Shown piece after piece: positions 1 to 64,000 of a DNA stretch of 64,000 nucleotides. The first letter of the stretch is position 1. Every line of letters begins with the position of its first letter. A program made the translations under genes and the position numbers. The stretch spans positions 2,716,603 to 2,780,602 of the forward strand of contig NW_003314262.1 of assembly GCF_000143415.4 (NCBI RefSeq), in the 5' to 3' direction. Below the pieces are notes generated by a model. The model saw only the letters and a program-made list of their open reading frames with translations. It had not been told where the DNA came from and ran no database searches. This DNA is from Selaginella moellendorffii. Taxonomy: Eukaryota; Plantae; Lycopodiophyta.

Positions 1-10
1 GTGGTCAGAC

Positions 11-2113
11 ATGGACAAGGGCTGCAAGGAACGCGAGACCACTCCATCGCTACTCGAGCTAGCTGCCAACAATGATCTGGAAACTTTCAGGAGGGTTGTG
101 GAGGAGGGGGGTATGGATTTAGACGAGCCCGATAGCTGGTACTTGAGGAAAATTGGGAGCACCAAGATGGCCACCGAGAAGAGGAGCCCGTTGATGATTG
201 CGGCCTTGTATGGGAGCATCGACGTTCTGAGCTACATTCTCAAGTCAGGCAAGGTTGATGTCAATAAGTTCTGTGGCGAGGACGAAGTCACTGCTCTTCA
301 CTGTGCTGCCGCTGGTGGTTCTTCTCGTGGTGTAGATGCTGTGAAGCTGTTGCTCTCGGGTGGTGCCAACAGTAGCTTGATGGATGCATACGGTCGTCGG
401 CCAGCACAGGTGATAGCGGTGCCACTCAAGCTGCGGTCTACGAAGTCTGAATTGGAGAAGATGCTGTCCGCAACTGGTACGGCGAGGCACAGCCTTGATA
501 CCGATTGCAAGGGAGCTCATCAGAGTAACGGGGGTGGCGCTTTCTCCTCATCAAAGCTGGACGACGACTCCTTCGCAGATACGAGAGAAGGTTTCGTTTC
601 AATGTCGTCCATGTCTTCGGTTTGCTCGTCTCCGGACTCGTACTCTCCAGTTTTCTCGCCCCAGTTCCCTTCGTCACCCAAGTCTGCGGAGAATCCAAGT
701 GATGAGAAGACGAAGGACTATCCAGTCGACCCGTCACTGCCGGACATCAAGAACAGCATCTACACCACGGATGAGTTCCGGATGTTCTCCTTCAAAGTCC
801 GGCCGTGTTCCAGAGCCTACTCGCACGACTGGACAGAGTGCCCGTTTGTTCATCCTGGCGAGAACGCCCGACGAAGAGATCCGCGACGGTTCCACTACAG
901 CTGCGTGCCATGCCCAGATTTCCGGAAGGGTGCGTGTCGACGGGGCGATACGTGCGAGTACGCGCATGGAGTTTTTGAGTGCTGGCTCCATCCAGCGCAG
1001 TATAGGACGCGGCTTTGCAAAGATGGTACCAGCTGCAGCAGGAGAGTGTGCTTCTTTGCGCACACCTCGGAGGAGATGAGACCGCTGTTCGTCTCGATGG
1101 GATCGGCAGTGCCGTCGCCGAGAGCCTCGTCGCCACTGGATGCCGGCTCCGTCAGCCCGCCACTCTCTTCAACGTCCCAGTCTCCAGTTATCATGGTGCC
1201 ACCTTTCTCTCCATCGAATGCTTCCGGGAGCGGACTTAGTACTCCTCCACTGTCACCGTCCGGCGGAGGTTCCTGGTCGCAGCCCACGGTCCCGACGCTT
1301 CATCTTCCCGGAGGTGCCGGACTCCAAGCTAGCCGGCTAAGAGCGGCTCTCAGTGCCCGAGACATCCCGGTGGAGGGGGCCGACTACGACGGGCATCTGG
1401 CACCTGAGCTATCTTCGATGTCTCGGCAGAGCTCACTGCTGAGCTCCAGTGCCCGCATGCACAAGTTTGGCAACTTGGGTCTGAGCATTCCCTCCACCAG
1501 CTTACAGGACTTGTTCTCGGCGGAGGTGTCGCCTTTGTCAGCCGTGCACCAGTCGCAGCTCACGCCGCAGGAGCACTCGCTTCTCTCCCAGCAGCTGCAT
1601 TCTCAGCTCCAGCTCCAGCAGCTCCTCTCCCCGCTGTCAACGATGTCACAGCTCCAGAGTCACGTTAGTCCGCAGTTCCAGAGCCCGGTGCAATCGATCT
1701 TCAGTGCGGGGTCGCCGTGCTCCATGGCTCGAAGATGTTCAGACGGGACTGATCTAAGCACCTCCACGGCCGCGGAGGTGTTGGCAGCGGGACGCAAAGC
1801 CTCCGCGTTTGCACAGCGGGATAGAGGGAGCTGGAGTATGAAGGAGGTGTCTGGATCGTCGCTACCATCGGCTTCGTGGTCCGACTGGGGGTCTCCCACT
1901 GGAAAGCCAGACTGGGGGATACAAGGACAGGACTTGGGCAAGTTCCGGAAGTCGGCCTCGTTTGCTACTCACGGTGGACCGGAGCCGGATCTCTCGTGGG
2001 TGCAAACTCTGGTGAAGGACGGTCCTGTGGAGACGACGTCGTCCTCTTCCACGGACGAGTTCTATGCTTCCTGGCCGAAAACCGAGCAGCAGCAGCAGCA
2101 GCAGCAGCAATAG
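11..2113 (+). CDS. Ankyrin-repeat tandem CCCH zinc-finger protein (RR-TZF, OXS2/SZF/C3H30-like)
   Basis: 700-aa ORF with ankyrin repeats ([22 protein letters not shown]), the RR motif [42 protein letters not shown], two CCCH fingers ([19 protein letters not shown]; [16 protein letters not shown]), and family C-terminal motifs [14 protein letters not shown] and [12 protein letters not shown]. Confidence 0.95.
2087..2110 (+). repeat. (CAG)7CAA microsatellite encoding a C-terminal polyQ
   Basis: Seen directly just before the TAG stop. Confidence 0.9.
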
Positions 2114-2737
2114 ACGAAGGTATGGCGAGAAATTTTTTTCTTCCATTTTGAGTTTTCGTAGTTTGGTTGGCTCCGAGGAGGGAGTGTCAGTGTCCGATGC
2201 GATGGTCGATCGAAAACTCGATCGATCGTCGCGGAGGAGTTGGAACAGGGAAGGATCCGGCAGGGGAAGATTTTCTTGACAGATTTGTTCTTGGATCGAT
2301 GAGAGAGCGCTCCGAGAAGATCTTTTATCGAGGACTTGGTTGTACAGGTAACAACACCCAACAACGTATACTACTCATCTCTTTATTCTATAGAGAAGAG
2401 CGGCATCTTCTTCTTCTTCTTCGATTTTATCTAATGACTGCAAACGTGGATCACGTCGTCGACAAGAATTTGCCTGGGACAATTTTTTGGTTGGATTTAT
2501 TTTTTCTCCTTTTTATTTTTCAATTTCATTTGGTTAAAAGACAATGTAGTTAACACTTTGGATTCATTGTGAATTAGATCTTTGGATTTGTAAAGATTTG
2601 GCAGATCACACAATAAAATTGTAAGCTTCATTGCGCAAGATCTTTGCTTATAACAGAGGAGTTTGCGCATTTAATCGCCGCTAGATTGAGAGCATCGGAC
2701 GGCCTCGCGAGCATTACTCTCTCCCTCAGTGCACCAA

Positions 2738-2753
2738 TTTAGGGTTAGGGTTT
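2738..2753 (+). promoter_or_regulatory. Telo-box (TTTAGGGTTAGGGTTT) upstream of the CID3/4 gene
   Basis: Reverse complement of the AAACCCTA telo-box. Similar motifs lie near other gene starts (about 18394, 22138, 30644-30740). Confidence 0.55.
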
Positions 2754-3012
2754 GAGCTGATCGATGGTACGAGAGCTCTGATCGAGCGCGCTAGCGTGTG
2801 AGCAGCGGGCTAGGGGTTCCAGCGTAAGTTCTCTCCGCGGCTTGGAAATGCGGCGCCTTTGCTTGATGCATTGATCCAGCATTCTCTAGAATCTGAGGCC
2901 TTGGCGCGCTAGATTTTGGCTCTCCCCGGTATTCCGATATGCATGCAGCTTGATTTCCAGGGGCGCTGGGGCTGAATCGGTGCGCGGCGCGGCACAGGGT
3001 TTGCAGCGAGGG

Positions 3013-5848
3013 ATGAATCACCCGCGATCGTTTGGGAGCAACGGGGTCGGACGTCGCAGCCCGGCACATCGATCGGATGCCCCGAATTGGAGGTCTGGTG
3101 CCGGAGCTCCTCCGGTGCGCTCCTCTTCTGGCTTACANNNNNNNNNNNNNNNNNNNNNNNNNNNNNNNNNNNNNNNNNNNNNNNNNNNNNNNNNNNNNNN
3201 NNNNNNNNNNNNNNNNNNNNNNNNNNNNNNNNNNNNNCGAAGATGAGGAGCTGAGGGGTGGAGCTCACGACGTCCATGGCCGTCTCCTCTATCTCACGAT
3301 GTGCTTAGTTGGGCAGTTCGTCGAGGTCCAGCTCAAGGATGGCTCGGTCTTTTCGGGGATTTTTCACACTGCGAATATGGATAAAGATTTCGGTATGCTG
3401 TTTTCTGTTTCTTTCGCGATTCTATCGTAGCTGACGCTCTGTGGGTTTTCGCTTTTTTTCCAGGAGTGGTTCTTAAGATGGCCAGGCTCACAAAGGAAGC
3501 CGGCGGGAAATCTGGAAAGGGTGACGCTGTGAAGCAGGCTGCACGGAAACCACCGACGAAATCGCTTATCATTTACGCAAAAGATCTAGTGCAGATCGAT
3601 GCTAAGGTGCCTCGCATTCATTTTTCTCTATTTTATATGTTCCTGTGACTGATATCTCTGCCTTTTATTCAGGATGTTTCTCTCACCGGGGAATACCTTC
3701 CGAATGGTCGTTCTCGCGAAAATAAGAACGAGCTTCTGACTGATTCATTTATCTCCCAAAACCGACGCGACACGGAGAGGGAATTGAAGCCTTGGAAGCC
3801 TGACAGCGAAGCTCCGAGAAATCTGGGACTGGACACTACCTTCCAGAACTCTTGGAACAGGTTAGTTAATGGCGAGTTTCGATTTTACTGAAGGCATTGT
3901 TTGTTTTCTCAGAAATTGGGATCAGTTCGAAACAAACAAAGCCTTGTTCGGAGTTGAAACCACATTTGACGAGGAGTTGTATACAACAAAGCTGGAGAAG
4001 GGTCCTCAAACGAGGGAACGAGAAAGAGAGGCCTCCAGGCTAGCGAGAGAAATCGAGGGTGATTCAACGAGGAACAATCACTTGGCTGAGGTCTGTAATT
4101 CATCACACTGTCTACTTTGCTAACTGTGTAGACTATCAGGATCGTGGCGTCTCGGACGCCGAGCTGGATACTCTTGATGAAGAAAGTAGGTTCTCTTCGG
4201 TCTTGAGATCGCATACCGAGGGTGATGGAGAAGATGATCACCACAAGGCCGCAAACAGCTGGAATGAAGAAACTTTTGGTAGCGTCTCTGGATCGACTGA
4301 AAGCAATGTCAGTACGCCTACGGCAGTGGAGCGGCCTCTGCAGGTGCATTTGTATTTTAAGTCGGGATTTTGTGTTTTGATGGAATTTCGTTTCCAGGAT
4401 TCGTCTCAGCAGGTTCCAGCAACATCGTCACCACGGTCATCTGCATCAGCTAGTGATGCTGGTCTTCAGGCACTAAATCTAAATACCAGCGTTTCTGAAG
4501 AAGTGTTGAGGTTTGCAATCTTTTTGTGACACTAGTTTTCTTGTTACAATCGTCTTTGGACAGGGACTTCCGCGACTTCAAGGAAACTACGAAGAAAGNN
4601 NNNNNNNNNNNNNNNNNNNNNNNNNNNNNNNNNNNNNNNNNNNNNNNNNNNNNNNNNNNNNNNNNNNNNNNNNNNNNNNNNNNNNNNNNNNNNNNNNNCT
4701 CAGCTCGGGCACGAACTCCGTTTCATCTTCTCGGCCACGTAGTCCGATCAAGCCAGCTGCACCGAAAGCGTCCGAGTCTCCCTCGCCAGAAATCGAAGCA
4801 GACAGGCCATCCACACCGGCTGCTCCAGCATCTGCTGCCAACAATTCTGCTACGGGCAACAAGAAGTCGTTGTTAAATCCGAACGCAAAGGTGTGTAGCT
4901 TGTGATTGTTTTCACATTCTTGACGCTTTCGGAAGCAGGAGTTTAAGCTAAATCCGAATGCAAAGGTGTTCACGCCGAGCTTTCCCCCAGCAAGGCCGGC
5001 TTCTCCAATCAATCCGAGTCCAATCTACGTGCCCGCGGGAGTTCCGGTTGCCCCGATGCAAGGAATGCCCGTGTACATGCAGCAGCCCGGACAACCGGCT
5101 CAATATACGCAGTACAATAACACCATGGCTGCGACTGGTGTCACGACTTCGCCTTACATTCAACCTTCTGCGACTTTCATTCCAGGTCCTGCTGGTCCTC
5201 CGATTAAGTTGCCTCCACAAACACAAGCACAGGTGATCCCAGTTGTCCCAAAGATTGACAGGAAGTTCTTAGTTGTGATTTCTTACAGGTTGGTGCAAGT
5301 CCCTACGGACAGCAACAGGCAATACGCTATATGCCTCCAACGATGCAACCTACACCCGCTTATCCTCATCCAAACGTACGCGCCCTTTTCTTTAGTTTTT
5401 CTCTTTGTCTTCTTTGGTCTTAGTTCTCTCGTGTTTTGTGTTTTGCAGCAGTATCCACAGCAAGTCATCTATGGACAACCTCCCCTCGTTTACATCCACC
5501 AATATCCTCAGGTATTCTATTTGACTGTGTAATGGAAGGGAAACGAGCAATGTTTCATTTATGTTGTTTTACCAGGCTATGATGCAAGGACAACCGCTGC
5601 AGATGCAGCAAGGACCGCTTGGACCTCCTTCGCAACTCTCGCAGCCTCAGAGTATGTCTCTCTGGTCCGATTCCTCTGGAAGTTCTCTCGATTGCTCAAG
5701 TTTGATTCTAGCAGGAGGTGAAGGATTGCATTCCAACGTTTTGGTAGGACAATCTCCTCCTCTCCAGTCTCCACTCCACAGCCCAGTTCCTCGATCGCAA
5801 GCGGTGCCAGTGTCGGTAGCAAGCTCCAGCGGTGCTTGGACTGGTTAA
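3013..5848 (+). CDS. CID4: Ataxin-2-like poly(A)-binding-protein-interacting protein (CID3/CID4 family), multi-exon, two N-gaps inside
   Basis: SM-ATX/Lsm domain [29 protein letters not shown], Lsm[29 protein letters not shown], and tandem PAM2 motifs [21 protein letters not shown] split by an intron. Short GT-AG introns; the last exons are approximate. Confidence 0.88.
3138..3237. other. Assembly gap (100 N)
   Basis: Run of N. Confidence 1.
4599..4698. other. Assembly gap (100 N)
   Basis: Run of N. Confidence 1.
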
Positions 5849-6033
5849 ACGGGAAGTGACGATGAAGAAATAGTGAGAGAGGGAGAGCGAGACGCGAGAG
5901 AGAAAAGTGTGTGAGAGCTAACATGAGAAGGAGAGTTTTTGATCGGTTTTGCTGAGAGCAGTGTAATTAAATCGTGGAAACTAATACTAACTTTGGTAGG
6001 CTTAGTGTAAGAAATCTTTGTCTCATTGTTTTG

Positions 6034-7718
6034 TCACCTTTTTAACAGATTATTCGTGTAGCTAGTTGATGTTCCAAGCAAGCACGTCCAGTCTAAAACA
6101 TCGGGCACGAAAGGCATGGCTTCCATTAGCTCCAGGGACTTTGCGAAATTGAAAGTCCGGCATAGCACTCCAATGATGCATGAGAAGTGGAGCTTCAAAG
6201 GTGTTAGGCTGTAATCACTTGTGAGAGACGCGAGGCAAGATCTGGCACGATTTACGTCGCCAAGATTAACGCACGCGGCTAAGTAGGACGTGAAGCATGC
6301 CTCGTCCGGAAGATGCCCCTCGAAAACCAAGAGGTTAAATGCGTAGAAGGCATCGTCCGGGCTGCCGTTGTTAGAATATGCTGCCAGCATGGCTGTCCAG
6401 GATACCAGATCCTTTCTGGGCATCCCGGCAAAAATGCCGAAAGCATCTCGCAAATGCCCAAATGAGGCATATGCTGTCAAGACAAGATTCCAGGACACAA
6501 GATCCTTTATAGGCATTCTAGAAAACAGATTTCCAATATGAACAACGGAGCCTTGTGAGTAATAAGCTTCTAGCAAGACATTCCATGTCACTAGATTGTG
6601 TTGAGGTGTTGTCTCAAAGAGAAAGTTGGCAACGTTGATATGCCCAGCCTGGGCATATCTGCTGATCATAGTCGTCCACGTCACTATGTCCCTCTGCGGC
6701 ATGGTATCAAACAGATGTTTTGATTTTTCTAACAAATCAAAAGATAATATTACATTGCAAACCACTATGTTGAAGCATGGGATCTGAGACATCAGATGCC
6801 TAGCTTCGAGAACATTGCCATCTTGAGAGTATGCCGACATGAGGGTTGTCCATGATGCAAAATCTCTATAGGCCATGCTGTTAAAAATTTCCCTGGCTTT
6901 AAGAAGATTGTTGTTTTGGACATAAGCACACAACATTGCATTTGATGCAACAGAGTCATGAACAGGCATCTGATCAAACAACACCTTGGCATTGTCAATG
7001 TCTCCAAGATGGGCGTAGAGATTTATCATGGTTGTAAACGACATCAAGCTTTGCTGCGGTAAGGAGCTGAAGACTTCTTTCGCAAGTTCTACATGCCCGT
7101 GGAGAGAATATAGAGAGAGCAGGGAATTCAGCGAGACCAAGTTGTGCTGTGGCATGGTATCAAAAGCACGCTTGCTTTTGTGAAGCTCTCCAGCACCGGA
7201 ATACACCTTAAGCATCGTGTTCCATGACACAATGTCCCGCTTTTCCATTTTCTGAAACATTTGTTCGGCACAAACAAAATGCCCCATTTGGGCAAGTGCT
7301 AAAAGAACTGCATTTCTTGCAAATAAATCTTGCAGAGGAACATCTTGAATCATATTTTGAACTTCGGTAAATTTCAAGAATTGTGCCAATGCAGACAACA
7401 TTGTAGCCCAACACACAGCATCCCATTCTGGCATTGCATCAAACATTTTTTTTGCTAAACTAATTTGCCCAGAAGAAGCATATGTAAATACCATAGTAGT
7501 CCACGAAATTACATCGTGTGCAGGCATGGAATTGAACATTTCAACTGTCTCCTTTGTGCTTTCCTTGTGAGAATATGCATTTAACATGATGTTCCAGCAG
7601 ATTAAATCCCTCAATGGCATGCTATCGAAGATTAATCTTGCATATTCAAGATCCCCAGCATGAATATATTTTTTTAGCATAATTGTCCAGGAAATTACAT
7701 CTTTTTTACCTTCAACAT
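6034..7718 (-). CDS. PLS-class pentatricopeptide-repeat protein made of tandem 31-aa S/SS motifs, partial E domain, no DYW; 5' end runs into the gap
   Basis: About 14 repeats with a 31-aa period (FDSMPLRDLICWNIMLNAYSHKESTKETVEM-type) and a terminal PDEACF...HFSCIIGVL...MPFVPDVLDWTCLLG. The frame stays open upstream of M7680 (KDVISWTI-MLKKY) up to the N run. Confidence 0.9.
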
Positions 7719-7916
7719 NNNNNNNNNNNNNNNNNNNNNNNNNNNNNNNNNNNNNNNNNNNNNNNNNNNNNNNNNNNNNNNNNNNNNNNNNNNNNNNNNN
7801 NNNNNNNNNNNNNNNNNNNNNNNNNNNNNNNNNNNNNNNNNNNNNNNNNNNNNNNNNNNNNNNNNNNNNNNNNNNNNNNNNNNNNNNNNNNNNNNNNNNN
7901 NNNNNNNNNNNNNNNN
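7719..7916. other. Assembly gap (198 N)
   Basis: Run of N. Confidence 1.
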
Positions 7917-7972
7917 TCTCCTCTTTTTTCTCCTTTCCTGCAGCTTATTCAGTGATCATGAACAGATTATGA

Positions 7973-9052
7973 ATGGGACGGCGCAAGCTCCCGATCGAAT
8001 TCATCAAGAATGACAAGTCGCGCCGGGAGACATTCAAGAAAAGGCTCAAGGGATTGAAAGGCAAAGCGGAGCAGCTCGCCACCCTCTGCAATGCCGAGGT
8101 GGGCGTAATCGTCATCTGCGATGGCAAGGTCCAGGAGGCCGGCTTCAGCGGCACTGCATCACCCTCAGCCGGAAGCGGCAGTGCTGCAGTGGATTTCAAG
8201 ACCATCATCAGCAAATACGCCATGTATTTCTATCACGCCTACCACACCATGGCACTCCAGAGGATCTTGCATCCAGACCCTGGCAACAATCCTGCCCAAG
8301 TTGCAAATGGTGGCGGCGGCGGCGGCGGCGGTGGCCAACTTTTGGATCTCAACATGCCCGGAGGAAGCTTGTATCCCCCATGCAAGGTACCAATTGGTAT
8401 GGCGATGGGAATGAGTGGTGGTGGTGGTGGTGGTAGCATGGAAACCATGGCTGGTTTCAATCACTTTGGGATGCCCACCACCATGTTTCCACTCCCGCTG
8501 GATCACAAGTTGCCAGTGACAAATGCCGAGCATGATCACCACGCTCCCGACGATTCCACGTCCGACTCGAGCAAATCATCCATCGCTACTACAACCGGCG
8601 CGCAAGAGCCACACAATCTCATGGATTCCAAGCCCGAGAATCACCGCTCCAGGAGCCACAACTTCGAGATCGACCAGCTTGGCTCCCACTACCCGGCTTT
8701 TCATCCTGACTTTAACGTCAGCTGTGGATTCCCAGGTGGTGGGAGTTACCAGGAGATGAATCCCACAGCACCAAACTTTGATCACAGCTTTGTCAATGCG
8801 ATGATCACCTCCAGCGCCGCCGGCGGAGCCGCCACCACCACCACCACCACCGCCGGCAACAGTGGAGGAGATGGCAGCTCTCGCGGAGCAGCTATCAACA
8901 GCCTCTTCTTCGATGGAGCATTCCATTTCAACACACTGGATGACATGGATTTTGACAAGCATTGGGCCGATGATCCAGTTAACCCAGCTGCCGCAAGTAA
9001 TCAGTCTTCCAACACTACCACCATCGCCACCGCCACCGCCACTCCCGAGTAA
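7973..9052 (+). CDS. Type I MADS-box transcription factor (intronless, no K domain, low-complexity C-terminus)
   Basis: N-terminal MGRRKLPIEFIKNDKSRRETFKKRLKGLKGKAEQLATLCNAEVGVIV is a MADS domain; poly-G and poly-T tracts follow. Confidence 0.88.
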   Translation: MGRRKLPIEFIKNDKSRRETFKKRLKGLKGKAEQLATLCNAEVGVIVICDGKVQEAGFSGTASPSAGSGSAAVDFKTIISKYAMYFYHAYHTMALQRILHPDPGNNPAQVANGGGGGGGGGQLLDLNMPGGSLYPPCKVPIGMAMGMSGGGGGGSMETMAGFNHFGMPTTMFPLPLDHKLPVTNAEHDHHAPDDSTSDSSKSSIATTTGAQEPHNLMDSKPENHRSRSHNFEIDQLGSHYPAFHPDFNVSCGFPGGGSYQEMNPTAPNFDHSFVNAMITSSAAGGAATTTTTTAGNSGGDGSSRGAAINSLFFDGAFHFNTLDDMDFDKHWADDPVNPAAASNQSSNTTTIATATATPE

Positions 9053-9183
9053 ATCTCTGTTCCTCACTTTCTTTCGAGAGTCCTGTCTCTTTGTTGTTGT
9101 TGTTTGTCACTGAATTTCCATCACCACCATTTCCATCTTTGAATTCTTGTCGAAGGAGAAAAAGGAGATGAAAGCTCACTTTC

Positions 9184-12100
9184 TTACGATGTGGTAGGCC
9201 TCGGCCTCAAAATGCGGTGCATGTACTCCAGGATCTCGGGTGTAATCCTTCGGATCAAGTTTTGGTACCTGCGACACGTCGTGTGAGCGAGGATCTGAAG
9301 TTCTTTTCTTGGTGACGTACCCAGGGAGAGTGCAGAGCTGACTGTGCTGTTCTAGAATGAAGAGGACGCATGTGTGGCGCAACGAGACGGCGTGGAAGGC
9401 TTCGCCGAGCTCAAAAACGTTGGCAACGTTCTCGACGGTCAAGTCCTGAGAAAGCAAAGCTGCATTGAGTTTCTCCTCTGGAAATCAGCAGCATTACCTG
9501 GGCGATTGATTCCTCGCACTTTTGTTTCAGGTTCTCCAACAAGTACTGGTCGGCAGCTCGAAGAAGATCCTGGGCGATGTCGGAGCCAATTTCCGCCTGT
9601 CCCTCGTAAATGAACCTGAGGAAATGTGAGTAGTAACGAGGATGCCTGTGCTCAAAGGCTGACGTACCTCATCATCATCTCAAACACCTTCCAGCTTATG
9701 TTGGGAATTTCAATATCCTTGGCCTCCTTTTCCTATAGGAAGTTTATTACAAGGAAATGAGAGAAATGCAAAAGCGCATACCTTGTAGCCACCATCAAAC
9801 ATCGCTCTGAAAGCGTCAGACGATGCTAATAGTGCTATCCTATGGGCATAAAAGCGCCTTCCTGAAACATACAGTTGCGTTAGTCTAGGCAAATCGAAGG
9901 TTTATCCAACCTTCAACGAGGAATGTAACGTCCGATAACGTGCTATTGTTCACATATTTTCCACCAAGATATACCTGAGACAAAAGCCATGCTCAATAGT
10001 TAGCCTACAAGAGCTTAAACGCACACCTGTGGAGTTTCCGGCGCGGGGGCACTATCGACTGGAGAAAGCCCCGTTGCCTTCTTGGCGAGGGTAGTCAGTG
10101 CCAGAGCTCCGTCGCGTTGCTGCTTGGGACTAGAAAAACTCCCCAACATCTCTAGAAGGATGTTCATTCCTGCAGCATAGAAAAGCTGAGCCACAATTCG
10201 AACAGTGATTACGTTACCGTTATTTTCATGAAAGATTAATCTTTGGTCTTCCGGAGTGCAAAGATGTGCTAAGGTCAAGGCCACTCTCTTTTGAACTAGT
10301 TTATCAGGCTGACGCATCAGGTACAACAAATGCTTCAACACCTATGGAAATCAGAACCACGATGAGAAAACAAAATGTATAAAATCAGCACATACTCTTC
10401 CATGAAGCTTTTCTTCGAGTCTTTTGAGAGTCTTCGCCACACATTCTTTTGATGCCTACAACGGATCAATCTTTAGAAAAAAAAAAAAGGAAAAGAAAGA
10501 ACAGTTTCGATCCTTACCTGTACAATAAGCTCACCGTCTTGTAGACTTTGCACACCACCTTCTTTCACAATATCAGAAACGTTATCCTGGCACAACACAA
10601 GAGAGGCAAAGAACATGGTACATCATAATCTTACACAGAAAACTCACCTCGTTATCTGCCAGACCATACAACGCAAAAGCAGCATTGTGCTGCAATGATC
10701 CGTTCTTAGAATCAAGCAGATCTAGTAACGGTCTTAAACCACCATCATGCACAATTCCTGCTTGATTGTGTGTATTCTGTATCATCGTAGAAATGAATCA
10801 GTGTAATGAACTCAACAATCAGATCAAAGCGTTGAAAAGCACCTGTGCAAGACGTCCAAGAGCGAAGCCAGCCATCTCCCTAAGTTGGGGGTCAGCAGCC
10901 TCGAGCATCCTTATCAAAGGTCGCACAGCCCCCCGTTGCACTATGTGCACCTGATAAACATTTCAATCAGCGAACGATACAGCAATAGCTCCCAACTTAC
11001 TTTACAGTCAGGATCAGCTGTAGCAAATTGGCCTAGTAGTAGCGCGGCCTCACGCTGGCTTTCTTGGCACCTTGAACTGCTTCAAAAGATCACACGAGAG
11101 CTGTTGATGCACTAAAGTACTCAGATTTCCTTGCATACCTCAAAAGCCCAATTACCGGTTGCAAGGCTCCAGCGGCAAGCACCTCCTTTTTAATATTTGA
11201 AGATGAGTGAACAAGGTTCCCGATGACGCCAACCTGCGAAGCGAAGGCTTGAGTTCACACGGAATAATTTGTAGAAACCGACCGCTTCATAATGGATCCC
11301 TACGTCCTCAGACCGCAGCATAAAAATTAGAGTTGGTAACGCATTGTATTCGACAATCTGCGACAGCAGATACTAAGATGGACTGAATTCTTATAACAGT
11401 ATTTTACCTGGTTTTTGTTAGCTTCGTTTTTGAAAGCCAGCGTCCGCAAAGCACCAGCCACCGCCCGCTGCACTTTCGGATCGTTTGATTCTAAAAGCTC
11501 TACCAAGGGTGGTATGCCACCTTCCGCCCTGCGACGGCACATCAAGCTTCTTGACACGAAAGAGATAAAGTCTTACCTCACTCTGGTTTTTATGCTTCCA
11601 TTTTCGTGCGCAAGGTTAGTGATGGCATCAGCGGCTCTCCGGACGAGACCATTCACAACCCGTGCATTCTGGCCAGTTACTCGACGTTTTAGAAGAGAAA
11701 CCAGAGAAGGCAATGCACCGGCATCGGCAATTAGCCGCTGGTGCTCCGGCTGTCCACAGAAGAAAATGTAAGGAACATAGGTGAGCATCAAAAACAAGCT
11801 AAAGAAAGAGCACCCGAACTGCAAGAAGACCCAACGCAAAAGCCGCGTCCTTCTCAACCTCATGCTCGTATGCAATCGGTCCTTCTCCTTCTTCTAAGAC
11901 TGGCGCAGATAGAAATGGAACGAGAGCTTGCACCACTCCTTTGTCGACTATAAGATCTACGTGATCCTCTGCGAGATAAGAAACCAAACAGAAAAAAATC
12001 TTGGATGAAAAAACACGAGAAAGAACATCGAGTTCTTACCGTGTTTTGCAAGCTCTGCTAGAGCATGGGCCGCCTGACGAGCTGCGAAGCGATCGTTCTC

Positions 12101-12280
12101 CCTCCACGTCGTGCTCGTATTGAGCGTCTCGAGCAAAACCTCGGCGTCGGACAAGAGTCTAGTTCCAGGACCATCTTGCGGCTCCTGAGCCAAAGACGTC
12201 TCAGCCAGCTTTCTTTTGAGACCCTTCCTTTCAAGCCCGACGACGACAGCCTTGGATTCACTAGGATCTACCGATGCCAT
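9184..12280 (-). CDS. ARIA: Armadillo-repeat + BTB/POZ protein (ARIA/ABAP1 family), many short introns
   Basis: ARM exons EHEVEKDAAFALGLLAV, RRAADAITNLAHENGSIKTRVR, VQRAVAGALRTLAFKN and LQHNAAFALYGLADNE; BTB GRRFYAHRIALLASSDAFRAMFDGGY; spliced last exon YQNLIRRITPEILEYMHRILRPRPTTS* with the stop at 9184-9186. Confidence 0.93.
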
Positions 12281-12724
12281 GGATCGCAGCGCAGCGGGCG
12301 AAAAATGCTGGCGGCCGTTCGATCCAGCTTCCTCACCGCGTCTTTTTCCTCACAAAGACCTCAGCTGCCATGCCTGCTTCTTCTAGTGCCCTAACCCCTG
12401 GAGCGAGAGATCCGAGCTCCGCCGCCGCGATTCCAGTGCCGCGCGACCTCTAGGCCGAGATTTCACGGACCTCCAAACCCGATTCCAACCGCTTTGCCGC
12501 ATCAAGCATTCCTCTCTCCGCTCTTACCCTAGACAAATAGCCGAGAATATTCCCCGCCCAGGGATTAGCCAGTAATTCAAAATTCAAATCTCAGAGCCCA
12601 CGCATCTTTCTCTGCATATACCTCCATTCAAATTTTAGAAGTAAAAATTAGGGCTCGAAATTTAGGGTTGTTGGGGAAGAAAAGGTCTGAAGAATATTCC
12701 GAAAATTGCTGGTTATAACAAATC

Positions 12725-13541
12725 AATAAACCCATAAGAAATCAAACATATTTATGTTAATCATTTATGAATACTACAAACCAACACAATACACATTATT
12801 AGTCACCTTTTAGCCAACTAGCTCTTCATCAAAACTCATAAATCATTACACCAAAGATATCTTTTATAAATTAAATAACTTTATCAGAAATGTGTTATAT
12901 ATATTAGAATATTAGCTATATAATAACTCTGTATATTTTACTTTTTCTCTTCATTTATAATTTGTATTTAATATAATTCTAATGTGATTTTTGCAATTAA
13001 ATTTGTTAAACTTAATATTGTCAAAACAAAATCCTAAAAAATTTAATAATAAATTTCTTTTGAGTATATTTAATCATTTTATCTAGCAAATTTTTAGAGA
13101 AAGTTTTAATTATAATTAAAGTTTTCAAAAAACTGTTATATTTATAACTGGGCCTCAAATTCTCAGTAATTACATTTTAAATTTTCAAACATATGTATAA
13201 TTCTTAACAAAATTATAATATTTAATTAAAAAATAGTTATACTTGTAAAATTTGTGTAATTGTTCAATAAATTTATACTAAATGTAAAATTCGATGAACA
13301 AATTTAAATAATTTACTGTAATTAACTAGTTTTTGCACATATTAATTGTCATGGACAAATGCATACCATAATTAAATGCATTTGAAAAAATTGCAACTTT
13401 AATTGATAACATCCATCATATATATTATAAAGCCAAATATAAAAAAATATATATCTTTGTTATAATGATTACATTTTTATTTATATACTATACAACTCTA
13501 TAAAAGTCATGTAAAAAATGAAATTTTCTTATGGGTTTATT
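12725..13541. mobile_element. AT-rich degenerate MITE/foldback-like element bounded by a 17-bp perfect inverted repeat
   Basis: AATAAACCCATAAGAAA at 12725-12741 and its reverse complement at 13525-13541, plus further inverted similarity (AATCATTACACCAAAGATAT at ~12841 vs ATATCTTTGTTATAATGATT at 13451). No clear TSD. Confidence 0.45.
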
Positions 13542-14344
13542 AATCAATGATGTTTAACTCATAAGATATTTGAGAATATACTTAAATATATAGAAGTATT
13601 TTTAACATTCCATAATTTATCCAAAAACATATTCTTACATATTTCATACTTATTAATAGATAAAAATTATAGTAATTTTACTATAAAAATAAATTAAATA
13701 ATTTTAATAAAATTATAATAATATTTTTGTAAGAAAACTTGATCAAGTAGAAAGGAGAATATGACCATTATACCGAAAGCTTTAAATTTCATTCACATCC
13801 ACACCGCAAAGAAACAAATTTAGTAACAACTAATCAAAGATGTCAGGTACTCCAATACTTCATGAAGTTAAACATTATAATCTAAAGAGAAATATTTATA
13901 TTCACTCATTTGATTTCTTTTTTTTTTTCAAAGTCACACAACACAAAAAATTACTCATAAAAGTCAGATTTAAGTTAATTTTTTGCAATCCTCTTCATAT
14001 TGGTTGCAATTAAGCTTTGTAACATCCCCACTATTATCAGCTTGTATATGTTGTTAGTGATGACCCAAGCAATAAAGGACAAATGTCAGTTTATGCAAGT
14101 AAGATAAAAAAAATTATAAATTTATTTAAATGTTTTCCACTTATAGTGCGCTTCTCACGACGAATATGTGGCCTTCCTTAATCATCTCTACTAAACTATC
14201 TAACATTGAGTCTTTTGTTTATATTAGTAACATTAATTATATCTAAAAAATATATTAGTAGCATTAATAATTATAGTGGTGTTTATTTGATTTTGTTTTT
14301 CATATTTGTTCCAAAATGTTCTCTTATGTGCCAAGCATTTATTT

Positions 14345-14690
14345 TCAAATGTGAGTTGCTTTTACAAGCAAATTGATATTATTATATAAAGCTGAACTCT
14401 ATTGGTTACAGAGCTATAAGCTTCAATTAAATCTTTTTTGTTTTAAACATTGTTTTTGTGAGAGAGTTATGTATCAAATGCATTACAAGAGGTTTATTGC
14501 TGTCAAAGGTGAGTTGCTTTTATTTCCTAACACTGTTATATGAAACAGAACTGTATTGGATGTAAAGCTACAAACTTTAATCGGATGCTTTTATGACCAA
14601 CATTGTTTCTGTAAGAGATTTATATACCAATACAGTTTGGCGTTGCTGAGCACCTATTTTTAAAGGTGAGTTGCTCTTATTTCCTAACAA
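14345..14690 (+). repeat. Degenerate tandem repeat, ~157-bp period, about 2.2 copies
   Basis: GTGAGTTGCT at 14351, 14509 and 14666; matching internal blocks (GAACT.TATTGG..., AACATTGTTT.TGT.AGAGA.TTAT.TA) are offset by about 155-158 bp. Confidence 0.65.
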
Positions 14691-15186
14691 GAAAATATTG
14701 ATTCTGCTTTTCTTGCATGACGAAGCTACTAGCTGTGGGTTATTGCAGAACATGAAGCAGATTTGAGAAAGGAATGAGATGCGCAACGTGTAACAGACGC
14801 TGAGGTTCTTTTCTAACTTTTTTTGTTCTTCCAAGATCTGAAGATCTTTTCAGCATAATCCAAGCCGACTGCCAGCATCGAATAGAGACACGGCAAGTTT
14901 GTGATGCTCCAGCAGCAATACGCAGCCGTGGAGCAGCGCCTGGCAAGCACAAACGCGACAGCTGACACTTAAGGAGTTTGCGGCCCACAAATTAGCTCAG
15001 AGGCCGTCCTCGATGCCCCAGCCTAGATCCTGGTCGCAGCCACAAAATTGCCGAGACAAATACAAAGCACAGGTATACTCCATCTTTTCTAAGAAACTTG
15101 CTCAGGCAATTCTCTCTTCGTAGGAGAGCTCTTTTTCTTGTTCTGAAATTCTTTGTGTTTGTTTGAGTTCCAAAGCAAAACCCTAT

Positions 15187-16265
15187 ATGGGACGAGCGAA
15201 CATGACTGTGGTTACGAACAAAGCATATTCTAGAGAAATATTCTAAAATCCATTGCAAAGCATACTCATCTTCACTTGCGTTGTGGGCGACTTGTGCCGA
15301 TCAACGAGACCTGGATGGATTCATCCGGTTTGGAGATATCACCAGCGCCAAGGTAAATACACAAGATTCATAGCCCTTTTTGTTTTGAAATTCTCTTCTT
15401 TTCTCAATTAATTAGATCATGCGTGACGAGAAAAACTTGGCAATGGGCTATGGCCTCGTCACCTTTAGCAGCGAGAGAGGCATGCGCAAGGCCATTGAGA
15501 AGATGAACGGCAAGCCCTTGCCGGACACGGGCTACGAGGTCCACCTGCTAGACGTGTTTGAAGCAACGCCAGGGAGGGACTCTTGGAGCTGGGACACACG
15601 AGAGTGCGAGAGGTGTGGACTGCCTGGCCACTGCAAAAAGGATTGCAACTCCATTCCCCCTACCGATCCAAGGCATGTCTTTGCGGGAGAGCTCAAGCCC
15701 CACCCATTCAGACCTGAGGTGCGTTAAAGCTTGCAATTTCTCCGTGAAAGTTTGTCATCTCTCCTCCTTGTGTGTGTGCAAGGTTAAGCGGTACACGCTC
15801 ACCCGTGAGGACTGGCCATGGGAGCCCCCGCCGCCTGATTACACCCAGAGAGAATGGCGGCAGGTGAGGAGAACGTATTGGAACATGACGGTCGCCGTGG
15901 ATCCAAAGCGGCTCCAGGAGAACGTTTTGGAAGCCTTTGATCGCTATGGCCCCTGGGAGTTCTTCCACGATCCTATGGACAGAGCTGATGGTCCCCAGGA
16001 TTATCAGGCCATAAGAGTAAGGGACTGGGACGTTTGTTTTCTAGTAAACAAAGGGTTCACAAAATTTAGAGATCATCGCTCTTCTCGTCTTTGGCAGCAC
16101 CGTGCACTACGGTTGCAACGAAACCGATGCCTGCACAGTCGAAGCGGTTTCTCAGCGTTGCTCGGCCCATTTTGTTTTTTGGAGCTCCATCCGCCGAAGT
16201 ATCGGTTCACAGCCACGGCCTTCGATCCGAGGTACGGGCTTAGAAGAAGGAACGACTCTGGATGA
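15187..16265 (+). pseudogene. RRM + CCHC zinc-knuckle RNA-binding gene (RZ-1-like architecture), 5' exon apparently disrupted
   Basis: Spliced RRM ...RFGDITSAK|IMRDEKNLAMGYGLVTFSSERGMRKAIEKMNG and knuckle CERCGLPGHCKKDC. The RNP2-like FTCVVGDL lies in a different frame and follows an in-frame TAA. Confidence 0.55.
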
Positions 16266-16400
16266 TTCAGTGATGGCTCCTTGCTCTGTAGTCCCTCGGC
16301 CGCGAGCACAATCAGCCTACAATCAGTCTTACAATTAGCCAATGTATATATGTATTTTACACCTCCAAATTTTATATACTAAAGTAAAACTATATAGGCT

Positions 16401-18317
16401 TTATATTACAGTTTTTACAAGGTCATCTTTTCTTTCACGTATACTAACCATCTTGTTTATAGCATTCTTAACCTTTTCCATGCTCACATCTAGAAGCTTA
16501 CCAGTATCTGAAGCTATGCAGTCACAAGAAGTTGCATGATTGGGAACAAACAGCTTAGCCTTCTCATCCGAAGAAAACAGTGCAACACTGCAGCACAATT
16601 ACAGTCTTTAGCAAGTCTAGCAAGCAGCACAACGTTCCATCACTTACGTTGGCTTCTTAACAGATATTGCTAGTTGCAAAGCAGCAGTGTTGGTTGTGAT
16701 CACTCCAAATGAATCATTTATAAGTGCTGCAAGCTGAAGAAAAAAGCGAAAGGCCTTCAATATTAGGAAACCAAGAAAATTTGGGAAAACCTGGCCAGGA
16801 GTTGTGATGAAAATGATGTGAGCATCGGGACCGATCACTTCTTCAACTTTGGACCTCTCCTTTTCGTGCGGGATAACGAACACAGGAACTTTACTGCTAA
16901 AAGCTCCCAGGAAATCAGCATTTGGCGATATAATAGAGAACGACGTACCTCAACGATTTTGCTATCAAGCTCCACCTTGACACTGGCAGCAAGGAGTCTG
17001 AATCCCCTCTCGACTTCATAGTTGCGGCAGAATCTGACTCTATGCCGTGGATGACAATAAACTCCCCTCTCCGGAGCGATGCCTCTGTCCATTTCTTGAG
17101 AATGACTCCTCTCAGCCTGGAAGATATTCCGACGGTCAATTGAGGAGGATAAATTCTGGGAATGCCTTTGGCGGGCTTCCCAAGCTCTTCATTAAGTTCG
17201 TGATACCTGCATCAAAAACTTTAGGCCAATCCTTGGTCGTAGAACTGTAAAAACTGTGACTCTGAAAACTTACATATGATAACCACCTTCTGCTAGATTC
17301 AACCTTGGAGCATCCACTGCGGCGTATAAGAATGGTCCAGCTCCAGCGCCGTTCACGTCGGGATATATGTAGCCAATGTTTTTAGTGCAGTCTGTGAGCC
17401 ACATAAACAAGGCGTGGCCAATGCCTGCCAGTTTCGTAGAGACGATCATATCGTAGTACTCGTTCTGCAAAGATCAAACGATTATTTCGTACAGCGTCAA
17501 ACCTGAAATATCAAAACTAATCAAAGAACACATCGAAGACTTGCAGCAAAAAACCATGAAACTTTCACAAAGTCACGTAGTAAACAAAACTTTAGAACAA
17601 AGAAGTATCGAAAGGTCACAAAGACGATCACGTAAATGCATGACAAAAGGATAAACGGCTACCTAGAGCGCAAGACCACCCAGAGAAAATAGTGAAAGAT
17701 TTCCTACAGACCTTAACCATCGTGAGCATTTCCATGTAGAGCGCAGGCTTGATGAACTGCTGATCGATGTCAAACACCCAAGCTCTCGACACATTCTTGT
17801 TCATCTCGTACACTTGCTTGCCTCTCTCGCTCGCGATCACGTCAATCTCCACGCCAGGATATCTATCCTTGAGCAGCTCGATCACTGGGAAGAAGAGCAA
17901 ATTTTCATACACTCCCCCCGCCACCAGGCACAGGCATTTGCGCACCTCGTCTCTCACCTTGGCCGCCAGGGGCCGGATCTCCGCCGTGTAGCCCTTTGGA
18001 ACCTTGCGAAACCCCGACTTGGATTTGGGATCCAGCGGCGGGATGTACTCCTGCTCCGGCTGCCTCCCGCCCTCCGTGAACAAATTCCCCCAAACCAGGT
18101 CGGGATCCTCCTCGTTGAAGAGGAATGGATCCTTCCACTTCCTCTTGGCGGCGCCGATTGGCGGCGGCGCTGCGCGGCGCGATTGATCCCCCGCGAAATC
18201 CCTCCTGCCGCTGCCAAAATCTTTCCTCCTAGGTGCATTCTTGGAGAACTCGAAATCGCGCGAGGAATGCGAGGATAGGGCGGCGCTACTCAGCGAGAGT
18301 TGGGCTATGGCGGCCAT
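16401..18317 (-). CDS. PNSB1: Chloroplast NDH subcomplex B subunit 1 (PnsB1/NDF1/NDH48)
   Basis: Ser/Ala-rich transit peptide; KWKDPF...DPD...GNLF..G; CLVAGGVYENLLFFPVIELLKDRYPGVEIDVIASERGKQVYEMNKNV; NEYYDMIVSTKLAGIGHALF; LAALINDSFGVITTNTAALQLA. Confidence 0.93.
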
Positions 18318-18427
18318 CAAATCCCAGCCTTGTGAAACTAGGCGCTATATCCCAGAGGAATATTCCTTGGGCGGGAATATCCTGTGATAGGTTTTAGGGT
18401 TTAAGCGAGGAAGGAGAAGGTGGGGCT
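18318..18427. promoter_or_regulatory. 110-bp bidirectional promoter region between PnsB1 and TGS1
   Basis: Divergent ATGs at 18317 and 18428. Contains GAATATTC (18358), GGCGGGAA (E2F-like, 18370), GAATATCC (18375) and a telo-box TAGGGTTT (~18396). Confidence 0.6.
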
Positions 18428-20359
<1,932 letters not shown>

Positions 20360-20397
20360 TATGCGAATCTTTTAGGGTATATTCTATCACTTGTGAA

Positions 20398-22054
20398 ATG
20401 GGTTCTTTGGGGGAAGGAGGCGGCGGCGACGGCGTTGGCGCTGTGATCGTCATCATCGATTCGTCTGACGAAGAAGAAATCCAGGTGCGCGAGGGAAGTT
20501 ACTCGATCCGGCAACAGCAGGGAGAGAATGGATCTCTCTCGCAAGCCGTGGATCTGAGTCCAGGGTTTAGAAATGCCGCGGCGATGGCGGGATGGGACGA
20601 CGAGGCCCTGCTGGCGGTGTGGGATTGCGAGGCGGCGGCGACGCCAGACAAGAGCAGCGGCGAGAGAGGAGATCGAAAGAGGGATGTGAGAACCCCCGGA
20701 CAAGCAACTACTCCAGCCAGTTTGAATCGAGTGTAAGTTTCGTTTCTTCTCTTTAGTTGATCTCCTTTCTTTTGGCATGTTTCTAGGCACAGGAAGCCTC
20801 GCCGACCGATTGATAGCTCGGATGTGAATTTAGAGAGACTTACGATACATGATGGTGGAGGTACTTCGAGTTTTTCTCGGTTTTTTTTTTCCTTCGTGTT
20901 CTACACACTCTTTTTTTTTTTTTTTGTATCAGATGGTGCTCTAGTGAGGAACTTGCAAAAGAAAATCGATAGAGTCGGGGAGGATGAAAGTAAGTTCTTG
21001 GGCTTGGTTTGGTTAGAATTTTTTTTATTTCTATCAGATGGTGCTCGAGTGGGCAACTTGCAAAAGAAAATCGACAGAGTCGGACAGGATGGAAGATCCG
21101 GAAGTAAGTTCTTACGCTTTATTTGCTTACAAAATGATCTTGTTGGTCTTCTTTAGCTTCACAAGAGAAGGAAAGTGTCAAGAACGAGATTGGCACTGAT
21201 AAATCAGGTACAACATCGCAGGTTGCTGTTCTGGTTCTAAATTTTCTTCTACTTTTTCTCTGATGTTAGACCAAGGCGACAAAGACAAGGAACAAGGTGG
21301 AGCGGCTAGACCAGCTTGTCTGGACCAGCTTAGAGACGAGCTCTCTTGTGCCGTAAGTGGTTCTTACATCCTCCTTCATGCTACACGCTAAGTTTCTTTG
21401 AGCTTTCACAGGTTTGTTTGGATGTATGTTTTAAGCCATCGACAACTTCCTGTGGTCACAGGTAGCTATTGTTTTCTTTCAGAAACTCTAAAGATTCGAT
21501 CACTCTTCTGTCACAAATTCCAGTTTCTGCCGGAGTTGCTTACAGTCCGCGGTCAGCAAGTGTGGCTTGCGCTGTCCAAAGTGTCGGCAAGCTATAAAGT
21601 AAGCAGCTCCTTTGTTTTCTGTGAAAAGAGAAAAAAGCTTTAATGCAGAGAGCAAGGAGCGATCAACGTCGTCTTGTGGAACACGATCCAGATCTTGTTC
21701 CCGGACGAGACAGCCAAGAGATCACAAGCCAAGAGGGAAGAAGAAGATGAAAGAACTTCCCGAGCGCAGCGAAGCAACCAAAATTCTCGCCAAGTTTCGG
21801 TCGATAGAAGCCGGCCGATTGGAAACTTTAGGAGGGTGGCAGCACCATTTAGAGCTCCTTCCCGGCGCAGCAGCGATCGCAGCTCCAGCGCCACTCCCAT
21901 CGATTTAGAATCGCGAAGGCAGCAGGAAGAACTCGATAGGATCGTCGCGGAGAGGCTCCAGGAGGACGAGCTAAGATCGTCATCGTCTTCTTCTTCGGCG
22001 GAGCTCTTTGGATTTCACAGGAGACTAAGACGCGCGCATCGAGCACAGCTCTGA
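20398..22054 (+). CDS. C3HC4 RING-finger E3 ubiquitin ligase-like protein
   Basis: SPGFRNAAAMAGWDDEALL N-terminal motif; spliced RING CLDQLRDELSCAVCLDVCFKPSTTSCGHSFCRSCLQSAVSKCGLRCPKCRQ; INVVLWNTIQILFP. Confidence 0.85.
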
Positions 22055-22261
22055 CAAACAAACTCAATGTTAAATGGCACGTGGCCGCATATGATTGGCT
22101 CTTATTTATGAACAGTATATTCGTCGCAAATTTGATGCCCTAGATTAATAGGCGTTCTAGGGTTTTTGGTAACGAGGAGCTCCAGATCTGAGAGCTCAAT
22201 TTCGCCGGGGTAGCTCGACGCGATGCTGGATTGCGCTAGGATCTGCTAGATCCTGCTCCGG

Positions 22262-24238
22262 ATGATGACGAAGAACGGAATGCTCGAGTGTCATCGCTGC
22301 GGCGGCAAGCTGGGGAATGCCTCGCCTACGGTTCGCTCGATCTCAAAGGCGTATGACCGGCATCACTCTGACCAGGCGTCGCGGTTCCGGGGCCTCAGCA
22401 TTCTTCTTGTAGCGTTTGATTGTATGCTCATTGCGCTACAGGTAAGAAATTCTCCATCATTCTTTTGTGGGGTAGAATTTGATCTATGTCGTTTGATCTG
22501 GTGTTCTTTGCAGCCGATCCTAGTGTACATGTCCAAAGTAGATGGGAAGTTTTTGTTTAGCCCGATTAGCGTGAATTTCCTCACGGAAATGACCAAGGTG
22601 GTCTTCGCGATTTGTATGCTCGTTTTCCAGGTGAGAAACGCCCGGGGTTCTCTTCTTCTCTGTATTAAAGAGTACTTTCAGGCACGCAAGCAAAGAGCTG
22701 GCGAGAGATCGCTCCTGAGTCCTCGAGTAATTTTTCAGGTTTTTAATTCGTCTTCTATCCTCTTTGATTGAAACTCACTCTATGCATTTGCTCCCAGGCT
22801 GCCCGAGCAAATCGTTTGCTTGCACTTCCAGCAGCCCTCTACGCAGTTAACAACTACCTCAAGTTCGCAATGCAGGTAACTCCGCGTGGTTTCTTCGTTT
22901 CTTTTTTCTGTCAAGCGCCTGCTCTACTATGTTCTGATTTTCTCTTGCAGCTCTATTTTAATCCAGCGACTGTGAAGATGCTGAGTAACCTTAAGGTTAG
23001 AGACATGTTGTTTCTTTCTTCTTATTGTTCTTGTGATGAGTATTTTATTGTAGGTGCTGATGATTGCCTTGCTTCTCAAAGTGATCATGAGACGCCGGTT
23101 TTCAGTTTTACAGGTGAAACTTCGTGCATTTTGCTCTTCAGGTGTTCTAACTTGTGGAAGCAGTGGGAGGCACTTGCTTTGCTACTGATTGGTATCAGTG
23201 TGAATCAGCTGCATACGACGCCAACTGGGACAACGGTCGTCGTTCCGCTTCAATCCATTGCATATGTATACACCTTGATTTTTGTAAGTCAGATTTTCTT
23301 TGTATGCTGTGCTGTTTGCTCAATCTACGATCTCCGTTACAGGTCACTGTGCCATCCATGGCGTCCGTGTTCAATGAATACGCCCTTAAGAGTCAGTTCG
23401 AGACAAGTGTTCATCTTCAGGTGCGTGTGCTACACGTAGTTTTTGTAAATGTTTTTTTCTCTGTTTCTTTTTGCAGAACCTGTTTCTTTACAGTTATGGA
23501 GCGATGTTCAACTTTCTAGCGATTCTGGTTACTGCTGATTTTAGTGGTATGGCCTTTACTTTCTATCTGTTTTTTCTTTTTCTTAATCCATATGCGCTTC
23601 GTCAGCTGGGAATGGGCTTAATCTTTTCAAGGGCCACTCTCGGGCAACAATGTTTCTAATCTTCAACAACGCAGCGCAAGGAATACTCTCTTGCTTCTTT
23701 TTAAAATATGCTGGTAAGTCTTGAACTTTTGATGTGGCGTTTCTATAGGTGCGTTTTTCCAGATGCAATCTTGAAAAAGTACTCTTCTACTGTTGCAACA
23801 ATCTTTACGGCTTTGGCTTCTGCCGCCTTATTCGGGCACAAACTGACAATCAACTTTGTCTTAGGAGTATCAATTGTTATAATTTCTATGCACCAGGTAT
23901 TCTCGTAGCTCTATTGCAAATACTCTGCTAACATAATAATGTAACAGTTCTTCTCGGCACTAAGCAAAACGAAGGACGAAAAGCTTGACAATCAAATGGA
24001 CACGTTCGTTGACAAGCATAACACTTACACGAGGTAACCTTTATATTTGACCTCCATTTGTGCATTCTAACTTTTTTCCTTTAGGCCCAAGGATGACGCG
24101 TTTATCAATATGACTGCTGGTGCTGGTGAACAGGTATGAACTTCAATATTATTTGCTATGTATACTTACATCCGGTGCTAACAGGCAAACCTTAAAGTCG
24201 GTATACTGGATGACAGACAACCTTTGCTTCCTACTTAA
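22262..24238 (+). CDS. Golgi nucleotide-sugar transporter, CMP-sialic acid transporter-like (CSTLP/UTR6 group)
   Basis: [10 protein letters not shown]...SKAYDRH; [26 protein letters not shown]; [13 protein letters not shown]; [15 protein letters not shown]; [14 protein letters not shown]; ends ...DDRQPLLPT* (TAA at 24236-24238). Confidence 0.92.
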
Positions 24239-24304
24239 GCTCGAGCGCAGTAATATAGCAGTGTTAGTAGTATATGGAGCAGCATACTGTACAAAACCGC
24301 GGTG

Positions 24305-25715
24305 ATGGGTAAGGAGACGGTAACGTTTCCATTCAAGCCAATTTTTGCTGAGGAAGGTTTGAGTGGCTGTCTCAGAGCGAATGCACACGAGCTAAATAAG
24401 ATGGGGGGGAAAGCATTTTCGTTACCCGGATCAATGGCTGTGATTTCCTCAAGTTACAACCGTTTCGTGTTTTCTTTTTCTTTTTCCAGTGATGAGGTGC
24501 CGTAGCAGACCGGGCTTGCTTGTTCTGTTCTATATTTTCGGCGTCTACAACTTGACTTGTCTCTGGAGCCACAGTGGTACAACAGGCAGCTGGCCTAAGA
24601 GTGCGGCCTTTCGGATGCTACTGTTACCCTGGATTGCCGCTGATAGCATCAACAGCTTGGTAAGTTAAATCCTCTTCCATTCGACTGATTGCTGTTTTCT
24701 TTCCTTCCATTTTTTATTTTTTTAGACCGCGGACGAGTTTCGCAATCTTCAAACTGTGCTGAAGGAAGCTGCTTTCAACAAGACTGTCATCGTGACTCCT
24801 TTGAATAAGGCTTGGGCATCAAAACTGCTATCCTACTTCCTGGCTAGCTTCCAAGACGGTGACGATACGACCCGCCTTCTTCCGACGCTGCTGATCTTCA
24901 CGTTGGATCCATCTGCGCACAAGAAATGCCTGGAAGCTCATCCGCACTGCATCCTCCTCGAGAGCAATGGCGTGGACTTTTCAGCAGAGAAGCCGTACAT
25001 GACCCGGGACTACTTGAGAATGACAAGGAAGAAAATATCGTTCCTGAGCATTCTTCTACAGATGGGATACAACTTCATCTTCTCGGTAAAACTTTGAACC
25101 ACTTTCTCCTTGCCTTCCTGTACTAACTTCTTCTCCAGGAATCGTCTCCAGGATGCAGACGTCTTGTGGCTGCGAAATCCCTTCTCGAATTTCTCTCCGG
25201 AAGCAGACATGGAGCTGGCTTGCGATTTTTTCAATGGCAACGAGACGGACATTCACAACCTGGACAACACGGGGTTGATGCACGTGAGATCCAATAACCG
25301 GACGATCGAGCTCTTCAGGTACTGGGACAGGCACGCTAAGTTCTACTACCACATCCACGACCAGGAAGTCTTCGACAGGATCAAGCTCCACGCAGAGTTC
25401 CAGGCCATAGGAGCCAAGATCCGGTTCATGCCAACGGAGGTGTTCAGTGGGTTTTGCGAGCCAGCCAGCGACATAGAAAGAGTTTGCACCATTCACGCCA
25501 ACTGCTGCCAGGGCCTCCGCTCCAAGCTTGCGGATTTGCAGCTCGTCCAAGAGGACTGGAACCATTTCATGCGGACCAGGAACAGAGCAAATCGGCCCAA
25601 GAGGTTTCGAGCTCCGAGGACATGCCTCAAGGGATGCTTCTCGGCCTTTACGTCGAAACCGTGCTACAGGTCTTGCTACAACAGACGTTTGAATGTTTCT
25701 TCGATGTCAACTTAA
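24305..25715 (+). CDS. Nucleotide-diphospho-sugar transferase (GT77 family) type II membrane glycosyltransferase
   Basis: N-terminal TM segment (GLLVLFYIFGVYNL); NKTVIVTPLNKAWA; GYNFIFS|DADVLWLRNPF DxD motif; NTGLMHVRSNNRTIELF; HDQEVF; HANCCQGL. Start is 24305 (ATGG|intron 24309-24489|TGATG) or 24492. Confidence 0.88.
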
Positions 25716-25879
25716 ACTTGTTCGATGGGACTAGGAAAACTTGTTTTCATCAGATTTTCAATGAGTTCATGTAAGTGCATAATGCTTCCTATTTTGTGAA
25801 TTGCTAGTTTTCACTCATTCATACAGAGATTTGCAGCTCAGCCGGGGAGTTGCAAAGTTAGCTCTGAAGTGTTTCTCTG

Positions 25880-26730
25880 TCAGGCCGACCGAGTTTTGAT
25901 CCAATCGCTTGCAAAACTGCGAAGGGGATGAAACGAACAGCAACTGGATGCCCCGGGCACATCCTGCATCCAGCAGAGAATGGGATCATCTCCCGAAAGG
26001 TTCCACGGTGCTCATCAACATCTGGCAATCGGAAGAAATCCAAAACACTGGCCTAACCCAGAAGACTTTCGTCCTGAACGCTTTCCAAGGAACTGTGTAG
26101 CTGGCTAATGCCTCTTTCAGGATTGCGTGCATGTAAGGCAAGCCGGGGACATCTGAAGGCCTTAAGAGGCGCTTGGTCCCAATTGCGTCTTGGATTTCTT
26201 CATGCGGTTTTTGCATGACCAAGGGGTTCTGAATCACTTCTGCCATCGCCCAGTACAACTCCCTTCATGTTGTCAATTCAGCTGCAACCAGATCAAGAAC
26301 TTTGCGTTTACTTACAGTGAGCAGGGCCATGTCTGAGAGATTATTATCAGCAGCGTCTTGCAGAGACAGAAGCACATCCGTCCAGTCCTTGGGAATGAAT
26401 TCCTGGCCCGAGGATTCAATCTCGAGTTTGCAATTTTGGCATCAGATCGTCCCTTATTCTCCGCACTCGGCGGTATGAACTTCCCGTCTGCTTCTCAATC
26501 AGGCTGATCAAGTCCAAATAGAACCTGGCAGAACACACCAGAGATAAACTTACCTATGAATTCTCTGAGTTTGATGACTTTGGAGGCGGTGGCAAGACGT
26601 CCAACATCTTTGACCATGAGCTCCATTCCAGATTCTTGGTAAACAGCAGCAGCATCCAGCTTGGAGTGAGAAAGTGTAGAGATGTGATCATCTTCAGGTT
26701 CTTCCAGGACCATAAGGAGCAAGCATATAA
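25880..26730. pseudogene. Scrambled cytochrome P450 pseudogene with an internal inversion
   Basis: Minus strand: FIPKDWTDVLLSL and WAMAEVIQNPLVMQK...LPYMHAILKEAL (I-K helices). Plus strand: LPKGSTVLINIW...GRNPKHWPNPEDFRPERF. The two halves meet at ~26095; frameshifts and deletions present. Confidence 0.85.
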
Positions 26731-28979
26731 CATCTTTCCATTCAAAACTGAAGTTTTGGTTTTCCTTCCATTAGATAATTTGTACAATTTGTTTTTCATT
26801 TTTTGATGTTTTTAAGGGTAGAGTTTCTTACTTCATAATGCCTTTTAAAATATTTATATTCAACTTTTTAATTTTGGCCTTTTACATAATAATAAATTAA
26901 TTATAGCTCAAATACAAACTAGTGTTCATTTTTTATAAAGTATTTAAGCTTATTTGGTGGAAGCTTTCCTTTCTTTTTTATTCTGTTGCAAAAAGGATTA
27001 ATTTAGAATGTATTCCAATGTTAGCAAATATTAGTAATTACTTTTTTTCAAGTTTTTCTAAAAATAGATAAATAAAATATATTGCAGATATAGGTGGTTT
27101 TAAATGACTAATGAAGTAAGTCAAAATGGCCTTGAAGCTATATAAAGTTTTAATAAATACCTTAAGTTATAATGAAGACATATGAAAGCTATAATTAAGA
27201 AACTTAAAAGTGGTTGAAAGTGTGGTTAAATAACTAAAAGAAAATTTTATCACTTACACATTCTTCCAAAGTTTTAATATCAATAATGATATTTCTTGAA
27301 ATAACAATAGCAGGATACTTATCTAAATAAACATATTCTAAGTTAAATATTTTTCTTTAGATTTAATGAGATTATTATGAACATTAGAGTAATCTTAAAA
27401 TTTTATAGATACTTAGAGTATTCATATGTATATTTTAAAATGTTAAAAAAATATAAAAAATTCTTTTCATTAATTTATGTAGATTTTGATTTAAAATCAC
27501 ACAGGGTCATCTCTTACTTGTGCTATTAGCTTTATGATTTGAAATGGAGTAAGATTATGTGGAAACACCCATACATGTAAGATCATTGTGTTGGAAGAAA
27601 AGAAGTTGACATAATCTCTAATTTTGATGTTATGTGTAAGTAAGTATTGCCACTAAGCCATGCACAAGAGTTCCTTGCTCCCAATTTAATAGAGCATGAA
27701 TTTTTTTCCTATAAAAAGAAAAAAGGCCATAAAAGTGTAAATGTGGGGAGGTATATATATAATGATATAAATATATTGGTATCCCCTCATGTAAAGTATA
27801 TCATTTCACTATCCTGGCCTAACATAAATGACAACCCAATTCCCAATGCTTTGAAAAAGAAATGAGATGAAGGACCACATTCTCAAAATTCAAACCATAC
27901 TAGTAGGCAATTTACCTAAAAATGTATTAACATTAACAAAACAATATGAGATTTGAACCCAAAAAGTTAGCAAATCACTGCACTACAGCTGTGTACCAAA
28001 GTGTATGTCATTCAAATTACTACAAAACTCTCAGTTCTTTAGCCATGGAAAGAATCTAAAATAGAAACCACATACATTACCACGTGCATTAGAGAAGAAT
28101 TGGCATAAATCAATTACTTACATACAAATATTGTGTTATAATAATCTACACTCCCCACAATAGACTCACTATGACGATTACAAAGCTCAAACCAAAAAGC
28201 AAAAGCCCTAGAAAGAAAAGTTTATGCAGTCACTTTGTAAAACGTCCTAGCAAAATAAACTATTGTAATGCCAAAAATCTATATGGGTGATTAAGATTGA
28301 GAAATCAATAGAACTAATATTCTATAGCTACTATATGATTCAATTGTTTATTGTAAAACCATAGCACTCAACCAGCCAAAAAAAATTCTTTTTGTCATTG
28401 CCTAATGCCCTTATTGTGACACTTTAAGCACTATGTAGCCTAGATTAGTGCACAATTGTGGTATTATGCTCCAAGCACCAACACAAACCACAGGAATATT
28501 ACAAGAATATTCCATAGCCTGTGGAATATCATGCCTTAAGGGATGGGAGGCCTACCTCGAAGCTTCTAAAATGAACATAGCCAAAAGGTGTGCTCTTGTG
28601 TGAGAAATAAGGGTGCTATTATGTGAGAAATACAAGTGCTCTTTCATGAGGAATGAGAGGCAAATGACATAGTTGAATATGTGTAAAGGAAAGAAGAGAG
28701 AAGTCACAATTAAAAAAACTCACAAATCAAAGTGGAAAAAGGCAAGAATAAAAAAAAACATTTACTAAATTTGTAGTGATATTATATTATTTGAAATAAA
28801 GTGGTATCAAACTTGCATGGCAGTCTAAAGTGTTAATGCCCCATGAATACATGGCATGTCCCACAACAAAAATATTATACATAGAATCATATTTAAATTG
28901 CTCTTATAGCAATTGAAAACTAAAAATACATCCAGTTGCCATATTTAAAAATGCCCATATATGCTTTGTGTATGGCAGG

Positions 28980-30598
28980 TTTCATATAGCACTTCACCTA
29001 CAAGAATGAAGGGCAAAATGTCATGTAATGACTTCAGAACCTCACCTACAACTGGTCTTTGGGATGGCTTGCCACAACATTGACATATCAGAGCCTCCAG
29101 CTCTGCTTTTGGCTTCCCGATGGCAGGCTACGACAAGACCAACTGGGAGAATATCTTTCTAAGGCTGTAAAGGTCCACTGATCTTGAGTACACGCTCTCA
29201 CCCTTTCTTCTACTTTCTTCACTCCACAGCTCGGGGGCCATGAAAATACTCATCCCTACTGGAGCTGTATGTGAAAGTTCAGTATTGAAGTTGATGCATG
29301 CAGTACCGAAATTGGCGAGTTTCAGGACAAGCTGCTCTTCGTCCGCATCAGTGAAATCGATTAGAACGTTTTCTGGCTTGAGGTCTCTATGCACAATGTC
29401 ATTTCCATGCAGGAACTCGAGGCCCTTGGTAATCTGGAGCAGCATCTCAACCAGTTGCAAGTGCGTGAGCCCTTTGTTCTTGCTTGCATACTCTTTTAGA
29501 TCCATCCTCATTACCTCCATGACCAAGTGGGTACAGCTTTCGTCAACCTTCTTGTAGTAGCCGATGGTTTGAACAATGTGAGGAGCAGCCTGTATACTTG
29601 ATAGTGCGCGCAGTTCTGGTGGTAGATGATCAAACTCCTTGACTGCAACTAGCCTTTGATGCCACGTTCCTTTACGAACAACACCAAAGTTTCCTATACC
29701 GAGCATTTCCCCGAAATGAACACTCATGTTCTCCAAATTCAATTCGGGCAGCTCTGAAGAATTTACTCTCTATAGTATGTATTCAGCATAGTGACCTCTA
29801 AAATTCCCACATTAGGCCTGTTGTTTCAGTGCGGCTTTCAATGCTACATGCAAATTTGGCGGCAAAATCTGAATGCGACTTCCGCCAATGAGCCCGCACA
29901 TGAAATGAAGTTCCTCAACGATCTCCTTGACTTCCAATTCCCTGCTGTATTTCACAGCAGCAAGCCACTCCCAATGCTCCTCAAGCTTGGGAAACTCTTG
30001 AATCAGCCCGTTCGCTTTCCTGATGAATTGTCTTAGCCTCCTTAAGAAGAGCTTACTGCCTGCATACCCTCTCGCCATTTCAACGCTAGCCTTGCAAACC
30101 AAACGCAACAGCAAGCATTGTTCCTTATGGACTCCGACAGCACGTGCAGTCTGATCTATGTTCGTCATGATCTTATCAAGTTCAGCTTCATGCTCGACGC
30201 TGTGAATTTGTGGTGCAGGGATTCGAACCCGAAATGAAGGATGTTCTTGATGGTCAACTGGGCCGTTCCACCATAGCTTGAGTGTCAACGAACCTCTCTC
30301 CATGGTTGCGATGCAGCCCAAGCTGATCTTCAGCGGCTACTCTCACTGCTCGGAATCGGAAGGCCCAGCTGAATGATGCGGAACGTCACTACACTCTATC
30401 TTGATTTTCGCCAGAGAACACCGATTCGTGTAATTGGCTTCGCTGCAATGCATCCCCCTCAACGTTGGGATCCAGGGTCTCGTTCCATTCCGGATTCAGA
30501 GTCCTGTGTCGTACTTGGGTCTTGACCTGCTGCCCGTCGAAACTCACCATACAGTAAGGACTTGCTGATCTGCATCCATCTAACAGCGCTACATATAC
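28980..30598 (-). pseudogene. C2 domain + helical-bundle (MLKL/MCAfunc-like) domain + protein kinase, pseudogenised
   Basis: C2 PYCMVSFDGQQVKTQVRHRTLNPEWNETL...RGSLTLKLWW; helical domain IDQTARAVGVHKEQCLLLRLVC...EHWEWLAA; kinase LGIGNFGVV, VAVK, HRDLKPEN, ANFG, MAPE, VDLYS. ORFs 29812-30321 and 29128-29742 are in the same frame, separated only by point stops. Confidence 0.8.
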
Positions 30599-30752
30599 CT
30601 GCACACCCCAAAGCCAGATATGAGAATATTCTGAAAATATTTCAGGGTTTAGGAATTTATATGAAAGAGTTTAGGGTTCTTGGGTTAGGCGGGAAAACGT
30701 ATAAAAGAAGTTTCGTAGGTTCTCTATGGTCAAATTTAGGTTTTAGAGAGCT

Positions 30753-31902
30753 ATGGAGGACATACTGAGGTCAATCGATGCGATTTCTGAGCTTGCGCCA
30801 AATGCCAAAGCGTATCCTCGTCTGTGCAGGCTGCTGTTTCTGGCATGCAATCAACATGCCCTGTACTGCTCCATGTGGAAGCAGATACAAAATGCCAGAT
30901 TCCCACTATGCACACTCCCAGTTGCGGCATTGAGGCACCTTGCCCATGTATTGGATAGGGTGAATCTCCAGCAATGCAGTCATAAAGAGCACTGGGAGTG
31001 GATCGCTACATCCAGGTATGACAGGAGATACTTCTGTCAGAGCTTCAGGAATGTGTGGACATAATCAACTCGGACGCAATTCGAACGTCATGTCTTCTAA
31101 AAGAGGGTATGTGGATGAGCCGTGTTCTTGAGCAGCTGTCTGATATTGAGCGGAAGCAGGATCTGTATTATGACCTCCACAGTTTGGTAAACGAAGATTG
31201 TGCCGAATTGGTGAAGAATGCAAGTTCAGAGGAGCTTGTCAAGTACTTATCCCAAAGACAAAGTGGCTACTGTCCAAGAATAAACATGGAAGATTGGCCT
31301 GGTGGTTCAATCGAGGAGTGGTCTGATTTGAGACTTGGTTGGCTGGGTCAGGCTGTTAAACTTGTCGAGCTCGATTAAAGAGGTATTCCGAGGTGAAAGC
31401 TTATAGCTTTCCTCCTCTTTTTCTGTGCTTACCTTTCTCATGTCGTTTCCCATTGTTGCAAGATGTCAGACGAGTTGCAGAAGAGAAGGGAAATGAATGC
31501 TTTGATGAGAATCTCAAGGTGACGAAGGGTTCTTTCCTAGGTCCAAGTTCCTCTATTGTGCAGATTTTTGGGTGGTGCCACTGCCATGATACCAGGAAGC
31601 GTTACATACTTACCAAGAATTGCAACTGTTGCATAGTTATGGAGAGTGATGGCCACCACAGTCATAATAGTGAGGCAGTCACCATGTCTCACCTTTTGGA
31701 AGTCATTTACCAAGTTTCACAAACTGTTCTACACTTGCATAGACATGGTTTTTGGGAAGCTAAGGTTGACTTGAGGCTGTATAATACCATTGAGTTCATG
31801 GTTTACTGATGGTGACGGGAAAGGGAGAATGCGACAAGCTTGAAGAGCTTACTTTGTGAATCATTAAAACTGTTTGTGAAGCTGGCTAAAGCTAATTATG
31901 GT
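30753..31902 (+). pseudogene. Paralogous helical-bundle + degenerate (pseudo)kinase gene, truncated at an inversion breakpoint
   Basis: LCRLLFLAC...LRHLAHVL...KEHWEWIATSRY aligns with the left-hand gene. Kinase remnants GWLGQAVKLVE, IVQIFGWC, IVME and LLEVIYQVSQTVLHLHRHG with no HRD. Frameshift at ~31050, stop at 31376. TATAAAAG at 30700. Confidence 0.65.
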
Positions 31903-31973
31903 GAAGTTATATTCACGACAATTCCTAAGACTACTTTTGGTAGACTGTTTAGTTTGTAAGAGTTTTTGGTGAT

Positions 31974-33088
31974 TGTTGCGAATGTGACTTCGGGTCTTAA
32001 AAGTTATTTGTTGGCCAGTCCTTACGGATACTATTTCCTTACTGCCATGACGGTAGGAGGTCGATATAGCTAAACCTTTTATCAGTCCCTCTTGTGCTAG
32101 TGGAATTAATTGGGCATTTCGAGTGTATTTAAACTAGATGAGCATAAGGATAGAATTCCTACGTATTATTAGCTAAGCATATTTAGCCTGGTAAGGAGTT
32201 CCCATCTCATTATGTCTTGCATTGGTTAATGATAAGAACCCTTGTGTATTGAGATTAGTCCCTCAATATTTCAAGGTGATAGTTTACCATGTTTGCCAAA
32301 TGCCTCGCTATCATACCCTTTGTATTAATTTCATTCCGGTCCTAAATGCTATTTATAGAAAGTGTCTAGATTTGCTCATTTGGCAATGTAAAGATTGTTC
32401 TAACACAATGGTGTTCAAAATTTGCAATTTAAGAACATTCCATATTTAGTAAGTTTCAAGCTTGTCCCAGAGACTAACTCCTAATACTAAGGGAGGGTTG
32501 GGGTGAAAGCCCAAAGTGTGTGTTCCTCAAGGGGAAAGGGGGGGCTTAAGGGGGTTCCAAATGTATAATAGGGATAGTGGGTAAATTGGGCGTTGTTGAC
32601 CAACCTGAGGCATAGTTTAACTCTTACTTGCGTGCCTATCCTTGTTTTGCATCTTATTTGGGTTTAATCCCAAGTTTTATTCTATGCTAGCTGGTGGAGT
32701 ATCCATATCTTCATGTTAAACCACCAGTATGCTAAAATAGTGCTAGACTCCGTTTAGCTCTGTTTTGTGTGTTAATTCTGGTATTGAGATGTTGAATACT
32801 TTAGGATTATTCTAAGTTGCTTTATGCTTTTGTCCCTTTGCTCCCTAGGTTGTACGCTTAGGAGTCGTTCCATGCTCCAGTGCTAGTGCTCCTTGGCTCT
32901 ATGCTTAGGAGTTTGGCACCATTCCTTTGTTTAGTGGCATAAGGCCTTGAAACTTTGGTTCCACACCACTGTCCTTTGAACACATGGCATGTGGCATGTG
33001 GCATGTTATATGGAAGGTTAGGTTCCACTTCGTGGTTATCCTATAGTAAATCACCATAGGATAAGGGGTAAAAACCACATGTGCTACA
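31974..33088 (+). mobile_element. Solo LTR, family A
   Basis: TGTTGCGAATG...GTGCTACA with a 5-bp TSD GTGAT/ATGAT; interrupts the RT motif EFLVM|LLGL; homologous to 60649-63744 and 43872-44985. Confidence 0.88.
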
Positions 33089-33252
33089 ATGATGTTGCTT
33101 GGTTTGAATAATGCTTCAGTGACCTTCTAGCAGATTATGGACAAGGTTCTTTGAGATATGTTAGAAGTGATCGCTGACTTCATTAATAATGTCTTGATCC
33201 ACTCAGAAGGGATGTGAGAGGAATATATCCATGATATTTGTAAAGTGTTGGA

Positions 33253-33845
33253 TGTAAGCTTCTGAGTTTGGACTTCCCGGGAGGTCACCCAGCCCAGTAC
33301 TATTCAAACCCAAGGACGCTTAACTCCAACTATCCCAAGACCCTTAACCGATTGGAAAAGGGGGTGCACTCTTGTTCATGGGCCCTTTCCCTCTATATTT
33401 GAACCCTATGGATCGTCTCTCAAGTCGTTCCCTTTGGTTGCTTACAATCCACCACGCTTCCTTGCAAGTTCACGCCCTCGTGAACGGAAGCTGAGAGCCG
33501 CAGCTCTCCCGAGAGCCCCGCTCTCTTGACACCCTACCCCTCGGGTCGAGCCCAGTGGGAGCAAACTGGACCAGCCAGATGTCAATCAACATGTGGTGTG
33601 ATTCCCCTAGCCAACCAACAGAGTCGGACCCAAGACCTCTCTGATACCAAATGTAAGCTTCTGAGTTTGGACTTCCCGGGAGGTCACCCAGCCCAGTACT
33701 ATTCAAACCCAAGGACGCTTAACCCCAACTATCCCAAGACCCTTAACCGATTGGAAAAGGGGGTGCACTCTTGTTCATGGGCCCTTTCCCTCTATATTTG
33801 AACCCCATGGATCGTCTCTCAAGTCGTTCCCTTTGGTTGCTTACA
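33253..33845 (-). mobile_element. Cassandra-type TRIM retrotransposon with 5S rRNA-derived sequence in its LTRs
   Basis: 194-bp LTRs at 33253-33446 and 33652-33845 (TGTAAGC...GCTTACA, two differences seen); tRNA-iMet PBS TGGTATCAGAG at 33639-33649 (minus); PPT GCGTGGTGGAT; TSD TTGGA/ATGGA; each LTR carries GTTAAGCGTCCTTGGG...TAGTACTGGGCTGGGTGACCTCCCGGGAAGTCC. Confidence 0.93.
33270..33324 (-). promoter_or_regulatory. 5S rRNA internal control region (A-box/IE/C-box) within a Cassandra LTR; second copy at 33669-33723
   Basis: Matches the plant 5S core GTTAAGCGTGCTTGGGCGAGAGTAGTACTAGGATGGGTGACCTCCCGGGAAGTCC with a few substitutions. Confidence 0.88.
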
Positions 33846-36169
33846 ATGGATTGGCTATGGGAAGTTGGTTTAAAGTTGAAGCGGTCAAAATCTTTGTTTA
33901 GGTCCAAGGACATGACTTATCTTGGGTACCATATTTCTCGTAAGGGTTTGCAAATTAATCCTGACAAACTTATAGCTATTCTAAAATTCCTTACTCCAAA
34001 GTGTGTGAATGATATACAATACTTCTTAGGCAAGATGTAGTATTTCAGTCGTTTTGTAGATCATCTTTTTGATCGCACTGCACCGCTACAAGTGTTGCTG
34101 AAGTCATCAACATTATCTTTTATCTGATCTATGGACTGTGAGTGGGTGTTCATGGATTTCAAAAAGTTATTGACGACTCCTTTAGTTTTGGCATATCTTA
34201 ATTACATTTGACCTTTCATTTTGCACATGGATGCTTTTGATATTGATCTTGAAGATGTATTGATGCAAGACATCCTATTGCATATATAAGCCGTACATTA
34301 CAATTAGCAGAGGTGAACTACTCCACGACAAAGAAGGAGTGTTAATTTTAAGTATATAATTTCAAATATTTAGTATTTACACTCAAAAATTATTCTATTT
34401 GAAAGCTTCTAAAGTTTTGATATTTAAAGAAAATGCTCTTTAGATGTATTTCGTAATTTACTTAATCTTTTAGGGGTAAAAATGAACTATATAATTTAAC
34501 ACAGTAAAATTTGGGGAGTAGTAGTAGTCTGGGGTTTCGAGAAACTTCATGTGTATCTATATAATTCTCAAACATTATTGGAAGGTGATTATGCTGCAAT
34601 TACTTCATTATTGAAGTGGAAGAACCTAGTTGGTTATATTACTCAATGGGATTTGAAGCTTTAGGTATATGATTTGATATTGTGTATCACTCAGGGAGTT
34701 CCATAGTTGATGTTGATACCCTTTTTTGAGCTCCTCTTCTTTGTTAGCTCTCTTCTTATGTTTCTAACGAGCCTATTGTTCTAGCATTTGTGGATTTTCT
34801 AGACAAGAATTTTGTGCTATCAGTAGTTGTTATACTTGATGTTTAGTGTTCATAAGATGCAGAACAAGATTTACCTTTTCTTGATGAGGTTCGTGAGGCT
34901 CAAAAGATTGAGCTATGGATTTAAAAGTTTGAGATGGGTTTAAGAATTTTGTATCACTTGTTGATAACTTGCCATTATAGTATTTACATTCTCAATATCA
35001 CCTTGTCAATTGCAGTTTCCCGTTCATTTGAGTTGGTGGCATTTGATCTTGTGGGACCTTTTCCACAATCGATTATTAGCAATGAATATGTTATTGTTGG
35101 TTTTGACTACTTGATTTATTAGGTGGAAGTTGGTGCTTTTGCTAGCGCCTCTATAATTGCTATTAGATACTTCCTCTTCAATTAAGTAGTGTTCTAACAA
35201 TCTTGTCCAGAGCGGATTCTTTCCAATAATGGTCCCGTATTTATGACTGAGGCATTTCATGTTTTGACATCTCAGTACACCACACTTTCACAAGTGTTTA
35301 TCTTTTAACATTTGGATTGAGATAGTTATTTGCCATTTCTTCAGTATGCATATATCACAGGGGTGTAGAGTTTTATTGGTGCTTCACCATATTAACTCTT
35401 ATATGGTCATAATCCAATATTACTAACAGATTTGGGTTTGCCTTCACAATTGGCACGAGTTGCCAATGCTAGGTTATAGGATCAGTATTTAATGAAGATC
35501 CTTCCACTTATCCGAGTAAAGTTTACCAAACACCTAAACCACATACAAATGGAACAAAAATGGCATTACAACTCCCATCATCAATTCATTTATGGAATAT
35601 AAAGTGGATGACTTGGTGTTAATCTATTTTCTTCATCTTATGGTACATGATTTATTTAAGGGGTTCCTTGCTTAGTGGAAATGATTGTATCAAGTGTTAT
35701 AATAAGTTGGACCGCAAATGAAATTTGGCATGACATCCAACACATCAATCTTCCAAAAATTGTGCATGTGCAACAATTGAAACACTTCGTACAAAAGGAT
35801 TAGAAACAACTAATACCCTTATAGATTCATCAATGTCTCCTCTTGATATTCCTCTAGATCCCAACCCATTTATGAGGGCACCCTTCCGAAAGGAGGGGAT
35901 AATGTGAGGGCCAAGCGTATAACTATAATGTTATATATTAATATTAACGTAGTGGGATTTTAGTAGTTGTTAGATTAATTTTAATTTGGACCACTTGCTC
36001 CTATATATAAACTAAGGTTTTTGGGCTAATTGATATGCACAATTTTTATATTATATTCCATACACTCATAAGAACATTAATATTTTAAAAGGCATTATAA
36101 AGTTACTCCATTGTTGGCACAGCCTCTTATTCATACACCTCAACTATCTAGTGGAAGAAAAACCAAAAC

Positions 36170-37010
36170 TTCAACTTCAACTTCAGATGGAAAGATGTTA
36201 TGCTGAAATGGAGCTCATAGTCAAAGATGTTGGACATCTTGCCATTGCCTCCAAAGTCATCAATTTCACAGAATTCATAGGTAAGTTTGTCTCTGGTGCG
36301 TTCTGCCAGGTTCTATTAGGACTTGATCAGCCTGATTGAGAAGCAGACCCTGAGCATCAATGTCGGGAAGTTCATACCGCCACTTGATTGTCTTGATCTC
36401 CATGGAGTGAACCAGAGAATAAGGGACGATCTGATGCCAAAGTTGCAAACTCGAGATTGAATCCTCGGGCCAGGAATTGATTCCCAAGGACTGGACGGAT
36501 GTGCTTCTGTCTCTGCAAGACGCTGCTGATAATAATCTCTCAGACATGGCCCTGCTCACTGTAAGTAAACGCAAAGTTCTTGATCTGGTTGCAGCTGAAT
36601 TGACAGCATGAAGGGAGCTGTACTGGGCGATGGCAGAAATGATTCAGAACCCCTTGGTCATGCGAAAACCGCATGAAGAAATCCAAGACGCAATTGGGAC
36701 CAAGCGCCTCTTAAGGCCTTCAGATGTCCCCGGCTTGCCTTACATGCACGCAATCCTGAAAGAGGCATTAGCCAGCTACACGGTTCCTTGGAAAGCGTTC
36801 AGGACGAAAGTCTTCTCGGTTAGGCCAGTGTTTTGGATCTCTTCTGATTGCCAGATGTTGATGAGCACCGTGGAGCCTTTCGGGAGACGATCCCATTCTC
36901 TGCTGGATGCAGGATGTGCCCGGGGCATCCAGTTGCTGTTCGTTTCATCCCCTTCGCAGTTTTGCAAGCCCAGCCTTCCACCGGATCAAAACTCGGTCGA
37001 CCTGATAGAG
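36170..37010. pseudogene. Scrambled cytochrome P450 pseudogene, copy 2
   Basis: Same inverted arrangement as 25880-26730; additionally retains INVGKFIPPLDCLDLHG, which is lost from copy 1. Confidence 0.85.
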
Positions 37011-37184
37011 AAACAAGCAAGCTGGCTTCAGAGCTAACTTTGCAACTCCCCAGCTGAGCTGCAAATCTCTGTATGAATGAGGGTGAAAACTGGCAATTCA
37101 CAAAATAGGAAGCATTATGCACTTACAAGAACTCATTGAAAATCTGATGAAAACAAGTTTTCCTAGTCCCATTGAAAAACAAGT

Positions 37185-38514
37185 TTAAGTTGGCATCAAG
37201 GAAACATTCAAACTTCTGCTGTAGCAAGACCTGTAGCACGGTTTCGACGTAAAGGCCGAGAAGAGGCATATCCTCTGAGCTCGAAACCTCTTGGGCCGAT
37301 TTGCTCTGTTCCTGGTCCACATGAAATGGTTCCAGTCCTCTTGGACGAGCTGCAAATCCGCAAGCTTGGAGCGGAGGCCCTGGCAGCAGCAGTTGGCGTG
37401 AATGGTGCAAACTCTTTCCATATCGCTGGCTGGCTTGCAAAACCCAGTGAAAACCTCCGTTGGCATGAACCGGATCTTTGGCTCCTATGGCCCGGAACTC
37501 GGCGTGGAGCTTGATCCTGTCGAAGACTTCCTGGTCGTGGATGTGGTAGTAGAACTTGGCGTGCCTGTCCCAGTACTTGAAGAGCTCGATCGTCCGGTTA
37601 TTGGATCTCACGTGCATCAACCCCGTGTTGTCCTGGATAACCCGCGGAAGACGTCTGCATCCTGAAGACGATTCCTGGAGAAGAAGTTAGTACAGGAAGG
37701 CAAGGAGAAAGTGGTCCAAAGTTTTACCGAGAAGATGAAGTTGTATCCCATCTGTAGAAGAATGCTCAGGAACGATATTTTCTTCCTTGTCATTCTCAAG
37801 TAGTCCCGGGTCATGTACGGCTTCTCTGCTGAAAGGTCCACGCCATTGCTCTCGAGGAGGATGCAGTGCGGATGAGCTTCCAGGGATTTCTTGTACGCAG
37901 ATGGATCCAACGTGAAGATCACCAGCGTCGGAAGAAGGCGAGTCGTATCGTCACCGTCTTGGAAGCTAGCCAGGAAGTAGGATAGCAGTTTTGATGCCCA
38001 AGCCTTATTCAAAGGAGTCACGATGACAGTCTTGTTAAAAGCAGCTTCCTTCAGCACAGTTTGAAGATTGCGAAACTCGTCCGCGGTCTGAAAAAATTTT
38101 TTAAAAAAAAGGAAAGAAAGAAAACAGCAATCAGTGAATAGAAGAGGATTTAACTTACCAAGCTGTTGATGCTATCAGCGGCAATCCACGGTAACAGTAG
38201 CATCCGAAAGGCCGCACTCGTAGGCCAGCTGCCTGTTGTACCACTGTGGCTCCAGAGACAATTTTAAGTTGTAGACGCCGAAAATATAGAACCGAACAAG
38301 CAAGCCCGGTCTGCTACGGCACCTCATCACTGGAAAAAGAAAAAGAAAACACGAAACGGTTGTAACTTGAGGAAATCACAGCCATTGATCCGGGTAACGA
38401 AAATGCTTTCCCACCCATCTTATTTAGCTCGTGTGCATTCGCTCTGAGACAGCCACTCAAACCTTCCTCAGCAAAAATTGGCTTGAATGGAAACGTTACC
38501 GTCTCCTTACCCAT
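37185..38514 (-). pseudogene. GT77 glycosyltransferase pseudogene (duplicate)
   Basis: Near-identical to 24305-25715, but the segment after DADV (LWLRNPF...DIHNL) is deleted and frameshifts follow. Confidence 0.85.
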
Positions 38515-38580
38515 CACCGCGGTTTTGTACAGTATGCTGCTCCACATACTACTAACACTGCTATATTACTGCGCTCGAGC

Positions 38581-39791
38581 TTAAGTAGGAAGCAAAGGTT
38601 GTCTGTCATCCAGTATACCGACTTTAAGAGCACCGGATGTAAGTATACATAGCAAATAATATTGAAGTCCATACCTGTTCACTAGCACCAGCAGTCATAT
38701 TGATAAACGCGTCATCCTTGGGCCTAAAGGAAAAAAGTTAGAATGCACAAATGGAGGTCAAATATAAAGGTTACCTCGTGTAAGTGTTATGCTTGTCAAC
38801 GAACGTGTCCATTTGATTGTCAAGCTTTTCGTCCGTTTTTCTTAGTGCCGAGAAGAACCGTTACATTATTATGTTAGCAGAGTATTTGCAATAGAGCTCG
38901 AGAATACCTGGTGCATAGAAATTACAACAATTGATACTCCTAAGACAAAGTTGATTGTCAGTTGGCAGAAGCCAAAGCCGTAAAGATTGTTGCAACAGTA
39001 GACGAGTACTTTTTCAAGATTGCATCTGGAAAAACGCACCTATAGAAGCGCCACATCAAAAGTTCAAGACTTACCAGCATATTAGCAAGAGAGTATTCCT
39101 TGCGCTGCGTTGTTGAAGATTAGAAACATTGTTGCCTGAGAGTGGCTCTTGGAAAGATTAAGCCCCTTCCCAGCTGACAAACCACATATGGATTAAGAAA
39201 AAGGACAAAAAGAGAGAGAGAGTAAAGGCCAAACCAGAATTGTTAGAAAGTTGAACATCGTTCCATAACTGTAAAGAAACAGAGAGAAAAACATTTACAA
39301 AAACTACGTGTAGCACACGCAGCTGAAGATGAACACTTGTCTCGAACTGACTCTTAAGGGCGCGGTTCATCGAACACGGACGCCATAAATGGCACAGTGA
39401 CCTGTAACGGAGATCGTAGATTGAGCAAACATCACAGCATGCAAAGAAAATCTGACTTACAAAAGTCAAGGTGTATACATATGCAATGGATTGAAGCGGA
39501 ACGACCACCGTTGTCCCAGTCGGCGTCATACAGCTGATTCACACTGATTCCAATCAGTAGCAAAGCAAGTGCCTTCCACTGCTTCCACAAGTTAGAACAC
39601 ATGAAGAGCAAAATGCACGAAGTTTCACCTGTAAAACTGAAAACCGGCGTCTCATGATCACTTTGAGAAGCAAGGCAATCGTCAGCACCTACAATAAAAT
39701 ACTCATGACAAGAACAATAAGAAGAAAGAAACAGCATGTCTCTAACCTTACGGTTACTCAGCATCTTCACAGTCGCTGGATTAAAATACAG
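38581..39791 (-). pseudogene. 5'-truncated nucleotide-sugar transporter pseudogene (duplicate)
   Basis: Begins at the exon [10 protein letters not shown]; multiple small deletions and frameshifts relative to 22951-24238. Confidence 0.85.
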
Positions 39792-39818
39792 CTAAGAAAC
39801 TTCGCAGAGAAAACCTAC

Positions 39819-40010
39819 TGGTGCTCGCTGGAACAACGGATGCCGCATCCTGGCCGCTCACAACGGGATCCGGCAGGACCTCCACGTCCTTGATGTTGAC
39901 GGGATAGCTCTTGTACTTGTCTGGATGAAGAGAGCAAGGATTGTTATGCAGAAAGGACGAGGGAATGCAACCCAGGAGCTCGCCACAGACAGAACCGCAG
40001 TGGCCGCCAT
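39819..40010 (-). pseudogene. 5' fragment (exons 1-2) of an ML-domain (MD-2-related lipid-recognition) gene
   Basis: Exon 39819-39920 reads DKYKSYPVNIKDVEVLPDPVVSGQDAASVVPAST, resembling the ML N-terminus (Y.V.V..V.I.P.PV..G..A....AST). Short hydrophobic exon 1 MAATAVLSVASSW; exon phases do not match. Confidence 0.6.
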
Positions 40011-40429
40011 GGATTTCCCGCCGAAGCCATAAAAATGCCCCAATTCAGAAACCATGCATACCAATGTAAATATTACAACAGTGATCAAGGAATCTGTATC
40101 TCTCACTTATAAATGTAGTGGTTAAAGTCACTCGTGCTTCTTGAGCACCGCAGAAGCATATGAATGAATGGATGATTACTTACGTAATGAACACTAAAGT
40201 TCGCTTCGTATTACATTGTGCAACAGGCAAGGCTTGTATGAGCCACGCTCCACAACAATCAAACTCTGTTATCGATCTTCAGAAAATTAGATCCTAAAGT
40301 GCCTTATTGCTGAGCATTCACAAACGCATTTCAAAAGTTCGTCAATGCATTGGTCAAGGTGTATCTAGCATGCAAATAACCCTCACATGTTATTATGTTC
40401 GTTTATGTAAAGACCAGCTTACCAGGTTG

Positions 40430-41440
40430 TAACCACGCACGAAAGGATGATGACGCAGTTGCACTGCTGTGGGTCTGTTTGTTCCTCCTTCAAACCACTG
40501 ATGCAAAAAGTGATTGCATTCAACTAGGAACCTGTTCCCAGGCATTTCAGGGGTCTCCTCCTTACCAGATTGGACGTTGACTACTTCCCGTCAAAAGAAG
40601 TGTGAGAGCTACCACTTAAAACGTTTTTAAAAAAATTTAAAAAAATGCAAAGGGAGCATACAAACCGTGCTTGAGTATTTACTCTGTGGCTCCAAATTCT
40701 TGATCATTTGAAGTACAACACAGCCCAGGCTCCAAACATCCGCTGAAAGACTATCATAATACTGGAGATACAAGTTTCAGCAATGTGGCCACGATTATCA
40801 ATCCACAAACCTCAGCCAGCATCTCAGGAACGACCTCAATCTGGTAAGGAAAATTGCAATAGTTTCAGATGTTACAGACTAGACATGTACCGATTACAAA
40901 ATGATGCCATAATGAGATAGCTTACCAACTTTATTGGAAGTATCCACGAGTATGTTTGCAGCTGTGAGCGCCCTGACAAAGAATCTACAGATCAGTATGA
41001 AGTTTTCATGATCAATCTTAAAGCATGAACCCGTGTCTTGTGCCTCTGCTATGAAGATACTCCAAGCCAGATAAAATCTGATAAGTGTATTTTTCGAACT
41101 TCATCTTCGTTGAAGGACAGACTTGCAAGTGTTATTCCAGGTACGTCCTCCTCATAAATGAACAGCATGCAATTCACAATCCATGGATAGTTTATTGCTT
41201 CAACGCCTGCCTCATATGCATACCCTCATACTGCACGATATGGGGGTGCCACAGAGTACTGAGTTCTGCAACAACCTGAAAGCCAAAAGTCAGATGTGTA
41301 TGAACTACTAAGCTAGAGAGTGGACTTCTTTACCACCTTAGGTAGGTTCTCAAACTGTGCAGAGAGCATATTGAAACTGTAAAGCTCAATTCTGCAGCAT
41401 GGTCTACCTCCATAAAGGCTTCTAGCATATACATTTGGAG
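40430..41440 (-). pseudogene. MAP3K (MEKK-like) kinase pseudogene fragment with introns
   Basis: Hand translation: LSTLWHPHIVQYEG, YTYQILSGLEYLHSRG.RHG|ALTAANILVD, ADVWSLGCVVLQM, RPTAVQLRHHPFV; a frameshift and loss of HRD. Confidence 0.75.
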
Positions 41441-41444
41441 TGGA

Positions 41445-41857
41445 GCTCAAAAACTAACTCCTAGCACTAAAGGAAGCTTGGGGTGAAAGCACAAAGTGTG
41501 TGTTCCTCAATGGGGGGTGGGGGGGTTGTTCTGGAAAGTTTCAAAATGTATACTAGAGATAATGATTGGAATGTATGTCTGACCACTTGAAACATTAGTT
41601 TGGCTTCTATTAGGTTATGTTATTCCTTGTTCTGTGTCTGGCTTGGGTTTAAACCCAAGCTCTACGCTGCTCTAGTTAGTGGGGTACCCTCTTCATTACG
41701 TTAGGCCACTAATATGCCAAAATCATATCAAACACCGTTTGACACTATTTTGTGTGTAAGTGTTGGATATAGGGAGCTGGTGCTCGTAAGATTGTACCAG
41801 ACCTTCGTTTGTAATGCAACAGACTTTGAGTTTGGCTCCAAATTCAAGTGCCCTACA
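41445..41857 (+). mobile_element. 3' remnant of a family A LTR
   Basis: CTAACTCC...TTGGGGTGAAAGC...GTGTTCCTCAA poly-G matches the other A LTRs; ends GTGCCCTACA followed by AGAAC. Confidence 0.78.
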
Positions 41858-43870
41858 AGAACATTTTCTTCAGCTATTGGTACTTACTAGCACTCAGAAG
41901 TAAAATTTAACTTGGTGAACTAACAACTTCTCCCCAGATGATCCAAGAGACTAAGAGTGTGAGGAAGAGAGTATCACTTCATTTAACTGATGATATTTAA
42001 TGCAGAAATAAATACTCTCATCATGCTTCGTCACAATATGAAGTTCACATGCCCAAGGACTCCACAACTTTTGAATAACACTCTTTTCCAACAACTCTTT
42101 GACATTTGCACGTAAACTCTTGATCTCTTTAGGTGACTGACGATGAACAAAAATCTTGATTGAACAAGCATCCCCGGTTGAAATCAAATGATGTGTGGCA
42201 ATCTTAGCCCCAAAAGATAGGTCAAATTCAAAGAGATCGGCATACTCCTTCATGAGCTGATCAATCGCTACAACACAAAGACCATCAGAAGATTGGAAAA
42301 GGGATTAGTGGAACAAGATAGAAACATAGAAAGAAGTAATGAAGAGATAAAAGATAAGGGGGAGAAGCCCCAAAGTCACACTTAGCATGATTGCATTGCA
42401 ACCAATCCATACCAAGGACGAGGTCGAAAGCTTGACTCGGCACCACCCGCACTAACTGCAACCCAAGTTCAAGATTGCCCACACATACAATTAAGTCTGT
42501 CTCATCTCGTGCATATGCATGTGTATGGCCATTGCTATAAAAAAATGAAAACTGGCTCTACTGCATGATGCAAATGTAAATGACAACGTATGGTAACAAG
42601 TTGAGCAATAGAAGCTAAACTTAAACCTATATCAACCAACACAAAGAGAATAATAAGAGGCTTCTTATTATAAAAACGAGCTTGGAAAGTAAACACTAGA
42701 TGAATCAATACCGATGATACTCCCAAAAGATAGATGGAGGGGTTACTAACTTATTCGCACAAGGTCCCTCCATTACTCATGCGACTCCTCATTTCCCAAA
42801 TGCATCTCGGTGTCTAAACCTTCCATTGCAACAACACCAACAAAACATTGTTAATGCGAAAGTTTCCACCCAAAAAATAGAGGCTAGCAATTTGGAAAAT
42901 GTCAACAACACTGATAAGTATGACCAACTTCATCATATGCCCAACAGTGAATATTATGGCCAAGACCACATCCTTGCCCTTATTCTTGAACTCGAGTAGT
43001 AACAGCATCAACCTCCATTAGAACAAAACCATCTCTCACAGGAAGTGGAGCTGAAGGATGTATAGTGAAAAGTGGAAGAGGCAATATCTTACAACATTAT
43101 GCCAAGTGAAGGGCATTATCAAGGGTGGTTGGAATAAGTGCATGCACAATTCTTACAAGATCTTGACGAAGTGCTTGCCACAACATTCTTAGCTTGATCC
43201 GCTCTGATATATTTAGCTCCACATGAAGCAAAAGGCTTCAAAAATAAACACCAAATTGCATCACTAACTTATATGGCCTTTAACAAAGACAATGCAATTA
43301 TTAGAAGGCATCATCACAATTATTGGTATGTCTGAATGCGCATTTCAAGATGTCTGGGAGAATATTCCAATCCTTATGAATAGCCGCACTTAAACCATTG
43401 TACCACTACAGTGTCGTCCTTTGGAGATATATGGGAAACTCATGCAAACGTCAAACATCATCCCAAGAATGATATGTGGCAATCACTATGAAGTGATCAA
43501 ATTAATGGTACACATCATCCCTAGGATTCCCATGAAAGAACTTTAGTAGAACACAAGGATTGGCACCAAGAGTAGGAGGTGCTATACCATATGTTATGAA
43601 TGCCACCATCAACTAAGTTTGGTTGTTCAACTGCAATCACATATCATCAAACAATTGCACCAACTACTACTCTAGAGTCAAGGGAGGAGGAGATTGTTGC
43701 TCTACCATGAAGATGAATGAAAAAAGCTAGAAGGAAAGGGAGATCTAGACAATGTAAAAGTTAGATCTAAATCAAAATTCCGAAAGGAAAGAACAAAAGA
43801 AAGGAAATGGAAAAAGTTAAATCTAAACAATGCAAAAATTAGATTTAAACTAAAATCCCAAATCCAAGTT
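41858..43870 (-). mobile_element. Ty3/Gypsy element C, 5' half (gag, protease, RT N-terminus), degenerate
   Basis: Protease region VLVDIG...FDLVLGMDWL; RT VKELLEKSVIQK.WSPWA...FCIKYHQLNEV...LLDHLG...FTKLN...VPIAEENV. Confidence 0.78.
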
Positions 43871-43871
43871 G

Positions 43872-46800
43872 GCTTTCACCTTTATGGTGATTTACCATAG
43901 GATAACTACAAAGTAGAACCTAAACCCTCCATATGCCACGTGCCATATGCCATGTGTCCAAAGGATAGTGGAGTGGAACCCGAGTTTTAGAGCCTTGGGC
44001 CACTGAACAAAGGAATGGAGCTAAACTCCTATGCATGGAGCCAAGGAGTGACATAACCGAACCATAGAGTGACTTTCGAGCGTTTAGCTCAAGGAGTGAA
44101 GGGACAAGAGCACGGAGCAACTTGGAATAGTTCTAGAGTATCTAGCATCCTAATACCAAGACCAGCATGCAAAATGGAGCCAAATGGAGTTTGGCACTAT
44201 TTCAGCATACCAGTGGCCTAATGCAAGGATATGGATACTCCACCAGCTAGCATGGAATGGAACTTGGGCTTAGACCCAAGTCAGATGCAAAACAAGGATA
44301 AACACGCAAGTGGGAGTTAAATTATGCTTTAGGTTGGTTAGCCATGCCCGACCTACCCAGTATCCCTACTATACATTTTGGAACCCCCCCCCCCCCCCCC
44401 CCCCCCACCCCCCACACGTTTTGGGCTTTCACCCTAAGCCTCTCTTAGTATTAGAAGTTAGTCTCTGAGACAAGCTCAAGACTTATTAAATATGGAATGT
44501 CCTTAAATTGTGAATTTGGATACGAGACAAACACTATTGTGTTTAGGACAATCTCTACATCCGTAGATATGCCAAATGAACAGATCTAAACACTTTCCAT
44601 AAATAGCATTTGGGACCAAAATGAGACTAACATAAAGAGTGTGATAGCAAAGGTGTTTGGCAAACACAGTAAACTATCATTTAGCGAATATTGAGGGACC
44701 AAGTTCAATATCGCGGGGGTTCCCAACACTAACAAGTGCAAGTCAACATCATGAGTTTCTCATTACCATGTGAAGTTTGTTTGACTAAATGACAATTTAG
44801 GATTTCCTTCCTTAGTGCCCTTCCGGTCTAAGTGCATATGTGATGACTAGTTTCTCAACTAGCTTAGGTGGAAACTAATAAAGGGTTTAGCAATACCGAC
44901 CTTTTGCCGTCATGGTAGTAAGGAAAGAATATCCAAAAAGACAATTGATATATAACTTTCGATACTCAAAGTCACAATTGCGACACTCTCTCCCCTTAGG
45001 GAAGATTGATGTCCTCGTCGATGCATACTCGAGTCTAGACCACCGGTAAGGAAACAACTCTAGAAAAAGTTCATGGTGATTATATTATGTGAGAAATGCA
45101 CCAGCTTAAATGAGTTAAGGTAACCTCTTTGTCTAATACGGATGCACTACCAACTTAGACACCTCCTGGCCGTCACTGACAAGGAAATAACCAACGGAGT
45201 CAGCCACCCTTGCTACTCTAGGTGTCACCCAGCTGACAAAAGTGTGATATGCCCCTGCCCACAAGGACATAAAGAGAGGAGCTAAAAGCCCCAACCCTCA
45301 TGAGCAAAGAAACCAAACCTGTCAGTAAAGTTTAGATAGACTACTATAAATAGACAGCTAGAGTTATTTACACAGTCACATCCTTTGAACAGAATAAAGA
45401 ACATTGATAGAGAGGCAGTTGATATGACCAATTGTCAGTAGCTACCCCATGACTATAGATTTCACCATGCACACAAAGTGCCGAAGCTAGTCTGCCTATA
45501 TTAGCCCAAACTCAAAGATTAATAAATGGACAATATCAAAGTCATAGACAAGGATATCTTAGAGACTTAATTATCAGTGAATAAAGCTTAGTTTAGAATA
45601 CGAAAGTATTCCAAGTAAGTTATCATCTGATAAACTAGTATTAGGGTATAAGAACCACCAAGATCATTATAGTTGGAAAACATAGGATTCACTATTCAAC
45701 AAAATTTAATAACCAGTGTATTATTAAGGAAATTCAATGATAATGCTTAACTACCAAAGATTGTAGACAGTATGCCAAACAATTTACCAAAGAACATAAA
45801 GTATCATTGATTGGCAAGCAAAATGTTCGCGAATGTATTACCCGAAGGAAATAACATCCAATCTATCAAAAGCAACTATAACGATAATCAATAAAATAGA
45901 AAGAATGTTGCAAGGCAAACAAACATACATTTATGCCAACTATTGCATTGGCCAATTTAATTAGATTCTAGTCAATAATACGAAGGAACCAAAGTTGCTT
46001 AAGCAAGTGTCAACAACATTCTACTAATGTCTCAATCCAGAGCAAACCATAAAAAACATGTGGTATTGCGAAAAGTCATAACCCATTAAAGAGAACAATT
46101 AACCATCATGAAATATCATCAATCATCCCATCAATAGAGAGATGCATAATCATCATCAAAGAAAAAATCCACCATTCCAAAGAATGGCAAATCATTCATT
46201 ATCAACAACAATCAAGCAAAACCTTTGATAAGAATAATCAACTATTCTAGATGATAGTCAATTATCACCAATGATTGTTAGATGCAAGATCTAGCTTTAA
46301 CATCGAAGTTAATGAGCCAAAAATGCCTTCCCCTAACAACTCTAAACAAATTGAATAATAAATATAAAAAACTCAAGGAACCAAAATTTGAAGAAGCCTA
46401 TAATTAAGTTTTGCCTAACAATGATCATAAGTTTTACATGAACTAACTTCAATGTTAAAGAAGAAATTATGGTACAACCCACACTATCCTCTTCAACACA
46501 TGCATAAGCTAAACTTTATAGTGCAAAGTTAATGAAGAGCATGTATGTATCAATCCAAAAGCCAAGCAAAAAAACGATCCTCCATGAATCCATTTATAGC
46601 AAAACGTAACTCACTTTATAACAAGCATAAGAAGAATCATCAATGATCAATATATTCCAACTTAAATCCAATAAGGATTTAAACATTCTAATATCGATCA
46701 CTAACTCTTCCTCTTGTAAAGTTAACATAGTCCATGACTAAATCACTTTTCAAAGAAAAGTCAAAGCTCAACCCCTACTAAATAATCTCATCTAGAACAT

Positions 46801-47910
46801 AACTAACTCAAACTTGCCACTCAGTTCATTTTGAATGCCAACATAGTTGCTAATTAGCAAATGCACAAATGCCAATAACATAAAGTTACAACCAAATCAT
46901 TAACACTATCTTCATCGAGACTAATGAAACTCAATATCAATCATACGAAGAGACATTTTATTTCACTTGCATCTTAACATCAACAATATCAATAATAGGG
47001 CATCGCTTCAATGCCATCAACACCATAACAAAACTAAAAAAAAGCAAGAGTGGATCACCACCCAAAACTCTTTAGCAACTAAACTAACCAAAGTCAAAGA
47101 TACTTTATTTAGTATCTAAAATTAATCTTTCAGCAACACTTAGGTACAGATAACACTTCATCAAGGAGTGAATCACCACATCCAAGACTCAATGACATCC
47201 AACACTACGAACTAAATGCAACCAAATGATATTGATAGAAGTAGAGGTGATATACCAACATGAAAAACCCATATAGGTTTAGCGACATGATCCTCCGCAA
47301 CACCATCCGGTAAAGCAAACCCATCACTGATAAATCTTCATCGAGTGAAGCAAGTGTCAACAATCCTTAACAAAGTTTACAAGCAATCACTAGTCGCAAA
47401 GCAACTAACAATCACTTTTCAACTTGCCTTCACAAGACCTAAACACTAAACTCATATCATCATGAACATAATACCCTAGGTACGAGATAAAGGTTCATAA
47501 ACAAGCACAAACTAAATGACCACTTGAATCTAACTCAACTACAATAAACTCACTAATGCATTTAGCCAACAGCTCTGAGGATGCCTTGAAGAGGTTGGCT
47601 ATGTATGATCAATACTCAGTCGAAACTAAAGTGAAGATTATGAGATGGACTTATATCGGTACAGCTAACATCTTCATAGACTATAGTATGGGTACCAACA
47701 TCTCAATCTCAAACAACTAAGTTGGACATCACCATCCTCAATTAAGGCACAGGCCACCAAGATTAAATCAAGATCAATTAGAGCTCATTACTCTTATAGA
47801 GTTTAACAAAATGCAAAGTGCAATCTATCACCCAACAAAATGCTACAAAAGAAGGGCACCTTTTCACCTTTCTAGAAAAGCACAATAGATACCTTTTTAC
47901 ACCAACCCCA
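43872..47910 (-). mobile_element. Family A element: truncated 3' LTR (43872-44985), PPT and degenerate non-coding internal region
   Basis: The LTR starts TGTCGCAATTGTGAC on the minus strand at 44985, preceded by PPT AGGGGAGAGAG; C-run at 44384-44406; no long ORFs. Confidence 0.7.
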
Positions 47911-48142
47911 TGTGAGACACAAATCCCTAAACCCCAAAATGGAGCCGAAAGGGTGCCACGTGGTAGTGGCTGAAGCGAAAGCTAAATGAGCGTAACACGT
48001 TTGGACTAAAAGCTCTGACTTAAAAGGTTGAGAGCGGGAGTGGAACTCCCAATGAAATGCTCGAGGAACAAGCACAAAGTGAGCAATAAGTGAGTCTTTA
48101 GAAAAGGGACACAAGAGGACTAACACATGACATGTGGAAGTG

Positions 48143-48526
48143 TCTGAGATGGACCCGAGATGGAGTCTAAGATGGACCGAGATGGAGTCCGAGATGGACC
48201 CGAGATGGAGTCCGAGATGGACCGAGATGGAGTCCGAGATGGACCAAGATGGAGTCCGAGATGGACCCCAGATGGAGTCCGAGATGGACCCGAGATGGAG
48301 TCTGAGAAGGACCCGAGATGGAGTTTGAGATGGACTGAAATGGAGTCCGAGATGGACCCGAGATGGAGTCTGAAATGGATCCGAGATGGAGTCTGAGATG
48401 AACCGAGATAGAGTCCGAGGTAGACCGGAGATGGAATCCAAGATGGAGTCCGAGATGGAGTCCGAGATGGACCTGAGATGGAATCCAAGATGGAGTCCGA
48501 AAAGGACCCGAGATGGAGTCCGAGGT

Positions 48527-48562
<36 letters not shown>

Positions 48563-48640
48563 TAGGACCAAGACCGAGGCCGAGACTGAGGCCAAGACTG
48601 AGGCCAAGACCGAGTCCAAGTTCGAGTTCGAGTTCGAGTC
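48143..48640 (+). repeat. LTR-B internal minisatellite (GAGATGGAGTCC / GAGATGGACCC units) plus hexamer arrays (GAGACC, GAGTCC)
   Basis: Directly visible; related arrays at 53925-54030, 54930-55050 and 55850-56275. Confidence 0.9.
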
Positions 48641-51600
48641 CAAGGGTGAAAGCCCAAAGTGTTCATCTCCTAGACCCTAGGGGGCTTGGTGAGCTCCAAA
48701 AGTATAGTAGGGGGAGGACTCCAGTGGAGCCAGTTTGGCTAGGAAAGGCCAGTTTGGCCTAGGAAGGCTGTACCCAGGTGTTGGGTGATGGGATAACCAT
48801 TGGGAAGTCCAAAGCTAGAGTGAATATGGACTGACAAGTAGGGTAGCTTGGTGAAGTGTTCAAGAGCCAGCTCTAGTTCCCTTAGGAGATCGAATGGTCG
48901 ATACTCCCAGTCCAAGTGTGGGCGGCACTACCTACTTGGATACTTGGCGTGGCTCAATAGAACCTCGCTCTAAGCCCATGGCTAGAGCACCAAAATGCAG
49001 AAGGTGGGGAGAGTACCCATGAAGCTTGCGTAAAACCATGGTATTCCGAAATGTTACCCCAAAGTCCTAGACTGTGAAAAGGAAGAGGAGCAATCCTCTA
49101 GTGTAGTGATTAAGGATACGGTCACATGGTGAGGAAGTCCCAAAGGATAGTGGGACTTAGAGGTCGGGTCTGCGGGCCTTATTCCAGTGGCAGTGGTGGC
49201 AAATACGGCCATGGATAAAAAGGGACTTGGTGAGGACTGAAAAAGGGATATTGGGGAAGGTTATTCCCCACGTCTGCGGACATTCTAAGGATGCTAAGGA
49301 GTGGATCTGGGATGACCACTCATGGATGGATGGCCCAGTTTTGGAGAGACAGGACTGTGATCCAGGTGGTATTGGACCACCAGTGCGGCAAAAGTGATTG
49401 GGCATGGCCTTAGCATAATGGGGTGATATGTTGGTGGTACCTTTGAGTGTCGGTCGCAAAGTCAGACATGTGGAGCATTTAAACCAAGTGCAAAGGTTGA
49501 GTGGCAGGGATGCCATTCTCAGGGCTAGCAAGCCCCAAGTCCGGAATAGGACCTATGGAGGTTGTGAGTGAGACTCCTCTAAGTGGTTGGAGGTGTGGTT
49601 AAGTGACTAAAGTAAAATGGAAAATTTAGTCACTTACAATTTGGTATTAGAACTATTTTTTAGTTCGATTTATATTGGTGCTTAAGTATATCACCACTGG
49701 TGTTAGTATTGGAAGGTTCTAGGAGTGGGCCTATCCATGGGGAGTAGCAAGTCGAGAAGATATGGCTCTCCACTACAGTTCATGTGTGAACTTGTAGATG
49801 AGGTGATGGATAGAAAAGGGCCAATAATGGAACGACATTTGGATCTTGGGAACAGTATAAAGTTTTCCTCAAAAAGTTGAGGATGTGATCCAAATGAGCA
49901 TTTGACTTAACAAACTGCCTAATGTAGTTGTGGTAAACAACTATAGTTGGGATCATGGGAAAGATAGAGATTCCAAAACAATAAAAGAGTCACAAGATTA
50001 ACCCCATATAGTTGAGGCTACTGCTTATGAATTAAAGACTGGGATTAATGACCGTGAGAGGTTAAATATGGATGAGGACATGAGTCCTTCAAATGGTAGC
50101 CGAGGCTACCTTTTATAAATGTTGGAACAAACCTAAGGAGTTGGGGGTGTGCTTAGAGGATGAGACGGTATTCTCATCATATGGATGGATAGTTCTAAGG
50201 AGCGAGAGTAGCCCATAGAAAATGAGGAATAATCAAGTGTTAGAGCAACATTTGCAACTTGGACAAGAGCATATACTAAAATAGGTGGATTTTCTTTGAC
50301 TAAGTTTTGTATTTCTGAAAGTATGTGGGGTCCTTGTGAGTAGGACATGAATACACAAAGTTGTATTCGAGCGAGCGGGCATATAAAAAATAGGACCTTA
50401 CGAGTCATTGAATTAGCAAAATCCAAAAATGCTGGATGACTCAAGTAGAGTCAAGGAATAGTCCTAAGGGATTAGTAAAAGCATTTGGATTGAGGTGTAT
50501 GGTGCCCCACGAAAGATGGGGAGGATCATAAAATCCAAGTATAAAAATAATGGGTATCTCATTGATGTCAGAATGTGTCATACTAAAGTCATGGGAAAAG
50601 TGTTTCCAAAAGAAAGCAACTTTGACACAAAGTTGAGTGTAAACTCTATAATGCAGTGCTAATGGATAGTTGGCATGAGAAAGAACTGTATTGGTTTTGG
50701 CAAGGACCGAGACATAAGTACGAAGTGTCATAAAGGTAGGCTCGTGGAGTCGATGGTGTAGAGACACCGAATGCACTAAGGCGTGATGCTTTGAGGTCAA
50801 GTTGGCAGGTTCATGAGAACCCCTTCCCAAAGGAATTCTAATGGAAATGGGAATGGTATAACTTAAGCTGGAAGGTATGCAGTTGGAGTGTGGTGACCCA
50901 AATAATGATAGAGGTGTGGAAACACTAGCAATGAGTTGTAGGACTTGACCACTATGAGGCAACTAAGCAAAAGGTGCAAAATAATTAGTTAAACTGGTGG
51001 AAAGTAACTACTTAAGACAATGTCATAAAGAGAATATTCATTGAAATAGACTATCATTGGGACACCCAAACACTCTAAAACACCAAAAAGTGGTATTTGG
51101 TGTCATGAGGGTATTAGATAAGGCCTAAGGGAGTAAATCCTTAACGAATGATGGGTAGTAAGTGCTATCTAATGTCCAAAGTTGTGGAGATGGGAGTAAT
51201 TCGTCTATCCGAATTGGACAAAGCCAAAAAGGGATTTTGGCAAGGCTAATGATGGGCATAGAAAGGCCCATAAGTAACAACAATAATCTTAGTGTGTGGG
51301 ATTACAAGGTGAGCATACCTGGGTTGAAGAACCACTCCCTAGGCTATCGAGTAGGTTCATCCCTAAGAATACTTGCTAAGGCATAGTAGAAAGTGCAAAG
51401 CTATCCTCCTAATCTAAAGGAGAATAACCGAAGGAAATATGTGATGCCAAAAAGCAAGTAATAAAGGGATAGAACCGAACCATAAGAATCAATGGGCATA
51501 ACCAAGGATGGTTATGCGAGTTGGGAGTGAAGAATCAAGTGGGTGTTTGCATGTGTTGTTGTTAATTACCATGATGCCATGGAGAGTCTAAAATATAAAA

Positions 51601-54030
51601 TTATCCATGTTAGATTATATGGTGATTAGAAAGTTTGTGAAAGGAGAAGCCTTGGTAAGCTAAGGGACAGAGTTCCTTCAAGGTTCCCAAAGACAACTCT
51701 AGGTAGCTTAGTACCTAGAAAAGCAAGTGTAAATGGTTCATAGAACGCGCGAAATCAGAGTGGCACAGCAGAAGTGTAGTTTTGAAGCTTACCGTAAAGT
51801 AAAGCTATTAAGGTTAGGGAAGTAGTTCCCGAGTGTTCAAGGGGATGGCTTTGAATGGAAATCAATGGTCAAGGACTTTCACACTTATGCATAAGCCATG
51901 TTACGGTGGTCGGATGACTTGCTAAGTGAGATTGGTAAGTTGGGGGAATAAATCCCCTAGTTGAAGGTGCTAACTTCAAAAGGGGTGGCTCATGGGACCA
52001 AGCATGGAGGAGTCCATGCATGATCACAAACTTGTCAAGTGAGAGGATTTGGCAATGCGGAGGAACTAAGTTCCTAAGTTGTGATCTATAACGCGCTTTG
52101 AGTATAAGTTGGTGCACCATCATGGGGAGTCATCCTGTGTGATGCCGTCTGTAGATGCATATACGGAGGTTGGGTTCGAGTCCCAACCCTCTAGTGTTTG
52201 GGTTCGAGTCCCAAATCACTAGGGCATGGTGATGGTTTGGAATATGAGGACACTCATTTTTTGATGATCATAGACTCTCAGTAAGGAAACTAGTTTGGGC
52301 ACACTGCCAAGCAAGGGATGTCTTGGAGTTGTGATACATAATTAGATTGCCTAGTGTGAAAGCTCGGCATATTTAACTTGAACACTTTGGTGCAAAGTAG
52401 CACCAAGGTCGTAATGAATGAGATGGGGACACTCAGTCTCAATTGCTATGGATCCTTGGTTGGAAGAGCTGGCTTGGGTGCACTGCCAAGTGTGGGGGAT
52501 GCCCCCAGGGTCATAGTCAACATTTTAAAAGGTCTGGAAGATTAATTCCTATTGGTATACCTGTTAAGGGGTCAAGATGAGATCACTAGGTGATCTTGTG
52601 GCTAAACAAGAATAAAGTCTTTGTTTGGGTTAAGGAATATGATTCTTAGTTCAAAGTGTTGACTTGAACTATTGATGATGGTGTAGCTTGGTTAAGGTGA
52701 CCAAGTGGGAAAGACACCTAAAGGGAAATCAATTGTGCTGAAAAAATGGTATAATAAATCCAAGAAAGTAATCTCTAGGAAAGACCCATAGAAGGGTCGC
52801 AAAGTTGAGCCGTAGACGGAGCCCGTAACAAAAAATGCTAAAGAGACCTACTAGGGGTGAACACCCTTTGGACTCGGCAAAGTAGAGCCTTTGCCATGGA
52901 ACCAAAAGGATACCTCAAGAATGGAGGTAGTGATTCTATGTTGTTTGGTGCAACAATTAATGGATAGGAGCAAAACACTAGTGGCCAAGTGTGGGCCATG
53001 GAATTCATTGGAAGGAATCCAAATGGCAAAGTTAAGTGAGAAACATTAATGTGTTGAATGTTAACGGATTGTGGGAAAGGAAGTGTGTTTCCAAGAATGG
53101 ATTCCCAAATGCTCCAATTTGGCAAAGGTGAAAGCTCCAAGGGAGGGAGTGGCAAGGTAACCAAATGATAGGGTTGTGGACAGCCCTAGCACAACTTATG
53201 ATAATTGAAATTTAGTGCTAAATGTGGCACGAAATAAAAAAGAGGAGGATGGTGCCCTCAAGTAGAGAACTTCTTAGGATGGGGAAGTGGAGTTTGCACA
53301 ATAAGTGCAATGAAAGGTGTCGGAGACACTTAAGAATTTGATTTCGAGAAGTTAAAAACTAAAAGTTCCAAAGAGGAATGGTTATATTGATAGAAGTTAA
53401 GACTACTCGAGAATGAGTAGTGGGATTGAGATAGAGAAGGTGTCTCTAATAGGTTTAACAAGAGTTAAACTAATAAAAGGGAAAGAACCACCCCAAGTGG
53501 TAAATCGAGTCTCTATATTAGAGAGACTATGCTCCTTAAAGGATGGACAAGGTAGGGTGAGCCTTCAATGTCTGACCCTTGATGAATATTGGCTAAGTGC
53601 CAAGGATGGGAAGGGTAATACATGCTGGTATTACTTTATAAAATAGTTTATCCTTTGATGAGGACATCAAACTTTGTCTATTGGTGGTGGAGTTGTGAGA
53701 CACAAATCCCTAAGCCCCAAAATGGAGCCGAAAGGAGCCACGTGGTAGTGGCCGAAGCGAAAGCCAAACGAGTGTAACATGTTGGACTAAAAGCTTTGAC
53801 TTGAAAGATCGAGAGCAGGAGTGGAACACCCAATGAAATGCTCGAGGAATAAGCATGAAACGAGCAATAGGTGAGTCTCTAGAAAATGGATACAAGAGGA
53901 CCAACACATGACACATGGAAGTGTCTGAGATGGACCCGAGATGGAGTCTGAGATAGATTGAGATGGAGTCCAAAATGGAGTCTGAAATGGACCTAAGATG
54001 GAGTCCGAGATGGACCCGAGATAAAGTCTG

Positions 54031-54929
54031 TGTAGTGACCTTATCTCTCTCCCCTTAAGCCAACTGGAAAAGGGGCAATTACTTGATGAAAGAGCCCTTA
54101 GTGGCTATTTTATCCCTATTTATTCCTCAAGGTTCCAAGGATCCACAGTGACATTATATCCAAATCTCATCCCATGATCACATGCATTACACTCACCCCC
54201 CCTTCAGAGTGTTAATGTCCTAATTGACTATTGAGTAACAACCCCTACTGAGCCAAGAAGAACCAGCACCTCCATTTCTGCACTGAATCTACCAATCCTT
54301 CTATTGTGTAGACCAGCTATTCCATGTGAGGCAACTACTCATCCACCCGTACCGCAGTCCCACGGTGGATACTTTCGTCCGTGGATACTCCACATAAAAG
54401 GAAGGACGTACGCATGGATGCCCAATACGTATGATTTCAAATTTAGAGGTAGGAATATACCTTGCTCAAGGGTATATTATATTTTAAGTAGCCACTAATC
54501 AATAGGAATCGAACCCGTACCAATCCTTCTATTGTGTAGACCAGCTATTCCATGTGAGGCAACTACTCATCCACCCGTACCGCAGTCCCACGGTGGATAC
54601 TTTCGTCCGTGGATACTCCACATAAAAGGAAGGACGTACGCATGGATGCCCAATACGTATGATTTCAAATTTAGAGGTAGGAATATACCTTGCTCAAGGG
54701 TATATTATATTTTAAGTAGCCACTAATCAATAGGAATCGAACCCGTGCTATTTGCTCCGATATCAACTGTAACACACTTTATCTCTCTCCCCTTAAGCCA
54801 ACTAGAAAAGGGGCAATTGCTTGATGAGAGAGCCCTTAGTGGCTATTTTATCCCCATTTATTCCCCAAGGTTCCAAGGATCCACGGTGACAGTATATCCA
54901 AATCTCATCCCATGATCACATGCGCTACA
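54031..54929 (-). mobile_element. Second TRIM family nested in the family B 3' LTR
   Basis: ~161-bp LTRs at 54031-54191 and 54768-54929 (TGTA...TACA); perfect TSD GTCTG; Met-like PBS TGATATCGGAGC; PPT GAAGGGGGGGTGAG; internal 228-bp tandem duplication at 54290-54746. Confidence 0.9.
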
Positions 54930-55184
54930 GTCTGAGATAGACCCGAGATGGAGTCCGAGATGGATCGAGACCAGAACCAAGACTGAGGCCGAGACCGAGG
55001 CCAAGACTGAGGCCAAGACCAAGTCCAAGTCCGAGTCCGAGTCCAAGTCCAAGGGTGAAAGCTCAAAGCGTTCGTTTCCCAGACCCTAGGGGGTTTGGTG
55101 AGCTCCAAAAGTATAGTAGGGGGAGGACTCCAGTGGAGCCAGTTTGGCTAGAAAAGGCCAATTTATACACTCCACTCCTAAAAG

Positions 55185-57252
55185 TCCACTCCTTAACATC
55201 CTTAAGATGCCCACAGACATAGGGAATAGCCTTCCCCAATATCCCTTTTATAATTCCCACCAAGTCCCTTTTTTGTCCATGGCCGTGTTCGCCAACACTG
55301 TCACTAGATCAAGGCCCACAAGCCCGACCACTAAGTCCCATTGTCCTCTGGGACTTCTTCACCACATGACCATATCATTGGTCACTACAATAGAGGATCA
55401 CTCCTCTTCCCTTCCATACTCTAGGACTTTAGGACAACATTTTGGAACACCATGGCTCTACGCAAGCCTCATAGGTACTCTCCCCACCTTCCGCCTTTTG
55501 GTACTCTAGCTGTGGGCTTAGAGCGAGGTTTCATTGAGCGACGCTAGGTATCCAAGTAGGTAGTGCCACCCACACTTGGACTGGGAGCATCGACCATTCG
55601 ATCTCCCAGGGGAACTAAACCCGACTCTTGAACACTTCACCAAGCTACCCCACTTGTCGGTCTGTATTCACTCTAACCTTGGACTTCCTAATGGTTATCC
55701 CAGCACCCAACACCTGGGTACAACCTTCCTGGGCCAAATTGGCCTTTCCTGGCTAAACTAGCTCCACTGGAGTCCTCCCCCTGCTATACTTTTGGAGCTC
55801 ACCAAACCCCCCAGGGTCTGGGAGACGAATGCTTTGGGCTTTCACCCTCGGACTCGAACTCAGACTCAGACTCGGACTCGGACTTGGGCTCGGGCTTGGT
55901 CTCGACATCAATCTCGGTCCCGGTCCCGGTCCCAGTCTCGATCTCGATCTCAGTCTCGGTCTCAGTCTCACTCTCGACCTCGGACTCCATCTCGGGTCCT
56001 TCTCGGACTCCATCTCGAATTCCATCTCGGGTCGATCTCGGACTCCATCTCCGGTCCATCTTGGACTCCATCTCAGGTCCATCTTGGGTCCATCTCGGAC
56101 TCCATCTCAGACTCCATCTCGGTCCATCTCGGACTCCATCTTGGGTCCATCTAGGACTCCATCTCGGTCCATCTCAGACTCCATCTCAGGTCCATCTCAG
56201 ACTCCATCTTGGTCCATCTCGGACTCCATCTTGGACTCCATCTCGGATCCATCTCGGGTCCATCTTGGACTCCATCATGTATCATGTGTTGGTCCTCTTA
56301 TGTCCTTTTCTAAAGACTCTCTTATTGCTCGCTTCATGCTTATTCCTTGAGCACTCCATCGGGAGTTCCACTCCCACTCTCGACTATTCAAGTCAGAACT
56401 TTTAGTCCAAACATGTTACGCTTGTTTGGCTTTTTCTTTGGCCACTACCATGTGGCATCCTTTCAGCTCCTCTTTAAGGTCTAGGGATTTTTATGTTTCA
56501 CAACTCCACCACCCATAGACGAAGTTTGATGTCCTCATCGAACGATAAACCCTTTTATAAAGTAACACCAACATGCATTACTCTTTCCATCCTTGGCACC
56601 CAACCAATATTTGTCAATGGTTTAACACCATAGGCTCATCATGCCTTATCCATCCTCTAAGGGCTTACCATCTTTGCAAGTGTTAGTCCAACACTTGATT
56701 ATTTTTTGTTCTCTGTGGGCTAACCACCTTTGCCCCTTAGGACTATCTATTTCTATGATGAGAATACCAACTCATCCTCTAAGTACAACCCTAACTCCTT
56801 AGGTTCGTTCTAGCATTTACAAAAGGTAGCGCCAGCTACCATTTCAAGGACTCCTATCCTCATTTGTATTTAACTTCTCATGGTCACTAATTCCGGTCTC
56901 AAATTCATGAGCATCAGCCTCAACTACATGAGGATAATTTTGTGACTTCTTTATTGTTTTGGAGTCCCTATCATTCCCGTGATCCCAACTATAGTTGTTT
57001 ACCACAACTACATTAGCCAATTTGCTAAGTTAAACGCTCATCTGGATCATATCCTCAACTTTCTGATATGAATTGTAGTGGAGAGCCATGTCTTCCCGAC
57101 CTGCTACTGTTCAAGGATAGGGCCAGTCTTAGGACCTTCCAATGTCAACACAAGTGGTGATATACTTGAGCACTTATGACTTTCGCTTCGGGCACTACCA
57201 TATGGCACCCTTTCGGCTCCTCTTTGGGGCCTAGGGATTGTTATGTCTCACA
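55185..57252 (-). mobile_element. Internally deleted family B element in opposite orientation
   Basis: LTR part to 56502 (...TTTCACA), PPT complement ACTCCACCACC, fused pieces matching 53400-53690 and 49680-50130, and the terminal ~70 bp of an LTR ending GTCTCACA at 57252. Confidence 0.78.
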
Positions 57253-60200
57253 GCACCCTTGCTGCTCCGAGTACCACTTGGCTTACAAAGGAATGATACA
57301 TCCCTGCCTATAGGGACACAGGGAGAAAGCCAGAGGCCCAACTTCCCTTGAGCAAGAAATCAACCCTGTTGGAAAGATTTAGATAATTATTATAAACTAG
57401 CAAATTAAGTTGTTTACACGACCACGCCCCTTTTCAAAAATGAGCTAGTGAGAGAGAGGTGGAGACTTGTGATCAGTCTATAATAGTTATCCCCATGGTT
57501 ACAGATTGGACCCATGCACTGAAGTGCCAAAGTCAATCTGCCAAAACTGACCCAAGTACTAACGAATGAGAGAGACGAAACTTTGATTTATAGAAATATA
57601 ATACTTTATTGATTTGCAAGATTTATGACAAAGTTTACAAAAGCTAGGCTTTATTGCTATTCTCATACTCCGTGACAAGCTCACAAGCATGTGTAAGACT
57701 ACTAAGAGGTTCCCAAGTTGATTCACAAACCAAGTAACCTTTCCACTTAATTAGGTATTCCTTGGAATGACCACCACATTTCCAGCGACATGATAGAATG
57801 CTTTCAACTTCATATTCAAGTTCACCATCCACAACTTTTGGCAGTGGACGAATCTCCCCTTGACATGTAATATCCATAGTGTAAGGAGCCAATTGATTGG
57901 CATGAAATACATTATGGACATTGTACATCTTTGCAAGCAAATCCAACCGATAGGATACATCACCAATTCATTTCAACACTCGATAAGGTCCAATATATCT
58001 CGGTAATAGCTTTCGAAATAAAGATCCCTTAATGTTCAAGTTCTAGGAAAATAGCCACACTTGATCTCCCACTTGATAGGATACATCCCAACGATACTGA
58101 TCCTTATCATGTCAATACCTATCCTGAGCTTTGCCCATCGCCTCAGTAGCTCTAGACCAACCTTGGCGTAGCTGCTCCACATAAGTCTCAACGGCCAGAA
58201 CCAACACTTCAGACATTGGTTTTGGTATAACAATCTGTTAAGGCACTCCACGAGCACTCCCTTGCAGCATCTCCCATGGAGAATAGCCAATAGTGCTGTG
58301 AAATATGTTGTTATAACAGATTTTTGTAGTATCCAAATGTTGAACCCAGTCACGTTGGTATGCCACGATATAGTACCGCAGATAATCCTCAACTTGAGCA
58401 TTCACGCATTCGGTCTGCCCATTAATTTGAGGATGATAAGCTGTACTAAACTCCAATTTGGTACCAAACAGCTGGAACAGTGTGCCCTAAAACTTCCCCG
58501 TAAACCTCAAATCTCTATCTGAGATCATCTCTACCATGACATAGTATCGCAGATAATCCTCAACTTGAGCATTCACGTGTTCAGTTTGCCCATTAATTTA
58601 AGGATGATAAGCCATACTAAACTCCAATTTGGTACCAAACAGCTGGAACAGTGTGCCCTAAAACTTCCCCGTAAACCTCAAATCTCTATTTGAGATTATC
58701 TCTTTGGGAAGACTACGAACCCTACACTACTTCATGGAAAAAGAGTTTTGCTGCTTGCTTCGCATTCACTATTTCCACAATTGGAATGAAGTGTGCAATC
58801 TTTGACAACTGATCCACAATGACCATCAAAGTATCATAACCCTGAGGTTTTGGCAAGCAAGTGACGAAATCAAGTGTCACACTTTGAAATGGCCATGCCA
58901 GTGCTGGAATGCATTGCAACTTTCCAGCTTGTTTCTCAGTTCTATGCTTACATTGCTAGCATATAGAACAGGAACGGACATAGTCTACTTTATCACCTTC
59001 CATACCAGACTAGAAAATTCCCTTTTTCAATGAAGCCAGAGTCTTTTTCTTTTCACCATGTCCTACTGCCGGAACATCATGATGTTCCTTCAGAAACAAC
59101 TGCTGCAAATCCTTAGAGGGAAGATATAATCTTTCTTGCTTATAGAATATAAGCCCATCCTGAACTGAGTAGTGAAGCTTCACATTTGTTTGACTAGCAA
59201 CTTTCACTGCTTTGCTACCATGGTTCTGCTTCGAGAACTCCGTATATCATAAAATTGCCTTTGCCAACAAATCATTTCCATACGAAGCCCGAATGTCCTC
59301 CAACCAGTCTAAACTAATTGCCAATATTTCCTGGAATTGAGCCCAACAACTCAATGCATCCGGAACAATATTGTCTTTACCAAGTTTATATATGATTTCA
59401 ATATCATATCTAGCAAGCTTCTCTTGCCAACGAGCCTGTTTCAACGTAAGCTTAGGCTGCATAGCAAAGTAGCTTAGTGTGTTATTATCTGTATAAACCT
59501 TGGTGTGTCCATCCAAGTAGTGTCTCCAGTGTTCCAGTGCCAACACTATAGCAAACATCTCTTTCTCGTGCGTTGGCCATCTTCCTTGGGTTTCATCCAA
59601 TTTCTTGGAATAGAACGCAATGGGATAACCATGTTGCCTTAGCATAACACCAACTACTTTATCACAATCTTGCTGTAACACGGCACCTATAACATAGCCA
59701 GATGCATCACAATGCACATCAAAGGGTTTATCAAGATCTGGGATCCTGAGAATAGGAACTATACAAAAGCACACTGACAAGCTAGTGTCCAATGAAATAG
59801 TATACTACTCTTCGTTAACTCAGTCAACGGAAGAGCAATTCTTGCAAAATTGCGGACAAACTTGCAATAGTATCCTGCCAAACTGAGAAAGGAACGAACA
59901 TCTGATACAGTGGTCGGGACTTCCCAAGACCTCACCACTTCCACCTTCTTAGGATCTACCTCAATTACACCACCACTAACAATATGTTTAAGAAATCTTA
60001 TACACAATTGTCTAAAAGTGTATTTACTTTCCTTATCATATAGTTTGTATTCACATAACTTCTGAAACACCAGTTCCAAATGTTTCAAATGACCCTTCAA
60101 TGTTTCACTAAAAACTAAAACATCGTCGATATATAGGACAACAAATGTGTCCAAATAATCTTTGAATATTCTATCCATTATAGTGCTAAACGTTGCTAGA

Positions 60201-61159
60201 GCATTGCATAACCCAAACGGCATGACAAGGAACTTATAAGATCCATACCGAGTCTTAAAGGCTATCTTCTCCACATCCTGATTTGTCATCTGTATCTAAT
60301 GATACCCGGACCACAAATCAAGTCACATAAAATACTTAGTTTTTAAAAGTTGGTCAAACAAGTCATCAATGTGAGGCAAAGTATAATTGTTTTTTACCGT
60401 GATTTGTTGAGTGCCCGATAGTTAATACACATCCTCATGGTTCCATCCTTTTTTATAACAAAAAGGACCGATGCTCTATAAAGTGACTTGCTAGGTTAGA
60501 TATGACCTTTGTCAAGAAGCTCCGTGAGTTGCTTCTTGAGTTCAGCCATGTCCTTGATGTTCAAACGATATGGAGCTTTCATAAGTGGTTTAAAACCCAG
60601 AATAACCTCAATCCGATGATCAACCTTATGGCTAGGAAGTAGCCCTTGTGTCGTGAATGTGACTTCGGGTATTGAAAGTTATTTGTCGACTAGTCCTTAC
60701 GAACACTCTTTCCTTACTACCACGACGGCAAAAGGTTAGTATTGTTGAACCCGTTATCAGTCTCTGCCTGAGCTAGTTGAGAAACTGGTCTTTGCATGTG
60801 CACTTGACCAGATGAGCATAAGGACAGAATTCCTAAGTGCTATTAGTTAAGCATACTTGACCTGGTTAGAGAAACTCATTCGTTGACTTGCACTTGTTAG
60901 TGTTGGGAACCCCCGTGATATTGAGCTTGGTCCCTCAATATTCACTAAATGATAGTTTACTGTGTTTGCTAAACACCTTCGCTATCATGCACCTTGTGTT
61001 AGTACCTTTCGGTCCCAATTGCTATTTATGAAAAGTGTCTAGATTTGCTCATTTGATATATCTACGGAATGTAGAGATTGTCCTGAACAAAATAGTGTTT
61101 GTCCCGTGTCCAAATTTGCAATCTAAAGACATTCCATATTTAGTAAATTTTGAGTTAGT

Positions 61160-63110
61160 TGTAAGCGACTAAATTTTCCATTCTACTTTAGTCACTTAAC
61201 CACACCTCCGACCACTTGGAGGAGTCTCATTCACAACCTCCATCAGTCCAATTCAGGACTTGGGACTTGCTAGCCCCAAGAATGGCATCCATGCCACTCC
61301 ACACTTGCACCTGGTCCAAGTGCTCCACGTGTCCGGTCCTGAGACCGACACCCAAAGGTACCACTGACATCTCGGCCCGTTACGCTAAGGCCATGCCCAT
61401 TCACCTTTGCTGCACTAGTGGTTCAACACCACTTGCATCACCACCTCGTCTCTCCAAGACTGGGCCATGTGTCCACGAGTGGTCATCCTAGATCCACTCC
61501 TTAGCATCCTTAGGATGCCCACAGACTTGGGGAATTGCCTTCCCCAAAGTCCCTTTGTCAGTTCCTACCAAGTCCCTTTCTGCCCCTGGCCGTGTTTGCC
61601 AACACTGCCACTGGGTCGAGGCCCACAGGCCCGACCACTAAGTCCCACGGTCCTCTGGGACTTCCTCACCACATGACTGTGTCCTTGGTCACTACCCCAG
61701 AGGACTGCTCCTCTTCCTTTCCACAGTCTAGGCCTTTGGGACAACATTTCGGAACACCGTGGCCTTACGCGAGCCACCTGGGTACTCTCCCCACCTATCG
61801 CCTTTAGGTGCTCTAGCCATGGGCTTAGAGCGAGGTTCCGTTGAGCCACGCCTGGTATCCAAGTAGGTAGTGCCACCCACACTTGGACTGGGAGCATCGG
61901 CCAGTCGATCTCCCGGGGGAACTAGAGCCGGCTCTTGAACACTTCACCAAGCTACCCCGCTTGTCGGTCCGTGTTCACTCTAGTCTTGGACTTCCCAGTG
62001 GGCAGCTCATCACCCAACACTGGGTCTGGCCTTCCTGGGCCAAACTGGCCTTTCCTGGCCAAACTGGCTCCACTGCAGTCCTCCCCCTTACTATACTTTT
62101 GGGGCTCACCAAACCCCCCAGGGTCTGGGAGACGAACGCTTTGGGCTTTCACCCTCTCAGACTCCGGACTCGGACTCGGACTCGGACTCGGACTCGGACT
62201 CGGACTCGGACTCGGACTTGGATTCGGACTCGGACTCGGGCTCGGGCTCGGGCTCGATCTCGGCCTCGGCCTCGGTCTCGGTCTCGGTCCCAATCTCGGT
62301 CTCGGTCTCGGTCTCGGTCCCGGTCTCGGTCCTGGTCTCGGTCTCGACTTCGGACTCCATCTCGGACTCCATCTCGGACTCCGTCTCGGGTCCATCTCGG
62401 GTCCATCTCGGACTCCATCTCGGACTCCATCTCGGACTCCATCTCGGACTCCATTTCGGGTCCATCTCGGGTCCACCTCGGACTCCATCTCGGACTCCAT
62501 CTCGGACTCCATCTCGGACTCCATTTCGGGTCCATCTCGGGTCCACCTCGGACTCCATCTCGGACTCCATCTCGGACTCCATCTCGAGTCCATCTCGGAC
62601 TCCATCTCGGACTCCGTCTCGGGTCCATCTCGGGCAGGCTCTACCTTCCATCTCGGACTCCATCTCGGACTCCATCTCGGACTCCATTTCGGGTCCATCT
62701 CGGGTCCACCTCGGACTCCATCTCAGACTCCATCTCGGACTCCATCTCGAGTCCATCTCGGACTCCACTTCGGACTCCAACTCGGGTCCATCTCGGGTCC
62801 ACCTCGGACTCCACTTCGGACTCCAACTCGGGTCCATCTCGGACCCCACTTCGGACTCCAACTCGAGTCCATCTCGGACACTCCCACGTGTCATGTGTTG
62901 GTCCTTTTGGGTCCCTTTTTGGAGCCTCGCCTTTTGCTCGCTTCGTGCTCGTTCCTCGAGCACTTCGTTGGGAGTTCCACTCCCGCTCTTGACTTTTCAA
63001 GTCGGAGCTTTTCGTCCAAACGTGTTACGCTCGTTTGGCTCTCGCTTCGGCCACTACCATGTGGCGCCCTTCCGGCTCCACTTTGGGGCCTAGGGATTTT
63101 GTGTCTCACA
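61160..63110 (-). mobile_element. Young solo LTR, family B (1951 bp)
   Basis: TGTAAGCGAC...GTCTCACA with a perfect TSD TTAGT (61155-61159 and 63111-63115); retains CpGs that are TpG/CpA in the other B copies. Confidence 0.93.
62158..62880 (+). repeat. Homogeneous LTR-B tandem arrays (GGACTC)n, (GGGCTC)n, (GGTCTC)n and (GGACTCCATCTC)n/(GGGTCCATCTC)n
   Basis: Directly visible. Confidence 0.95.
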
Positions 63111-64000
63111 TTAGTCCCAGAGACTAACTCCCAAGCTTGGGGTGAAAGCCCAAAACGTGTGTTCCTCGAGGGGGGGGGGGGGGGGGGGGGCTATGGGGGG
63201 CTCTAAATGTATAGTAAGGTTAGTGGGCAGGTTGGGCATGGCCAAACAACCTGAGACATAGTCTAGCTCTCGCTTGCGTGACTGTCCTTGTTCTGCATCT
63301 GGCTTGGGTTTAAGCCTAAGCTCCACACCATGTTAGCTGATGGAGTACCCATATCCTTGCGTTAGACCACCAGTATGCCAAAATAGCGCTAAACTCCGTT
63401 TGCCTCCGTTTTGCATGCTGGTCTTGGCATTGGGATGTTGGATGCTCTAGGACTGCTCCAAGTCACTTTGTGCTCCTGGCCCTTTGCTCCTTAGGCTGTA
63501 TGCTTGGAAGTTGCTCCATCATTCGGTTCGTTTGCTCCTTGGCTTCTAGCTTAGGAGTTTGGCACCGTTCCTTCGTTTAGTGGCCTAAAGCATTGAAACT
63601 CAGGTTCCACACCACTATCCTTTGGACACGTGGCATATGTCTCATGGCATGTGACACATGGTATATGGACGGTTTAGGTTCTGCTTCATGGTTATCCTAT
63701 GGTAAATCACCATAGGACAAAGGGTAAAAACCACGTACACTACACCTGGTGGTAAATCCTTTGGAAAGATATCCTCATTCTGCACCAACAACTCCAATAT
63801 CTTCTTTGGTACAAAATCAACCCCATCACCAATTCAAACTAAGTTACCAACATTCTTAGCTTCCATCACTTGAACCCAAAAGGTTTGACATCCCTTCTTA
63901 GCTGCTTTTTGAGCGGGTCTCGTAGTCAGGAACTTAGCATCCCAATCCTTTGAGAAGAGCTTTTGCAACTAGAAGGACACATCAAGATGTCCTTCTAACT

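Follow-up and report, generated by a model that had tools for sequence, protein, structure and literature searches.

Kinase-fusion and tandem-kinase immune receptors have been described mainly in cereals. Pm4 combines a kinase with a C2 domain, the tandem kinase proteins (TKPs) Sr62 and RWT4 carry tandem kinase-like domains, and in Pm13 an MLKL_NTD bundle is fused to an active kinase (PMC10951266). The MLKL family of plants has been published across seed plants, not lycophytes. AtMLKL1-3 consist of a DUF1221/HeLo domain, a brace, a pseudokinase and a Ser-rich tail (PDB 6KA4, 6LBA), and enforced oligomerisation of their bundle leads to cell death (bioRxiv 10.1101/681015). A functional head-to-head pair including an MLKL is R3NLR/R3AK (bioRxiv 10.64898/2026.08.07.743466). 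In the literature that we searched, no paper links MLKL with Selaginella biology and none describes the design of the gene pair reported here.

We analysed a stretch of 64,000 nucleotides from Selaginella moellendorffii (the window), which contains two divergently oriented genes, a left gene of type A and a right gene of type B. Intact paralogues served as reference proteins, instead of a stop-repaired window sequence. Both genes in the window are pseudogenes carrying frameshifts and in-frame stops; the original prediction had called this copy dead. We think it likely that this pair is a decayed copy of an MLKL-like two-gene unit of Selaginella, with the origin, evolution and working proposed below.

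Features of the gene pair and of the separate type B fragment, given as positions in the window
Feature	Position	Strand	Evidence and remarks
Type A pseudogene (C2 - four-helix bundle - brace - kinase)	28945-30581	-	tblastn of P0003; terminal TAA 28945-28947
C2 remnant	30389-30581	-	Pfam C2 E 1.3e-9 on 30389-30604
Frameshift within C2	30401-30435	-	Two tblastn segments, frames -1 and -2, overlap there
Two in-frame stops	30337-30345	-	TGA 30343-30345, TAG 30337-30339
Predicted MLKL-like four-helix bundle, A gene	29895-30204	-	P0003 residues 151-255
A-bundle motifs	QCLLLRLVC 30094-30120; LRRLRQFI 30022-30045; EEHWEWLAAVKY 29947-29982	-	
Brace helices and linker, A gene	29743-29894	-	In-frame stops TAA 29812-29814, TAG 29770-29772
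Kinase domain, A gene	29002-29742	-	Pfam Pkinase E 5.4e-33 on 29128-29742; in-frame TAG 29128-29130
A-kinase motifs	VAVKEF 29632-29649; HRDLKPEN 29368-29391; MAPE 29230-29241; LANFG (DFG site) 29305-29319	-	
Intergenic region of the divergent genes	30582-30752	.	About 50 nt upstream of the B-gene ATG conserved in all units
Type B pseudogene, 3'-truncated	30753-31905	+	P0006 residues 1-338, tblastn in three frames; blastn to L001-L004
Predicted four-helix bundle, B gene	30753-31100	+	Frameshift near 31031
B-bundle motifs	LCRLLFLAC 30822-30848; LRHLAHVL 30930-30953; KEHWEWIATSRY 30984-31019	+	
Brace/linker and beginning of relic kinase, B gene	31101-31378	+	Premature TAA 31376-31378, paralogues open there
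Insertion of ~106 nt absent from paralogues	31397-31502	+	Intron-like when read alone
Relic kinase-like domain (pseudokinase 1), B gene	31504-31905	+	In-frame TGA 31807-31809, 31813-31815
B-type fragment, STE/MAP3K-like second pseudokinase	40435-41447	-	P0006 residues 384-625; several stops

Intact homologues, which had been suggested to be the real target, are present in S. moellendorffii (P0001, P0003, P0005 and P0006), some of them as divergent pairs. Intact type A proteins (566-568 aa) consist of a C2 domain, the helical bundle, the brace and a kinase bearing every catalytic motif (P0003 and P0001 both show GRGSYG, VAVK, HRD or YRD, DFG and APE), and type A paralogues are intronless. P0001 and P0003 differ with a dN/dS of 0.98 at dS 0.08, a ratio near 1 that is compatible also with relaxed constraint; yet their frames have stayed open, an outcome reached in only 0.84% of neutral simulations. 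Intact type B proteins (543-645 aa) contain the helical bundle, the brace and a relic kinase, followed by an STE/MAP3K-like pseudokinase, and thus do not correspond to the simple combination of bundle and pseudokinase that had been read from the right gene. By sequence, relatives were found in S. moellendorffii alone: word searches queried with A (1-300) or exon 1 of B gave matches limited to Selaginella, and an exhaustive phmmer comparison of the helical piece with 1.84 billion representatives returned two matches only, both from Selaginella. Judged by sequence, the two-gene unit appears to be specific to Selaginella.

The C2 fold is confirmed in intact A proteins (Pfam 1e-16). A Ca2+-sensing function had been suggested for this domain. 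The usual calcium ligands, which we take to be the five acidic positions in loops 1 and 3 of synaptotagmin and PKC C2 domains, are mostly lost. In the alignments about one of the five aspartates is kept, and Ca2+ sensing is therefore unsupported. In P0003 the aspartate of the DPY motif is replaced by serine (ASPY) and the loop-3 aspartates by N, T or R, which is not the pattern of a calcium-dependent C2 domain. Lipid binding by the A-type C2 is possible.

Head-to-head units were found at five loci (L001 to L004 and the window), which share their flanks and intergenic sequence. This similarity indicates that all units descend from one duplicated ancestor, and because they do, the recurrence of pairs is no independent evidence. 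The A-B unit probably spread through local segmental duplication, under a birth-and-death mode of evolution. For the window the divergent orientation stated in the original prediction holds. The gap, put there at ~154 bp, is 171 nt, from the end of left-gene homology at 30581 to the start of the right gene at 30753, or 148 nt if the left gene is taken to end, as its mechanical ORF does, at 30604. The region between the genes is presumably a promoter common to both.

Both genes are intact in the L001 unit alone. The intact loci lie on GL377566.1 (~2.816-2.819 Mb) and on GL377581.1 (~1.23 and ~1.35 Mb), and the region from which A and B would be co-expressed there measures 136 bp. The intact A gene P0003 adjoins a broken B gene, the intact B gene P0006 has no A gene within 10 kb, and one B copy in L003 is intact without an A partner. 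Together with the common descent of the five units, this would fit a head-to-head order that has no functional meaning and was copied as a chance arrangement by segmental duplication, with A and B acting independently or in unrelated pathways. We regard this reading as somewhat unlikely, since bundle and brace, the part by which MLKL-type proteins oligomerise, are homologous in A and B, and the two genes are relatives rather than random neighbours. In addition, the short intergenic region with its conserved core would favour co-expression, and intact A and B genes located ~120 kb apart on scaffold GL377581.1 could act in trans. What stands of the proposed gene pairing is that intact homologues recur as divergent pairs, whereas an obligate sensor/executor pairing in the style of NLRs is unsupported because there was a single ancestral unit and intact A and B genes persist without an intact partner.

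Within the window a single block of A and B is significantly similar (EEHWEWLAAVKY and KEHWEWIATSRY, BLASTP E 5e-5). The bundles of the intact proteins P0003 and P0006 align over 124 aa with 27% identity (BLASTP E 9e-10), and an hhalign comparison of the A and B bundles gave 96.7% (E 4.4e-10). These alignments indicate that the two bundles are homologous. The three motif pairs that had suggested a common helical N-terminal domain are aligned to each other in the P0003/P0006 and the hhalign alignments; the linker resemblance claimed in addition (EYIL..PELNLE and KYLSQR..PRINME) was recovered by no alignment.

An AF2 model of P0003 residues 150-315 (pLDDT 84.2, pTM 0.80) shows a four-helix bundle and a brace made of two extra helices (model residues 112-136 and 142-153). 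Its best PDB matches, with Z 13.4, 12.4, 12.3 and 11.0, are N-terminal domains of MLKL proteins; VIA-align gave Z 12.3 for human MLKL and Z 13.4 for AtMLKL2 (rmsd 3.0, 158 of 166 residues), values to be read with the tool note that Z of ~13-14 is reachable between unrelated helical bundles. An unbiased structure search across 48,161 chains ranked the N-terminal domain of human MLKL first (Z 12.4), two units above the runner-up. The brace helices of the model align to the AtMLKL2 chain as far as residue 233, and the kinase domain follows directly after the brace. With Foldseek the three best MLKL rows were AtMLKL3, AtMLKL2 and human MLKL, with non-significant E-values of 0.3-1.3. Feature leads in the ESM Atlas were MCAfunc/MLKL_N/RPW8 for A and B alike (language-model score 0.87), and a shape search there with the P0003 model returned bacterial helical proteins only (TM about 0.5). 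Neither the window pieces nor the intact proteins matched Pfam MLKL_N (PF22215), DUF1221 (PF06760), MCAfunc (PF19584) or RPW8 (PF05659) at E<=1, and the helical pieces of the window gave no Pfam match of any kind at this threshold. The AF2 model of P0006:1-400, built from four sequences, was too poor for a fold search (pLDDT 39.8).

According to the P0003 model, the N-terminal domain of the A gene is a HeLo/MLKL_NTD-type four-helix bundle with a brace, and the MLKL-like architecture of the original prediction is borne out by this confident model and its best PDB matches. The failures that it had named as grounds for dropping it did not occur: a four-helix model was obtained, the N-termini align and divergent pairs recur. 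The domain could also be a generic helical bundle or coiled coil in ordinary signalling kinases and scaffolds, with no tie to MLKL-type cell death or immunity. The missing Pfam match, the Foldseek E-values, the Z-scores of helical models against unrelated chains and the bacterial proteins in the atlas search all agree with this, as does kinase A, which looks active, unlike canonical MLKL. Nevertheless we consider a generic bundle unlikely: MLKL N-terminal domains top two independent structure searches and cover almost the whole model including the brace, the domain immediately precedes a kinase, as in MLKL, and plant MLKL-type fusions with an active kinase are known, e.g. Pm13 (PMC10951266). 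Furthermore, the N-terminal domain of the nearest kinase relatives has weak DUF1221 matches (P0044 E 1.9e-5), and with its profile the six Selaginella proteins are all recovered in one and the same register.

Type B chains contain two kinase-fold domains each, as in TKPs. The relic kinase (domain 1) of the intact paralogues is detected by hhalign with a 116-kinase profile (93.6%, E 2.2e-7) and by a sub-threshold Pfam match to PK_Tyr_Ser-Thr (E 0.0012); it is without glycine loop, VAIK lysine or proper DFG, and the B middle region gave no significant match to a profile of three A kinase sequences (hhalign 1.1%). The second pseudokinase is STE/MAP3K-like (Pfam Pkinase 2.9e-24 in P0006), with HGA at the HRD site and HYG at the DFG site. 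Essential catalytic residues are absent from both domains, unlike in a TKP, for which at least one active kinase is required. The dead kinase of the MLKL class is found in B and not in A, in which all catalytic motifs are present.

B is collinear with the moss Sphagnum proteins P0007 and P0008 (MAPKKK in the source), which have a helical N-terminus followed by a kinase and a MAP3K-type kinase. Their kinase 1 is nearest to the kinase of A (30% identity between P0003 and P0007) and their kinase 2 to the last domain of B (33% identity between P0006 and P0007). Both moss kinase domains retain HRD and DFG, unlike those of B, and no C2 gene or pairing is known for the moss proteins. The N-terminal relationship is weaker: hhalign of the Selaginella with the moss and plant-MLKL N-termini gave 13%, rising to 47% (E 1.9e-4) with the moss DUF1221-like profile; the moss N-terminal profile matches P0007 at 1e-29. 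This is suggestive of a link between the Selaginella bundle and the N-termini of the moss proteins and plant MLKLs. Because of the collinearity of B with the moss proteins, the unit probably derives from a moss-like tandem-kinase ancestor, and gene A would be the front half of this ancestor plus an added C2 domain.

Like plant MLKLs, the Selaginella proteins combine an N-terminal four-helix bundle, as predicted, with brace helices and a kinase fold; AtMLKL2 is the best structural match, and gene B, as the AtMLKLs, is without a working kinase. They differ in having no DUF1221 sequence match, in the C2 domain ahead of the bundle and the active-looking kinase of A, and in the two pseudokinase domains of B. 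The animal system is similar in that B resembles MLKL in its bundle, brace and pseudokinase, and human MLKL tops the unbiased search; by analogy with RIPK3, a kinase beside a pseudokinase-executioner may be the logic of A and B. However, sequence identity of the bundles is only 13-16%, the putative kinase partner A carries its own bundle, and neither a RHIM nor a death-receptor context is present. With the cereal receptors the unit shares rapid lineage-specific fusion and duplication: the fusion of bundle and active kinase in A recalls Pm13, its C2 domain Pm4, the tandem domains of B the TKPs and the gene order R3NLR/R3AK. In contrast, the domain orders here are C2-bundle-kinase and bundle-pseudokinase-pseudokinase, the partner is a second bundle protein rather than an NLR, the genes come from a lycophyte, and the unit is not known to confer resistance.

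In the intact unit as we propose it, gene A would encode the C2 domain, the MLKL-like four-helix bundle, the brace helices and a catalytically complete kinase. Gene B, divergent from a promoter region of ~110-430 bp, would encode the homologous bundle and brace, the shortened relic kinase and the STE/MAP3K-like pseudokinase. Brace and (pseudo)kinase might hold the bundles in an inactive state, the calcium-independent C2 domain of A might bring its active kinase to membranes, and the pseudokinase tandem of B might be a partner or a decoy. The A kinase and the B pseudokinases would then govern when the bundles are freed to act on membranes during defence or cell death, a role modelled on RIPK3-MLKL, plant MLKLs and cereal kinase-fusion immune receptors. 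The more specific idea of a two-component, MLKL-type death switch of the lycophytes' own, descended from a helical-domain tandem kinase that mosses already had, in which the membrane-targeted C2-bundle-kinase activates, or is guarded by, the neighbouring bundle-tandem-pseudokinase decoy, is doubtful; if true, executioner-kinase fusions and tandem-kinase decoys, to date a cereal finding, would go far back in the history of land plants. The intact lycophyte family would unite an executioner bundle with a C2 domain and an active kinase, beside a gene for a bundle plus double pseudokinase. Modular kinases of this sort, for death or defence, would then be far older and more diverse than one would gather from crops. 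The A/B pair may be a small two-gene system for probing the control of an MLKL-type bundle by a kinase and a pseudokinase. What the window adds is only a dated relic, as evidence of birth-and-death evolution in the family.

The protein of the left gene is 77-82% identical to the intact 568-aa paralogue P0003, whose residues 19-78 align to 30580-30401 and residues 74-558 to 30435-29002. Its start codon is gone, and it has one frameshift, five in-frame stops and NFG in place of DFG. The VAVK, HRDLKPEN and APE motifs lie where they had been reported, but the mutated DFG (LANFG) had been missed. The ATG and the first 17 codons were removed by a ~75-nt deletion with its junction at 30581/30582 in the intergenic alignment, and this deletion is common to the closest paralogue, L004. 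The A start codon of the window copy was probably lost before its last duplication, with decay afterwards. Read evidence consists of short Logan contigs only. Contig X7 departs from the window sequence exactly at 30581 and then runs into an intact-type 5' end; it represents an intact-type copy and not the window copy. Another contig, 269 nt long and possibly derived from RNA, spans 29710-29978.

The right gene retains its ATG and has a frameshift, a stop, the insertion and two further stops; its 3' end is cut off where homology to the paralogues stops, a truncation beyond what was recorded in the original prediction. The insertion is evident from blastn, in which 30734-31396 and 31503-31887 match adjoining, slightly overlapping L001 coordinates. 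No Pfam match at E<=1 was found for the right gene. It was correctly described as having no recognisable HRD or DFG: VDLRLYN (31765-31785) stands at the HRDLKPEN position and KLAKANYG (31879-31902) at the DFG position.

That the window copy is still functional, with its stops intronic or bypassed, is extremely improbable in spite of the intron-like appearance of 31384-31464 when read alone and the possible RNA contig, since the stops lie inside codon-for-codon aligned residues of a gene whose intact paralogues are intronless, the start codon is deleted and the B gene is without its 3' half. Two intron candidates were rejected: removal of the 94-nt candidate around the stop at 29812 shifts the frame, and 31384-31464 corresponds to the insertion missing from the paralogues and is preceded by a stop. 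The separate type B fragment on the minus strand is collinear with L004, and this alignment therefore assigns it to another, solo B copy rather than to the right-hand gene.

The window contains two divergent gene remnants spanning positions 28945-31905, which confirms the pair seen in the original prediction. Pfam is silent between the C2 remnant and the kinase domain of the left gene, and the right gene (plus strand, from the ATG at 30753) gave zero Pfam matches at E<=1. The left gene was said to keep its catalytic motifs; this holds for VAVK, HRDLKPEN and APE, but DFG is replaced by NFG, which had been overlooked. HRD and DFG are indeed not recognizable in the right gene, which has VDLRLYN and KLAKANYG at these positions.

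Lesions were scored by codon-for-codon alignment to the intact paralogues. Both genes are broken by deletion, frameshifts, stops, insertion or lost homology, and the copy is dead, as predicted. The stops are not intronic sequence, since in intact genes of the left type the reading frame runs through here uninterrupted. The start-codon deletion is also found in the closest paralogous pair (locus L004, 18206-22324, 92% nucleotide identity), which is likewise degenerate; therefore the copy was already dead before the last duplication. The pair in the window is thus no more than a relic; it is the intact family that is of interest.

Coordinates of the pair, its lesions, the surrounding elements and the paralogous units (window positions unless a locus is named)
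Feature	Position	Strand	Remark
Left gene, C2 remnant	30389-30604	minus	Pfam C2 E 1.3e-9
Left gene, protein kinase domain	29128-29742	minus	Pkinase E 5.4e-33
Left gene, VAVKEF	29632-29649	minus	
Left gene, HRDLKPEN	29368-29391	minus	
Left gene, NFG	29305-29319	minus	in place of DFG
Left gene, MAPE	29230-29241	minus	
Left gene, ~75-nt deletion	junction 30581/30582	minus	ATG, first 17 codons and part of leader lost
Left gene, frameshift	between 30401 and 30435	minus	
Left gene, in-frame stops	30343-30345, 30337-30339, 29812-29814, 29770-29772, 29128-29130	minus	
Right gene, VDLRLYN	31765-31785	plus	at HRDLKPEN position
Right gene, KLAKANYG	31879-31902	plus	at DFG position
Right gene, frameshift	near 31031	plus	
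Right gene, premature TAA	31376-31378	plus	
Right gene, ~106-nt insertion	31397-31502	plus	absent from paralogues
Right gene, stops	31807-31809 and 31813-31815	plus	
Right gene, end of homology	after 31905	plus	residue 338 of 645-residue relative
Inverted copies (~3.8 kb) flanking the pair	22949-26780 and 36203-39823		Nucleotid_trans (PF03407) gene or remnant in each
Nucleotid_trans ORFs	25110-25715; 37123-38057	plus; minus	
B-type fragment	40435-41447	minus	STE/MAP3K-like pseudokinase part only, several stops
L002 unit	B 6836-9575, A 10001-11707	minus, plus	P0003 intact; B broken into short ORFs, 425 bp off
L003 remnant	9612-10758	B minus, A plus	B relic kinase abuts truncated A; one deletion took promoter and both N-terminal halves; plus a solo B
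L004			degenerate pair; also solo intact P0006, no A within 10 kb

An exhaustive phmmer search of 1.84 billion representative proteins with the left helical piece gave just two matches, each of them a Selaginella moellendorffii protein; the other family members were gathered by word-index searches. The intact homologues expected elsewhere were thus found: P0001, P0003, P0005 and P0006. P0001 (566 aa) and P0003 (568 aa) represent the left gene (type A), with a C2 domain, a helical region and a Pkinase domain (Pfam 1e-40) that carries GRGSYG or GRGSQG, VAVK, HRD (YRD in P0001), DFG and APE; the gene models of P0004 and P0002 cover only part of the gene. P0005 (543 aa) and P0006 (645 aa) represent the right gene (type B) and start with MEDIL, as the right gene of the window does. 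They extend beyond the end of the window copy into a second kinase-fold domain, which matches positions 52-263 of Pfam Pkinase (2.9e-24) and is closest to STE-group kinases, e.g. MST and MAP3K5. It has HGA at HRD and HYG at DFG and is without glycine loop or VAIK lysine. The middle region of type B matches Pfam PK_Tyr_Ser-Thr only with E 0.0012, under the threshold of that family, and was not detected by a profile of three A kinases, but a profile of 116 kinase domains aligned subdomains IV to VIb (93.6%, E 2.2e-7). By these alignments, it is a shortened relic kinase. The right-hand gene type is therefore composed of bundle, brace, relic kinase and STE-like pseudokinase. The prediction of a pseudokinase stands as far as the absent catalytic motifs are concerned, but the region it referred to is the shortened relic, and the STE-like pseudokinase follows as a second domain in intact B.

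Pm4 combines a kinase with C2 domains. Plant MLKLs have been reported across seed plants as HeLo, brace and pseudokinase proteins (bioRxiv 10.1101/681015). In Pm13 the bundle is joined to an active kinase (PMC10951266), and cereals also have tandem kinase proteins and an NLR/MLKL pair in head-to-head orientation (bioRxiv 10.64898/2026.08.07.743466). The intact family is a further variant of this known MLKL-like/kinase-fusion kind. In the searchable literature, no work linking MLKL with Selaginella biology was found.

With the window copies alone, similarity between the helical regions is significant only in the EEHWEW block (BLASTP E 5e-5, 14 residues; also with tblastn). The intact proteins reveal clear homology, as had been proposed: P0003 and P0006 align with E 9e-10 (BLASTP, 27% identity, 124 residues), A and B regions with 96.7% and E 4.4e-10 (hhalign), and the three motif pairs listed originally fall opposite each other in both alignments. 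The domain is assigned to zero Pfam families by sequence. Residues 150-315 of P0003, modelled with AlphaFold2 from five aligned A and B sequences, gave a confident structure (pLDDT 84.2, pTM 0.80): the predicted four-helix bundle of long helices, including a short helix at EEHWEW, and after it two brace-like helices. Foldseek against 350,542 PDB chains placed AtMLKL3, AtMLKL2 and the human MLKL executioner domain within the first four matches, with E-values that are not significant. Re-alignment by VIA-align gave Z 13.4 (rmsd 3.0, 158/166 residues, bundle and brace) for AtMLKL2, Z 12.3, 11.0 and 10.4 for human MLKL and Z 10.1 for mouse MLKL. In a search independent of Foldseek (48,161 representatives), the human MLKL N-terminal domain came first (Z 12.4, rmsd 2.7), the runner-up being two units lower. 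Helical bundles may attain such Z values through arrangement alone; an MLKL-like fold of the model gains weight because MLKL is on top in both searches, the brace is included in the match and a kinase follows directly. Language-model comparisons, which are leads only, placed A and B near MCAfunc/MLKL_N/RPW8 clusters (0.87), and the ESM Atlas model of B is similar to the HeLo-like domain of fungal SesA (TM 0.57).

The C2 fold is clear in P0003 (Pfam 1e-16). At the calcium-ligand positions, which we take to be those of synaptotagmin and PKC C2 domains, the DPY-motif aspartate is a serine, and other residues stand in for the loop-3 aspartates. Because of these replacements a calcium switch is unlikely, and the proposed Ca2+ sensing does not follow; lipid or membrane binding is possible.

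P0005 and P0001 lie head to head at L001, both intact, with 136 bp between them. A head-to-head unit with homologous intergenic sequence is found at four further places (L002, L003, L004 and the window), and since it recurs at five loci, the arrangement is not a one-off. The units form two clusters, on scaffolds GL377566.1 and GL377581.1, and are embedded in duplicated flanks bearing Nucleotid_trans genes; the ~3.8-kb block also flanks those in L001, L003 and L004. The L003 remnant is publicly annotated as a 196-aa protein (P0002). The B-type fragment in the window is collinear with the solo P0006 of L004 and has its 5′ half absent. All copies descend from one unit. Intact P0006, ~120 kb from the L002 unit on the same scaffold, is without A partner, and in both types an intact gene can persist although its neighbour is broken or absent (P0003; P0006). 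The predicted pairing thus recurs, but as copies of one ancestral unit, and obligate pairing is not implied; that A and B act together is plausible. Altogether the original interpretation is partly supported: architecture, homology and recurrence hold, but the data imply neither Ca2+ sensing nor obligate pairing nor an immune role.

Outside Selaginella, identity to the A kinase is at most 30%. Closest to it are moss and unassigned proteins in which a helical N-terminus of ~200 residues precedes the kinase; two of them match DUF1221 weakly (P0044, E 1.9e-5). In AtMLKL, the bundle is called DUF1221 (PMC10951266). When the N-termini of these relatives were combined into a profile, it recovered 6/6 Selaginella proteins in the same register, with E of only 0.002-0.45 (123 sequences searched), and the hhalign value against the Selaginella domain rose from 13% to 47% (E 1.9e-4) with growing profile. 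This is suggestive of kinship, not proof. Two Sphagnum proteins, P0007 and P0008, are collinear with B: this same N-terminal domain (E 1e-29), a kinase and a MAP3K-type kinase. Their first kinase is closest to that of A (30% identity, pre-DFG insertion in common), the last to the final domain of B (33% identity, E 5e-24). We infer that B descends from a Sphagnum-like tandem kinase and has become catalytically dead; A would correspond to the front half of this ancestor plus an added C2. The ~200-aa, weakly DUF1221-like N-terminus is common to the moss kinases P0007/P0008, P0099, P0019, P0018 and P0023. Fusion partners of this module are a second MAP3K-type kinase, a jacalin lectin or a GIL1/IRKI C-terminal domain, and the moss bundle-kinase fusions look like a radiation.

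There are 126 nucleotide differences between P0001 and P0003, and every gap is a multiple of three. Overall dN/dS is 0.98 at dS 0.08 (C2 1.3, linker 2.5, bundle plus brace 0.95, kinase 0.72); for B exon 1 it is 0.5-0.8. In a neutral simulation (n=5,000, 126 substitutions) the frame was still open in only 0.84%, therefore selection keeps the intact copies open while residues change fast. Open frames with fast residue change are common in defence gene families. The pattern would also fit constraint mixed with relaxation. The pair is touched only by short Logan contigs: 269 nt from a possible RNA run (29710-29978, four differences) and 799 nt of a type not established (30655-31453). A further contig, from run X7, departs from the window right where the deletion junction lies (30581); because an intact-type 5′ end follows, it comes from an intact A copy.

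Directly downstream of the A pseudogene, 26500-29000 is AT-rich (GC 0.20-0.33), with 66-75% identity to paralogous loci at best. A 197-nt direct repeat, 99% identical, occupies 33252-33448 and 33651-33847 (399 nt start-to-start). An ORF at 19426-20070 (plus strand) encodes an RNA cap guanine-N2 methyltransferase domain (Methyltransf_15, E 1e-16).
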